A DNA stretch of 64,000 nt, from the NCBI GenBank assembly GCA_964270895.1, contig OZ185440.1, one strand, 5' to 3'. The notes under the pieces were generated by a model. That model was not told the DNA's origin. It saw only the letters and a program-made list of their open reading frames with translations, and did not search any database. The stretch is from Podarcis filfolensis (taxonomy: Eukaryota). Made by a program: the position numbers and the translations under genes. The first letter of the stretch is position 1; every line of letters begins with the position of its first letter. Of this stretch, positions 1-64,000 are shown in pieces.

Positions 1-237
1 GAGGAGGAGTTTGGATTTGATATCCCGCTTTATCACTACCCGAAGGAGTCTCAAAGCGGCTAACATTCTCCTTTCCTTTCCTCCCCCACAACAAACACAA
101 ACACTCTGTGAGGTGAGTGGGGCTGAGAAGTGTGACTAGCCCAAGGTCACCCAGCAGCTGCATGTGGAGGAGCAGAGACGTGAACCCGGTTCACCAGATT
201 ACGAGCCTACCGCTCTTAACCACTACACCACACTGGA
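1..237 (-). mobile_element. tRNA-head squamate SINE (MIR/L2-tailed, Squam3-like), tail at window edge
   Basis: Reverse complement starts CCAGTGTGGTGTAGTGGTTAAGAGCGG (A box), has a B-box-like GGGTTCAC, a core-like GGGTGACCTTGGGCTAGTCAC, and ends in a (CTC)n tail. The subfamily name is from recall. Confidence 0.75.
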
Positions 238-262
238 GTGCCTTGGAAAGGCATCAAAGTCT

Positions 263-1450
263 ATGCCAAGTTGTATTTCTGCCCGTGCCCTCAGTTACTC
301 TTATTTGCTCCTCTTGTTACAGGCAATGCCTTTATCTGTTTCCTCAGACATTCCAATACCACAATCGCTACCATTTCTGATGCCCATAACATAGATTTAT
401 ATCTAGGAACTGCAGGGGTTTCTGCTGGCATATTCCCCATGGATGATACATGCATTCTGGATGAGTTAGATTCCTCAGTGTTTTAAATCAATACAGGTGG
501 CTTGAAAATGACTATATAGTGAGTCTCAATACCCTGGTTGTCGGTTAATGGCAGTAAACATATTGTTATGGGTTGTCAGGCAGATCCCCCTAAACTCTTA
601 AATTAGTAAATATTATCATTTAGCTCATATTTGGAGTATTAAGGGAAGATAGAAAGAGCAGTGTAAAAATACAGGCTATGCCGCTTATCCTGTTCAGGAC
701 ATCAATACACTGCATATGTGCCTTAATTTTCCAAATGGAACACAAACCTTGGTTAAGTGCCAAGACCCCTGGAATCTCATGCACTGCTCAAAGGAGGTTT
801 GGATGGCTGATAAGGACACATCAGTACCTTTAAATGTGGAGAGTTTTGAACATCCATGGAGGTCACAGGAATTACAGTAACGGTGAATATGGACCACTAT
901 CATTAGGTCTGGCCTAGCAAGTGTTTGGAGGCACACTTAATTCCATCCCTTTTCAATGACTCTGTGCTCAAGTTGTTCAAAGGAACTAACTTCCAAGGTA
1001 GCTGTGATTCTCAAAGCCTACAGCTAGATATAAGTAGGTGTTTAAGTAGTTTGTCAAAAGGAATGGACTGAAGCTTGTGCTTTATCACTAACACTTAGCT
1101 TTTGTATAGCACCTTTGACCCTGAATACATACAATATTACTGTTATATCCAATGACATAATCAGTGTCATTGTTCCCAGAAGAGGAACTTGCTGGAGTCA
1201 TATAGCAAAGACAGAAAGAGTTATCTGTGTGTCTTTGTAACTTCTTGGCAAGTTCTCTGCCCTGTGGAAAAAACAGCTTTCACGAACCTAACTAAAGAAA
1301 CATTTGAGTTTCTAATTTATTTCACAAAGATATATAATGGCCTTGTAATGTTTCTGGTAGGTTCAAGGTGTGTACATCCAAGGATCTCAAAGTTGCTGGG
1401 TTTGACCAATGCCCATCTCTACACATATGTATTTCAGAGAACGTAGGACA
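263..1450 (+). pseudogene. Decayed retroviral env-like remnant (resembles fusion-protein-type Env of lokiretrovirus/foamy-sister ERVs)
   Basis: Frame +2 from ATG 263 gives a signal-peptide-like YLLLLLQAMPLSVSS, then IYI*ELQGFLLAYSPWMIHAFWMS*IP and later GYAAYPVQDINTL. Frame +1 (about 930-1265) gives HLIP, LCFITNT*LLYS, *HNQCH..ESYSKDRKSYL and C-x8-LCP. The motif order and spacing match my recollection of this Env class. There are many stops and frameshifts, and the stop count alone is not significant. Confidence 0.5.
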
Positions 1451-2917
1451 TTTTGAAATAAAAATAAATTGCTGTGCACTAGCTAGGCTCCAGCATAATT
1501 AAGAGTAAACTTAGACTATATTTGTATATAGATAAATATATAAATCTATATAGACGTTACTTGAATCATTAGTGGTCTATATACACGTGTGGTCACTCAT
1601 AAATGTGACTGTGCGAATTGACTGCAGGTACATTCAATAAATAGATGGGGTAGATAACAATTCTTTCCATTAATCAGAGATGCAGAATCAATCCAGCCCA
1701 CAATTTTGTATACTGCATACCTAAATATGCACAGGATTTCATTCAATTTCAATATAGTGCCTATTGCTTACAATGATAATTATGACAAGATTTGGTCACT
1801 GCAGTATTTTCTATGGCCAGACAAAATAATATAAAACATTTTCAGCCACCCTCTGAAAAATTCATAAATTCACTGACCACCCAGGCATTCAGCTTTGAAA
1901 TTCAGAGAACACATCAGATGGTTATAGCAATAAGCTATAAGTAGAAGGTAAGAGATACTGAGTAGATGTTTGGTTTTCTTTGTTTCTATCTCCTGAGGGA
2001 CTGTATCCTTGCGAGCAACAAAGCCATGAACGTTTAGATGCTGGTCTAACCTCATCCCAAAACATATTATCTACTGACCCTGTAGAAATAAAGTGCTTCT
2101 TATAGCCATATCAGCCTCAGTGCAAAAACCCACCATATAACTGTATTATGATTTTTTAAAAGTATCCTTTCTACTTTAGGTAATATTGGAATGCAGTAAC
2201 TGTACAACCTGAAATTAACCTGATACTTATATTTTTGTAATACCTTTAAATGCCAGTCAGAAATAACACAATTATTGGATTTATTCCTATTTCACAGTTT
2301 AAGATTCTAGGATTAGTAGTGCAAGTGTACATAGCAGAGTGGTTTAGGTTGGGAAAGATGTTCATGTTTATAATTTAGCACAGTTTCTTCTTGGGAAGCT
2401 GTACAACAAGGTGTTTGACTCATTCTCCCTTCCTTGGCTTCATTCCTGCAATTTGTGCATGTCCTGCACCCGTCCAGCTGCTCACAAAAACTTGTCATTT
2501 ACCTTAAACGGGTGCAATGAAAGTTGTCTTGGCAGCATCACCTCTGTCAAAAGATCAAAACAAAGCACAACTTTGAAGACAGCTTCATCACACACACAGT
2601 TTTGTTTCCTACCCTACCATTAAACATTTGGGAGACATTCTGGCTCCGAGCAAGACTAATATTTATCCAGACAGACAATATATTATCTATCTTGAAAGAT
2701 ACCCTGAAGCAAAGTTGCAGGCAATTAGTGTTAATGGTAAAAATCTTGACACACACACCGACTACTGTAACTTCCCACTCACCTATATTGACTGTTGATG
2801 CTCATTCATTTTTAAACATCTTTCTCAAAGTTGAAAAACTGCAAATATTATTATGTTTCTTTCGGATGCACATGATTCCAATCAAAAATGAGTCATTTGC
2901 ATCCATACATTGCAGTA

Positions 2918-3132
2918 CAGTGGTACCTCGGGTTAAGAACTTAATTCATTCTGGAGGTCCGTTCTTAACCTGAAACTGTTCTTAACCTGAGGTGCCATTT
3001 TAGCTAACGGGGCCTCCCACTGCCGCTGCACGATTTCTGTTCTCATCCTGAAGCAAAGTTCTTAACCTGAGGTACTATTTCTGGGATAGTGAAGTCTGTA
3101 ACCTGAAGTGTCTGTAACCTGAGGTTACACTG
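2918..3132. mobile_element. Tc1/mariner non-autonomous MITE, copy 1
   Basis: TA at 2916-2917 and 3133-3134 flank TIRs CAGTGGTACCTCGGGTTA / TAACCTGAGGTTACACTG. Near-identical to copies at 16373, 31389 and 45566. Confidence 0.9.
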
Positions 3133-6100
3133 TATTGATACTTGGAAAATATAAACTAGCAGGTTAAACAACTCTGAGCCATATGATTTAGAGTCAACAC
3201 TGAAGTCTGCCAATGTAATTTTAGAGACAAGGATGAGGGCAAAAACAATGTCACTGCTTGATTAGTTCTGATACAGCCTTGTCTGAATGTACACGTATGT
3301 GGAAACTGGGGATAGTGCACTCTGTTTACATTATTACCTTCCATAGGGATGAACATATTAAATAAGTTTTGTTGGAAATGCCTTCCTTAGAGGGGAAGAA
3401 CTTATCTTGAAAATGGTAGTGAGCAGTTCATCTGGAAAACATCAAGGGCTATATAGTTATGTATATGGGGGGGGCAGGACTTATTAAGCATGATGGGAGA
3501 TGGTTTGGTAGTTCCAAGTAAATGTGTATGTTTGTCCTAGTGCAAGCTTTGGAGAAAAAAATCCCAGTTATGCAGTTTTCATCATGGTTCAATCTAAACT
3601 GCAGAAATTTCAGCTCTGGTGGATGCCTATTGGCTAGCACCCCCAGATTTGTACAAGGTGGCATAGATAGTTCAACATCTTAAAGCGGCGGGGGGGGGGG
3701 GTTGGGTAAGGTAATCTTGACACTTATTTTATGGAGATGAGACTTGCACACTTTTTGTGGCTAAAATGTGGTTAGAATGCATTTTGAATGCTCTTTGAGA
3801 AGACAATGAATCTAAAATATATTGATCCTACATCAGAAATAGGCTTCCGCTGAGTTCAGTGGGACTTGGTCCAAAGTAACAATGTATAAGGTGGTGGTAT
3901 CCAGAGAGCACTCTTTGTTGCGATGGCCAAATTGTACCAGGGTAGCTTCCATTGTTAGATGAGTTAGGCTGCTTTCCTAGCCTTGTTTTTGTGTATAGTT
4001 GAACTAGCCAAACTCTTGTATGAGTGTCTTCATTCAGCTCCATGGCAATGAGAAGGAGAAAAGGACTCCTGTGAACTTTTAAAACTGATTCTGTGAGGAG
4101 ATGAATCCTCATTGTGGCTTCATGCCCATTATTTTACTGCTCTTTAGAATTACAAGTTTGGAACATTTCAGCCATCTCCTACAGCAACATCATTCCCTAG
4201 AACTTGACAAAGATTGATTAAAACCTATTTAGTTTCTATTTTCTTTCTTTACAAAAAGGGGGGGGACCCCTTCCCTGGAATGACATCATATTTAGCTCAT
4301 AGTTGGTCATCTTTACTGGACACAAATTTTACATTCCCATTATGGGCTAAGAAAATAGAACAATTGCTGTGTGCTTGTTGGCAATCAGCCAGACTTGTAA
4401 GTCCTCCTAAAAAGAGCTCAAGTCACCAGCATGTACAGCTTTGCTACTATGGTGCAAATCTGGTCTCTTGGCAGAGATGAGGAGCTTGGAAAGGTTAAGA
4501 GAGTTTATCATAAGATAAACTTGCATGCCATCCACAGTCAGCTCATCAGATACTTCCAGGGCTAGATTTATTCTGTATTAATCTCCTGTGCCCCATAGAA
4601 TAAAGATATGTGACGTGACATCCATCAAATTATGCCCTCATGATAAAAAAGCAGTAATGGTCTCAGAAGTCGGCCCACTAGGCTGTCTTGGGTGAACCAT
4701 GCCCACTTCTCCTGTGCCCAATGACAGAAAAAGATGTTATATTCAAAAAGGGCAGAATTCAAGCCAAGGCTACAAAGAAAGCATCAGCGGTGCATTCCTG
4801 AGTCTTCCTTTGCAGCCATTGCTTAAATTTTTAAAGTATCTGATTCAATTTGGGATCACAAATGAAGGAACCATCTTCCTTTGCAGTTTCAGTCAGCTAA
4901 TGCCAGGTGACTGACAGGTAGGCATCCCTTCTCATCTGCCCAAGTGGCCCATGGAGGATTGGCCGCTACGCATCTGATTCTTTAGCCAGATCTAGTTCCT
5001 CAATCCTAATATAAATACACTGGAACACCATGCATTAGAATGATAGTTCCAGCTCAGGAAATTTTACACTGTCAAGGGTCAGGCGGCCTGCAGCAGTAGT
5101 AATGGTGGTAGTATTTGTTCATTCATTATTATTAATTAGGTCTCGTATCCTACACTTAATTATAAGGCCCCAAGCTGGGTTACAACAATGGAAAAATACA
5201 ATATTAAAATCAGTTAAAACAAGTATATTTATATAGTTAAAAGGCTCCCTTCTCCCTCATGCCTTCTTTGGTTTTATTCAATAATTGAAATGGGCTCAAC
5301 AATTAATGGGGTGGCCATGTGTCCTACTTTACATAGGACAATCTTCTGTTTGAGGACATCCTCTCTTGGGAGGACTATCTAGTCCAAGTTAAGTTTAAAA
5401 CCATAGGGAGGAGGAGCTGCAGGGTCTTCAACTTGCCCCTCAGGTGTGAGGACCTGAGACAGCAGACTGAGCAGGCACATAAGGTCACCTGGTCACTGTT
5501 TTTCCCATTGTGCTGTGCTGCATTGCATCTCTAAATAGCTGTACTTACCACATCTATATTTTGTTTGTTTGTTATGAATTTCTTCTTCTTTTTCAATGTG
5601 CAAGTGGCAACGCTTCAATAGAAAGGGGGGGCATCTACTAGATTTTATATGAAAGTGTATGACAGAATGTTCATTAAGATAATCCAATATAAGCACATTA
5701 GTGCTTTGTTTCTAAATGAACTTTCAAATTAATTTTGATTATATCCGGAGGATTTTGCAGGCAGCTTTCTTACACAATAGATGAAAAAAACCCAGTAAAG
5801 TGGTATCTTAAGAAGCTAACAGAATCTTTTAAGTCATGATACCCACCGTCTCTAAGGCTCAGGGTAATTCCAAATAGGACACCGTGTAGAATTGCCATTT
5901 TGCCCAGCTTGGTTTCTGGATCCTCAGTTACATTCCTGTCTGCACAGAGCGAGGTTTCCCCCCGCCCCAAGCCTGCAAAGTCTCTAGGGGAGAAAAACAA
6001 GGAGAGAGAAATAAATGTAATAAAGCAGATTAACGTCTTCCACATTCTCCTCTTCCCACTGCCGGCACTGATGAGAGAGGCTATCATTCACATAATGGGT

Positions 6101-6324
6101 TCATCTCTTCCTGCCAGTATTCCTTCCTGAGCTAATCCATCAAGCTCCATGGAAGAGCCGAAAGGAGAGGGGCAGCATCTCTGTGGGGGCCATGGAGCTA
6201 GGTTCTCCCCACTCAGCCTCCACCAGAAAGACCATTCCTTTGGTTTGCTCCAACCTCTCCGTTGACACCTCCACAAATCTGTGGTGATGTTAAAAATAGT
6301 TATGACGATGCAGAGATGCTAGTG

Positions 6325-6454
6325 CAGGAGTGGGCAACCCTTCTCCTGTTGAGGGCCACATTCTGTCAGGGGCACATGATTATTGTGGGTAGGGCCAGAA
6401 CAGGCCAGACCAAAAAAATGAGTGGGGTCACTCCTTTTCTCTCTCTTTTTTCTG

Positions 6455-6486
<32 letters not shown>

Positions 6487-6671
6487 TTCTGACATCCTCT
6501 CTTTCTGTCCTGTCTCCCTGCACAGCAGGCTGTTGGTGGAGGGAAAGCTTTCTCTTCCCAGAGGTCTAAACTAATAGCTTGCAGAGGGCTTTTTGGAAAT
6601 TGACTTAAGGGCTCTAGAAAATTTGGCTGGAGGCCACATGCAGCCCTGTGCTGGTGGATGCTGCACCCTTC
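6325..6671. mobile_element. Degenerate hAT-type MITE containing a (CT)n tract, within the putative 3' UTR
   Basis: Begins CAGGAGTGGGCAAC and ends GGCCACATGCAGCCC...GCTGCACCCTTC, typical hAT-Charlie MITE termini. No intact TSD. Confidence 0.45.
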
Positions 6672-6798
6672 AGTTCCCCCCCAGAACAGAGCCATGAGAG
6701 TGGGCAGCAGGTAGCCTACAAGGGTAACAGCATCATACCACAGTTGCTGTGCTCCTCCAACTCAACAGAGAGAAGTAAGATGATGCACAAAGGAAAGG

Positions 6799-6900
6799 TC
6801 ACACCGCTGTCTCTTGCTCAGCGCTGGGCTCTTCCTTCTTCCTCTTCATCTTGCAGAAGCCATGGAGCCCACAGAAGCAAGCAAAGGTGAACTGGGGCAT
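6799..6900 (-). CDS. BLACAT1: 33-aa micropeptide MPQFTFACFCGLHGFCKMKRKKEEPSAEQETAV (BLACAT1 small ORF orthologue)
   Basis: ATG at 6900-6898 and TGA at 6801-6799, 3 nt after a strong acceptor. Matches my recollection of the human BLACAT1 33-aa ORF (MPQFTFACFCGLHGFCKMKRKKEEVHRERETAV) in length, the first 24 residues and the last 4. It lies downstream of mir-135b on the same strand, as in human. Confidence 0.88.
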   Translation of the reverse strand: MPQFTFACFCGLHGFCKMKRKKEEPSAEQETAV

Positions 6901-7131
6901 CCCCTGGGACAGGCAAAGGACAGGAGCATCCAAGGAAATCTATGCAAAGTAAGGTGAGAGAAGAGAAAAGCTTGGGTTTCTTTCCCCGCTTTCCAGCAGA
7001 ACATCTCTTACTTTCACTTTAGAGCAGCGTTCCAAATGCTCAGTGCATTAGAGAACAGCGGGTTTTCCACCTACAATGAATCTCGGCTCCCCCACCTAAA
7101 ACCTCTACATACTGGGGGGGGACCAGGGACC

Positions 7132-7309
7132 GGGGACCAAGCTCAGTGGTGAGGCATATGCTTTGCAAGCAAAAGGTCCAAGGGTTCAATCCTTAGCATC
7201 TCCAGTTAAACATCTTTCCCTGAGACCCTGCAAACCATCAGAGAATATTGTCCTGCACCAGATGGGCAAGGCCTCACCTGGTTGGTAGAAGGCAGCACCC
7301 TACGTTCCT
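7132..7309 (+). mobile_element. tRNA-head squamate SINE (Squam2-like)
   Basis: GGGGACCAAGCTCAGTGG...GGGTTCAATCC head and AAGGCAGC...GTTCCT tail. Related copies at 13290, 31215 and 40332. Confidence 0.7.
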
Positions 7310-7349
7310 TGAACATGGATAGCTGCTGCCATCCACAATCAGATTCAAT

Positions 7350-7743
7350 CAGTGGTGGGCCTACATTTGGTGGGCCCTGAAGTTTAAACTGTTATGGGGG
7401 AGCCCTTCGCAACCAGCAATGAGGTCTGGCTAACCACTGCTATCTTCTTAATTGGGTTATTCTACAACACATCACCACGTTTTTTAAAAAAATTAACTAC
7501 TACATCTCAGTTTTTCATTAAAATTGCTGTACTGGATTATCTCATGTCAAAGTCACTGGTGTGAACAAAAATGTCCTATGTCTTATAGTTTGAGTTACTG
7601 AAGGGAGGGGATGAAAATTAGGGAAATGTTACATATATGCATGATGCACTTTTTAAAGCAAATTTTAAAGCCATGTGGACTAAGGTCGCTTCTGGGGCTT
7701 CTCTGGGATTAGCTTCATTAGTTTCATAGTAGATCAACCCCTG
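7350..7743. mobile_element. hAT MITE, 394 bp
   Basis: Imperfect 15-bp TIRs (CAGTGGTGGGCCTAC / GTAGATCAACCCCTG) and a perfect 8-bp TSD GATTCAAT (7342-7349, 7744-7751). Confidence 0.85.
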
Positions 7744-10700
7744 GATTCAATCTACGATTCCTCCCCCCAAATTATAGTTTTGACACTCCCCACTTTTTTG
7801 TTGTTTTGTTCCCAAAAAAGGCCACCAGAAACTCATCTTTGAAAAAGCTGTTTCTGTAAATATTATGTGGAAAGGATTTCTTTTTGCAAACACTTCAATA
7901 TGAAATGCACACTGTGGCTGGGTTTGCCAGCGGCACCCCCCGCCCCCTGCACACCTGAAACCACATATGCCTTTCATGAATATACAGTTTAGGTATGGGT
8001 CGCCTCGCATCTCTCACATTAGAAATTAAGCACTGGGTGGCTGCCCCTCATCTCCATCATTCCGCCTCATTGTTTCTGACTATGGTCCAGTGACTCACAT
8101 ATTATCTTTGTGGTATGGTTGTTGCTGCAAAGCCACTCACCCACTTCTGGCTTCCATTTGGCATCAGTAATGTATGGATGTTCTAATCGTTCACCTTTCC
8201 TACACCAGCGTGGCTAGCTGAGGCGGCAGAGTACAGCTTCACCACTGTAGGTTTGATCCCCACATTGGGCATTTAGAATTGCTATCATGAATTTGGTATG
8301 TATTGACTCATTCATCCCTTCATTCACACGTTTTATATCCCAGCCTTTCTCGCAAACTATCTCAAGGCAGGTCACACTCAAATAAAAGATGCAATGAAAC
8401 CAGTCAATAAAACAATAACATCACCTCAAAAGATAGGTGGAGCAATGAGTGTAAAGGTTACCTTTGTAAAGGAGGCTAAATTCGACATACACGTACATCC
8501 CCCTGGGCTATTTTTCAGCCAGAACTTGGTGGAACTCAGTCCTGGCATCTCTCAGGTGGGTCTCATTGCCATTATAAGAGAACAAGGGAGGCTGTTCATA
8601 GTCAGTTTTGACACCTCTTTTCCTAGAAAAATAACACAGCATTCCCCCCTCCCAACTCTCAGTCCTCCATCCAGGCAAGCAAAAGGCGTGATCATGAATC
8701 AACGTTAAGCAATGGCTTGGAGGCCAACTTAACCATGAAGAATATGAACTAAGCGACAGCTTTTGAGGTTGGCCTTATTGCAGAGCAATGTGAAGCAATG
8801 TGGGCACCAGTCATTTCCCTCACTCCATCTCTGCGATGTTGTTTTTAAAATGAGGTTTCATCTTAAGATGAAAAGATGTCTAGGGCCTGAACTTCTCGTA
8901 GGGAACATAGAGACTCCAGCAAAGCCCTAACAATTATTTTCTTTGCACAAAGCTTGTGAAGTAAAATCAAACATACGGAGTCCAAATGACTTTTTTCTTC
9001 TCCCCGCCAGCGCCCCCACCACCATTCGCACTCCTGCCCCCACCGAATCACAGCATTCCAATCTGCGAATTACCTCAGCCAGATGAAAAAAGAAAAGGCG
9101 AAAGCCAAAATCCCCGGTTTGCCATGGTTGCTCTTCAATAGCTCGGCTAGCACTCAGGGCATGATTAAGCCCTCCAAGGTTACAGGGAATATTTGACTGA
9201 CCTTCTAACTTCAAACACAGCCGCTAGGCATTCATTAAATAACCCTTCAGCACCTCAGAACAGTCAGTTCCACATGGCAATAAAAATTGCATCCCTCCCA
9301 TCCTGTAACCTGGGAACCAGAGGAGGCTCGCTTTATCCTTTCTGTTTCAGCCTGACCTTGTCTTTGCAGTGACAGGCCCTGCCTTCAGCACAAAGCAGTC
9401 CCTGTGCAGATAAGCAAGACAAATGCACACCTCCCATTGAACTCACTTATTCAGCTGCACGCTCACCACCCCCACCCCCAGTTTCATTTGACAGGTTTTG
9501 GTATACCTGTCTGCCAGACACCTAGTTTAAATAAGGCCCCTGATGCTTCCTCTGAGACTCACAAAGCAATGACTAGGGACTCCTTAATGAGTCTTCCTGT
9601 CTGCAAGGTTTGTGAGCAGACCGCCAGCTCTGTGCCTCTCTCAGCTGCTTATATTGCATTCGTGCAAAAGAGTTTTCTGAGGTAATGGCCAGGAGAGAGC
9701 CAGTTCTACCAAACGAAGCTGTTGCAAGGCTAGTTATGCAGCCACAAAAGTGAACTCATTCTTTGCTTTCAGCCTGCAATTTTGCTGTCAATCCTCTCTA
9801 GGTAAATGGCATTGTCAGAAAGTGTTAGAATAGCTTAGTCGACACCAGATTCCATTAAAGGAAGGCAAAGAAAATAGGAAAAAGGAAACCCACTTTCTAT
9901 GGACATCCTTAAATTTTCAGCTTCTGTGTTTATATTCCCTCCCCTCTGGTTTTCATGTTAAAAACAAAAACACTTCCTAAAACCAAAGTAGAGGAATAAA
10001 ATGAATGCCAAACATCACACATCACCAGAGAAATCACAGTTTTTAAGCCATTTTATTTTCTTAAGTTTTTTTATTGCATACTTTGAATACATAGCATAAG
10101 GAAAAGTGTATTTAAATACCATGTGTACACTCAGGAAGAAAGTGTGTCACATACTGTTTTTTATTGTGTTGTGTTCTGAAATGGTTTCAAAACTTCTTTT
10201 ACTATAAATGTCTGCAAAGCATAACGCTGTTTAAAAGAGGGCATAAGATCTTAATTTTTTAAAAGAAAAGTAAAAATACTCGAAAATGTCATGTTTGCAC
10301 CTGCAACATCAGGCACTCTCCATCTGGTCTTCATCTCCTTATTTGACAGTCTGAAGGGCTGTGGTGGATTTCAAGTTGTCCGTGGCCTACAATACGCACC
10401 TGCTGTTAATAAATATATAATTTAAAGTACATGTGTATCAAGTGTCATAAGAGAGCACAACTCATCAGAACTAAATGATGCAAACAAATTGCTTCCACTG
10501 GGCTCAATGCTAACGTGTCCTGCTAAATAATTTTGGAAGCTTTGGTTTCCAAAGTTAATATATTTTTCAACTAAGTATTCAGGATAGATGCCCTGCTGCT
10601 TTTGGATTTGAAAGAGGAAAAGTATTTTTATTTTATGTGTTTGCTTTCCCCAGCTTAATGTGGCTTTCCACTTTTACCTGAGCACCTAAAACTATTTTCT

Positions 10701-10771
10701 TCATAGGCTCATTAAATAGTGCTAGTAGAACACTGTAATCTGGTGTGAGAGAGTAGGTTGGATGAAGAGAC

Positions 10772-10817
10772 TTTTTTATTATTTTATTTTATTTTATTTT
10801 ATTTATTTTATTTTATT
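10772..10817. repeat. (TTTTA)n microsatellite / retroposon tail
   Basis: Direct reading of the sequence. Confidence 0.9.
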
Positions 10818-10889
10818 CCCTCCCTCCCTCCAGGGTGTGTTACAGCATTAAAAACAATTTAAAAAACAATTTAAAACAACTTACAGCTC

Positions 10890-10950
10890 CTGTTTTGGAG
10901 CAGGTGGGTGGATTGGATCACCTTCTAGTCCCTTCCAACTCTATGACATA
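10890..10950 (+). mobile_element. CR1 LINE 3' end fragment
   Basis: GGATTGGATCACCTTCTAGTCCCTTCCAACTCTATGA resembles the conserved CR1 3' terminus. Confidence 0.6.
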
Positions 10951-11559
10951 TAGACAATAATTATTTTTTTTAAAAAATACATTGTCATGGTTCTTTTTTT
11001 TTTTTAAAAAAAAGATTAAGATCAAAAGGATTGTGCATAGCCTGATGTGGAAATGTGATGAACTGGACTCAAAATGAGAAAAATGAAAAACTGAACAATA
11101 CAAAATGGACAAATTTGTCACTCTCTACTCAAGGCAACTCACTAAAAAAGTAATCAATAAAAAAATCAAACTATAAATATCATAAGATTAGTAATGTACC
11201 GTACATATGAGAGGTCAAGTTAATTAAATGCACTTAGATGAATTGCCTTCATTGCCACTCATTGAGGCCAATGGATTGCTCAGGTGAACCTTTGTAAGTA
11301 AGCTGCTCCTCAACCTGAGCACCACACCTGATGGACCTCTCTTTTGTGTCCATCTGCTACGCTACAGTGCAATGGAATTCTTGGGAAAGTTCTCACAAGA
11401 AGTGGCAAATCTGAAGATACCCTGGCATCAGGTGATTTAAGGCTTTAAAGTTCCTAGGCTGTACCTTGAATTAGTAAGAAGTATAGTTGATACACAATCA
11501 TATATATATGTGTGTGTGTGTGTCAGTCGTTTATCTTGCCCAAGGCAACCCAAAGCCAT

Positions 11560-11705
11560 AAGGAAACATCCCACCCAAGTTATATGCACCAATCTCCCAA
11601 TCCCTGCTAACATCCTAGAGGCAACTTTCTGGACCAATTGAAGTTTTGGAAATGTCTTCAAGATTGGCCCCATGTAGAGCTCCTTACAGTAGTCCAACAT
11701 CATGT
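11560..11705 (-). mobile_element. L2-clade LINE ORF2 fragment
   Basis: Minus translation LDYCKELYMGPILKTFPKLQLVQKVASRMLAGIGRLVHIT resembles the L2 motif RLDYCN..Y.G.P......LQLVQNAAAR.L.G.....HIT. Confidence 0.75.
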
Positions 11706-13289
11706 TACTGTCGAAAGGGAAGCCGTGGCAAAGACAATAATCTGCTTACATTGTAGCATGAGATTGCCTGCTAATGGGATAGAGTATATACCAAAGTACC
11801 TGAGGTACATTTGCTTGCTGGAAGACCTGGGTGGTCTGAACGACAAGAGCCCCAATTCCATTAGGGAGCTATTGATGTATTTAGGAAAGCTTGTAGCATG
11901 GAGCCTTTTAAAACTGACCCTCCACTTTCCATTCGGGGGCAGACAATGATGAACGAGCCTGGAAGAACAGAGGCAGCACAGCTGAGTCAAATGCTCCTGT
12001 TCTTCTTGAAAATGGAGAAAAGGGATCTTTTAAGGAGTGAGGAATAATTAAAAAATAAATGAACTAGCGCTAGTGGAGTGACAGATGCCCTACTTGATTT
12101 GCAAAATCCAAGCATGTTTCATGGCCCTGTTCTGCCCTTTCTATTCAAGGGAGAGGATCCTTTGAATAGAACCCTCTGCAGCCAAGAAAATGTGGTGAGC
12201 ATTAAAAATGTAAAACCAAAGAATTCTCTTTAGTCATTTGCTTAACCTCAGACTGTGTTTGTCACTGTCAGAGTGATGAATTGGGAGCTGTCTGAAATCA
12301 GCATGCTCACTTTAATAATGTCACTTTCCCTGAGCTCTAATAAATGTCTTTCTGAACCAGCTGGACAGAACCAATTCCTTAGACCAACAATTACCGATTT
12401 CACCAGGTTTTTGCTCTTCTTAACAGTTAGGGCCCTGCTGCTGAAATTGGAAATCTTTATCCATTTTCACACATTCTCCCAGCCACGAGGAAAGGAGGAG
12501 ATCCAGTTTGTTAAAGCCCTACACAAGGAATTAGAGGGAAATTGTCCTATGGAAAGAGCAAGGAAATGGACTGATTTTTAATTCCCGTTTCCACCACCGA
12601 CACAAAAAGTATATATTGGTAAGGGAACTATTCTTCTCTTGGAGTATGCCTTCTTGGGGCATATCTACTATGTGTCCAGGAAAAGTGCAGGAGCAAACAT
12701 TAGAATATAAATGGACTCCTTCAAAGGAGCCTGCTCTGACCAAATCATGGATAATAGTCAATACAGGCAGAGCATGATGTCATGACCACATATTTAGTCC
12801 TGATCACATGAGTGCATCAATCTCTCTAAGATCTACACTGAAAAGATTAGACTAGCCAGCCATCAAATCTTCAACCACAGAAATGATTGTTTTGTATCAG
12901 ATGATTACAGGCCTGTATAATTTAAGGGTGCATCTCTATGCCTGGATGCCATTTAAAAAATCCAGGAATATGAGGATGTTGGTAAATAACATTACACCAC
13001 CATTTAAAATAAACAATGATTTAATGAGCACGTACACTTTTGTTCCTGTCCTGCTCTTCACAGCCAGAGTCAGGATTGTCACAGTGTGCAAACCTGGGCT
13101 GAGGGTTTGTTTGGAGAGAAGGAAATGATAAGCCTACATAGGCCCATGGGCTTGTTTCCTCACCTGCATGGTTTAACATGGCATGTGAACTGGGTCTATA
13201 AACCTGCATGTTTGAACTGCCAGGCAATAAAGGAAACACAAAATAAACTTTAACTGTATCAACATTTGACCAAGAAAACTGCAGACAAA

Positions 13290-13490
13290 ATAGGTACAGT
13301 ACTGTCTTACACTGAGTCAGGCTATTGGGTCTATCTAGCTCAGCCTTGTCTATTCTGAACGGCATTGTCTATACTGATTCTCCAGGATTTCCATCAGGAA
13401 TTTCCCCCAGCCTTACCTGGAGGAAACAGAAACTGAACTTGGGACTTTGGGCGTGAAAAATATGTGGTCTGCCACTGAGATACAGCACCT
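13290..13490 (-). mobile_element. Degenerate tRNA-head SINE (Squam2-like)
   Basis: Reverse complement is similar to the 7132, 31215 and 40332 copies. Confidence 0.6.
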
Positions 13491-13630
13491 CCTCCACGAC
13501 TCAGTTTGAATATTAACCAAGAAAGTCAAGTAATAGTGATATGTTAGGCACCTCTAGAACTGTGGTAGATTCTACCGCAAGAAAGAGCAGGTGCTCCCTT
13601 AGACGGCTACTCATAATAAAAAGTATACAA

Positions 13631-13984
13631 GGTAAAGGTAAAGGGACCCCTGACCATTAGGTCCAGTCATGGCCGACTCTGGGGTTGCAGCGCTCATCTC
13701 GCTTTATTGGCCAAGGGAGCCAGCATACAGCTTCCGGGTCATGTGGCCAGCATGACTAAGCCGCTTCTGGCAAACCAGAGCAGCGCACGGAAACGCCGTT
13801 TACCTTCCCGCCGGAGTGGTACCTATTTATCTACTTGCACTTTGACATGCTTTCGAACTGCTAGGTTGGCAGGAGAAGGGACTGAGCAACGGGAGCTCAC
13901 CCCGTCGTGGGGATTCGAACCGCCGACCTTCTGATTGGCAGCTCCTAGACTCTGTGGTTTAACCCACAGCGCCACCCGCGTCCC
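13631..13984 (-). mobile_element. Sauria SINE, full length
   Basis: 5' GGGACGCGGGTGGCGCTGTGGGTT head at 13984, (ACCTTT)n tail at 13631, and TSD TATACAA (13624-13630, 13985-13991). Confidence 0.95.
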
Positions 13985-16372
13985 TATACAAAGTTAAGGT
14001 ACCTACATGCAATTTATTAGCCTCATCCTCATCATTATTATTGCCAGCTGCAACTTGCCTGAGTTGAAATTGTACTGATTTGCTCTCCCTACCCCACCCC
14101 TGATGTGAGCTGCTTTGAGTACATTCAAATGGAAAAGCGGTAAAGAAAAATAAATTCCCTATTCAGTGTAATAATAGGAGCGGTTTTATTAGTTGCCATT
14201 TTAGTCTGCTGGTTATTTATATATCACATTTTATGGTTTGATTGCCATGTAACTCACCCTAGGACCTTTTGGTGAAGGGCAGATAATAAATATTTGTGAC
14301 GCAGGAGACCCAGCCTCTCAGGTATCCAGGGGCACTAACAAAAGCTCTCACACCAAACCACCTTGATTCTATTCAGTCTGAAATAGGGAGCAGAGGATAG
14401 AACAATGTACTATCCGAGTCAGGGCGAGTGGGTCCAACCACAAAAGGAAGCAAGGCTCCTGCACTTTAAACATGTGTGTAGAAGAGGGAAATTCAACAGG
14501 TGTAGCAATAAAAGCTACACCTGTTGAAATCCCCTCTTCTAAACAAGTCTTCAAGGTACAGGAGCCCGGCTTCCTTTTGTGTCTGGGCACGCTTGCAGGG
14601 ATAGTGGTTTGCGGGCTAGATCAATGGGGGAGACCCTCTCGGTCTAATTTTGCCTCTCTGGATCATTGCGATGATAACATGAGATAACTCCTACATATGC
14701 TGCTCTGAGCTCCTTCAAGGAAGGCTACAGTGCTAACATTTTTCCCCCTTCCCCGACCCTCCTATTCTTAATTTCTATGTCCCTTTCTTTTCCTGGCCTT
14801 CTTGTATTAACCGCCAGCCTAAGAAATATACACACATATCACAACAGCACATACCACCCACCTCTTGTGTTAAAAAAAAGCCTTAAAAAAGAAATAAACT
14901 CAATTAGCAAAGGGAAGCACTGGCTCTTTAAAAGGAAATAATGGTGCCTATACAGCTGGCGTTTCAGGTTGCAGTGTTTGCAGAGAACCACTAATTAAAA
15001 CATTGCTTCTGTAAAGTATGCTGATCCCATTGATTCCAATCCCAACCCCAACCCCCCCTCAGCCTTCATATACACACAGTTAATTTGCTGCTAGGAAAGC
15101 AAAGTCGCAAGGGTCCTCATTATAAAAATTTCACTGGCTGCAGCTAATGGTTGTAATTAATAGGTGCAATAAATTTCAAATGGCCAGCCAGGGTGTTCAT
15201 TAGTTTCAGCCTGAGTCAGCACCAGTGGGGTAGCCTGTTACTTAATAACCCATTTTCTAACTAACTGAAAGGGAGGGTGGGGAGGGTTCGACCCACCCAG
15301 CTATGGTTCAACACAACCAGAATTCTCTCGTCTCACTTGCCAAAAAGAGACAGAGCTGAGTAAATCATTTGCAGAGAACAATCTCCAATTGGACACACCT
15401 GCTTGCCCCAGTTGCGTAAGAATGAGGCAGGGCAATCCAGATTGTATGTTAGCCAACAGGCCAATGTACACAGCCACCTGCAACAATTTGGCCAGATCAC
15501 TTAAACACACACACAAGAAAAAAAATCCAGTGTATCATTAGTTACAACTAGGGACAGCACAGTTGTTAACTGTCAGCTCCAAGGAGGTAAAAATAAAAGC
15601 CTGACATGCTTGAGATATTGCTGAGCATAAGGAAGTTGGTTAATGTAGTGTATCTACTAGCTACATTTTCAAACAACAGACATCTGCTTCTGTGTTAAGC
15701 AGCAAAGTACATCACTATTGTGATTAGGTTTCCTGTAGGAGCAGGGCTCCTGTATCTTTAATACTTATGCAGGAGTTACGTTTTGGGAACTCTGCGAGCA
15801 TAAGTGAAATCATGTAAAGTGAGGAGTACTTTCCAAATGCCCTCTCTGCCACTCTCTCTTCCATCCATACCAAAAATATCCACAACTAGAATTGAAGGAG
15901 GCTGGAGGATGTGTGGGAAAGCGGTGATGACAACAACGCTGCCCCGCATGCCAGCTGTTAGAGGGAAGGCTGAGCAGCTTAAACAAAGGCCCACTGCACC
16001 TCCAGTCTCTTCAAGACTTCCTCCGCCTTCGCTGATGTCCTCTTTGGGCTCTGGGGAGGGTCTCCTCATGAGCCACGAGGACTCTCCAGCTCTCACCCAC
16101 CATTTCCTGGTTTGAATTGAATTATTTAATTATTCCCCGGTGTTTGTGCATGTTATGCTGTCGTGCACAAGTCAATTGTGCATAAGTGTGGGGGGGGGGG
16201 GAGTCTGTAATAAATAACAAAGTGGGCCCGGCAACACCATGTTGCGCTGTGGAGTCCTGCTGTTCCATCTGGGGTGGCCACTCACCCCTGCCCAAGGGAA
16301 TGCAACCCTTGTCGGAAAATAAAGGTTCCCTAGCCCTGCTTTCCTGAGAGATTTCAAGAGCAATGTCCAGTA

Positions 16373-16603
16373 CAGTGGTACCTTGGGTTACAGACGCTTC
16401 AGGTTACAGACGCTTCAGATTACAGACTCTGCTAACCCAGAAATAGTACCTCGGGTTAAGAACTTTACCTCAGGATGAGAACAGAAATCGCACGGCAGCA
16501 GCGGGAGGCCCCATTAGCTAAAGTGGTACCTCAGGTTAAGAACAGTTTCAGGTTAAGAACGGACCTCCAGAACAAATTAAGTTCTTAACCTGAGGTACCA
16601 CTG
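16373..16603. mobile_element. Tc1/mariner MITE, copy 2 (opposite orientation to copy 1)
   Basis: Flanked by TA on both sides, TIR CAGTGGTACC..GGTACCACTG, with an internal TTACAGACGCTTCAG tandem. Confidence 0.9.
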
Positions 16604-17024
16604 TATACAGGTTGTGAGACAGGACCCCTATTGGAGGAGACACTAAATGTGGGGACTCCCCTGGTTCATTTTTTTAGCTTCATTAGACCAACTCTTCCAT
16701 AGAGGCCCAAGCAGACTTGCTAATTATACATGTGCTCATTCATATGGCTTATAAGGCACCAGTGAGAGGCACAGCTGGCCCTCCCATGACGCGAAGGGTG
16801 GTGGTCACCTCAGGTGGCAGATCTGGGCCCAAGGAACATGCTGCTTGCCACTACACACACACACACGGAAGAGGTGGTGGTGTGGAGCACCCACAGAGAA
16901 GGAGGCAATGACATGTTGTGCCTGCAAGGGGGGTGGGGCTCAGGCAGCAAGCTGCCCAGGTCCAGCCTTGGTGGAAGGGTCAATATACAGACCAATGAGA
17001 GCACCTTCAAACAGGGAGTTAAGC

Positions 17025-17147
17025 TAAGGTTACCAGATTTTTTTCAGTGAATCCAAGGACACTTTTCAACTTCAATGGATTTTGTATGGGGACTGATTTG
17101 TAAATCTGGGGACTGTCCCCGGGAAATGGGGACGTCTGGTAACCTTA
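17025..17147. mobile_element. hAT MITE, 123 bp
   Basis: Perfect 13-bp TIR TAAGGTTACCAGA / TCTGGTAACCTTA and perfect 8-bp TSD AGTTAAGC (17017-17024, 17148-17155). Confidence 0.92.
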
Positions 17148-19591
17148 AGTTAAGCCCACCCTGCCTCACTTTGCTGCTTTAAGCTCTTTTTCTCAGATGA
17201 GCTTCACCCCCCCCCCTTTCAACAGTGGCGTTGCCACTTACTGCTAAAACGCCATCTGAGCACCCGGTGGGGAACATGGCGGGTAGCAGTGGTGCTACCA
17301 CTGCAGAAAAATACTGTGCAGTCATGGCTGTGAGGGAATGAGAGGCCCCTCCAGCAACACCATGCAGGGGCCCCTAAAGCCTTGTGCCAGCTCTGAGAAT
17401 GCTGGACTAGACTGCATCTGGGTCTGATCCAGAAGGACTTTTTTATATACTTAAGGTTTGGGTACAATTTGGCAGAGTCGGGGGCAATGGCTCATGTATT
17501 CCATTAAGGTCCGCCCTCCCTTTCCCCCTATAATTTCAACAATTAGATGACATTGCCACACTAATTTATCCATCCTATTGACAAAGCCCTACACAAAACG
17601 AAACGCTTTCTCTTGCCGTCCTTGCCGTCCGATGGGAGCATTGCAGGAACAGAGTGCTTCTTTTGGTATCTGCTTTGCTAAAAGGAAAATCAATAGCATA
17701 AAGAAGAGCGATGCAAAGTGTGAGGGACAAAGATCTAACCTACATTACAAAAACTTGGTGATAAATTTGTTCAGAGCCTCTCTGCTAAACAAACGAATAT
17801 TTATTGGGGACAACCTCACTTACTGTTTCTTGAATCTGTTGATATACGAATATAAAAATTTGCTCTTACAAACAATTGCCTGTCTCCTGTGTCTGGAATA
17901 TAAAAAAGGATGTTGGGCGCTCAATATTTAATTAAACAGAGAAACAAATTATCCCTGTCTCTTAGATTAGCAGGAGAAGCATTACAATTACAAGCAATTA
18001 GAATACGCAGTCCAGACCTTCTGCCATCTGAGATGGGGCTGTCTAAGGTGGAACTATATGCAGTCCTGCAACCACTCAGCAACACTGCTCAATTCCGATT
18101 CTATTGTACCTGTATGATTAGCATGTTGTTTCTAAAATCAATATCTCGCTTGGCTGTTACAGAGATCACCAGATTATCAGTTTAGTTCATTGCCTGCTTT
18201 ACAAGGGTTTTGTGAGTCCTGCTTAGTGCTAGACACAGATTCAGCTAATATATCCCCACCCCCACCCCAAGGAGAAGATCTTCCTTTCTTCTCTGTTCCA
18301 GCCAGGATTGCTACTTATTTACTGGCCACTGCTCCTGTGCATTTAACAGCACCTTCATCAGCAGACATGAAACACCAATAACACATATCTGATGGTCATG
18401 AAAAGCTTCACCTACTGAAAGGCAGCTAGCTGCCTTTAAAGACATAAGAGTTGGCCAAGTGGGTCATTTTCCTAGCCAGCTGTCAAGCCCCAGAATACAT
18501 ATTGTACAGAGTTCTAGGGTGCTTCTAGATAACCTAGTTGTTGAGCATTCACTCTGATTGGTTTGTGGAGAGGCTCAATGACATTGCGACAAAGCAAAAT
18601 TTGCCACACACTTTCCACTGCATTTCCCCATCCCTTCCCTTACTGCAGAGTCTTTTGGGGAAGCAAGTTTGTTCCATAAGAGCTCTAAACCAGCTTTAAT
18701 TACACAACCTGAATTTGCTGGTATGTGGTTGTCATTATTTTGGGATGGGATTCAGTCTGGAAGTGCCCCTTTGATCCTCGTAAAAGGATCACTGTCCCTA
18801 TGGATTCTATCATCATCACCACCATTTTAATGGACTGTACTGGCTACCTCTTCCAGATGAACTAACTTGGGGATCAGAAAGTAGCAGAAGTGAGCAAGCG
18901 CCACACAGGGAAGGTTGAGGGTTTGAGAAGAGCTGCTCCTCAATCCTTTTCAGTAATGTTGACCATTTAAAAGTCTGGCCTTCAAAAGCTCCTGGGCCCC
19001 TGATGCAGCTGCCCTGATCATTAAGAGATACAATTGGGGGGGGCGGAAAAAGCGAAAACAGGCCTGTACATTCCATAGGGGTTTTGTTCCAATTCAGGCT
19101 CGGCTAAAGGCAAAGGGGATTTTGCTCATTACTTTCCCAGCACAAGAAAACATTTTGGTTTGCAACAAAGAAGCTGGTTAAATGGGTTCTTTATCCCCCT
19201 CCATCCCTTTTCCTATTATTGCTAGTTAATTAGGCACTGGCCATCCAAGTCCCCTTCATTCACCGCGACGAGAAATACAATCAGAAAAGCAGGTGTGTGG
19301 TATGACCTTTGCAGTTGGCACTGCAGCACACAAAGGGAGTGTCTGCCATAGGAGCAGAGGCGCATTTTCTAGGGTGGTCGTGTTAGAAAGAAGTCTCAGA
19401 TATCATACGCCTAGATATAAAGGAGTAGGAGGTGGAGGAAGACCTCCATCCACCCACTTTTCAAAATAACCTATCCATACACAAATACACAACTACCCAG
19501 TCATTCAGTGATAAGACTGGCAGCTGTTTACAGCAAGTAAAATGTAGAGCTCCTTGCTATAGCAACATGCGGTTCTCAGAGGCACTAACCA

Positions 19592-19844
19592 CAGCTGGAT
19601 TGCCAACTGACCAGAAAACCCCAAACTGGCTTGGTCTGCCATATTTGCTTTTATTAGCTGCTTGATCTGCCAAAATTAGCAGGTGGAACTTTTTATAGCC
19701 CGGAGGAAAGTGTTATCAGCTGCTCCTGTCTGCAGAAATCAGCAGGTGATTTTTTATATATATAACAGCATGCAGATAAATATTATCACCTGCTGGTGTT
19801 TGGACACCAACGGGTGCCAAAGGCACAGCTAGGGAAGCCAGTTG
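19592..19844. promoter_or_regulatory. Candidate intronic enhancer: cluster of 7 E-boxes
   Basis: CANNTG at 19592, 19604, 19680, 19717, 19743, 19787 and 19839, in non-repeat DNA about 1 kb from mir-135b. Confidence 0.35.
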
Positions 19845-20823
19845 AGAAGCTGATAAGACCATGCTAAAATGCCCAGATTTTGGTATATCAGGCTCTCCAA
19901 ATGTACTGTGAAGGGGCTCTCTCCAACAATATTCTATCAAAATTCAGCTGATTGTCTTTTTGGCAGAGTATGCTTAAAAGCAACAATCCTTCTTAAGCAG
20001 AGGCAGATCCGCCGTACTCAGTGGGACATAAGAAACATGTTTAGGACTGTGCTGTGAGAGTGTCATCAGAAATCAGAACTCCACATGTATGTTTGTACCC
20101 ATAAGTTTGGCACCACATACATATTAAGGAGCAGGGCTTTTTATGTTGCACTTTTAAAAGGAAGCAGTCTTCATTTGCAGATTCCCTAGCGGCAGCAAAT
20201 CCATGTCTTCCGGAGTGGTGGTCTAAAAACTATTGTAACTGTGCTGTGGGCTGAAAAGTCAAACTTTTCGATTTCTTAGCTTCCCTCAGCTGTTGGCTGG
20301 GACACCTGTGGAACCTGACTGTGAGAAAGGAGAAAGTATCTCTAATTACCTGGTAGCTGCTCTCGGCACGCCTAGTTAACCACCATCACTCGGTGTATCT
20401 TTCATGGTAATGGCTCTGCATTCTGCTCAGAGCATTTATTATGTTGGGCTTTTTGCGAGGCAATGGAATCTTTGGGCCCTGGGTTTGAAAGCAGAGGTTT
20501 GGTGTGGGTTTTTCTTAAAAAAAGGAAACGTCTCACAACAACTGAGCTGTACCCTGAGCACTGCAGTGGCTGTTCTGGCCTCTGGATGGAGAGAAGAAGC
20601 CCAGAAGTATAGAGACCAGTCCCTTCACCTCTGTACGTTCATTTGCTAAGTATTCCTTGCCACATTCACCCAGCTAAGTCTCGCTATACCCTAGCCTCTT
20701 TTTCATTCGCCGTTGGTTACAAAATAAATATGGATGTTTGGTTTTATTAAATGAAGGAGGGATAGCATTAAGGAATCTGTATTTCACACAGCTTTGCTGA
20801 GGTGCCCAAGAAAGTGGATTATT

Positions 20824-20909
20824 CCTCTGTGTAGCCCATGGCTTTTAGCCCTACATGAGTTATGAAAAGCAATCACATAGGAATAAAAAGCCATAGACCA
20901 CAGCAGAGG
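20824..20909 (-). ncRNA. MIR135B: pre-mir-135b (mir-135 family, BLACAT1/LEMD1-locus paralogue)
   Basis: 5p arm UAUGGCUUUUUAUUCCUAUGUGA at 20895-20873 (miR-135a-5p-type sequence). 3p arm AUGUAGGGCUAAAAGCCAUGGG at 20856-20835 (the miR-135b-3p sequence). Flanks CUCUGCUGUGG / GCUACA are as in mir-135b. The arms pair as an 86-nt hairpin. Confidence 0.97.
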
Positions 20910-22420
20910 GCTTAAGGAGGATAAGCGGAACGACTTTAGAAAAATACAAAAGGAGGGGAAGAAAAGGGGCCACCTTGACTGTGTCTCCAGTGTTCCACAT
21001 TACAGAGGCATTCCAGGAAATGCTACCTTGGCTAGTCATGTCCTCAGTAATTGATCCACTTTGATAGTTTCCAGTCTACTCTAAGCTCAGCCCTAATGAA
21101 ATTTCCTTTGTCTGTTTGCGCTCATCTCTTGAGATAAGCTTTTAGTGGCCTCATCCTGCTTTTGCAGAGCAGGGGATATCTTAGAATGAGTCTCAATAAA
21201 TTCGAAAGTGAAATCCACAAGTTCCTGATTGCTCCAGCAAGTTCCCCAGACACATGTGGAGCCAGATAGCACAGCCCATATAAAAGTATCCAGCACTGCT
21301 AGGATTTGGCTAAAGGATCAGCAGAGCATGTTGACTGCTAGACACTTGGGAAACTGGCTGTACTTTGAAGAACTTCTGAAAATAATGATGCACTCCAAGC
21401 TCTCCTGAAAGAAGAGGAGTAAAATGGATTTGACAAAGATCATATAGCGCAAGTCTCTAGGACTGAGCTCAGATATTTTCACTGGATGAATTAAATTTGA
21501 AATCAACCTTCAAATCTTTTTGTATTCACCTCAGATTCTCCAATTCAATTAAAAAATCTCTCTTAACAATTTAAAAGTTTACATTTAAAACATTTGTACG
21601 TATAAACGTGTATAATTTGCTTGATCGTTGTCCCTTTCAGGAAACATCACTGCAAGGGATCTGTTTGCTAACTGTGACACAAAGGGAAGAGGAATTGCCA
21701 AGCCTCTGAAAAAGCCAGCTCTCAAAGTATTATATGACAAATAGCCCCCAAACCAGTCACAGCTGGCTACATTTGAGTAACATTGCACCATGCTGCACAC
21801 TGAAATCAGGATATGCCAAATTGAGTTTGAAAATTTACTGTAGCCCAATTGTTCTGCATTTGTATTTTTCCTACAAGACACGGTGAGGCAAGCAAGGCCA
21901 ATTTCAGATATGCACTCCCTATGCTCACAACTGTAGGTTTTATGTGTATGATGCTCAGCGGCTCATGCAGAGGCGCACAACTGCTGGCAATTTTCTGTAA
22001 GATACGGAAAGATAATAGATCAGTGAAAGAGAAGCCACTTGCTATTCTTTCAGCAGTGAATTATTTTCCAGCATTTTCCCATAAGCATGCATTTCAAATG
22101 CCCCTTTGTAGACATGGCAGGCAGCAGGCATATAAGAAAAATGCAACTTTGAATACAAGTCCACAACTTGAGTGTTTTCACAAATATGCAATGCTGCCTT
22201 TCAGCCTGAAATGTGTCCTTTGTGAATGTTATGCAAGTCAGAAAGGGAGAAGGAAATACTTTTTTAAACCAAATGTACATTCTCCAGTCAATGTAGGTTT
22301 TAATTCCATTTACAGACACAAGAAACGCGAGACCTGATTTAAGCATCACTCATGAAAATGGCCTGAAATGAATGAATGCCAGCCTGTGGAGCTCTGAAAG
22401 GTGTACAAAACAAGACTCAC

Positions 22421-22566
22421 TCTCTCTCTTTTTGTAGTTCCCAGACAAAAGGGATAAAGAGAGTTGCACTGAGTGTACGATTTCCGCCTCCCGCGTTTCA
22501 GGTGGATGGTCTCTCTCCTCAGCTGCCTTTTCAAAGGAACCTCTCTCGGTGCTTAGGCCGGGGAAA
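22421..22566 (-). other. Candidate 146-nt internal exon of the mir-135b/micropeptide host transcript (AUG-free)
   Basis: Acceptor CCCTTCTTTCTTTTTGTAG| at 22567, donor GAGA|GTGAGT at 22420, CpG-enriched interior, no ATG, 1.5 kb upstream of the hairpin on the same strand. Confidence 0.62.
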
Positions 22567-23175
22567 CTACAAAAAGAAAGAAGGGCTCTTGGAATAAGGA
22601 AAATGCTTTAATTAGAGAAGAACAAAATCTCCCCAGTGCTCCTTCCTACAGATGGGAACAGTTCCTGCTCTTTAATGAATGTGTCTGCACCTTGTGCTCA
22701 AGATGGGATTTGTGGGCTAAATCTGCCGAGCGCCTGTGGAAATCAATGAACTTACATGAGTTTGGCCAGCTGAAGGTTTGGCTCTCTGCCTTTTACTTTC
22801 TCTCTGTACAAACACTGCTCTGACTCATGCTTGTTCAACAACAGTGCTTATTTACTAACTTAACCAAGACAGGAGGATGGCTGGTAGAGGAAGAACTTCC
22901 ACATCCATCTTTTGTTCCTTCCCCAAGACTTCTGAAACTGCTATTTTTAAGCAACCTCAGAAAGCTAGTGTGCTCTGTCTGTCTGTCTGTTTGTCTCGGC
23001 AGTGAACCTTGCATCCTACAATGTGGAACATCTGGTATGACTTTGCCTAACATTGCTGGCTATTGAATCACATGGGCTCTCAATTCTGACCTAACTATTC
23101 CCTTCCAAAGCCAGAAAAAGTATGTATATGTGTGTATTTATAGGAAAGTCATTATTTCTATGAGAGCAATAAGCA

Positions 23176-23178
<3 letters not shown>

Positions 23179-23213
<35 letters not shown>

Positions 23214-23237
23214 TGTGTGTGTGTGTGTCTGTGTGTG
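23179..23237. repeat. (GT)n microsatellite, imperfect
   Basis: Direct reading of the sequence. Confidence 0.95.
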
Positions 23238-23500
23238 CTGGGAAGATGTCCAGTGCATGACCTGCTGCAAAATCTAGGCAAGCTCAGATGAATGATCCCC
23301 ATCGCCCATAAACACCCATCACAAATACATGACAGCCAGTATGATGCGGTAGATGAAGTGTTTGGCTTAAGAGGAGAGACCTGGATTCAAACCCCCATTC
23401 AGCCATGAAGCTCAGCCAAAGTTGATTTTAGGTCAGTTACTGTCTCTCAGTCTGATCTACCTTATAGGATTGTTGTGAGAACTCACCCTTCACCATGCTC

Positions 23501-23504
<4 letters not shown>

Positions 23505-23574
<70 letters not shown>
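23505..23574. repeat. Compound (TC)n(TG)n microsatellite
   Basis: Direct reading; it sits in the tail of a degenerate SINE. Confidence 0.95.
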
Positions 23575-23578
<4 letters not shown>

Positions 23579-25862
23579 CTATGTACAATGCCTTGATCTC
23601 TTTGGTGGAAGATAGGGAAATAAATAAATATGCATACCTTTCACAGCTGCAGTGGGTGCTTCTCACTAGCTCACTCCATAGTGCTAAAGAAAGCTGAATT
23701 GATCATGAACGAACACAACACAAAATACCCTTTCTTGTTTTACATTTTGTTTTAAAACTTTGATTAGTGCATAGTTCATTTAAGTGCAGAAATTAGGGTG
23801 GTTTGGTTGTGTCCATCACAGGAGACACGGCTGTGAGTGCCCTCACCATATGCTGTTATAAGGTCATGTATCATGGACAATGTCCTATAAAACAGTCAGT
23901 ACAAAGCTGTAATCTTCTGTGCATGCTCTGTGTTTCAAACTATATGTCCAATCATAATTCCAACAGCTGCTAAGAGGACCTCTGTCTTATATATGCACCT
24001 TCCATTTCACTGCAACATCTGTTAACTTTATTCTCTCCTTTTACACAGGCCGGAAAGCTACATGTCTAGCTGCATTTGTATGGGCAGTGGCCTTATGTGG
24101 TGTCCTCAGGGCATGCATAATATGCTATATGTACAATATATTTTTCCCCACTAAAAGGTCATGGGAATGAACCATAGAGTGCAGCTCCTGTTTTCCAGAG
24201 GAGTCATGCAAGCTTAAAGTGAGGTCTCTCTGGAAACTTCCCACTTCTACCAGCTCATACTGCAGTTAGGTAATTTTAGTCTCTGAACTTTATGTATTTA
24301 GGAGGACTGCTCTCCTTTAAATGGTGATGTGTGTTATATCCCTTACTTAAAAAATAAAATAAAATAAAATGTGGTTAGCTAAGCCCACAGTGTTTTGGGT
24401 CCTCCCCTCCCATCCATTCTGATTCATGGTGTCCTGGACTTCTGCCCCAGAGACCTATTCTGATGATATCACTGCTACCAGCCATGCAACCACCAGGAGC
24501 AAGTATGGCAGTGGAAATGGCTCCTTTACTTTACGGCCTGCATAGTCAAAGATGGCAGTATTCTGCACTATGGTTGTACAGAGGGGAAAAGAAAAAATGG
24601 AGGCCTCCCATTCTGCTCCTCCTGCCTACTCAGTAGGGGTGTTCAAGCATTACCTTCATCAGGTGTACTATATGTGTACCTGTGTACACAAATAGCTGAG
24701 CTGTATGCTCATAGTTATTCTCATGTAACATAATATTCAGTGGGTGTGCAGTCTGTGTATTTAACAGTTGGCTGTACAAGTCATCAAGTGTACACCCTTT
24801 CAGACAAGCAATTGTACACGCATAGATACAGCCTGAAGGGAATTTCAGCAATGCATACATAAAGGCCAGTTTCACAAGTGATGCTTGAACATTTTTGGAT
24901 TTCCCACTATAAACCAAATTTAAAAACCTGCTTTGACCGAGCTCATATATTAAATATGGCATGTTGGCACCATTAATCACAACAGGACATCCCATGCTAA
25001 CAGTACAATCATACATGCTTGCTCAGAAGAAAGTCCTGATAAATTCATTGGAGCTTAGTCCCAAGTAAGTGTTCAAAACCTTAAACTACAAACAGTATTC
25101 ATACTTACCTGTGAATAAAGACCACTGGATTTAGTGGGACATACAGCTTGTTCAATGCACAAAAAGTCATCTTAGCATCATTTGTGAAAGCACCAAAAGT
25201 CATAGCCTTTTATTCCAGATTAATTAGCTTCAAATGACCTACAACTCTATGTTCAATCACTAACACAGATTAGTCTTCTCTATGGAGCCATCTCCCCTCT
25301 AAAGGCCTTTTCGCACTTGCTAAAAACTTAGTTAATTTCTCTGATGTTTGCTGGTCATTTGTACCAGTTGGTTGTATTTCTTAATTTTATTCCTTCCCCG
25401 GTCTGCCGGCTGCTATTTTAGTTTGTATCGTAATTTTAATATTTACTTGTTCTTATTCTTTTTACTGTAAACCGTCTTGCGATTTCAAATGAAAGGCAGT
25501 ATAGAAATATTTTGTGTGAAAAAGAATAAAAGAATAGGTGCACGCTCTGCACCTAAACGTACACAGAAAGCCGACAAACCCTCCAGCTCTTTTGCCACAC
25601 TTCATCCCCCATGTATTGGCTGTGCAGTTGCAAATAAGGGTAGATACAGTGGGTCAAGGCATAAACGAACCAGAATGATCTCGAACCTGGTGCTCTCTAA
25701 GTGCTCACACCTTTCACCGCCACCTCCACTTCCCCCCTGCTGCCAAACCATTCCTCGCCACGCTGCACATACAACATGCACACCCCTCTCCAAATTAAAA
25801 GGACCGAACCTGAGACTTATTCTGAAGTCTCTGGTCTGACCACTAGACGCAGATGATCTCAC

Positions 25863-26440
25863 CTTCAGCAGACAAAACCCCCTGGCAGCGGAGAGGGTGC
25901 CAAGGCAGGCAGGTGGGAAGGATGCAGGCCTTAAGGACAGCACCAGGTAGCAGCATCAAGCCCTCAAGCTGGTGACAAGAAGCCAGGCCAGGCTTTGTCC
26001 TTCCTAGACCTCCCATCAAAGCTTCAGGAAAAGATTGTCCCACTTGTAAGCACCCAAGCAATCCAGCTGGTGGCTAGCCCTGAGCACGCTGCTTTCCACT
26101 CCAGCTTCGGAAATCTGAGCTGTGTGTCCAACTAAACCTGACTCATTTTGTGTGTGTGTGTGAAGCCCCGGACCCCTCCCTTCCCCTCATCTCCCCCCTC
26201 CTCTCCCCTCCCTCTAGGTTCCTCCGGCAGTAGCCAAGCAGCTACTGTTGTGCTTCATACTTGAACTGATTCCGCATCAAGGCTCTTGGCGGTGGTGGAG
26301 GCGGCCGGGTGGGGGGAGGCTGGGAGAGATCAGGTATTTCTCCATTCCTGACTCTGGAGGGCCCTGGTAACAAAGGCTCTATTTAACCAGATCCTGTGAA
26401 GCAGAAACCTCTTGTATCTACTTCACTGCCTTTGATCTAA
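25863..26440 (-). promoter_or_regulatory. Candidate promoter and first exon of the host transcript
   Basis: GC/CpG-raised non-repeat segment with a TATA-like TTAAATAG (26386-26379, minus), TCF/LEF consensus CCTTTGATC (26429-26437), a second CCTTTGTT site (26376-26369), and a strong donor CTGAAG|GTGAGA at 25863/25862. Confidence 0.45.
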
Positions 26441-27570
26441 CTCCCCCAGTGGGATGTGTATTAGTCATGTCCCTCCTGCTAAGCTGTTGCAGCCAAGAAC
26501 CTGGGGTGTAAGCTCCCCTCCACCCCTCCCCAGCTTCCCCTGTTTTGGAAGGCCTCTCCTCCTCTGTGGAGGCATGGCAGAAAGGGCTCACCCATCCCTG
26601 TCTGGTCACAGCTGTTTCCCTGCCCTACAGCCTCTCCCTGCCCCAAACAGGCAGCGCCTTCCCAGCCTCGAGATTTTCAAGGATGAGATACAGACACTTA
26701 TCCCTGCCTTTTATCACTCGCCCAACCATTGAAGTGACAGCATCAATATTCCGCTATGCCTTAGAGCCCTCTTTTATTATGAGCTTTTTCCCCCTTGCTG
26801 TGACTAAGCACCTTGCAAAATCCATTCAGTCCTGGCTTAGCATCCTGAGAACATTGAAGCTGGTGGATGCGTTTCTTTTTTCCAAAAGGGCTTTACTGGC
26901 AGCTGGACAAGGGGCAAACAAAGGAAATATTTGACTGGATGCCTAGATCTTCTGGTACTGAATGTGCTTTTTAAACTCCTGCCTTGCGAAGATCCTCTGC
27001 TGTGGCTCCTTTATCACAAAAAACTTTTTTTGGGGGGGGGTAGAGGCATTGTGGGGAGATATATCTTAAGAGGATGTGGTCTTTGGATTATGGGACCCAA
27101 GAAGCAGAGCTAGCCTCCAACAGCTACCAGAATTTCCCCCCACTGATAACAAATGCCTTAATAGCTTAGATCAGTGTATTGTCAATGACTGAGAAAACAT
27201 TTATGTTTTCCATTGACCAAGTGCAGGCAAGTCCCTCAGAATTTTAAAGTTATTCTGTTCTTCTGGCACCCTCCTACATGGTCTTATTTCCAGTGCAGAA
27301 AAGAAAGACGGAGAGCTAGTATCTTCCCCAACCTCTAGTGCCTTTCAGATGTTGTTGGACTACAACTCCCACCATCCCTGACCATTGGCTATGTTGGCCT
27401 GGGGTTATGGGAGTTGTAGTTCCATCTAAACATCTCGTAGGCATTAGGTTGGGTAAGGCTGGTATAGTGGCTAGAATGTCATCTGGATGACATCTGGATT
27501 GTCCATTGGATGATCTTGGACCAGTCACTGTCTCCCAACCTAATCTACCTAACAGGATTGTTGTAAGGAT

Positions 27571-27930
27571 AGGTAAAAGGTAAAGGACCCCTGACCATTA
27601 AGTCCAGTCACAGAAGACGCTGGGGTTGCGGCGCTCATCTCGCTTTAGAGGCCAAGGGAGCTGGCGTTTGTCCGCAGACAGTTTTTCCAGTTTTTCCAGG
27701 TGATGTGGCCAGCATGACTAAGCTACTTCTGGCGCAACGGAACACCAAAACCAGAGCAGCACATGGAAACGCCGTATACCTTCCCACCGGAGCGGTGCCT
27801 ATTTATCTACTTGCACTTTTTCACGTACTTTCAAACCACTAGGTTGGCAGGAGCTGGGACTGAGCAATGGGAGCTCACCTTCTGATCCGTGAGCCCAAGA
27901 GGCTCAGTGGTTTAGTGCCACCTGTGTCCC
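27571..27930 (-). mobile_element. Sauria SINE with an internal deletion, inserted in an older SINE
   Basis: AGGTAAAAGGTAAAGGACCCC tail and GCCACCTGTGTCCC head end; lacks part of the head region seen in the 13631 copy. Confidence 0.9.
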
Positions 27931-28218
27931 TTTGAAATAAGGGTAGGAAAGAACAATTCCAGGAGGTCCTTGGAGGAAGGATGGTATAAAATGTGCTTTA
28001 AAATAGTAAACAGAAAGTTCAAAGAGAGCATTTATCCTGGCAGCACACCTGTGAGGTAGGTTAGGCTGTGGGACGGAGCATGGCATTTGAACCCTGATCT
28101 CTTTAGTCCTGCCTCACAAGGTTGTTGTGATGACAAAACGAGAAGGGGAATAACACCATGCAGACCACCTTGAATTCCTTGGCAGAAAGGTGGGATATTG
28201 TATTTATTTATGATGTTT

Positions 28219-28700
28219 GTTGTTGTTTAGTCGTTTAGTCGTGTCCGACTCTTCGTGACCCCATGGACTAGAGCACGCCAGGCACTTCTGTCTTCCACTG
28301 CCTCCCGCAGTTTGGTCAGACTCATGTTTGTAGCTTCGAAGACGCTATCCAACCATCTCATCCTCTGTTGTCCCCTTCTCCTTGTGCCCTCCATCTTTCC
28401 CAACATCAGGGTCTTTTCCAGGGAGTCTTCTCTTCTCATGAGGTGGCCAAAGTATTGGAGCCTCAGCTTCAGGATCTGTCCTTCCAGTGAGCACTCAGGG
28501 CTGATTTCCTTCAGAATGGATAGGTTTGATCTTCTTGCAGTCCATGGGACTCTCAAGAGTCTCCTCCAGCACCAGAATTCAAAAGCATCAATTCTTCGGC
28601 GATCAGCCTTCTTTATGGTCCAGCTCTCACTTCCATACATCACTACTGGGAAAACCATAGCTTTTACTATGCGGACCTTTGTTGGCAAGGTGATGTCTCT
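28219..28700 (-). mobile_element. 5'-truncated BovB (RTE) LINE, ORF2 C-terminus still open
   Basis: Translation RDITLPTKVRIVKAMVFPVVMYGSESWTIKKADRRRIDAFEFWCWRRLLRVPWTARRSN...VHGVTKSRTRLND* is the BovB C-terminus. Short (AAC)n tail; perfect 13-bp TSD ATTTATGATGTTT (28206-28218, 28701-28713). Confidence 0.96.
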
Positions 28701-29182
28701 ATTTATGATGTTTATATACCACTTAATCATTCACATTTCTAAGCAGGGTACATAAAAACAGAACATACAGAGAATGCAATAACAGAATAATGCAAACTTA
28801 TCATAAAACTGAACACTACATTAACATGCCTGCTGGAACAAGCAGGTCTTAGTCATGAGTCTGAAGTTCAGCAAGGACAGTCCCTGCGTGAAAGAAGGTC
28901 CACAGGTTTGGGCCCACTGCACCCTAAACGTATTCAGTTTTTCTTGGTGCAGGATTTGGATTGCTTGGGCGCATACTTTTTATTTTTGCACACAGCTTTT
29001 AAGATGTCCTACAGGGGAACTTCAGAACTGGAGGAGAATGTAGTTAAGAATGTGTCTTCCAAACCTCCCTCTCCTACCAGCCACAACACTTAATTCCTCC
29101 ATTAACTCTGTTGACCTAGACGTCTCAGTTCAACATATAATCAGGTGCATCCAAGCCCATTTATTTCAGTGATCTTAGGAGC

Positions 29183-29325
29183 ACAGAATCAAAGAACTGT
29201 AGTATTGGAAGGGACCCCAATAGTCATCTAGTCCAGCTCCCTGCCCACAGCCGTCCCTGGGTGGGCTCAAACTGCCAAACTTCTGGTTAACAGCCAGATC
29301 TACCGACACACTGTGCCAGTTGAAG
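29183..29325 (-). mobile_element. tRNA-Asn(GTT)-derived head fused to a CR1 3' tail (CR1-mobilised SINE-like unit)
   Basis: Minus strand GGCTGTTAACCAGAAGTTTGGCAGTTTGAGCCCACCCAGGGACG (tRNA-Asn anticodon/T arm/acceptor), followed by GGACTAGATGACTATTGGGGTCCCTTCCAATACTACAGTTCTTTGATTCT (CR1 3' end). Confidence 0.75.
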
Positions 29326-29341
29326 TTGCTCAAATGGGAGT

Positions 29342-29412
29342 TGCATTGACCAAGAATTAAGCCTGGGCCTCCTGAATGGCAGTCAAGAATTCTACCACTG
29401 AACCACCAATAC
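29342..29412 (-). pseudogene. Full-length tRNA-Gly(GCC) pseudogene (71 nt)
   Basis: Minus strand GTATTGGTGGTTCAGTGGTAGAATTCTTGACTGCCATTCAGGAGGCCCAGGCTTAATTCTTGGTCAATGCA aligns without gaps to vertebrate tRNA-Gly-GCC at about 58/71. Changes are mostly transitions, and the T-loop/B box is broken. Confidence 0.88.
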
Positions 29413-31214
29413 GCCTTTAACTAATGCTTGTAGCCAATGTGTTCTAAGAAAAGCTTGTGCACTTACATGGATGTAAGCCTCATGTAGAGTGCATTGCACT
29501 GTGAGAGCTGGAAATGCTGCCACCATTTCAGCCTGGCAAAGAAGATTAAGTCCCACAATGGAAAATATACCATTAATGTGCCTAAAGAATCAGGTTAGGC
29601 AAGGAAGGCTGGGAGTCCATAATGTCTTCCCCACAATTTCAGCTATGGAAATAAGAAACCTGTTTGAGGAGAGGGGATTTTGGTAACATTGAGATGTGAA
29701 GTCTAGAAAGACTACTCATTGCTAGGCTAAACTTGCCCCATTTAGAAATTCTCTTATTTCTAGAAAATGCATGGAAAGTACCTAGCTTATGTCATCAGAA
29801 CTAAACTCTGTGAATAGCTGGCACTGATCCACTTTCCATGAAGTTCACAGATCTAAGCTGAGGACAACCTTTCACAATTCTGGTGTCTGCCTGAAAACTT
29901 TTTCATGATTCAGTTGGATAGACTTGCAAGATAAACATGAAATGCAGATGCTGCAGGATCCCAATGCTGCCCCTTACAGCACATTCCTATACATGCCTAC
30001 TCAGAAGGAAGGCACATTAAGTTCAGCTAGGCTTACTCCTAGGTAAGCTGGCATAGGGGTGCAGCCTTAGTCCCTTGGTGGTGGCAGTAAAGAAAATGGA
30101 TGGTGGCAAGAATGATGATACACAGTTCTAAAATGTCACATACTGAAACTTTCTGTACCCGGGTTGTTTATTCCATTACTGACACCATTTCATCTGATTC
30201 ATTAAAAAAGTTACAGTCGTTTCTTTTATTCTCTCTTTTTCTAAAAGCCTCAAACTTTGTCAAGGTGTCTCACAGACACACACACTTTGTATCTAGTTGT
30301 GTAGAATTTGACAGACTTGATCTCATAAGATTATCTCTAAAGGCCTTGCCATGCCTACTGATGTTGACCAATTCTGTAAAAAAGAAAGAAAAAAGGTTAA
30401 AGGTATTTGCTGATTTCCCCATTTCAGTCGATGAGGAAGAGTCCTGAGATCTGGGAGGGGGCAACTGTCTCCTTGTCTTCTGTCCACACCCATGGGTGGG
30501 AGGTCTGGCAGAATGGGTGGCAGAATGGGTGGCAGAGCAGCAGGATATTGGACTTTTCAAGTGTTCAAAGTTAAATGCTTGAAGAGACCTCAGGCGCTCC
30601 CCCCTCCCCAGCATTCAGCTTGAACATTTCAAAAGCTCAAGGCATTTTTTGAGTGAACCAGAGAAAGCTTGCATATCCCCTAGTCAAAACATCCGTATCA
30701 AATCTCAAGTGGGAGCATTAAATAAAACTTGGCTAGTCTGAGGAGGGGAATAGTGCATAGTCCAAAAAAAGAATGGAAGAAAATCTCTCTTTGGAGATGA
30801 TGTTTTTGCAATGCAACTTCAGCTGCAGCATTCTCTGCATATTTATTCCATTGCTTTTTCCCAACATACCGGTACATCTGCAACTGAAAGAAGGAGAAGA
30901 GAAAGGTTCTTATCCGTTTTCCCAGTTACCTTCTCAGTACAGAAGATTATAATTAAGCTAGATGGACCTTTGAGCTGGACTGTGTAAAGTTGTTTTCTTT
31001 TGTCTAAAACAGCATGAAAATTAGCAAAAATAGAAATCCTACTTTTTTAATAGCTTGCTATCCACTATTTTGGCTGTAAGAGGAGGATGCATTACCAAGC
31101 TTTATTCTGAGGATGCAATGAAGACGCCCTTTAGGGGAATTTGGCTATAATTCCTGTCCGCTGAAAAAGAAAAGTAAAATTGCATCACACTGGCAATCTC
31201 ACTTGTATATGCAA

Positions 31215-31388
31215 GGGCATAGCTCAGTGGTAGAGCACATGTTTTTCTTGAAAAAGACCAGCCCATGGCATCTCCAGTTAGGGTTGGAAAGGACTCCTGC
31301 CTGATATCCTGGAGAGCTGCTGCCAGCCAATGTAGATAGTACGAAGCTAGATGGACCAGTCTATCTTGGTATAAGGCAGCTTCCTGTA
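31215..31388 (+). mobile_element. tRNA-head SINE (Squam2-like); its tail TA was targeted by the mariner MITE
   Basis: GGGCATAGCTCAGTGGTAGAGC head and GGTATAAGGCAGCTTCCTG tail abutting the MITE. Confidence 0.75.
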
Positions 31389-31630
31389 CAGTGGTACCTC
31401 GGGTTAAGTACTTAATTCGTTCCGGAGGTTCGTACTTAACCTGAAACTGTTCTTAACCTGAAGCACTACTTTAGCTAATGGGGCCTCCAGCTGCTGCCGC
31501 GCCGCCGCAGCACGATTTCTGTTCTCATCCTGAAGCAAAGTTCTTAACCTGAGGTACTATTTCTGGGTTAGTGGAGTCTGTAACCTGAAGCGTATGTAAC
31601 CTGAAGTGTATGTAACCCAAGGTACCACTG
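31389..31630. mobile_element. Tc1/mariner MITE, copy 3
   Basis: Flanked by TA on both sides; TIR CAGTGGTACC / GGTACCACTG. Confidence 0.92.
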
Positions 31631-32549
31631 TATTTGCAATATCTGGCTGGCCTACCCTTATGAGCTTAAAGTACCTGTGCTTTGAAAACTGCCCGGGTGA
31701 TTTATCAGCCCTTAGGTTTAGGGCATCCACAAGCTTTCACTGCCTCCTTTTGAGGGGCTGGGATATAAAATAGCAAAACTGTGTGTAAAACTGGACATCA
31801 AAAATCTCACAGATTATATATGTGCTCTGAGTCTCTGACATAATAAGGCTTTCGTGAGGCCTTCAATCAGCAAGAACGTCGTGAGCCCCCAGCAGTTTTG
31901 TTCCATGGCAGCTGGGGGTGTGAGTTTCTAGTTTCTAAAATGCAAGTCATAGGAGATGTCCTATTGTGTGCCCCTCATATTGTGAGGCACCAGTTAATTT
32001 AGTCCCCAGCTGCCTCCTCCCTTTGCTCTCTCCACCTCCAGCCTCTCAGGTGCTTTCATTCCACAGGTTACGCCTGGTCTCCAAGGAGCTGAGAGATTGC
32101 AGGGAGTGTGACAGAATGCCCATTCTTCTCCCAGCTCTGTCCCCTCTGAGAGCTCATTGTTTACCATGACTACACACATTCTTGAGCTTCTGATGAGACC
32201 CTTGTTACCATCCAGAGGCAGGTTAAACAGTACATGCCAAGGAAGGAAAAGAACTCCTGGCAACGCAACTGACAGTCGTACTGGGCCCACATCACAAGCC
32301 ACCCACCAGAGCTCTTTCCTCTGGCTGTAGAGCTCCCCGAGCTTCAGAAGAAAAGGATGGGGGGGGAGACATCTATCTAGAAGGGAGGGGAGGAATCTGC
32401 CTGTATTCTCTTCTTACGATAAAAGGCTGAGCTTGAAGTACATAATGAGCTGGGAGCAAAAGGGGATAGGAAAATAGGAACACAAGAACCTGCTCTATAC
32501 TGTGTCAGACTGTTGGGTCCATCTAGCTCAGCATTGTCTACATTGATTG

Positions 32550-32778
32550 AGAGCCAGAGTGGTGTAGTGGTTAGAGTGTTCGACTAGGAGCTGAGAGACC
32601 AGGGTTCAAATCCCCACTCGGCCATGAAACCCATCAGTTGACCTTGGACCACTCAGTGCCTTGCAGCCAAACCTACCTCACAGGGTTGTTGTGGGGATTA
32701 AAGGAGGAGGGAGAGAATCGTGTCTTGAGCTCCTTAGAGAAAAACACCAGGTATAAATGCAATAAATAAATAGATAAA
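32550..32778 (+). mobile_element. tRNA-head MIR/L2-tailed SINE (Squam3-like)
   Basis: AGTGGTGTAGTGGTTAGAGTG...GGGTTCAAATCCCC head, CTACCTCACAGGGTTGTTGTG core, and (AATA)n tail. Confidence 0.75.
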
Positions 32779-35556
32779 ATTGATTGGCAACAGGTCTCCA
32801 GGATTTCAGACAGGGTTCTCTTCCAGCCCTATCCGGAAATGTGCCACTGAGTCATAACCCGTCCCTCCTGGGCTTACTGGTTTTCAGTGCCAGTGTTCAG
32901 ACAGGACACACTGTGGGAAAGGGCAGGCCATATTCATCTCCCTCCACCCTCCGAATCATCATAGGCAACCCTTTCTCATCTAGGATTAAAGAAAAGGGAT
33001 CACAGTTTTCGAATGAGGCTTGAGTCCCAACATCTGGGAAATTAAGCATTAAACAAAGAATATATTTAACCAATTAAACACAGAATATATTTAAGACAAA
33101 GAAATGGAATGGGGGAATGCAGCTACACAGCAAAATGTATTGTCACATGCTTCTTTTTCTTTTATATTTAAATCTCTCGTGGTGCTCACATTTGGGGTCT
33201 AATTAATGCAGCTGCACAAAACATAATCAAGGTGGGTGGGGGAAATCTAAAACCAATGTTCAGAACAATTTTTAAAGCAGGGGAGGTGGTTGAAGAAAAA
33301 TTTCTACAGCACCACATCAAGGAAGCGCAAGTTAACACGTTAGTCTCCAAAAGCTAGGAGACCTGAAACCGAGGAGGCTGTCTTGGACCGAGTCAGTTTT
33401 GATATGTACTTTATAGCATCTAACCAAAGACGAAACCTCAACCGACTAGCAAACTGCAAGATACAATGCAGATTTACAATATTTGTTAAACATCTATTAT
33501 AAAGAAAAGCCATGTCCAACATATTTAGCACACAATTAAGCCATTTCAGTTAAAACCATTAACAGAATTCGTATTTTTAAAAAGGATGCATAGTTTCTTG
33601 GCAGCATATAGGTAATATAAACCTGGTTATTTACAAATAATTGATTGTTATGCTTTAACCCAATACTGTGGGAAAATATTTGATTTTGTTGCTATTATTA
33701 ACATTTTATTGATTAAAAAAAAATTAAGCAGAACTTTCCACTGTGGTGCAGAAATGCTGTAAATAAGAGGAGCTGCAATGTTGCCATGTCCACTCTCCAT
33801 CCCCAACACTCCCCTTAACCGGTTCCCCTTAGCACTTCTCCCCCAGTCCTGCTGCTGCCTCACTACCCAGGGTTAAACCATGGTTTGGCTTAGCATTACA
33901 TCTGAACCCAAACTCATGGTTTGTGTCCTCCCAGACAAATCACAAGTGATAACCCAAGAACAAACACTGATGGCGGCTTGCAGATTGTCTGGAGTGAGAC
34001 AAACCACTGGCCCAGCTTTGAAAGTAACACTAAGCCAAACCAGCTCCAGGAGCAGGGGAGAAGTGCAGCAGCTGTGATCTTCAGCCCAGGAACCTGCTCA
34101 TTTGTGCTAAGCTCTGGCTAAGCAAACCAGATCTATATATATAAAGCTGAACCTGAAATCTTCCAACCAAGAGGAAAACTAGGTGCAGGATATGTTAACC
34201 AGGACAGACCCAGAAGGCAGGCAATAACAAAAAAGGGAAAGGGCAAGAGGAGAAAGAGAAAAATAATTTTATTATTATTATAGGACACTAAATTTCCTCC
34301 TTATGCATTGTGGTACATCTGTATTGTACCGTCATTATCACGTCAGTCTACATAGAAATCAAGAAATACTTGTCATATTGCTGTGGTCACATAAGGGACA
34401 GAATAGCAAATAGTGAATTATATGCCTGATATGATTACATCCCAAAAGGTTTTTGCTCCTACTGTTTACTCCCTTCAAGATATACAGATGGCATTACTTG
34501 AAATCTAAGTTTTGTGAAGGCCCTGGAGAAAGGTCAGCAACTGAAGATAATATGCCCTCGCACGATCTTTCTTAATCTTAGCACATGCCACGTCAACCGT
34601 TGGTCCATCTAGTTCAATATTGTCTACCGTATGGCAGGGTTTCAGGCAGGAATCTTTCCTAGTCATACCTGCTGATACTGGGGACCTTCTGCATGCAAAG
34701 CATGTACTCTGCCACCGAGCGACAGCCCTTCCTCAAGTAATAACTAATCCATCATAAAAATGTAGTACAGACAGAACCTAGACAACAGTGAATCTCCTGT
34801 CTAACTTGACAAAAGATAAAGTGGATCTATCAAACCACTGCGCTCCATTCTGCAGTACAGTAGCATAATAATGTCACATTTCACCATCACAGATCTGAAT
34901 CAACACATTAGGCTGTGAATTATTATTGGAAGAAAACCAGCTGAGATTGTTTATTTTAGGAGGGATGCCCACTTTTTGGCTGACAAAGCTGAATTATTCA
35001 TTGACAAGCAAAGTGGTTTGCAAGGTTCATGTGACAGATTCATAACAGAGTGGTGAGATAAGAAAAGAAAAGCATTCTGTACATTGAAAAGTGGTATAGA
35101 ATAGTGGTATTGTTGACTATCCATATTACTTTCCCATCAAGTCGTTTTAGGGAGGTATATACTTTCTAAAGATGGTTTCCCTTCCTCAAGCAGTGGGAAA
35201 TCCAGGCTAAATAATAAGAATCACTCTGAGGTTGTAAACATTGGAAACGTTTATGTAATTATGAGGTGCAGAAGCTTGCAAATAGGCAGAGGTGCTATTC
35301 CCAGTACATTGTCTATCCCATTTCATAAAATCCAAAACAGCTGTCTCCTACTCAGATCCAAGTATTGCTATACCAGTTTCTAGAAACCACAAAATGGGAG
35401 AGTTTTCTTGTGTGAAGGTTTCCCACAAGAATCTGTTTGGCTCCAGTGAGAAGAGGATGCTGGATAAGATGGACTATTGGTCTGATCCAGCAGGATCATG
35501 TCCTTATATTAAATTCATAATAATATAAGGAGAATCCTGCTGCATCAGACTAAAGG

Positions 35557-35896
35557 CATACCCTCCAATATTTCTCTGATGAAAATAGGGACGTCCCATT
35601 CCATAGAGATTATTTTACTATTTATACCCCACACATCTTACTGGGTTGGCCCAGCTACTCTGAGCAGTTTTCAACATATATAAAAACCTAATAAAACATT
35701 AAACATTAAAAAAAAAACCCTTCTCTATACAGGATTGCCTTCAGACGACTCGGGGGTCGGATAACTCCATACCCTCCAACGTTTCTCCAATGGACGTCCT
35801 AAGGAAAAGTGGGACATTCCAGGATCAAATAAGAAACCTGGACAGCTTCTCTAAATCAGGGACATCCCTGGAAAATAGGGACACTTGGAGGGTCTG
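35557..35896. mobile_element. hAT-type composite MITE nested in an L2/CR1-like 3'-end repeat
   Basis: TIR CATACCCTCCAA / TTGGAGGGTCTG with a degenerate TSD. The flanks rejoin as ...CATCAGACTAAAGG|CCCGCCTAGTCCAGCATCC... Confidence 0.65.
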
Positions 35897-38363
35897 CAAA
35901 GGCCCGCCTAGTCCAGCATCCTACTTTCACAGTGTCTAATCAGATGACAATGAGAGCACCACGTTGATTACTCCCCAAATAATCAGATTTGCAAGTGGGT
36001 GTGAGTCAGTGTGGTCAAAAGCCAGAGATGATGGGAACTATGGTCTGAAACATCTGGAGAGCACCATGTTGATTACTGGTGTGTACTTGAATTCCTCATG
36101 CAAAATAGGGACAGTTTGGAGGCCCCCTCGATCATGTCAAAAAGGATTTGGTCCATTGGCCACTCAAAGATTGTCAAACCTTTCTTATGTGTGTACAGAC
36201 TGCACAGGCTGAGCAGCCATTATGCAGTATTTCCCCAAATGTGCATGTTATGAGAACAATAAAGATAATAATCATTGAGAGGTTTGATACGTATGCTAAT
36301 TGCGAAAACCTTATTAGATAGCTGTTACTGTGAAACAGTGGCAATAACCTTAATGAACTTGTAACGAGCTTCTTGTTTTAGCTGGCTTCAATCCTTCCCC
36401 CAGGGTGGCATGCATAACATACTATCCTCATAACTACCCTGTGAGGTAAGTTAAGCTGAGAGTGTGTGAGTGGCTCAGTTTCACCTAAGGAGTAACATGG
36501 CCGGGTAAGGTGTTGAATGAAGTCAGGGCTGATGGGCACCAAGTTGATGAATGCTGCCTCAGCCTGACACTTTATCTGTCTATTAGGCCGTGATATCTGT
36601 CCCTGTCAGCTGCTTGTGGTCCTGCTTAGGAGATGCCAGCGAGAGAAGCCTTGCAACTAAGTTTGACCACAAGTGATCCAGGGTCAGAGCGCAAGCTGCT
36701 ATTGCTCCTGTGGCACTTGCTAACAAATTACTTCATATTAGCATGAAAGAATAGAGTTTGTGCTTGAGACAGCAGCATTCTTCTCATCTCCCAAACTATT
36801 GAAATATAGATGGCATATATATTCCTGGAGCAGCTGATGTGGTACCCACCAGAAGTTTGGGACCACAACTCCCATCAACCCCTGCCAGCATAGCCAACGT
36901 TCAGGGAAGATGAGAGTTGTAGTCCACAATATCCAGCAGGCTGCACTCTTGTAGATGCTTTAGAGCTCTGCTTTCCTGCACAATAACAGGTGTTTGGCAT
37001 AAGAGAGCAGCATGACTCACAAAACCTGAAGATTAATAGAGTGGACCTAGGATATCCTGGAAGTTAGCCCCCATCTGACATTTAGAAACTTGAAATAAAA
37101 GTAAAGAGAAAGGAGGACACCTATTTGCCATATACTTGCTTAAGTTACCTCTGCCATTTGGGTGAGCAAGCCATTGGATTTCTACTTGTAACCTCTTTGC
37201 TATGCTCGGGTTCCTTGTGTTTTGACAAAACACAGGTCAGTTGCTCCAGTGGAGTGCCTTAAAGTAATTCCCACAGAGGAACATATGTAAAAACTGTTTT
37301 GCTCCAACAATAACACTTGGAGGTGGGGCGGGTAGGAGGTTGCAGGAAAGATTTTTGAGCAAGAAGGCTGGCTGATATCCTGCCAAGAGAGCATTCCTCC
37401 AAAACCCATTTCCACATCAAAAGACCTTTTGAAATAATTGATGATATAAAATATACCAAATCACCTTTTCATTGTCAGTAAGTAAAATAAGTGAATGTTG
37501 TTCCTGGTAATCTGTGGTCAAAGCTGAAAGAACAACATCCCCAATTAAATGAAAACCCAAACAATTGCTTACTTTAATTTGGGCACCAACTTCCCTGTGT
37601 ACATTAGATGCATCTCACCCACTGAGTGTGGATTTCTTCAGTCTTCATCAAGCATGCCTTAAAGCAGCGTTAATAGACTTGCTTGTGCCTGCTGAAGGTG
37701 TTACTATTTCAGTGCAACAAGGAGAAGTGTTAAATTCCACGTTTTCACACACTTTGTTTGATAAATTACAGAGCATGCTACAATGCTTAGAGACTTCCCC
37801 CTCAAGGTTTACCTACAGGACAAGGCAAAGGTAAAACCATACCATTAGCTTGTTACTTGGGTGAAACAGAGCACACCTCTAGCAAACCAATAAAGCCAGG
37901 GGTCTCCACCACTGTAACACTTCTACAGTATCTTGGCTGTATATCTTCAAAAAAATATTCCATTTTGATCTGACCCTTCCTCCAAGGATCTCAGGACTGC
38001 AGACAAAGTGTCCCCACCTCTGTTCCATCTTCATAGCAACCCTGTACCATAGATTAGGCTAAGGCCACAATCCTATACTCACTTGCGTTGGTTGTAAGTC
38101 CCACTGAGCTAGAGATGCATAGGATTGTGCTGTGTGAGATGGAACTGGCTGTGGGCTTTGCAGCTGAGTGGGAATTTAAACTTGGATGTCCCTGGCCCTG
38201 GTCTAACAGCATAACCCAGGTTAGCTTTTTTTGCCCTCCAGATGTTGTTGGACCAACACCCAGCATGGTCAACCATCAGGGATAATGGGAATTGTGGTTC
38301 AACGATATCTGAAGGGCACTGTGTTGGTCAGCCATGTTCTAACAACTACAACAGTTCTGCTTT

Positions 38364-38580
38364 GGCCAAATATAGTGGTTAGAATGCCAGAGTAGGGCCT
38401 GGGAGACCAGGGTTCAAATCCCCACTTGGCCATGATGCTCACCATGGCCTCTCAGGCTAATCTACCTCACAGGGTTGTTGGGAGAATAAAATGCAGGAGA
38501 TGGAGAACCATGTACGCCTCCTTGATCTCCTTGGAGAAAAAAGTAGAATAGAAATTCAATATATAAACAAATAAATAGAT
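38364..38580 (+). mobile_element. tRNA-head MIR/L2-tailed SINE (Squam3-like)
   Basis: Same organisation as the 32550 copy. Confidence 0.7.
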
Positions 38581-40331
38581 GTGCTTGGAGGCGCTCTCTA
38601 TAGCAGCCCAGCATAAACACAGGATCACACAAAAGTGATCAGCACAGTATATATTTGCTCAATATGTGTATATATTCCCTAGCTACACCATCTCTGGCTT
38701 TCAAGACACAAGGAACACTGTCATGTTTCCTGTCGGCTCAAAGCAGCAGCAGCAGGCTCAGGCCCAGCCTGTCAGGATGCCCCAGTGTCTCTCAGCGCTG
38801 CTTTGTCTTTCAGACATTTCATCTCTCTGCAGCACTGCCTGTAATTAAATCTAGGCGGCGAGTTAGGAAATGCAATACCAGATGATACAACCAGTGGGGA
38901 ATTCACCTAGATCTGCAGGAACAGCACAAAAGAGCCCTGATGAGTAATGGACTCTAATACAGAGAATGACAACAATGAGCTACTAAAGATTTTAAGCTCC
39001 TTAAAAGTGGGGAGGAGAGGGGAGTCAGAGGCTGCCTCACACAAATCTTTGTGCAAGGGAAAGCATCCCCTTTTGATTAGCGCTCTAAACAATCAACTGG
39101 TGGGCTGTCTGCAGCAGACCACCTACACAAGGCAGCCAAGCTCTCCCAATACTGAATGGAAAAGCAGCCTGCCTCCCCCAATACACGCATGCAGCACAGG
39201 GGATGCTGACGTTACCAAGGTGGCTTGGGAGGTACGTATTACTCAGATATCTGAAGCGGAGGAAGGTGTTCAGTTTCCCACGTTGCTCTTAATGAGTTGT
39301 GTGTGGTGGGGCCAGAGAGGATAAAGATGTTTTATCTATTAGATTTGTGGCCAATATTTCCTCTAAAGCATATTACCGGTATGTCCTGCCTTTTAGCCTT
39401 ATGGCAGCCCTGTGAGGAGTAAGCTGAGAGACAGGGGCCGACTCAAGATCACCCAGTCAGTTTGGGGGCTATGGGGTTTTGACCCCTGCTCTCCCCACAC
39501 CAAGGGTGGAATTCAACTAACTTTTACACAGGGGACATGAACTCGACTATGGATGGAATTCATCATAGTGCTAAGGTGAATGTTCTGTCTGTGCAAGCTT
39601 TTCAGCTTGTCAAATGGAACAATGCCCCCTGTGTGGCATTTTGGGGGTTCTCCTGACTCCCCCAAGGCTCATTTGGGGAGCATGCAGGGAGGACATGGGG
39701 AAATCACTGTGGCACAAGCGGAAATCCTTGCTCAGGGCTTCTATTGACAGGGTTCATTAGGTGAATCCTAAACTGGGGCCATTAATTGTGATGGGTCTAC
39801 TCTAGTCCAGCCCTCCAGCCACATTGGTTCTTTCAGAGATTGAAGGCTTCCCAGTCCCGCTTCCCACCATGCCTGGCTGACTCCTGAAGCCACATGCTGA
39901 TATTCTGGAGGCATCGATGCATTATTTTCTTAAAAGGCTGCCAGGCTGTTAAATCTTCAAAAGCACATTTGCATCAGTTTCATGAGCACCTTAATCCTGG
40001 TCTAAGCATAATGAGAGCTTCTCAGATTCTCAGTTTTCAGTTGTATGCACACACGGTCCTTTGTGTTGATTCCTCAGGGCTGGCCTAGGACCTTTTGCTG
40101 TCTGAGGTGGAGGACAAGATGGCGCCAGAACCTCCCTCAATTCCACGTAAAAAGGCTGCGCAGATCAGCAACCAACCTTTACTTCAGTACTGGTGCTGAG
40201 ATAGATGAGGGCAGTAAGCCAGGAGGGCCTGTACAAGCTAGACTTGGAAGCCACTGCCACCCCACTCCTGCATCCGGCCTCTGAAACATCCTCATTCTGC
40301 CTAACCGTAGGGCCATCCCTGTGAAATAAAA

Positions 40332-40527
40332 GGGAATGATCACAGCTCAGTGCAAGAGCCTCCACCTTGCATGCAGAAGGTCTCAGGTTCAACCCCTGGC
40401 AGCTCCAAGTAGCATTGGGGAAAGTCTCCCCATCTGAAATGCTGGAGAGATGCTACCAGGTACTGCAGACAATGCTGAGCTACATGGACCAATGGTCTGA
40501 CTCTGTGTCAGGCAGCTCTCTTTGTTC
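40332..40527 (+). mobile_element. tRNA-head SINE (Squam2-like)
   Basis: CACAGCTCAGTG...GCATGCAGAAGGTCTCAGGTTCAACCCC head and GGACCAATGGTCTGACTC tail. Confidence 0.7.
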
Positions 40528-40729
40528 CGACGAAAAGGCAGGTTCCTTTCCACCTTCTTGACTCCCCTAAGGTCCAATGTAGAATGAAGGTACATGCTAC
40601 AATGCACCTTGTACAAATCACTACAAATTTTGCTTGCGCAATGGAACATTCTCTCCACCCCTCCATTTTGGCCATACCCACCACAGGCATGCAGGCCCCA
40701 GAAGGTTGGCCAAAGGCGTATGTATAAGG

Positions 40730-40863
40730 CAGGCATAGGCAAACTCCGGCCCTCCAGATGTTTGGGACTACAATTCCCATCATTCCTGAACACGTCCTGT
40801 TAGCTAGGGCTGATGGGAATTGTAGTCCCAAACATCTGGAGGGCTGGAGTTTGCCTATGCCTG
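40730..40863. mobile_element. Palindromic hAT MITE, 134 bp
   Basis: About 50-bp near-perfect inverted arms CAGGCATAGGCAAACTCC..., with a perfect 8-bp TSD GTATAAGG (40722-40729, 40864-40871). Confidence 0.92.
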
Positions 40864-40980
40864 GTATAAGGCCAGCAAATGTCAACCACCTCTCTTCTAG
40901 AGTGTCTTTCATTGGGGTGAAACAATTCATCTAAATTGCATTGCAGATTGTGACATAGCCTAAAAATACTGAGAGTAATA

Positions 40981-41342
40981 AAAAGGTAAAGGTACCCCTG
41001 CCCGTATGGGCCAGCCTTGTCAGATTCTAGGGTTGTGCGCTCATCTCACTTAAGAGGCCGGGAGCCAGCGCTGTCCGCAGACACTTCCAGGTCATGTGGC
41101 CAGGGTGACATAGCTGCTCTGGCGAGCCTGCACCAGCGCAGCACATGGAACGCCGTTTACCTTCCCGCTATAAAGCGGTACCTATTTATCTACTTGCACT
41201 TAGGGGTGCTTTCGAACTGCTAGGTGGGCAGGAGCTGGGACCGAAAGACGGGAGCTCACCCCGCCGCAGGGATTCGAACCGCCGACCATACGATCGGCAA
41301 GTCCTAGGCACTGAGGTTTTACCCACAGCGCCACCCGCGTCC
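40981..41342 (-). mobile_element. Sauria SINE, full length (different subfamily tail region)
   Basis: AAAGGTAAAGGTACCCC tail and CACAGCGCCACCCGCGTCC head; TGAGAGTA is present on both flanks. Confidence 0.93.
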
Positions 41343-42907
41343 TGAGAGTATTACTGAGAGTAATACTCTGCAATAAAAGATTAGAGTTTTGAGAACTCTC
41401 CTATAAACAACCAATGAAACAATCTAGCTTGCTCCAAATGGGATAGAGTGACACTATTTCAAATAATTACCTGGTACCTTGGGAAGCACACTGCATTATG
41501 ATGGCAAAATTTACCACCTAGAGGAGAAAATGGCCATAAATACTGGTTTTTTCATATACTACTAGCAACTAAGCAAGGGATGTGAGTCAAGGCATATGGA
41601 TGGATCTGCCCTAAGAGGGAACTAGAGCAAAGGACTGGTTCACACATTTATTTTTAAGTTGTAAAACTCGCACATGAGGTGTTACCCACCTTATTTTCAT
41701 ATGGGGAGCCATTTGCCTGAAATGTCTCCTCTGTGAAAATCCCTGCAATTACCACATCAAATAAAACACTTCAAAATAATATTTTCCCCAATAGCAGTAA
41801 CCTTTTTTCTGTTCTGTAAAGGTTATTTTCAGTGCTACAATCACAATTTCTCATTTTTCTAATCTCAAATTGAGTCCTCCACATTTTCAGATCAATTTGT
41901 GATTTCTTTAAAAATGGAGTCCTTGTGAAAATTCACCAGCATTTTAGTGTGAATTTCTCCTAATATATACATGTTATGCAATTTCACCGAATAGACACAT
42001 CTCTGCAAAGCCATAATCCCATAAAATCAGTGGGGGGGGGGGTTGGGGGGTGTACGCAGGGGTACGCATACCCCTAAACATTTTGTGAATCTATGTTTGG
42101 CCTCATTGCAGTATTTCAATATTCTTAATCCGTAGACTGGTGATCTCCTGTAACTCCTGTTTTTCTCTAATCTCATATTTTTAACTAGTACTCAGACCAT
42201 TTGTGCCACACTGACCTTGCTGCTTGCTCTACCTCCCAGTAAGCAGCAGCAATGTAACCAACCAGCAGTCAGGTGAGCATGGCTGTCCTACCATGCCACC
42301 CACAACTGTTTTCTGCTAGCAAAGACATAACATGCACAGCTTGGCCATCAACCATTAAGGAACAGTAACCCCCCCCCCCCCATTATTAACATGCTTTTCT
42401 CCAAATCCAGACTCATTCAGAGCAATCAGATAGCAGGGGTTTGTACACCATCTTTGTGGTTCTTCTGCATGTATGCTGCCACTAGACCATGGAGAAGCAG
42501 GTCTTGGCTCCTTCCCCAAAACATGCAAGCAAAGGCTGTTACTTATAGTAAGAAGGAGGGTTTTGTTCAAGCAAGTAATGGCACAGGCTGAGCCATAGAC
42601 ACAAGGCTCGGGAGTCACAATCCAGGAATTTGGGGGAGAGGCGAGAAGTTCAAAAGAGATGAAGGTGTGCCAACAAGTTTTTAAAGATAAGGCATGATGT
42701 CAGGAGTGGGAAACTCAATTGCATGGCCAATCCATGCAGAAAACAGACTGGAAATCACCACCCATCAGCTGCTGGATCAAGACTTCAAGGCTGCTGATTA
42801 GGCTCTTTCCATACCCTGCATGGTGAAGCCTGGTAGCATTGTGGCATCAGGTCTGCAGAGAGTAGGGAAGATAAGGCCAGACCAGGCTCCTCTCTCATGC
42901 CCTAAGC

Positions 42908-43234
42908 CAGGGGTCAGCAACCTTTTTCAGCCGTGGGCCAGTCCAACATCCCTCAGACCATGTGGTGGGCCAGACTATATTTTGAAAAAGAAAAAAAATG
43001 AACAAATTCCTATGCCCCACAAATAACCCAGAGATGCATTTTAATTAAAAGCACACATTCTACTCATGTAAAAACACCAGACAGGCCCCACAAATAACTG
43101 AGAGATACATTTTAAATAAAAGGACACATTCTACTGATGTAAAAACACACTGATTCCTGGACCATCTGCGGGCCGGATTGAGAAGGCAATTGGGCCGCAT
43201 ATCTGGCCCACGGGCCTTAGGTTGCCTACCCCTG
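42908..43234. mobile_element. hAT-Charlie-type MITE with an internal ~64-bp duplication
   Basis: TIR CAGGGGTCAGCAAC / GTTGCCTACCCCTG, perfect TSD CCCTAAGC (42900-42907, 43235-43242), and direct repeats at 43014-43077 and 43085-43148. Confidence 0.92.
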
Positions 43235-45488
43235 CCCTAAGCAGCTTACTGTCCTCAGATGTGGTGGAAGATGCTGTCCCATCCCTGCTGCTGAAATAAG
43301 ATTCAAAAGCCAATCTGGTCAGGGAGGGATGTTGTATTGCCCATCTCCTGCCCATCAGGCTCCTCATGATTGACGTTGACACAGCTCAGTCTCTTCCCTT
43401 ACTTAGCACAACCAAAACACCACAACAATTCAGCCCAAGGAAAAGCTGCTCTGAGTACCTATTACATTCCTATCAGCAAGCTGAGAACTTTTCCATCTTT
43501 CCCTTGCAGCAGCAAGAGCACCTCTCCTCATGAAACTGAACAGTCTGGGTTTCAAGTCCCCTGGAGGAAAATTGTGGCTCATCTGAGAACACGGTGACAC
43601 AGCGGAGTCAAACAGGAACACAGGATAGGACAGGAAGAGCTGGGGAATGAGGGGTGTCATTTTCAGGTGCCCAAAACAGAAATGCAAAGAAGGACTAAAC
43701 TGTTAGGTCTCTGCTTAATCCCCAGTAATTTTGACAAGCAACTAGAGAGTGAGGGAAGAAGCAGTGTTGTAAATTATGCTTCAGTGATCTGGATATGACT
43801 GAGGAGAGCGGGGAGGAAAGAAGATTAGAAGAAGGGGATTAAAAAGAGGGAGAACAGCATAGAAGGAGTCAGATTGAGTCTACAAAGTGGTGTCACTGAC
43901 AAAATATCAGTATACATTGCAGGTTACACCTGTCCAGAGGTGCCCACTTGCAAGGGCGATGGGGTGGGGGGCAACGCTGCAGGCGTTTGACGTCAGGAGG
44001 AGTCGAGGGTGGAGCCAAACATGGCGGTTGTTATTTAATATGTTTATAGATGGCCATAAGTACTGATTGTTTAAGGACCTATTGATCTTTTTCATGTGTA
44101 CAGCTTGAAATATATAAACACAATATTGGAAAACGGCTGCTAACTTGTCTCTAGAGGTATGGTGAGATGCACTATAGAACAAAGCTGTTATGGAGAAACT
44201 AACAAAACACCTCATGAAGGAACACAAAGGCCAAAGACAATTTCAAAACAGTATGGTTCATGTTTATTCAGTACACTGGAAATGACCATGTTGTGGCTCA
44301 CTCTGAGACAGCCTGTTAAGACGGAGAGTAGAAGACACTTAACTGATATAATCAACTCTAAACTATTGTCCAGACCTGCCTAACGTTTGACTGTATGGCG
44401 TACATTGTAAAAATGTGGAATGTTTCTTGGGGGATAGATGTATCTGGGGCTTCTCTGTTATAAGCATTTCAGAAGCTGAAAAATAAGGTTTTGAAAACCC
44501 CTGCGTCTACTTTACTAGGAGCACATCTGATCTCACTCATTCTCTCTTTCCCTCTCTCCCACCTCCCTTCCACAAACACATACGTCCCAAAGCAAAGGGC
44601 ATATGACCCTTTCTTCATATCAAGCTTAACAAGAGTAACTCCAGAGAGAGGATGGAAACATGGCAACGCTACCGGTCGAACCCTGCGAGTTCGAATTCCA
44701 GCTATTTCTGAGGATGCCTCGGACCTGCACTCTCGCACACACTGCGAAGGAATCACTTTCATGAACTTAATCTCCAGAGTGTCTAACAGGGAAAGGGGAA
44801 ATGAGGGAAAACATTTTCCTAGCAATGCCTGGCCATTCATCTTGCATGAACGGAACAAAGAAAACAAGCATAACCCTTGCACCACAGCCTCCAGCCTAGA
44901 ATTCTCACTCAGGGTGTGTTTATGGATTTCTTGGTTGTTCATCCCCCAAGGAATGTCAACAATAAAAAAGTGGGCTTGGGTTGTATCTGGGTTAAGATAA
45001 GCTAAGAGAAAGTTAAGAGAAGTAACAATGAACTCTACCTTGTGCAAGATGGCATTTTGTTTTTGCCCCCCACCCCCAAGCAACAGCATGTTTATCTGCT
45101 CAAATGTTTATTTGTTTGTCATTTTCACTTCTTTTTACACTTTGAAATCCGCTGCTTATGGGGGAGCATGTTTGTTGCACAGACCAGCCAATCAAAGCTG
45201 TGCAGAGCCCTGCTCTGCATTCAGACTTGGGGACTATTGCATTAGTTATCCTGATTATAATGGTAGCATTTCTGTCCCAGTTTCTAATGTTCCTTTTATG
45301 TGCTATGGACCATAAAACATAGAAATTATGAGGTAATGAAACATCATGAAAATGGAATGAAGTGGTGTCTGAATACAGTCTCAATCAAATCAGCACTGTG
45401 CAAATCCGGCTTCTACTCAAACATGAACAACAGGCTCCTCCTGGCCCTGAAGAAAAAGGATGAGGAACCCGTGCCCCTCCAGATGTTC

Positions 45489-46080
45489 ACAGAATCATAG
45501 AACTGTAGAGTTGGAAGGGACTCCAGGGCCATCCAGTCCAACCCCCTTCAGTGCAGAAATCATTACAGTGGTAACTCGGGTTAAGAACTTAATTTGTTCT
45601 GGAGGTCCGTTCTTAACCTGAAACTGTTCTTAACCTGAGGTACCACTTTAGCTAATGGGGCCTCCCACCACTGCCCCGTGATTTCTGTTCTCATCCTGAA
45701 GCAAAGTTCTTAACCCGAGGTACTATTTCTGGGTTAGTGGTGTCTGTAACCTGAAGGATCTATAACCCGAGGTACGACTGTACTAAAGAATCTCTGACAG
45801 ATGGCCATCCAAAATCTGTTTAGAAACCTTCAGTGAAGGAGAGTCCACCACCTTCTGAGGGAGTCTATTCCACTGTCAAACAGTTCTTACCATCAGAAAG
45901 TTCTTACTTGTTACTTGAATCCTTTGGTTCAGGTCCTCCCTTCTGGAGCAGCAGAAAACAAACTTGCTCCATCTTCCAGGTGACAGCCCTTCAGAGATTT
46001 GAAGATGGGCCTCATATCATCTCTCAGTCTTCTTTTCTTCTGACTGAAACATACTCAACTCCCCCAACTATTCCACAAGG
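45489..46080 (-). mobile_element. CR1 LINE 3' fragment interrupted by a mariner MITE
   Basis: AGAATCATAGAACTGTAGAGTTGGAAGGG is the CR1 3' end read in reverse; CR1-like sequence resumes after 45782. Confidence 0.75.
45566..45780. mobile_element. Tc1/mariner MITE, copy 4
   Basis: TA at 45564-45565 and 45781-45782; same body as copies 1 and 3. Confidence 0.9.
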
Positions 46081-49000
46081 TTGTGATCTCCTCACTGGGT
46101 CATCTGGTTGTCCCTTCGGCCTGATCCAAGCCCTTCTTTCAGTTCTAATGTGGCTCCTGGGAGTCCCACATCATCCTGAGGGCCCCATGTCCGACTACCC
46201 CCTTTCTACAGCTAATTCAGCTTCCTACAAATCCCACCATCCCTGGCCATTGGCCATGCTAGCTGGGCCTAAGGAGAGTTCAACAACACCTGGAGAGCTA
46301 TATGCTCCTCTTCCCTGTCAGAAAGACAGCGAGTGCTTTTCCAAGGTGGGGTCCCTGCCAAAAAATATGCATGGCTGCACACCCCCAGAGTGAAATTGAA
46401 GTGACACTGGCAATTAACTGAGTGCTCAGTGCAGCTGATGATTTCTCTGTTGTTACATCTTTACTATAATTCTGAATGCTAACAAATTAAGGGGAATAAT
46501 GAGAAAACTAAGTGCTCCCACACATATCTCCAAGGATGAAACTGGCCTGTGTGCCTTTACTCTGTTGGAGTCGAGTATCTTGGAATAGATTATCTATGGC
46601 TCTTGCAGGGAGTCAGGCTAATTTGGAGCATTTTTACTAAACCACTTTGACCAGGAAAGGGGTGGGGATGGTTTACCTCCTGGTTCAAAAACAAATCTGG
46701 TCCTACTTCCTGAAATCTGATCCAATCTGATATGACATGAACTTTCAGCATTATAGTGGCCCCAAGTCCTCTGTTCATGTACCATTATCCTTTCCAAAAA
46801 AAGAGAGAAGTTTTCAGAAGGAAGGAGAGCAAATTAAGGCAAATGGGAAGACAAGAATGCTGGCAGAATCTCTGAGCTTCTTTTTCTGCGAACCAACCTC
46901 CCTGCGGACACCGCCCGCCTGCTGACATTCCACCAGCACCGGCTGAAGAATAATTAGCCAAGGCAGCTGCTGGAACGTTGGATTAAAATGATACTAGATG
47001 AATTTCATTTTGCTCCATTTCACTTGATTTGAGCTTTTGCTGTGCTCCCTCCCTCCTTTGCCTGCTCCGACTGCTGCTGTTTAACACCCACATGGCAATT
47101 CCCCTAGTAATTCTGTTCCCTGCGTGTGCATTCAAAAGAACCTCATTTGAATGTCTGCTACCTCTTTCCCCCTTCCATCATAACACTGTGACCAGATGCA
47201 GATTCCATGGTTTCAGCATCAATTGAAAAAAATTCTCCCCCGCCCCACACATGTTTACCATCTGGCCTGACAAAGAGTTCTGTGGAACCTGAAAGTTTGC
47301 ACACTGTTTTGTGATATTTTGGTGGGCCTAATAAAGGTATTGTTGTAATATGGAATTTGAAATATTTTTGATGAGCCAACATGGTTACCTTTACACTCTT
47401 TGTGACTTGGGGAAAAAAACAAAATTAGACACTCCTACCAACTGCTAGATAAAGCCACCCAGTTTGGCTGCAAAAAGAATGATCCAAAATATGAAATCTC
47501 ATAAGCTCTCAAACACCGGTGGCCATTGTATGTCATCTGTTGCATACTGAAAATATGATTGCAGTCTAGCCATCACACACACACCCCACACACAGTGGTT
47601 TTCAAGCTGCATATTTGCTAGGGAACTTGGCTTTATGTAGGGTTTTTGGAGAAGCTTAGTGTTGATGGAAGAAATTCTTTGAAAGAAAGCTAATCACTGC
47701 CACTGTTCCCATGTAAAGCACAGCTATAGGTGAGTGTTGGGTGCACTATAGTCAGGGGTGGAGAATCTGTGGCCATCCAGATGTTGTTGGACCACAGTTC
47801 CCATGGCCAGAGTGTGCTTCACACTGGAGGGCTCCAAACCAACCACAGCTCTGCACTAGAGCATACGCTCACTTCACAGTGATTGGTGGTGAAGACAAGT
47901 GGTGTCCCACACAAATTGAATTTGAATATCCTAAAATCCTGTACAACATTGAAAGGATTCCTTATGTTCTTTGTAGACAGATTGACAACACTGAAATATC
48001 AAGATGACATACCTAGTCAAATACTACATGCATGCATGTATGCCAAAGGCTACATACATGTAACTATCGGATACGATAACATATTGACTGTTTGATCAAA
48101 AAATGAAATCAAGTATCACTGGGTCTCAAATGTAGCTTTCAAATATCCTGAGAATATTCGGCAGATGTTTGAGCAGCCAAAGGTCACTGGCAGAATTTTT
48201 CATGCTAAAATGCCACTGCAAAGTTGTCCCAAATAAGTAGAGTAGCTGCTGTGAGCTGTATTAGTGTGGGCAATACGGAACTGCTCAGCTTTGTACTGTA
48301 TATGAAATTCATAATTGGCTAGGCATGTAAGCTTTAGTAAGCCTAATAATTGGATATATCGATAACTGGATGATCAGTGGAACTCAATTATAATCAGCAG
48401 GGACAAAGTTTAACTGTTCGAGTTAAGGGACAAAGACACATTTGTCTATTTTTAAAGGCTATTTTGGCTCTAATACATTGGAGCTGGATCAGATAAGACT
48501 AGCCACTGAACACAAACAAGGGCAGCAAGGATTCTGTGAGGACTGCTGCCACCTCTGATGACTCGCCTGCTGCTCTCTTTTTCCGGCAGGCTCATGAACC
48601 CTCTTCATTCTGGTGGGAAGAACAGGCTTCCACAGGGTGGCTGAATGAGGAGTTCAGTCTCTGCCATGCCACCCAGAGGGAGACTGCAGATGAACTGCGA
48701 CTGCTCCTTCCACCACCAGCCTTCTGTGGTGCAGCACCCAGAGCATAGATGGCTAACCTTTTATCAGCCAAATTCACCTTTCACCAATTCTCCCAGGGCC
48801 CCATGTCAGTGTTGCAGGTGGTCCAAGCAATTGTGAACACATACTGCCACACAGACAGAGGCACATAGCCCCCCTCCTCAACTGATCCAGGCAAACCAGC
48901 TGAGGAGGAGGGTTGTTAATTCCCCTCCACTCATCAAATGATTGATTTGCTGGCCAGGAAGGGGGTGATTTGTGGGGTGAATGCTGTGTCTAGTAAACAA

Positions 49001-49737
49001 ACAAACAAACAAACAAACCATTTTTGCCACCACTGCCGTGACCAATGTGGGTTGTTGCTGTTTTTTGGGGGGGTTAAAATTGATTGTGGGGGCTGGACTA
49101 GACCCCTGAACAAGGGCTTAGAAACCCCTGGCCTAGAGAGAAAGAGGATGAGCAAACAGGCAGCACTGCAGTAAAGAGAGGAGAGAAGTTGTCAATTACT
49201 GTTTTCTGTTTAATATCTCTCCTGACCAGCAATGGCTGACAGTGGGCTCCTTTTTCCAAAGTGTGCCTAACATACTGTGCAGTTTGTCCTCAGGTCTCAG
49301 TGAGCGGTGACATTTATGCTATGGAAGTGCAAGGAGAGCAGAGCTGCACCTGCCAGGTGCAGACCTGACCAGAAGCTTCCTCCTCTTTCATCCGTGGTAA
49401 GATATCTAAGTTCCCAATAGGATGAAGAACTGGAAGCATCAGGATGAAAGGAGGTGAGGGATAATAAGTGCAGGGAACCTCAAAGAGCATGTTAGCAAAC
49501 TGCAAAAGCTGTATCCATTCTCTCTGTTATGGTCACATATCCGTCTACTGCAAATATACCCAGGTTTAAGGAAATTTTTAAAAGCCAGGAACATTTTTGG
49601 CCAAACCTGGGATGGTAAAGGAGCTGAACTGAGACCACCAAGAGACACTCAAAGCAAGAGGCACTGAACTAGGCACTGCTTCTCACCTGTCTCTTATGGT
49701 GAGGAAAGAGCAGAAAAGGGTTTTGGGTGGTAGTTTT

Positions 49738-50083
49738 GGGTGGCGCTGTGGGTTAAACTGCAGAGCCTAGGGCTTGCCGATCAGAACGTCGGCGGTTTGA
49801 ATCCCTGCGACGGGGTGAGCTTTTGTTGCTCCGACCCTGATCCTGCCAACCTAGCAGTTTGAAAGCACGTCAAAGTGCAAGTAGATAAATAGGTACCGCT
49901 CCAGCGGGAAGGTAAACAGCATTTCCGTGCGCTGCTCTGGTTTACCAGAAGCGGCTTAGTCATGCTGATCACATGACCTGGAAGCTGTACGCCGGCTCCC
50001 TCGGCCAGTAAAGCGAGATGAGCGCCGCAACCAGAGTCGTCCGCGACTGGACCTAATGGTCAGGGGACCCTTTACCTTTACCT
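49738..50083 (+). mobile_element. Sauria SINE (first few nt missing)
   Basis: GGGTGGCGCTGTGGGTTAAA head and CCTTTACCTTTACCT tail. Confidence 0.93.
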
Positions 50084-50816
50084 ATGTCCTACTTTGCAGA
50101 GCACCGTCCTCACTTGGGAGGAGTCTGCTATTTGAAGGGCTACCCCAGTCCAAGGCTGCATACAAATCATGTACTTAAAGGGCATTTAAAACATGCAACC
50201 GTGCCAAGAATCGTGGGAATTGTAGTATGTTAAGGGGTGCTGGGAACTGTAGCTGTGTGAGGAGTAAACTTCAGTTCCCAGGGGGTAACTAGGATCTAGG
50301 CTTCCCCACTATGGTAGGACATGTGGTATTTCTATTTAAATTTTAGCAAACATTTTGAAATCTGCACTGATGCATATGAATTAGCATGTGGAAATGTTAA
50401 GCAAATTCATATTCTCTTTCATCTTCTTGTTTGACAACATGTAAGTAGTACCCTAAGGAGGACTGAGAGAGAGGCCTCTCATACTGGCATCCACATCATA
50501 TTTGTAAAATAGGGACTGCATGTGCAGCTTCAGCAGGTTTATACCCAGACTAATGACAGGTGAGATGGGAGAGCAGAGAGGGAGGGATGGACAGATAAAC
50601 TCATTTAGGAATCAGTGAGGACAATAGAGTCTCAGTTCTGCAAAACAACCCCCAATAAGATCAGGACTGCTGGGGGTGGGGCAAGGGAAAGAATACACAA
50701 GGCTTCACCATCTTCAGAACATGCATAGGCTTTGTCCCATTTTAACTGCTGTAGCTTTACCTCAAAGAATGCTGGGAATTGTAGTTTAAAGTTGATATGA
50801 AACTGTGCCAGAGGAA

Positions 50817-51040
50817 CTGTGGCGGAGGAAGAGGAATGCGGGGGTAACGCACTACCCCTGGCAGTGAGATCCCCAGGGTGCCATCGCGGCTACCTTCACC
50901 CACCCGTGCTGGGAGCCCCGCCCCCACAGGCGGTGTGCCATGCCATGCCCCCCAGGACACGCGCCACGCCCCTGCGGGCAGTGCACCACACCCCTGCCTG
51001 CTCTCCGCCCCCGGTGCCGGAGCATGAAGCTCCACCACTG
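50817..51040. mobile_element. GC-rich hAT MITE
   Basis: TIR CTGTGGCGGAG / CTCCACCACTG with a degenerate TSD CCAGAG(G)AA / CCAGAGAT. Confidence 0.7.
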
Positions 51041-52319
51041 CCAGAGATCCCTAGCCCCCCTCTTGGAACACTGTCCAAGAGTGCAGTTTAATTATACAGG
51101 GTAAAGAATGAGCAAGGCCTTTGAGCAATGCAGCTCTGGGACCGAGTCTTGCATCCTGGCTTAAACCTGTCAAAACTCACCATTTGGAGCTGCCAAATGT
51201 GGGAGACAGCAGCTCTGAGATGCAGAAATGTGGATGGGAGTGTGGACCAAGGAGAAAGAGGAAAGCCTGAAGGATCCTGATGGACTGAAAACTTGCTTGA
51301 ATAAGCTGTTACTTCACTGGCACTGGGTTAAAAGAGCAATTGTGTTTTACTAGCTGATTTAACGATGTGTGTTCTAATGCCTTTGCTTACTTGTCTGTTG
51401 TATTTCTACAGAGAATCTGTATTTTGCTGTTTGTTTGTAGATCGGGGGACAAATGTCTTGTTCTGGGGTGTGTCTGTGTAGTGTTATTCATTTGTGGGGG
51501 TAGGCTGTATGTGAGACCCTTCTAACCCCTGGATCAAGCAAGTGTTCAAATATAACCCAGGATAGCTTCCTGATGAGGCGATTGTCTGGGTGATGGGCCA
51601 TTAAAGGGAGCAAAGGAAAGGGGCTCTGTGTCAGATTGCAGATGGGTGGGGGATGGAAACACGATCCCTTAGAATCTCACACTACTCAGAGATCCCCCAC
51701 CTTTTCTTTTACAGAATACATTTTCAAAACACACAGAGAGATCTTTTGCTATTTCAGTTTTCTGGCAATGGGACATCAGCAAATCCTCTTTTTCGTTTTG
51801 GAAATATGAACACTCTGTTCTGAATCATCTATAGGCTCACTCTGCTGATATTCACAGCTATAATCTAGCTCAATCTAGAGTATTCATAACCTTCTTTTCT
51901 GAGCATAAGCGGGGGGGGGGGGGAGTTTCACATTTATCTTGATCCATATCCCAAGTTTGAATCACAGAAACACAGGGTGGAATTCAATGTCATAATCTTC
52001 TGATTGCTTCTTCAGTGCAAGCATTTCCCCTGGCCAGCTGGAACAATCACCCCTCTCCTCTCCCCGCCTGTGCACTGGTCTGGGGGTTCTACCTACCTTC
52101 CAGAGTGGATTTAGGAGAGGTGCAGGGGGTGTGCAGGGGGAAAATCCCATTACACTTGCAAGATCTTGTGCGCTGGCTTCCACTAGCACACCAGGTTGGT
52201 TGAATCAGGGCCACAGGGTGGCATTCAACCAATTTTTACTCATTGAAATTAATGGACCTAACTTAGTCGTGTTCATTCAGTTGTATGGTCGTACTCTGGG
52301 TAAAACTGAGCTGAATACC

Positions 52320-53075
52320 ACACATGGAGTTAGAAGGAAGCTAAGAGGTCATCTAGTTCAAGCCCTTGCTCAGTGCAGGATTTACAGTGCAGGATGCGTG
52401 CAACCTGAACACCACTGAGAGGAGGCTCCCCAGCCCTTGCTTAAATGCCTCCAAGACAGAAAGCCCCCCCCCCGGGCTGCTCAAGACATTTTGCTGCCTG
52501 AAATGGAGCCGCAAATGGTGCCCTATTCCCACCATAAGTCAAGGTGCATGGCTCCCAAGGCCGGCCAAGCTATTTGGGCAGCTGAGGCAGAAAATCTAGT
52601 AACTGTCTCTTCTCCTTCCTGGCTGTAAAAAACACAACAATTACAAATTAAGCATTTAACAACTTGCTGCTCTTTCATGACACCAGACTCATCGACTAGC
52701 CACAAACCTGGGTTTGGACATAATGCTACACCAAACTAGTTCCAAGTAGCATGGCAGCAACAGGACCAGAGAAAGAGCACATGGTGGCTGAAATATTCAC
52801 TCCAGAAACTCACTTGTATTTCCTCATTTATGCTGAGCTATGGTTTGGCTCCATGTTACAGGCAAATTGGGCCACTGCCAACCGGTTCTCACCATTAGGG
52901 GAATGTGCTGCCTCATGCTTAGCCAAAATTTGCTTCCTTGCCATTTCCAGCTCTTGGGTCTAGTCCTGCCTTCTGGAGCAAAACAGACCAATTCTCCTCC
53001 ATCTTCAACTGTTCCCTTTATACTGTACTTACTTTTCTCTTCTCCAGTCTAAACATACCCACCCAGCTCCATCAC
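52320..53075 (-). mobile_element. Old CR1 3' fragment split by a hAT-like MITE at about 52475-52600
   Basis: GAGTTAGAAGGAAG...GGTCATCTAGTTCAAGCCC and TAGTCCTGCCTTCTGGAGCA...CTTTTCTCTTCTCCAGTCTAAACAT are CR1-like, paralleling the 45489 copy. Confidence 0.6.
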
Positions 53076-55198
53076 ATTAGGATCCTATAGCTCAACAATT
53101 AATAGTTAGCAAATGTTCTTTGTACCCCCAAGCAGTGCACTTCTCCTCACCCAGGAGGTGTGCCAGAGCCGTCTCTAATCTATGGCTAGCAGTTTCTCCT
53201 TATTGAAAAAATATTAAGGCAGAAACAAAGGGAGTGCAGATTTCTTCCCAGCAGGGATGTGTCTGCATCAAGACTACGGTGTCTCCCCGGCTAGCTTGCT
53301 TTTAATAGACAAATTCCATCGCACAGTATGGAGTACAAACAAGATTTCTCCACCTTCATTACAAATAAAGCCAGTGGGAGTAAGGCAATGACCAATAATG
53401 CCATGTCTATCTTATCCTGGGCGAACCTGCAGAGGATCTGGAAATGTGAGGCAAAATCAAAGGAAAAGGGAGATCCTATCTGAAGTTCAACATACTCTTT
53501 CATCTCACAATCATGCCAGCTGGCAAACACTATTAACACGAATCAGTATCCCCATGGGGTTGTGGTGGGTGAGATCACACACACACACACACTTCCAAGA
53601 TGCACTACTAATACAGTCTCAAATTCTATTCCTTTTTTGCTTTCTCATTCTCTCTCTTCACTCTTTATCTCCCTGTTCACCCTTTTCTTTTGTGTCCTTC
53701 TCAAGTAAGCTTCCAATATAGAAAACAATTATTCATCTCATGAGCTTTCATGTTGACCATCTTTCTTTACTGGTAGGAGCATAAATCAGTGAAAAGTCTT
53801 TAGTCTCTTTGCACCAAACTGTTATCTCTTAAATTAGCAGTTGGGAATACACCTAGAGCATCTTTTGCCAAGCTGGTGCCCTCCAGCTGCATTGGACTTC
53901 AATTCCCCTCAGCCCAACCAGCACCATTGATGGGAACTGTAGTCCCAAACACCTGGCTGGTGAAGGCTGTCTCAGAGTGCATCTTTATGTACACCCTTGA
54001 AGTAATTATAATAACTAAATGACTTTAATCAAGGTTCTCCCTTCTGAGAATTAATTCATCTTTCCTGTTTATGCCTGTTGATTGGGCTTCATAAAGACTT
54101 CCTTAAAAAAATCTCAGTTGCTACGCTGAAGTTCTAGCTTTTACTTAGCACAATGTCGCATTTTAGAGGTGGTCATCACCCTTCTCTGTAACTGTAACCA
54201 AAGGCATGCTACTTTTAAAATAAAATCAAGCTGCCTACCATTATCTATTGTTCAGGTCACACTCCTTTAAAGAGATGTAATTACTAACCGTGTGTCTTTC
54301 CCTTTCGCCTGCAGTCAAAGAGGGATACTTTGACTGCAACAGATTAAGGAACTTTTTATCTGATCACACAAATATACAGGCAGCCATCAGTTCCTTGCAA
54401 ACGGCATCAGAAAAACACAAAGGTTTTACTCATACACACAGATGGCAGTTGACAATAAGCAAGGACTTGTGCCTGACCTCAGTCTAAAGTCAACTGCATT
54501 CATTTCAAAATAACTTCTAAGAAATGCATGTAAGAGCAACATACCTAGTATATATTGCCTGTCTCTACAGAAATAAACTTATGGTTATAAAGGCATGCAT
54601 ACTTCACACATGGCAGCAGCATTTTAATCATGCAGACATAAGACTTTTCTTTATAGCATATGAACAAGATATGTATAGAGTGCAAAAAAATCAAAAAGTT
54701 GAGAGCTTATTAAAAACAAATTCATTTTAGTAGCCCACACATATACACATACTCCTATAAAACTATTATCTGAAAAGGACATAGTGTCCAACCATGAGCA
54801 ATAGTAAACATATTATAAGCAAATGGTCCCATATGCCTGCATACAATTGTAAAACAAATTGTAAAACAAATCTAAATTGAGCCAAAGAGCTCTGATCCAA
54901 TAGGATTTATTGTGTGTGCATATGCACATTATTTATCTTTCCACTGCAGACATATGGGTATGTTTAAGACCCTATCCACATGCAGCTACTTGTCTTCGCA
55001 TCCACTTAGGGTGACTTTCTTGGGAATGACAATATATCTCCTCTTATTCATCAACGATCCACAGATTTATGTGAACATACTGATTGCAGGTATAACAAAA
55101 CACTATTCAAACAAATGGGTGTGTGCGTAAATGAGAACGTATGATTATCATTCACAGGCACTGTCATTCGATTCATTGCTTAAAATAAGAATAAAGGG

Positions 55199-55200
<2 letters not shown>

Positions 55201-55230
<30 letters not shown>
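55201..55230. repeat. (AC)15 microsatellite
   Basis: Direct reading of the sequence. Confidence 0.95.
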
Positions 55231-55235
<5 letters not shown>

Positions 55236-55587
55236 ACAACAGAGATACAGTGTAACATTATATAGTACACAGTGCACACACATTCACAAAAATGTCACTC
55301 ATGCTTTCTTCCACCAGACAAGACTTTAAACAAAGAAAGAGAAGAACACTGCCTTACTTTTCCCCCCTCTCTCCTCCTTTATGTGATTTCTTCCCTGGTG
55401 CCTTAATTTCAAGACTTCAGCAGAGCTGGAATTCTTGGGCAGAGATTACACAAAAGCAACTAACCAAACCGTTGCGCGCAAGAGCACCGATTGACTCAGG
55501 ATAGAGCTTGCTAGCAAAGAAAGGACAGAGAGACAAAGCCTAGCAATAAGAGCAGTGTTGAATAGGTATCTTCCTAATTGTAAGGGA

Positions 55588-55590
<3 letters not shown>

Positions 55591-55632
<42 letters not shown>
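55591..55632. repeat. (TG)21 microsatellite
   Basis: Direct reading of the sequence. Confidence 0.95.
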
Positions 55633-55633
<1 letters not shown>

Positions 55634-57159
55634 AAGGAAGGGGGGAGGGAAGCCCTTGGACGAGTGCATATGAAGAGGCCTCCCTCCCTCCGGCATAGGC
55701 TATGGAAAGGAGCTTTGCAACCTGAAAGTGAGGTTATTGAATACATTATTCCCCATCCCTTGCTCTCTCCTCATTGGGCCGCAGCGCAGGCAAGACTTCT
55801 GCATCAATGGTGTTATGATGAGATCTTTACATTCACCACACAGTTCCACACTGTTACCTTCTGCTAGGGCAGGCTCCTGGATCTGGGCATTATTACCCAG
55901 TTAGGAAGCTCAATTAAGAACCTAATTAATTCTAAAGTGAAAAAGCACCAAATTAATTTGCAGTCTCTCTCCCTCAGGCACACACACTATATTATTTCTG
56001 TCTCCCTGTGACCAGATTTTAAAAATCACAACTCTCAATTTATTTTATGATTTCAACACGACAGGAAATTACAGATAGTATTCTGTGTCTCAAAGAGCAG
56101 CGCCTCCTTTATGAAATGTAGCTCGCCATCTATTGTTCGTCACCAGCACTTCCTTTGTATCTTTTGGCTTCCCTTGAGGTCCGTTTCTGAGGTGGCAATT
56201 TGCAATCACAGACTAGCTTATAAAGAGTGACAAGATATGTGGGGGTCTGTTTAAAGGACAGGTCATCCAAATCACTTTTCTGGAGTTGAACATGGGAAGA
56301 GGACCTGATAGGAATCTAGGATTTGGTCCGTCTTTGAAATATATCGGTCCACATAAAGGTGTTCTTGTGAGCACTCAGGACTGAGTGATGCACACTGGGG
56401 TCTTTCCTTATTAGGCTGGGCAGAAAAACAGAAGCCACCACTCCCCCTTCCGCCCGCCAGCATCTGTGCAACTTTCAGAAGCAGCAATGATGGTACAAAC
56501 ATTGTGTGCTCTTGATCTTTCTTTTTGACTTTGTTCCTAGCTGGGCTTCTTTTTAAAAAAATTATTATTGTTATTATTTGGCTTGGTGGCTTTCATTTGC
56601 ATGATCCTCACAATGGAGCTTGACAGAACTTTTGTTCTTAGTGGATGAATGGTCACTAAAAATAACTGTGCCGCTGAAGATTTGCTTCTGTAATTCTTTT
56701 CATGAAGTGAATTGCCATTAAGAAATGTTTTGCAATAGGAGTCCAGTTCTGCAGAACCAGGGTGATCTACCCAGAGATGCAGGGCTCTGCCTATGACTCA
56801 CCTGGCAAAGAGGTGAATACAGTTTGGAGATATAGTTTGCTGCTTATCTAGTGTCTAGACTCTAGTATGATTGCCACTGGTGGCTGTATCTACAGATCTC
56901 ACTATCTCCAGAGCACATGCAGAATATTGGTATCCCACAGACCCAAAGGAAATGATAGGAAAGGGAAATTTAGATAAATGCAAAACTCTGCAAAAGGGGC
57001 TCTGGCACTTTTGGGTGCATCCAAAAATGGCACAGCTTGTTTTGTGAGATTTGGTACTGATAACTGCAAAAGCAAATGGACTTATTCACACATTTCACCC
57101 AGCAGTCTGCTTATGATGCTCAGTCCACAGCCCTCTTTTCCAATGTAAAATCTTGTATC

Positions 57160-57470
57160 CAGTGGCAGAGCAAGCCAGTTGGGCGCCTGGGGAAGCACAC
57201 GGGGTGGGGTGAGCCAGGGCAGGATGCTCCATGGAGTCTGCCTGCCTGCTCCCACTCAGCTGCCCTACAGCTGAGGGGGAGGTAGCGGGCAGACCGTTTG
57301 GGGCAGCGCAGAGCCTGAGGGTGCCCAAGCCACTGCATCAATCCCAAGAGAGATGAATGGCTTGGGCACACTGCAGGCCCCGCAGTGAGTGCCACCCAGC
57401 ATTTTGTCACCCCCCTCAGTGGTGACACCTGGGGAGACTGTCCCCACTGCACCCCCTTACTCCGCCCATG
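57160..57470. mobile_element. GC-rich hAT MITE, 311 bp
   Basis: TIR CAGTGGCAGAG / CTCCGCCCATG and perfect 8-bp TSD CTTGTATC (57152-57159, 57471-57478). Confidence 0.88.
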
Positions 57471-57796
57471 CTTGTATCCTGCTGAACTGTCTCTTGACTG
57501 ATCCTTCTTGCTGGCATCCACCTGTCTCAAGAGACCATGGAGTGTGCCTCCGGGGTGAAGCCAAACTGCTGCTTTAACAGCACCAAAGTGACCTCCCCGG
57601 GGCACAAGCCTGGGCAGTGTGTATGGAGCTCCTGAGCTGCTCAGATGACAAGATCGTCCTCTCAGCCTCACTGTTGTGGTCCAAAGGAAAGCAGAGCAAT
57701 ATGTTTGGCACCAGTTTGGCTGCAGGAGTTGCCAGAAGGAGTCATACAAGGCACCATCCAACCATCTTAGGGAATCCACTCCGGATTTGTGTAAGC

Positions 57797-57934
57797 CAGC
57801 CTTTCTCAACCTGTGGGTCCCCAGATGTTGTTGAACTACAACTCCCATCACCCCTAGCTAGCAAGGCCAGAGCTCAGGGATGATGGGAGTTGTAGTCCAA
57901 CAACATCTGGGGACCCACAGGTTGAGAAAGGCTG
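57797..57934. mobile_element. Palindromic hAT MITE, 138 bp
   Basis: About 50-bp inverted arms CAGCCTTTCTCAACCTGTGGGTCCCCAGATG...; TSD GTGTAAGC / CTGTAAGC (7/8). Confidence 0.9.
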
Positions 57935-58428
57935 CTGTAAGCCTTCCTTAGCCTTTTTTTCCTCCCAAAGATATCCCACAAGGCAGTGGAGGTTTAGGAT
58001 CAGAGTTTTCCTTCTCCTAGATGGGTTACCTTCCCAAGTTGACAAGCCCCATCTGCCCCTCACTTCTCCCTACAGCACATGCAGAAACCACCTTCTTGAC
58101 TGGACCCACTATTAGTCTTGTCTGCTCAACCCATCTTCACATGCAGGGGCAGTCCCTAACTCACCAAAGGTTTAAGACCCATCAGCTACCCTCACCTGGT
58201 ATAGCCAGCCAATCAAACCATTCCTGGGATGTGGTCGCTGTTGCATGCTGGCAGCTTCTAGGAGCACAGATGAGAGTTGAGTGAAGGGTGGGGACCAAAA
58301 GTAGACAAACTACCGGTACCTCAGAAACAGCATGATGTGTCCCCCACCAGAGAGGTGCTACCCCACCCCATACAGCCCCCCCCCAGCTTGATGCATCCAA
58401 AATATAGTGGAATCAGAATAGAAGTAAC

Positions 58429-58564
58429 CAGTGCTATTTTTCTAGAAAAAGAGGTGCTAGAACTCACCATAAACGTCTCCCTCGTTCTCTTAGAATGGCA
58501 ATGGCGTCCACCTGAGAAGTGCCAGAACTGAGTTCTGGTGAGTTCTGGCTGGAAAAAAGCCCTT
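58429..58564. mobile_element. hAT MITE, 136 bp
   Basis: CAGTGCTATTTT / AAAAAAGCCCTT termini; TSD GAAGTAAC / TAAGTAAC (7/8). Confidence 0.8.
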
Positions 58565-60266
58565 TAAGTAACCTTCTTCTATCTGCTCATTCATGCCTTA
58601 AATTTGTTAACTTGTATGGTAGGCACCACCTGCTCCTAGAACTCAGCACAGCTGTATCACAATTCTGGACCTGGTGAGTTCACAACTGTATCTCAAGATT
58701 ATTCTCCCTGCCCCCCAACCCCCGCTGCCGCCTCCGGCCCGGTGCACTGCAGAAATGTATTATAATTATGTAAGAACATGTGATTTCATAGCCACAATTA
58801 CACAAATTTGTTATTATTGAAGGAAAAAACTGGAGTCACACTTCCAGTAGGAGGAAGGATATTGTGCTATCATGCCACATCACATTCCACACGTTCCACC
58901 AGAAACACTTCCACAACAATGCATGGCTGGCAAGATGATGTGTTCTTTCACCTCTTACTCTATCCGTATTATTTTGTTGTCTACCTGTCTCATGTTTCTC
59001 AGTGAGCTGGCTTGCAGCACCTCTTCTCTTTTGTAATGCCTTTCTGTAAAGGTCTCATCTGAACAGACACAAACACACCCTTCGACACCTGCCACTTTGT
59101 TTGATGCACCAAGGGCACAGAAGGCAGAAGGCATGATGCACACAATAGTGAAGGTACAATGGTGGATCAACTAAATTCACAAGACAAGAATGGAAGAGCG
59201 GGAATTCAGGGAAGGGACTCACTCTGAAACTTCCTTAAACTCTCCACTAGCAGGTTCTCCACTGAATTATACCATGTGACCTGAAGTAAACACAATTCAT
59301 TGCTTGTGACACCAGAGCAGCAATATGAGAAGCAAATCACCATCTGAGTGAGCCTATAGCCGTGCCTTCCAGATGTTGTTGGACTACAGATCCTATTATC
59401 TCTGCCCACAGACTGTGGAGACTGATGGGAGCTGGAGTCCAACAACACTGGATACCCCTCTGCAGCTGATCCAAGAATCTGCTCTAACATTGGCTAGATA
59501 AAATAGTCAAAGTTTTTTATTTGCACAGATATTAGCTAATTTGAATATAATTTAAGATACTATGCCAGCCAGAGGTTTAATGTGCTGTACAGATGTGCAG
59601 TTTGTGGTTTTCTTTGACAAGTACCCAAATCTAAATTGTGGCCTATTCATTTTCTTTCAAAACTTCCCATCACCTAGAATCAAGGCGGGCAGGTTGTTTT
59701 TATATTCATAGCACACCTGAGATGGAGTCAAGCTACCACAAAATACATAATCAAGACTGTGTGTCCCCAAAGTAATCAGATGTAGACACTGAATTAACCA
59801 TTCAGCAACACCAGATTAAAGCATCTCAAATACTATGAGAGCTAATGAGCAACAAAATTATTGCACCTCTGTGAACTTCAAAAGCAGCATTTGCAAACAT
59901 AATGGTATTTTCAGAAGCATCATTCATGAGCACATATGAGGCAGATCTGAACTTAAAGTTCTTGATGGAAGCACCATGAAAATTCAGTAGAGCAATCAGA
60001 TTGATTGAAAGTTGTCTATGAATATTTAGTTGTTCTCTGTTTGAAAAAGGAGCTGGAATGGAGAGATATCTAAACAGTCTGGTTTTATAATTCTGCTTTA
60101 GTAGCAGTGTTGTGCATCACAGCTATAGCAGCATCCTAATCCCTGAATACAACAGACAGAGGTATCCAGGCCAAATGAAGTTTTCCCTTCTCCTAGAGGT
60201 CAATAATGTGACACATGGCATTAATTTTCAGTGCCCCATCCTCATAATACAGTTGGCCCGCCACTG

Positions 60267-60475
60267 TTATTTATTTGCTATTACATTTATATCCTACCTT
60301 TTCTCCAAAGAGCTCAAAGTGGCAAACATACTTATTCTCATCTCCACAACAGCCCTGTGAGGTAGGTTAGGCTGAGAGACAATGACTGCCCCAAAGTCAC
60401 CCAGTGAGCTCCTTGGCCAAGTGAGGATTGGAAGTTTGGTTTCGTAAGTCCTAGTCCAACACTCCAAGATGAACT
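60267..60475 (-). mobile_element. tRNA-head MIR/L2-tailed SINE (Squam3-like)
   Basis: Reverse copy with the CCCTGTGAGGTAGGTTAGGCTGAGAGA core and an AT-rich tail. Confidence 0.7.
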
Positions 60476-61416
60476 TCAAAACAAAATCAGTTAAGTATGC
60501 TGCTCTCAGGAGTCCTCACTGCTCCAGCTTCCCACACTTCAAATAAAACTCAGGGGAAGACACCATAAAGTAACTTTTTGAAATCAGGAAGCCCAGGCAA
60601 CCGGGGAGAAGCTGGAATGCAATTTCAGTCCTAACAGTCATGCACGGTAGAAGCTGATAGCAAGTAAGGAATAATATTTCTTTCTGCATCATAAATTGGA
60701 AGGAAAAGGTGCGCCCTAAGTTGCACTGCAGAACACCAATGAGGTCGACATTATCTGAGTCACGTATGCATCCCTGGCATTCAGTACTGACCATCACAAA
60801 TGGAAGGAAAGGCAGATTTCAGAATCGGTCTCCCCCACAGTATAAGCTGCAGAATCCTTAGCAGGTTTTGTGTTGCAGAACAGCCGTCCACCCTGCAGGC
60901 ACACCCCTTCCACCCACCCTAGGTATTAATTGGACGGTAGCTCCTGAAATTAATGTGCAAACTTGTTACTTTTCTGAACATCTGTCGCATCCCCGTTGCA
61001 CAGGGCAGTGGAACAGGGGTGTTATCATTGCTCCAGTTCTTCCCATCTCCTCATTAAGCTGGAAACAGACAAAAGTTTCCAAGAGAGGGTAGAGCCATCT
61101 TTTCCCCATTATTTACACCAAGGGTGGGGAACTCTCCTCTTTCCTGTTGAAGGCCACCTTCCCTCTCCTCACTTTATTTGTGGCATAGATCATCCTTGTG
61201 AACTATCACTGACCCATCTAGTCCAGTATTATCGGCAATGATTGGCAGCAGTTTAAAACCCAGCATCCTCTGCATGCAACCAGGTGATCTACCACTGAAC
61301 TAGGGGACATTTCCCCAAATCTTCTCCTTTTTATTTATTCATTTTGCTGTGCGTTTTTGTGTTTATATTGATGTTAGCTGCTTTGGGCATCTAGTGTGAA
61401 AACACAGGCTATAAAT

Positions 61417-61669
61417 CATGGGTAGGCAAACTAAGGCCCGGGGGCCGGATCTGGCCCAATTGCCTTCTCAATTCAGCCCGCGGACAGTCCGGGAATCAGC
61501 ATGTTTTTACATAAGTAGAATGTGTGCTTTTATTTAAAATGCATCTTTGGGTTATTTGTGGGGCATAGGAATTCGTTCATTTATTTATTTTTCAAAATAT
61601 AGTCCGGCCCCCAGCAAAGTCTGAGGGACAGTGGACCAGCCCCCTGCTGAAAAAGTTTGCTGACCCCTG
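61417..61669. mobile_element. hAT-Charlie-type MITE (same family as 42908, single internal unit, opposite orientation)
   Basis: TIR CATGGGTAGGCAAAC / GTTTGCTGACCCCTG and perfect TSD CTATAAAT (61409-61416, 61670-61677). Confidence 0.92.
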
Positions 61670-62695
61670 CTATAAATCATTTCCATTGTTAAACAAACAA
61701 CACATATATACTCATGGGGGGGGATTGGTGACAAAGTAGTGAAGAAAAAGGCTACTGGTCAAAAATAAGGTGGCTGTTTAGGTTATACACAAACACAAGG
61801 GAAGCCTTGCTAGATCAGACCAATGGGCTACCTAGTCAAGCATCCTGTTATCACAGTGGCCAAGCAGATGTCTATGAGAATCCCAAAAGCAGGACCTGAG
61901 TGCAACAGCACTCACTCCACTTCTGATTCCCAGCAACTAATACTGCCTCCAACAGTGGAGGAAGGACATAGCCATTGACAGTCCACGAATGTGTCTAATC
62001 CCCATTTAAAGCCATCCAAGGTGGTGGCCATCATTACTTCCTGCAGGAGCAAGATCCACAGTGGACATTAGTTCAGATCCCTGTCCTCTTTCTCACACAC
62101 ATGTGCTGTGAGGTCTTGGGTTAGTCGTTCAATAGCCGTACCTTGTTTCATCTCTTTGCTTATTAAAAAGGGGTTTGAATGTCTTCCCCCAGCTCTCAGA
62201 GACACGGGCAGAGACTGCACTAATGAGAACGGAATGATCAGCGGCTGTTGCATCGGTGAAGGCAGGGCAATTAATAGGGAGCCGGCTCATTTCTGAGAAA
62301 ATGAGCTGCAATGGAAAAGAAGGTTAAGGGAGGGAGGGGTGTGGAATAGCCTAGAGGTGTGAACAAAGAGGCCTGGGGGAATGTGATGGGAGAAAGGGAC
62401 CAGGCGGGGGGAGCAAAGGTGGAGAAAGCGATGGAGTGTGTCTTCAGGATCTGATTGATGATTCCTTTCCCCCTCCTCAGCTCCTCCTCCAAGCTGAGCA
62501 GAGAGGAGACCAGAATCATCTGTCTTCATTACATCATCCAAATAGGCTCTGTCAGTTTACACTGTAAAAGTAATCAATATTCCCTTGCGGCCAGCAAGCT
62601 GCCTGTCAGGCTTTAGCAAGTAGACCCCACCTCTGGTATTGCCTGTGGGAATGGGGCCTTTGCTCCCAGAGGCACATTCACTCCTCTCTCTCTTT

Positions 62696-62697
<2 letters not shown>

Positions 62698-62727
<30 letters not shown>
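62698..62727. repeat. (AC)15 microsatellite
   Basis: Direct reading of the sequence. Confidence 0.95.
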
Positions 62728-62729
<2 letters not shown>

Positions 62730-63131
62730 TCCTCTCATCAGCAGTATGTGACTATGTTTAGCTGTACCTCACTAAGGGAACTGTGCTGGGTCAGTTATTG
62801 GAGTACTGCCAACAAATATATGATACGGTTATGTTAGATGGTTCAGAATTGTGCAAGGTGTCTGCGTGCCTCTTCATGAATTTGTGTGTGTGTCAAATTA
62901 TTTGTCAAATTTTAGATTTGTTGACAGTACTTGGCACTCTGCATGTATACGTTAGCATGTGTGCCAAATGGGCCCAGATTTCAGCTTTATAAATTTTGTA
63001 AATCCTAGTTTCTAGTCCTCATGGTCTCAGATTTAAACCTGGTGGCACAAGTTTACTTTACAGCTAATATCATGGTGAAATTGCTGCTAAAAGATTCAAA
63101 GAATCCCAGCTGACTCCCATTTCCCTGTTGG

Positions 63132-63132
<1 letters not shown>

Positions 63133-63172
<40 letters not shown>
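63133..63172. repeat. Compound (GT)9(GA)11 microsatellite
   Basis: Direct reading of the sequence. Confidence 0.95.
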
Positions 63173-63173
<1 letters not shown>

Positions 63174-64000
63174 GCAGAGCATGGTGAAGGGTGAGGAGTG
63201 GATAGTACCCACCATACAAAATCTTAGGGTTCCCATAGCATCTAGGAATGAGAGACAAGGCCAATTCTACTTCGGCTGGCTGGAAATATTTGTTTTTATT
63301 TTTAAAAAGGTGTTCTTCTAGTATACTGGATGTGGTTTGCAGAAGCAGCACATCTGATATGCATCATCTAAAAATGTAGTTCCTCAGATTTTGGAGTCCT
63401 GGGACTCCAAGCATATTGGGACCTTCCACTCCCCTCCCTTTTTTGTTTAATACTTCTAAACCTCCATGGGGAAAATTGAATTTTTAAATAACAGAAAGAA
63501 CCTGGGAGTTTAATGCAGCAATGGGCAACTTGTTCTGCACTGAGAAGCATATCTGAAATCTGTCATGAGCCGGAGGGATGCAGCTAAGGTGCATAATTCC
63601 GTTTCATGTAATTTTGATTTTATATAGTTATATTTTGCATAATTAAGGCAATTTGCATATCATCTCCCTGAATGTGGCCGGCGCCCAAGCACCATTGGCA
63701 GACAGGCTGCTCCTCTTTCACATGGTTCCAACTATGAAATTGATGCCCTCAAAGGTGAAAAAATATGAGTCAGAATTGGACTCACCTGACCCATATTAAC
63801 AGTCCACAATGTGAGAAGAAGCCCAACATGTGCAGGAAGCGTCTGAAAGGTAACACTGAAGGACAAAACAAACAGTAATATCTGCAACACAAGGGCACTG
63901 GGGCTGGCTTACAGCTGGCTGTTTCACACATTACAGGGCAATAAACCTGGGTTTATACTTGACAGGGAGCTATAGCGAGTTCTGATTCCCTGATTACCGG

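Follow-up and report, generated by a model that had tools for sequence, protein, structure and literature searches.

The question raised by this locus is whether a frame of 33 codons in lizard DNA encodes a protein and, if it does, what so small a protein could do. The frame lies on the minus strand of a 64,000-nucleotide stretch of Podarcis filfolensis DNA (contig OZ185440.1; hereafter the window), in which no runs of N are found, and occupies positions 6799-6900, with the ATG at 6900-6898, 33 codons and a TGA stop at 6801-6799. The minus strand reads ...tcctttgcctgtcccag/ggg ATG CCC CAG ... GCG GTG TGA (here and below, a slash marks a candidate splice site), and the translation is MPQFTFACFCGLHGFCKMKRKKEEPSAEQETAV. 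The 33-codon frame had been described in the first-pass annotation, whose coordinates, acceptor string and peptide all agree exactly with the minus strand. As the window contains 376 ATG-initiated frames of at least 33 codons, length alone would make this frame no more than what is expected by chance; it is raised above chance because it is conserved across species.

A protein search with the 44-aa open frame as the query retrieved 43 proteins, nearly all of which are named as BLACAT1 proteins ("bladder cancer associated transcript 1") by NCBI/UniProt. The best match was the 54-aa RefSeq protein of Podarcis muralis and P. raffonei (E = 8e-23), and bird, mammal and amphibian proteins matched with E values of 1e-10 to 1e-16; a profile search with an alignment led by the same frame agreed. 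Other matches to the 44-aa query came from other lizards, a turtle, an alligator, many birds, mammals, frogs and a newt, and exhaustive HMMER and profile searches added a mormyrid, characiforms, zebrafish, loach, platypus, axolotl and catshark. The catshark peptide is 33 aa long and identical to the Podarcis peptide over residues 1-16. The top HMMER match, which is 796 aa long and contains 10 short repeats matching residues 7-21, was rejected as a repetitive metagenomic ORF that is unrelated and similar only in low-complexity sequence.

In DNA sequence the window shares about 98% identity with P. raffonei and about 94% with P. muralis, and the 102-nt ORF is nucleotide-identical in all three. 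The window peptide has the polybasic stretch, the E-T-x-V end and the TGA stop of vertebrate BLACAT1 (Podarcis RefSeq XP_053249292.1 and XP_077785137.1, and the models of Danio rerio and Scyliorhinus), its 33-aa core does not differ from that of the P. muralis and P. raffonei models, and a mir-135 hairpin lies upstream of it on the same strand. There is no substantive difference, the window genome being about 2% diverged from P. raffonei and the retrieved Podarcis protein being an extended isoform of 54 aa, not the 33-aa core itself. Residues 1-16 of the window peptide equal the family consensus, including the N-terminal motif MPQFTFACFCGLHG[FL]C, and the remainder follows the family layout, with KMKRKK after Cys16, an acidic linker (EEPSAEQ) and a length of 33 aa, which is also that of 37 of the 48 distinct core family peptides (range of 33 to 38 aa). 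The BLACAT1 identity proposed in the first-pass annotation is borne out by non-human eutherian orthologues, whose residues 1-24 are identical and whose C-terminus is likewise ETAV. The proposal that the gene was a hidden one is not, as RefSeq and UniProt name the protein in P. muralis, P. raffonei, Zootoca and dozens more vertebrates; and of the proposal of an amniote-conserved coding gene the coding conservation stands, whereas the limit to amniotes falls with the orthologues in catshark, teleosts and amphibians. We hold it as nearly certain that positions 6799-6900 on the minus strand are the Podarcis orthologue of vertebrate BLACAT1, that its peptide is under purifying selection and that it is conserved throughout gnathostomes. 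Both the gene and the fact that it is coding are on record in RefSeq/UniProt, this genus included, and the lizard copy is an ordinary orthologue; for a lizard genome it is a routine, expected orthologue of an annotated vertebrate gene.

Coding selection was quantified with orthologous DNA from 11 taxa, including the Podarcis window, a cordylid lizard, a turtle, four birds, a marsupial, a frog and two teleosts. Every orthologous DNA, including that of the turtle and the birds, in which an equivalent ORF had been called for by the first-pass annotation, was found to carry an intact ORF of 33-36 codons terminated by TGA in its genomic reading. In a GY codon model on the species tree, omega was 0.075 for these 11 taxa, a sample without cartilaginous fish and without the DNA of Lissotriton, Alligator, Pelobates and catshark, and constraining omega to 1 cost 55 log-likelihood units (2dlnL = 110, p about 1e-25). 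Pairwise dN/dS among sauropsids ranged from 0.02 to 0.07 at dS values that began at 0.26 and reached saturation. Within codons 1-16, variation is found at 13 third positions, one first position and no second position. These values, all far below 1, and the bias toward third positions uphold the earlier claims that the peptide is under purifying selection and that the supposed lncRNA is a coding gene. The conservation is also sharply bounded. Identity to the window is 70-96% over the ORF and 83-96% over codons 1-16, and falls to mostly 10-50% in the flanks, where it is higher only next to the ORF and in the closest taxa. BLASTN alignments of the frog and the mormyrid start exactly at the ATG and those of tetrapods end exactly at the stop, and conservation begins at 6913 in bird, 6905 in marsupial and 6900 in both frog and fish. 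Length (33-38 codons) and stop position are retained between shark and mammal.

All 11 taxa, teleosts and marsupial included, terminate the ORF with TGA, although a single transition would turn TGA into TAA. Conserved read-through past this TGA was considered and ruled out, as identity over the next 50 nt is 12-44% in turtle, birds and marsupial. The last codons, G/GTNTGA, resemble a splice donor and are used as such in the gene model of Metynnis, an 88-aa model that we dismiss as an artefact in which the GT within the last codons was taken as a donor.

The peptide can be divided into a hydrophobic head, a basic patch and an acidic tail, with a mean hydropathy of +1.5 for the head and net charges of +5 and -4 for the patch and the tail, respectively. 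In an alignment of 22 sequences, C8, C10, C16, G11, H13, G14, K19, K21, K22, T31 and V33 are invariant. The hydrophobic residues 1-16 are nearly invariant, and the first 14 are invariant from shark to mammal. C8, C10 and C16 lie in FTFACFCGLHGFC, which is followed by KMKRKK (+5), so that the cysteines are in a hydrophobic context adjoining a basic cluster; the linker that precedes E-T-x-V is acidic and variable. No Pfam family was found for the peptide, only sub-threshold bacterial look-alikes were returned by the ESM Atlas, and AlphaFold2 with 22 orthologues gave a low-confidence model (pLDDT 54) with no secondary structure. That the gene is a coding BLACAT1 and, jointly with this, that its product generally consists of a membrane-associated head and a PDZ-ligand tail is in our judgment highly probable.

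The carboxyl end of the window peptide is T31-A32-V33 (ETAV) directly followed by TGA, which agrees with the class I pattern [S/T]-x-hydrophobic with a free carboxylate. This conserved E-T-x-V end, which was absent from the first-pass annotation, is by its sequence and by analogy a putative class I PDZ ligand. Of 77 gene models, 69 end exactly at E-T-x-V. Among these 69 the residues at -3 (E), -2 (T) and 0 (V) are constant, a result in which only the use of T over S is an independent observation, since sequences were cut at the motif by a pattern that already demanded E, S/T and V. An acidic residue (E or D) occupies position -5 in 36 of the 48 distinct peptides. The PDZ domains bound by DGKzeta (SNX27, syntrophin/PSD-95 class), by ATAD-3 (DLG-1 PDZ2) and by synthetic ETAV inhibitors (PSD-95 PDZ1/2) prefer acidic residues, a preference that the E at -3 and the mostly acidic -5 of BLACAT1 match. 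The ETAV of DGKzeta binds SNX27 (PMC8790036), ETAV ligands bind PDZ1 and PDZ2 of PSD-95 with Ki of 2-4 uM (PMC4503980), and the ETAV of Caenorhabditis elegans ATAD-3 binds PDZ2 of DLG-1 (PMC4977824). In DGKzeta, ATAD-3 and the synthetic inhibitors of PSD-95 PDZ1/2, the last four residues and the free carboxyl are identical to those of BLACAT1. They are analogues and not homologues, however, being large proteins or synthetic peptides, and binding by BLACAT1 is only putative.

The invariant C8, C10, C16, K19, K21 and K22 fit the putative anchor of S-acylation and a basic patch that was suggested in the first-pass annotation, to which we add the display of a PDZ ligand. We propose that the three-cysteine hydrophobic head (residues 1-16) and KMKRKK may hold the peptide at the cytosolic face of a membrane, probably via S-acylation of Cys8, Cys10 and/or Cys16 plus electrostatics, and that the short acidic linker may present the free E-T-x-V C-terminus to Dlg/PSD-95-type or SNX27-type PDZ proteins. 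Such a small membrane-bound peptide might be an adaptor or cargo tag, or might compete for PDZ scaffolds. The N-termini of GAP-43 and PSD-95 are dual-palmitoylation plus basic motifs, and those of GAP-43 (MLCCMRRTK) and PSD-95 (MDCLCIVTTKKYR) resemble the BLACAT1 head in having C-x-C or CC in a hydrophobic N-terminus that is followed by a basic cluster. Sequence homology is absent, however, their cysteines lie at positions 3-5 rather than at 8, 10 and 16, BLACAT1 differs from both in the invariant G-L-H-G between its cysteines, and its acylation is only putative. The S-acylated tether is the most economical model because the head is too short and polar for a standard transmembrane helix and because AlphaFold predicts no fold. 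As a detailed mechanism, an acylated tether that displays a PDZ ligand is a tentative proposal based on motif resemblance, to which we give somewhat less than an even chance. Fourteen residues, including G11, H13 and G14, that remain invariant over approximately 450 million years exceed the needs of a generic lipid anchor and thus point to a specific partner or cofactor, which the anchor model leaves unnamed. A generic anchor does not account for the invariant G-L-H-G, and a metal site or a specific membrane partner is a live alternative.

The first of these alternatives, which we consider unlikely, holds that C-x-C-x2-H-x2-C (C8, C10, H13 and C16) binds Zn or Cu, possibly across a dimer. It would explain why His13 and the three cysteines are invariant in the 22 sequences and kept in catshark and zebrafish, an invariance that a plain acyl anchor would not need, and it would make use of four potential ligands within 9 residues. 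To our knowledge the spacing matches no zinc-knuckle or zinc-ribbon pattern, which we count against the metal site. The surrounding bulky aromatics are also typical of membrane-interface segments, and a fold is absent from the AlphaFold model. If a metal were bound, the peptide could be a soluble or peripheral, Cys-rich, PDZ-binding mini-protein like CRIPT and not a lipid-anchored one, which we likewise find improbable. CRIPT binds the PDZ domain of PSD-95 through a C-terminal class I motif. Its likeness to BLACAT1 consists in being small and Cys-rich with a conserved C-terminal class I motif; CRIPT is, however, about 100 aa long, contains CXXC zinc motifs and is unrelated to BLACAT1 in sequence, and similarity searches gave no connection between them.

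An alternative that we find no more persuasive than the metal site is that the N-terminal segment is a true transmembrane helix, oriented N-out and C-in by the positive-inside rule, which would make the product a single-pass micropeptide like the SERCA regulators or the SMIM proteins, its PDZ ligand still facing the cytosol. A single membrane pass is found in many conserved micropeptides, and the +5 basic cluster directly after the hydrophobic head is where such a topology would place it. The uncharged stretch is 13-16 residues long, however, and includes His13, Gly11 and Gly14, while about 18-20 residues are needed to cross a bilayer, and AlphaFold predicts no helix. The peptide thus falls short of the hydrophobic helix of at least about 18-20 residues that characterizes the SERCA-regulin/SMIM single-pass class.

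With the S-acylated tether kept as the preferred model, it may be asked whether the 33 codons are the whole product. Immediately upstream of the ATG, a pyrimidine-rich tract and AG form a putative splice acceptor (6904-6925, minus strand; AG at 6905-6904), from which an exon would begin at 6903, 3 nt before the start codon. AG is found at -5/-4 relative to the ATG in 10 of the 11 taxa, from teleost to marsupial and including both teleosts, which supports the candidate acceptor at 6903, and an intron that ends 3 nt before the start codon is plausible from the sequence. The smORF frame is also open upstream to 6939, and the minus-strand stretch 6901-6939 is the in-frame upstream part of RefSeq isoform X1, with an acceptor catag/ATT and an exon start at 6939, which is 36 nt upstream of 6903; the sole Podarcis model examined uses 6939. 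The other part of isoform X1 is an upstream alternative exon end at 8141-8164 (minus strand), which encodes MPNGSQKW, matches the N-terminus of the 54-aa Podarcis protein and has a donor tgg/gtgagt with the GT at 8140-8139; it is weakly conserved, being 70% identical to that of Hemicordylus. Joining the exon that ends at 8141 to the acceptor at 6939 gives the 54 aa of X1. That the lizard gene is transcribed, spliced and translated is inferred from its conservation and from RefSeq models.

At 6929-6927 (minus strand), between the candidate acceptors at 6939 and 6903, Hemicordylus and turtle share with the window an ATG that is out of frame. It opens an overlapping ORF of 52 codons if the acceptor at 6939 is used, and it is spliced out if that at 6903 is used.

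The functional product could accordingly be longer, the 33 codons being the C-terminal part of N-terminally extended isoforms, among them the 54-aa X1 with its start at 8164. The open frame and the exon that ends at 8141, whose good donor supplies an in-frame ATG, would allow for this, and extended isoforms are annotated by RefSeq in lizards, birds, a crocodilian and mammals. The extensions, however, are unalike between clades (ISLDAPVLCLSQG in lizards, ...PLLLQV in birds and ...PPSLAQG in mammals) and resemble a translated pyrimidine tract plus acceptor, the 33-aa model is that of most species and of 37 of the 48 distinct core peptides, and conservation with distant taxa starts at the ATG. 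Because the upstream extensions differ by clade and conservation sets in at the Met, we take the product of 33 aa as the conserved one, and a longer functional product is very unlikely. It is still harder to credit a secreted prepropeptide whose signal peptide would be residues 1-16 and in which cleavage by a convertase at KMKRKK would release the acidic C-terminal undecapeptide in active form: a multibasic site does follow a hydrophobic N-terminus, but conservation is highest in the would-be signal peptide and lowest in the would-be product, the reverse of what real prepropeptides show, a positively charged n-region is absent and E-T-x-V is a motif of cytosolic type.

Least credible of all is that the block is conserved for a non-coding cause, such as lncRNA structure, an enhancer or a splicing element, with the ORF incidental to it: the cancer literature does treat BLACAT1 as a nuclear lncRNA and describes it as non-coding (PMC7445530), and the locus contains further conserved non-coding blocks, but nearly all changes fall in third positions, omega is 0.075 with omega = 1 rejected at p about 1e-25, the edges of conservation are the ATG and the stop, and the length of 33-38 codons and the position of the stop are constant from shark to mammal. 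The codon pattern, the low omega and the edges at ATG and stop rule out a purely non-coding explanation and fix both frame and strand. As the sole explanation a non-coding cause is thus refuted by the codon pattern, which leaves room for an additional role of the RNA.

The 33-aa coding product of BLACAT1 lies near a microRNA. A mir-135 precursor hairpin is found at 20823-20909 on the minus strand (Rfam RF00246, full-length, 81.7 bits, E = 1.2e-16), 14 kb upstream of the smORF and on the same strand. Its 5p arm has U at position 11, where human miR-135b-5p has C, and would hence be identical to miR-135a-5p. Its 3p arm is the sequence printed for miR-135b-3p (PMC11930451). Human miR-135b is within an intron of LEMD1 at 1q32.1 (PMC11930451), and human BLACAT1 is also at 1q32.1, between LEMD1 and CDK18 (PMC7445530). 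A same-strand mir-135 with a miR-135b-3p arm is consistent with the window being the counterpart of the human 1q32.1 locus. No LEMD1 or CDK18 exons were recognised within the window, where short exons would escape the tools used, and mir-135 is the one element on which synteny with the human locus would depend. No Pfam family was found in any of the 19 window ORFs of at least 110 aa, which look like translations of non-coding DNA.

A bolder view would make this a two-product gene since the early jawed vertebrates, in which a single primary transcript gives rise to miR-135b and also to a lipid-anchored microprotein with a PDZ ligand, the two acting in the same pathway. MiR-135 represses APC, and the C-terminal T-S-V of APC binds DLG. 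A membrane-tethered ETAV peptide that competes for the PDZ pockets of Dlg/SNX27 might then be the protein arm of a joint action on this polarity/Wnt axis. We regard this as a long shot; if it were true, many cancer phenotypes ascribed to the "BLACAT1 lncRNA" could reflect the peptide.

Literature searches for a BLACAT1 peptide or microprotein, for coding evidence and for the peptide string returned no study of the peptide, and the BLACAT1 papers found, including a review (PMC7445530), treat the locus as an lncRNA. Annotation and literature are thus at odds, as a conserved 33-aa protein that ends in a tetrapeptide proven as a PDZ ligand is encoded at a locus described as a non-coding cancer RNA, and a role of the peptide could reassign some of the reported effects of BLACAT1 to a protein. 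What is added here to the existing annotation is a quantitative test of selection, the finding that conservation reaches cartilaginous and ray-finned fishes, a conserved candidate acceptor adjoining the ATG and the recognition of the PDZ-ligand end.

Other parts of the locus are also conserved. A block at 11857-12392, between mir-135 and the smORF exon, is 81% identical to the bird locus over 543 nt and in part matches that of a marsupial; its bird counterpart is approximately 2 kb upstream of the bird smORF. No consistent ORF was found in this block, which is likely to be a conserved non-coding element or a non-coding exon. Two more blocks upstream of the smORF are 77% identical to Sminthopsis over 182 nt (15078-15259) and 66% identical to turtle over 668 nt, with a 98-nt core common to bird (9125-9745). 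Downstream of the stop, blocks 5761-6196 and 3909-4648 are 72-78% identical to Hemicordylus, and 5967-6145 also matches turtle; they are consistent with a long conserved 3'UTR or with downstream exons. The first canonical AATAAA past the stop, a candidate poly(A) signal, is at 5273-5278 on the minus strand, 1.5 kb downstream of the stop, and the Hemicordylus-conserved sequence at 5761-6196 falls between the two. Elsewhere in the window, a tRNA-like sequence at 29342-29412 (minus strand) scores 47.9 bits against the Rfam tRNA model and may be a tRNA gene, a pseudogene or a tRNA-derived SINE.

Follow-up and report, generated by a model that had tools for sequence, protein, structure and literature searches.

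The stretch of Podarcis filfolensis DNA analysed here, 64,000 nt of contig OZ185440.1 (hereafter the window), contains a wall-lizard gene orthologous to BLACAT1/MIR135B of other vertebrates. This small, ancient gene encodes a 33-aa peptide in its last exon and probably carries mir-135b in a long intron. This orthology had been proposed in a preliminary description of the window and is borne out by a conserved small open reading frame (smORF) and a real mir-135b hairpin, located upstream of the ORF on the same strand. With a probability of roughly two in three, the lizard locus forms one unit, with a promoter at ~26.5-26.3 kb, mir-135b in an intron and the peptide in the last exon. Direct support exists for the hairpin, for the ORF and its purifying selection, for the exon-1 donor, for conservation of the promoter, and for the placement of the miRNA in a coding intron elsewhere among vertebrates; in this lizard, too, splicing of exon 1 to the smORF exon is probable. 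The reading as a bifunctional host gene is partly supported, as the link between exon 1 and the smORF is carried by comparison with other species and not by lizard junctions. The locus is ordinary in kind, being an intronic miRNA within a coding host gene, and its layout is largely known already from public annotation in many vertebrates.

The smORF occupies 6799-6900 of the minus strand (ATG at 6900-6898, 33 aa coded by 6900-6802, stop at 6801-6799) and encodes MPQFTFACFCGLHGFCKMKRKKEEPSAEQETAV followed by the stop, identified as the BLACAT1 micropeptide by its RefSeq homologues and by an excess of synonymous changes; the preliminary description had assigned the ORF to its terminal exon, and the exact position is borne out by conservation and RefSeq annotation. 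The sequence is present letter for letter in NCBI and UniRef, where its 90% cluster is common to bird and turtle proteins, and identical or near-identical RefSeq proteins named 'bladder cancer associated transcript 1' occur in birds, turtles, alligator, squamates, frogs and mammals, the teleost and shark counterparts being uncharacterised proteins. Synonymous and non-synonymous changes number 5 and 0 against a bird (L001), 11 and 0 against Tympanuchus, and 14 and 8 against frog; the smORF is, by sequence comparison, under strong purifying selection from sharks to mammals. Residues C8, C10, H13, C16, K19, K21, K22, T31 and V33 are invariant in an alignment of 14 vertebrate sequences. An invariant hydrophobic stretch at the N-terminus, C-x-C-x2-H-x2-C, could serve as a lipid anchor or bind metal; a basic KxKK patch comes next, and the C-terminus ends in an invariant E-T-x-V, compatible with a class I PDZ-binding motif; together, these features suggest a membrane-proximal PDZ ligand. 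The AlphaFold2 model based on the 14-sequence alignment has a pLDDT of 52 and no secondary structure, neither the peptide nor two long ORFs matched a Pfam family, and the ESM Atlas neighbours of the peptide reached chance level only. The apparently unstructured model and the lack of a Pfam family were weighed against the preferred reading.

The mir-135b precursor hairpin, previously placed at 20909-20824, is confirmed at 20823-20909 on the minus strand, with UAUGGCUUUUUAUUCCUAUGUGA as its 5p arm. It matches the Rfam covariance model RF00246 over its full length (positions 1-88 of 88; 81.7 bits, E = 1.2e-16, gathering score 59.2) and folds at -51.8 kcal/mol (z = -5.8), with none of 200 shuffled sequences folding as well; the fur-seal hairpin is 90.6% identical. 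The paralogue is identified as mir-135b, and not mir-135a-1 or -2, by its location ahead of the BLACAT1 smORF in the same orientation; miR-135a and miR-135b differ by a single nucleotide (PMC8876324). The same order, hairpin then smORF on one strand, is found in fur seal, three birds, frog and a characiform fish; in Paramormyrops, no mir-135 was found inside 10 kb. The mature 5p arm has a U in the lizard where human miR-135b has a C. Mature miR-135b is the predicted output of the lizard hairpin, and the lizard 3' UTR contains no miR-135 seed sites.

RefSeq coding exons flank the mir-135 hairpin in fur seal, Tympanuchus (prairie-chicken), Ammospiza (sparrow) and frog, and in these species the hairpin therefore lies within a coding intron. 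The upstream exon, the miRNA and the smORF exon are at 10001-10078, 11527-11613 and from ~19715 in the fur-seal locus (L009), at 23597-23728, 25557-25643 and 32459-32587 in Tympanuchus (L003), and at 10001-10013, 20933-21019 and from ~38076 in frog (L002). In Ammospiza (L004), with an exon at 10001-10066, the miRNA at 14583-14668 and the CDS end at 23551, the smORF has lost its own ATG, which obliges the annotated CDS to begin ahead of the miRNA. An N-terminal coding exon precedes the hairpin in every mapped RefSeq model having one (L009, L003, L004 and L002), Tympanuchus having three alternative first coding exons, two of which, at 10001 and 19214, lie still further upstream, and order and strand are alike in another bird (L001) and in the characiform fish (L006). 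The sense hairpin thus sits between spliced coding exons in the RefSeq models of four species, whereas in the lizard RNA supports the exon-1 donor only.

The promoter-like segment proposed at 26.4 kb proved to exceed chance expectation: a block at 26256-26530 (minus strand) aligns with Tympanuchus (L003, 23241-23513), Ammospiza (L004, 9689-9868) and fur seal (L009, 9652-9851), in each case directly upstream of RefSeq exon 1. It contains the motifs AGATCAAAGG (26438-26429, TCF/LEF-like), TTAAATAG (26386-26379) and ATGGAGAAATACCTGA (26345-26330). Further upstream, a conserved non-coding block at 26879-26954 (minus strand; 75-76% identity to two birds) matches Tympanuchus at 23002-23077 and Ammospiza at 8365-8441, collinear with the promoter block. 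The RNA-supported part of exon 1 spans 25863-26051 on the minus strand, and its 5' end may reach ~26350. A 189-nt contig of RNA run X5 (depth 152) covers exactly this interval and stops at the previously proposed donor AAG/GTGAGA after 25863, in agreement to the base; an intronic RNA contig at 25279-25889, of depth 6, continues past the donor. No joint or loose end from exon 1 was seen in the RNA contigs, whose read layout did not include the smORF exon, and the exon-1 ORF found no match in a collection of 5.8 billion proteins. If exon 1 were spliced straight to the smORF exon, two upstream ATGs (uATGs) in exon 1 would open out-of-frame ORFs overlapping the smORF start, and such a direct isoform may for this reason be poorly translated. 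In the preferred reading, the peptide would be translated from an exon 1-containing isoform in the lizard.

The start of the last coding exon, from acceptor to stop, occupies 6799-6939 (minus strand), with acceptor catag/A at 6940/6939. The terminal exon proposed to start at 6903 was correct in carrying the smORF and wrong or doubtful in its acceptor: cccag/G exists at 6904/6903 but falls inside this exon, the homologous and annotated acceptor being 6940/6939. The 54-aa RefSeq product P0066 of Podarcis muralis (LOC114599306) agrees with the window at 100% and reads 6939-6901 in frame. The acceptor-to-ATG spacing is 39 nt in lizard, frog and characiform fish, 42 nt in Paramormyrops and 22 nt in the prairie-chicken RefSeq model; the fur-seal alignment over the exon extends to 6965, and an out-of-frame uATG lies within it at 6929-6927. 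The 3' UTR covers approximately 6180-6798 (minus strand), as indicated by RNA words in runs X1-X4, which contain 24-27% of the words sampled from 4500-6798, a stretch with no repeat elsewhere in the window; no canonical AATAAA occurs before 5278.

P0066 also reveals a wall-lizard exon that the earlier gene model lacked and the wall-lizard RefSeq model includes, its coding part (MPNGSQKW) lying at 8141-8164 on the minus strand, followed by the donor TGG/GTGAGT after 8141. The exon may start at the acceptor cctcag/ before 8217, at cctacag/ before ~8244, or at a transcription start below the TATA-like GATATAAAAC at ~8337, a site ~170 nt above the coding part. This last option leads to the strongest competing explanation, which is unlikely: two same-strand units, in which the 26.4-kb promoter would yield a mainly non-coding pri-miR-135b, most peptide mRNA would arise from a separate downstream promoter such as the TATA-like site, and the two products would be largely uncoupled. 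Room for a second promoter, one that would make peptide mRNA and no miRNA, is left by P0066: the CDS of this product, the sole N-extended one in RefSeq for lacertids, begins at 8164, on the downstream side of the hairpin. Three lacertids show no change in GATATAAAAC and its surroundings, nor in ~128 nt around 8164-8141, in genomes otherwise 2-6% different, but internal acceptors of good quality are also available to the 8.2-kb exon, and the mapped upstream coding exons of a mammal, two birds and frog are all upstream of the miRNA. Runs X1-X3 hold 3'-UTR words with no exon-1 contig (both kinds of word are present in X5), although the absence of a contig proves nothing and alternative first exons further upstream, as in birds, could equally account for these runs. 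The exon-1 uATGs, which would hamper smORF translation after direct splicing, likewise favour two units. It is quite improbable that exon 1 is chiefly part of a LEMD1-like gene beyond the left edge of the window and skips the smORF exon, that gene being the true miRNA host and BLACAT1 a mere overlap: human miR-135b is located within both BLACAT1 and LEMD1 (PMC8876324), LEMD1 has been named its host gene (PMC8876324, PMC8121828) and the splice target of the 25863 donor was unseen, but RefSeq models of bird, frog and seal splice the homologous exon 1 straight to the exon bearing the smORF, exon-1 use by both genes can coexist, and tblastn returned only noise for LEMD1 and CDK18 exons in the window (a weak test and a lead only). 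The neighbours predicted earlier, LEMD1/KLHDC8A to the left and CDK18 to the right, fall beyond the ends of the window.

Under the preferred single-unit reading, RNA polymerase II would start at the amniote-conserved promoter on the minus strand (~26.5-26.3 kb), and exon 1 would end at 25863, before a long intron holding the hairpin and two conserved non-coding elements. Drosha would crop the hairpin from this intron during exon splicing, while exon 1 would be spliced to the last exon at 6939, probably via the lacertid exon ending at 8141, and the last exon would encode the 33-aa peptide. With the hairpin in the intron and the peptide in the last exon, miR-135b and the peptide mRNA would derive from one primary transcript.

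An additional AUG-free exon had been proposed at 22566-22421 (minus strand), and here exon-like motifs were the whole of the case. The AG...GTGAGT frame is present and ATG is absent, yet the same 21 kb contain eight similar pairings of acceptor and donor, three of which lack an ATG, which is the density expected by chance, and the segment is not conserved in birds. The sole RNA contig over it (run X2, 22389-22658) is unspliced and has a 2-nt deletion that removes the donor GT; it was rejected as evidence for the exon because it passes through both proposed splice sites. This exon and the proposed junction 22421-6903 are wrong or doubtful.

The two conserved non-coding elements of the long intron, to which no strand was assigned, lie at 14811-15255 (73-82% identity to birds; 15154-15257 also matches fur seal) and at 11822-12401 (78-81% identity over ~570 bp to three birds). 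The latter is enhancer-like and rich in homeobox-type AT motifs; its indels are not in threes and a conserved ORF is absent. The blocks at 11.8-15.3 kb were rejected as coding sequence after a coding-potential check, as were conserved blocks at 55-62 kb.

What the analysis adds for this lizard is, in practice, a corrected gene model. In many cancer papers BLACAT1 is treated purely as a lncRNA and miR-135b as a separate oncomiR, and the peptide finds no mention in the searchable full-text literature on BLACAT1 as a lncRNA; because RefSeq annotation already holds a BLACAT1 protein, the gap is one of recognition, not of discovery. Given a conserved 33-aa ORF with mir-135b in its intron, knock-down or over-expression of either product could change the other, and human BLACAT1 or miR-135b phenotypes may reasonably be suspected of being confounded by the peptide. 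From its sequence distribution the peptide itself appears to date back to sharks. Only tentatively can it be proposed that miR-135b and this Cys/His-rich, PDZ-ligand-tailed micropeptide have shared one transcription unit since before the bony fish-tetrapod split; if so, the two would be functionally coupled, and much work on 'lncRNA BLACAT1' and 'miR-135b' in cancer would unknowingly concern a peptide-coding gene.

Among the closest known systems is the human BLACAT1/MIR135B/LEMD1 locus (1q32.1); the peptide family is the same, as is the RefSeq orthologue name, and the miRNA paralogue is the same by position, the hairpin again preceding the smORF on one strand. In contrast to the human locus, the lizard has a lacertid-specific extra exon at 8.2 kb, and no LEMD1 exon was found in its window.

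Intronic miRNAs of protein-coding hosts include miR-33 in SREBF and miR-26 in CTDSP. Like these, the lizard hairpin is sense-oriented inside the intron of a coding transcript, so that Drosha cropping and splicing can use one primary transcript; unlike them, the BLACAT1 host protein has only 33 aa, the gene is commonly regarded as a lncRNA and the lizard junctions are inferred. Peptides are also encoded by miRNA host or primary transcripts, as with plant miPEPs and the human MIR155HG micropeptide; conservation of such host peptides is usually poor, and in plants the miPEP coding sequence precedes the hairpin on its 5' side, the peptide feeding back on the pri-miRNA from which it derives. BLACAT1 resembles these systems in that one locus gives a miRNA and a short peptide. 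It differs from them in that the ORF, instead of occupying the 5' part of the pri-miRNA as in a miPEP, is found 13.9 kb beyond the hairpin on its 3' side, within the last exon, and its conservation spans shark to mammals.

The terminal exon carries, on the minus strand, the 33-aa ORF that the preliminary description had placed there (ATG at 6900-6898, TGA at 6801-6799; product MPQFTFACFCGLHGFCKMKRKKEEPSAEQETAV), and the exact peptide is present in both NCBI and UniRef. It clusters at a level of at least 90% with RefSeq "bladder cancer associated transcript 1" proteins of chicken, grouse, manakin and turtles. Exhaustive and word-based searches retrieved further relatives from alligator, many birds, frogs, axolotl, platypus, a marsupial and many placentals, from the squamates Varanus, Anolis, Pogona, Hemicordylus and Paroedura, and, as uncharacterised proteins, from a mormyrid fish, characiform fishes and catshark. 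Among 14 sequences, 19 of the 33 positions are invariant, including C8, C10, H13, C16, K19, K21, K22 and the C-terminal T-x-V. Synonymous and non-synonymous codon differences from the lizard numbered 11 and 0 in prairie-chicken, 5 and 0 in another bird, and 14 and 8 in frog. By these sequence comparisons, the peptide belongs to a coding gene that is already known and deeply conserved. No Pfam family was found for the peptide, and AlphaFold2 returned no confident fold (pLDDT 52). Two motifs invariant from shark to mammals, C-x-C-x2-H-x2-C (residues 8-16; 6879-6853) and a C-terminal E-T-x-V of the class I PDZ-binding type (residues 30-33; 6813-6802), are candidate hints to function.

The proposed intronic mir-135b hairpin was confirmed at 20823-20909 on the minus strand, where a full-length mir-135 precursor scored 81.7 bits against an Rfam gathering score of 59.2 and folded as a single long hairpin (-51.8 kcal/mol, z = -5.8); the window contains no N runs. 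Comparison was centred on loci around N-terminally extended RefSeq isoforms, since these allow the first coding exon to be located with respect to the miRNA. Upstream coding exon, mir-135 and smORF exon lie, respectively, at 10001-10078, 11527-11613 (85.2 bits) and about 19715-19858 in fur seal (L009), at 23597-23728, 25557-25643 and 32459-32587 in prairie-chicken (L003), at 10001-10066, 14583-14668 and up to 23551 in sparrow (L004), and at 10001-10013, 20933-21019 (56.8 bits, E 1.7e-11, slightly below the gathering score) and from about 38076 in the frog Pyxicephalus (L002). Two more prairie-chicken isoforms start in exons farther upstream, at 10001 and 19214-19224. The sparrow Ammospiza nelsoni has lost the smORF start codon (GAT GCC vs ATG CCC; L004 23450-23455), so its annotated 63-aa product must begin in exon 1, 5' of the miRNA. 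Order and strand of miRNA and smORF are the same in another bird (L001) and in the characiform Metynnis (L006; miRNA at 4425-4511, smORF at 10001); no mir-135 hairpin was found within 10 kb in Paramormyrops. All three birds have a well-scoring tRNA gene (67.7 bits) 5-9 kb 3' of the smORF (L001 18935-19006, L003 38231-38302, L004 28598-28669), with no counterpart 3' of the smORF in the lizard window, and a 7SK RNA match (L009 1648-1933, 207.9 bits) about 8 kb 5' of fur-seal BLACAT1 exon 1 may represent either a gene or a pseudogene.

Alignment of 26256-26530 with the 200-300 nt immediately 5' of exon 1 in two birds and fur seal identifies what had been described as a promoter-like segment as the orthologous host-gene promoter, 5' of the miRNA. 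Among the stretches invariant between lizard and birds are AGATCAAAGG, TTAAATAG and ATGGAGAAATACCTGA, the last encoding the five residues MEKYL with which an ostrich RefSeq protein begins. A perfect AGATCAAAGG, a TCF/LEF-type motif, occurs at 26438-26429 (-) with CCTTTGTTAC nearby, both unchanged in two birds; the exact 10-mer was not found in the fur-seal locus. The motif fits the Wnt/beta-catenin responsiveness reported for miR-135b. Farther upstream, collinear conserved non-coding blocks at 55311-55604, 56568-56699 and 62442-62584, in which no coding potential was seen, are shared with L003 14329-18346, the region of the prairie-chicken's alternative upstream first exons.

RNA contigs were mapped over 20950-26900 (5,951 letters), a stretch that leaves out the hairpin and smORF on account of their strong conservation with mammals. 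The exon-1 donor, AAG/GTGAGA after 25863, is present as written, and a 189-nt contig of depth 152 from RNA run X5 (25863-26051) ends there to the base. This boundary is non-canonical as a splice site on the plus strand, so a minus-strand donor is the simple reading; a depth-6 X5 contig (25279-25889) extends into the intron. No joint or loose end among the contigs over 20950-26900 indicated the target of this donor, with which a junction-bearing contig would have only 30 letters in common, and no exon-1 contig was seen there in X1-X3. Sampled words of 4500-6798, a stretch not repeated anywhere else in the window, were present at 24-27% in X1-X4 and 10-14% in X5-X8; X5 contigs are about 3% divergent from the window, and this too reduces that run's share of exact words.

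The ATG-free second exon, formerly placed at 22566-22421, was not sustained. The segment AG...GTGAGT is present as written, and a crude scan gave eight acceptor-donor pairs of 50-300 nt in 21 kb, three of them ATG-free, a density expected by chance. The segment is not conserved in birds, and its sole contig (X2, 22389-22658, depth 3.3) crosses both proposed splice sites. Otherwise identical to the window, this contig has a 2-nt deletion at 22418-22419 by which the GTGAGT donor loses its GT, so the site after 22421 is polymorphic.

Of the acceptor first proposed for the smORF exon, cccag/G at 6904/6903, the motif stands but the annotated site differs. The RefSeq product of Podarcis muralis LOC114599306 (54 aa), matched with 100% identity and coverage by 6802-6939, reads MPNGSQKW, then ISLDAPVLCLSQG, then MPQF..., and this read-through places the annotated acceptor at catag/A, 6940/6939. 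The site lies 39 nt 5' of the smORF ATG, a spacing shared by frog and by a characiform fish; Paramormyrops has 42 nt and the prairie-chicken RefSeq acceptor 22 nt. The fur-seal alignment extends beyond the lizard site, to 6965. MPNGSQKW is coded at 8164-8141, followed by GTGAGT, in an exon between miRNA and smORF exon. Three lacertid genomes, which elsewhere differ by 2% and 6%, show no difference over about 128 nt surrounding this exon.

With acceptor-like sites before 8217 and about 8244, and a conserved GATATAAAAC above it near 8337, this exon may by its sequence be either internal or first. The main rival explanation, in which another promoter near 8.3 kb uncouples peptide from miRNA, is less likely. 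Were exon 1 spliced directly to 6939 or 6903, the two weak-context ATGs in its RNA-supported part would begin ORFs that run out of frame across the smORF start; entry at 8217 would end the exon-1 ORF at a TAG before 8164 (frame read by hand). The acceptor at 6939 brings an extra out-of-frame uATG at 6929, 5' of the smORF ATG. That exon 1 mainly serves a LEMD1-like downstream gene is improbable. Human miR-135b has been placed inside BLACAT1 and LEMD1, with LEMD1 called the host (PMC8876324, PMC8121828). No CDK18, LEMD1 or KLHDC8A exons were found within the window using approximate query sequences.

Other elements lie within the window. Two long intronic non-coding elements (11822-12401 and 14811-15255), 73-82% identical to birds and rich in homeobox-like AT motifs, are probably developmental enhancers; part of the second also matches fur seal. 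A 167-aa ORF at 28227-28730 (-), without a Pfam match, looks like the C-terminal part of an RTE/BovB-type LINE protein. It adjoins a tRNA-Gly-like sequence (29342-29412, minus strand; 47.9 bits with the Rfam tRNA model), which is probably a SINE or a pseudogene. A dispersed repeat pair (8505-8637 and 58431-58562) shares 80% identity in opposite orientation.

The locus is the BLACAT1/MIR135B orthologue, most likely an ordinary intronic-miRNA host gene with the micropeptide as its protein product, and we put the probability that miRNA and peptide share a primary transcript in this lizard at about 0.65. The full-text literature searched yielded no mention of a BLACAT1 peptide; what has gone unrecognised is the nature of this much-studied "lncRNA": an ancient micropeptide gene, and one tied to miR-135b. 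A coding host gene with an intronic miRNA is itself a common kind of arrangement, whose parts are here already in RefSeq.
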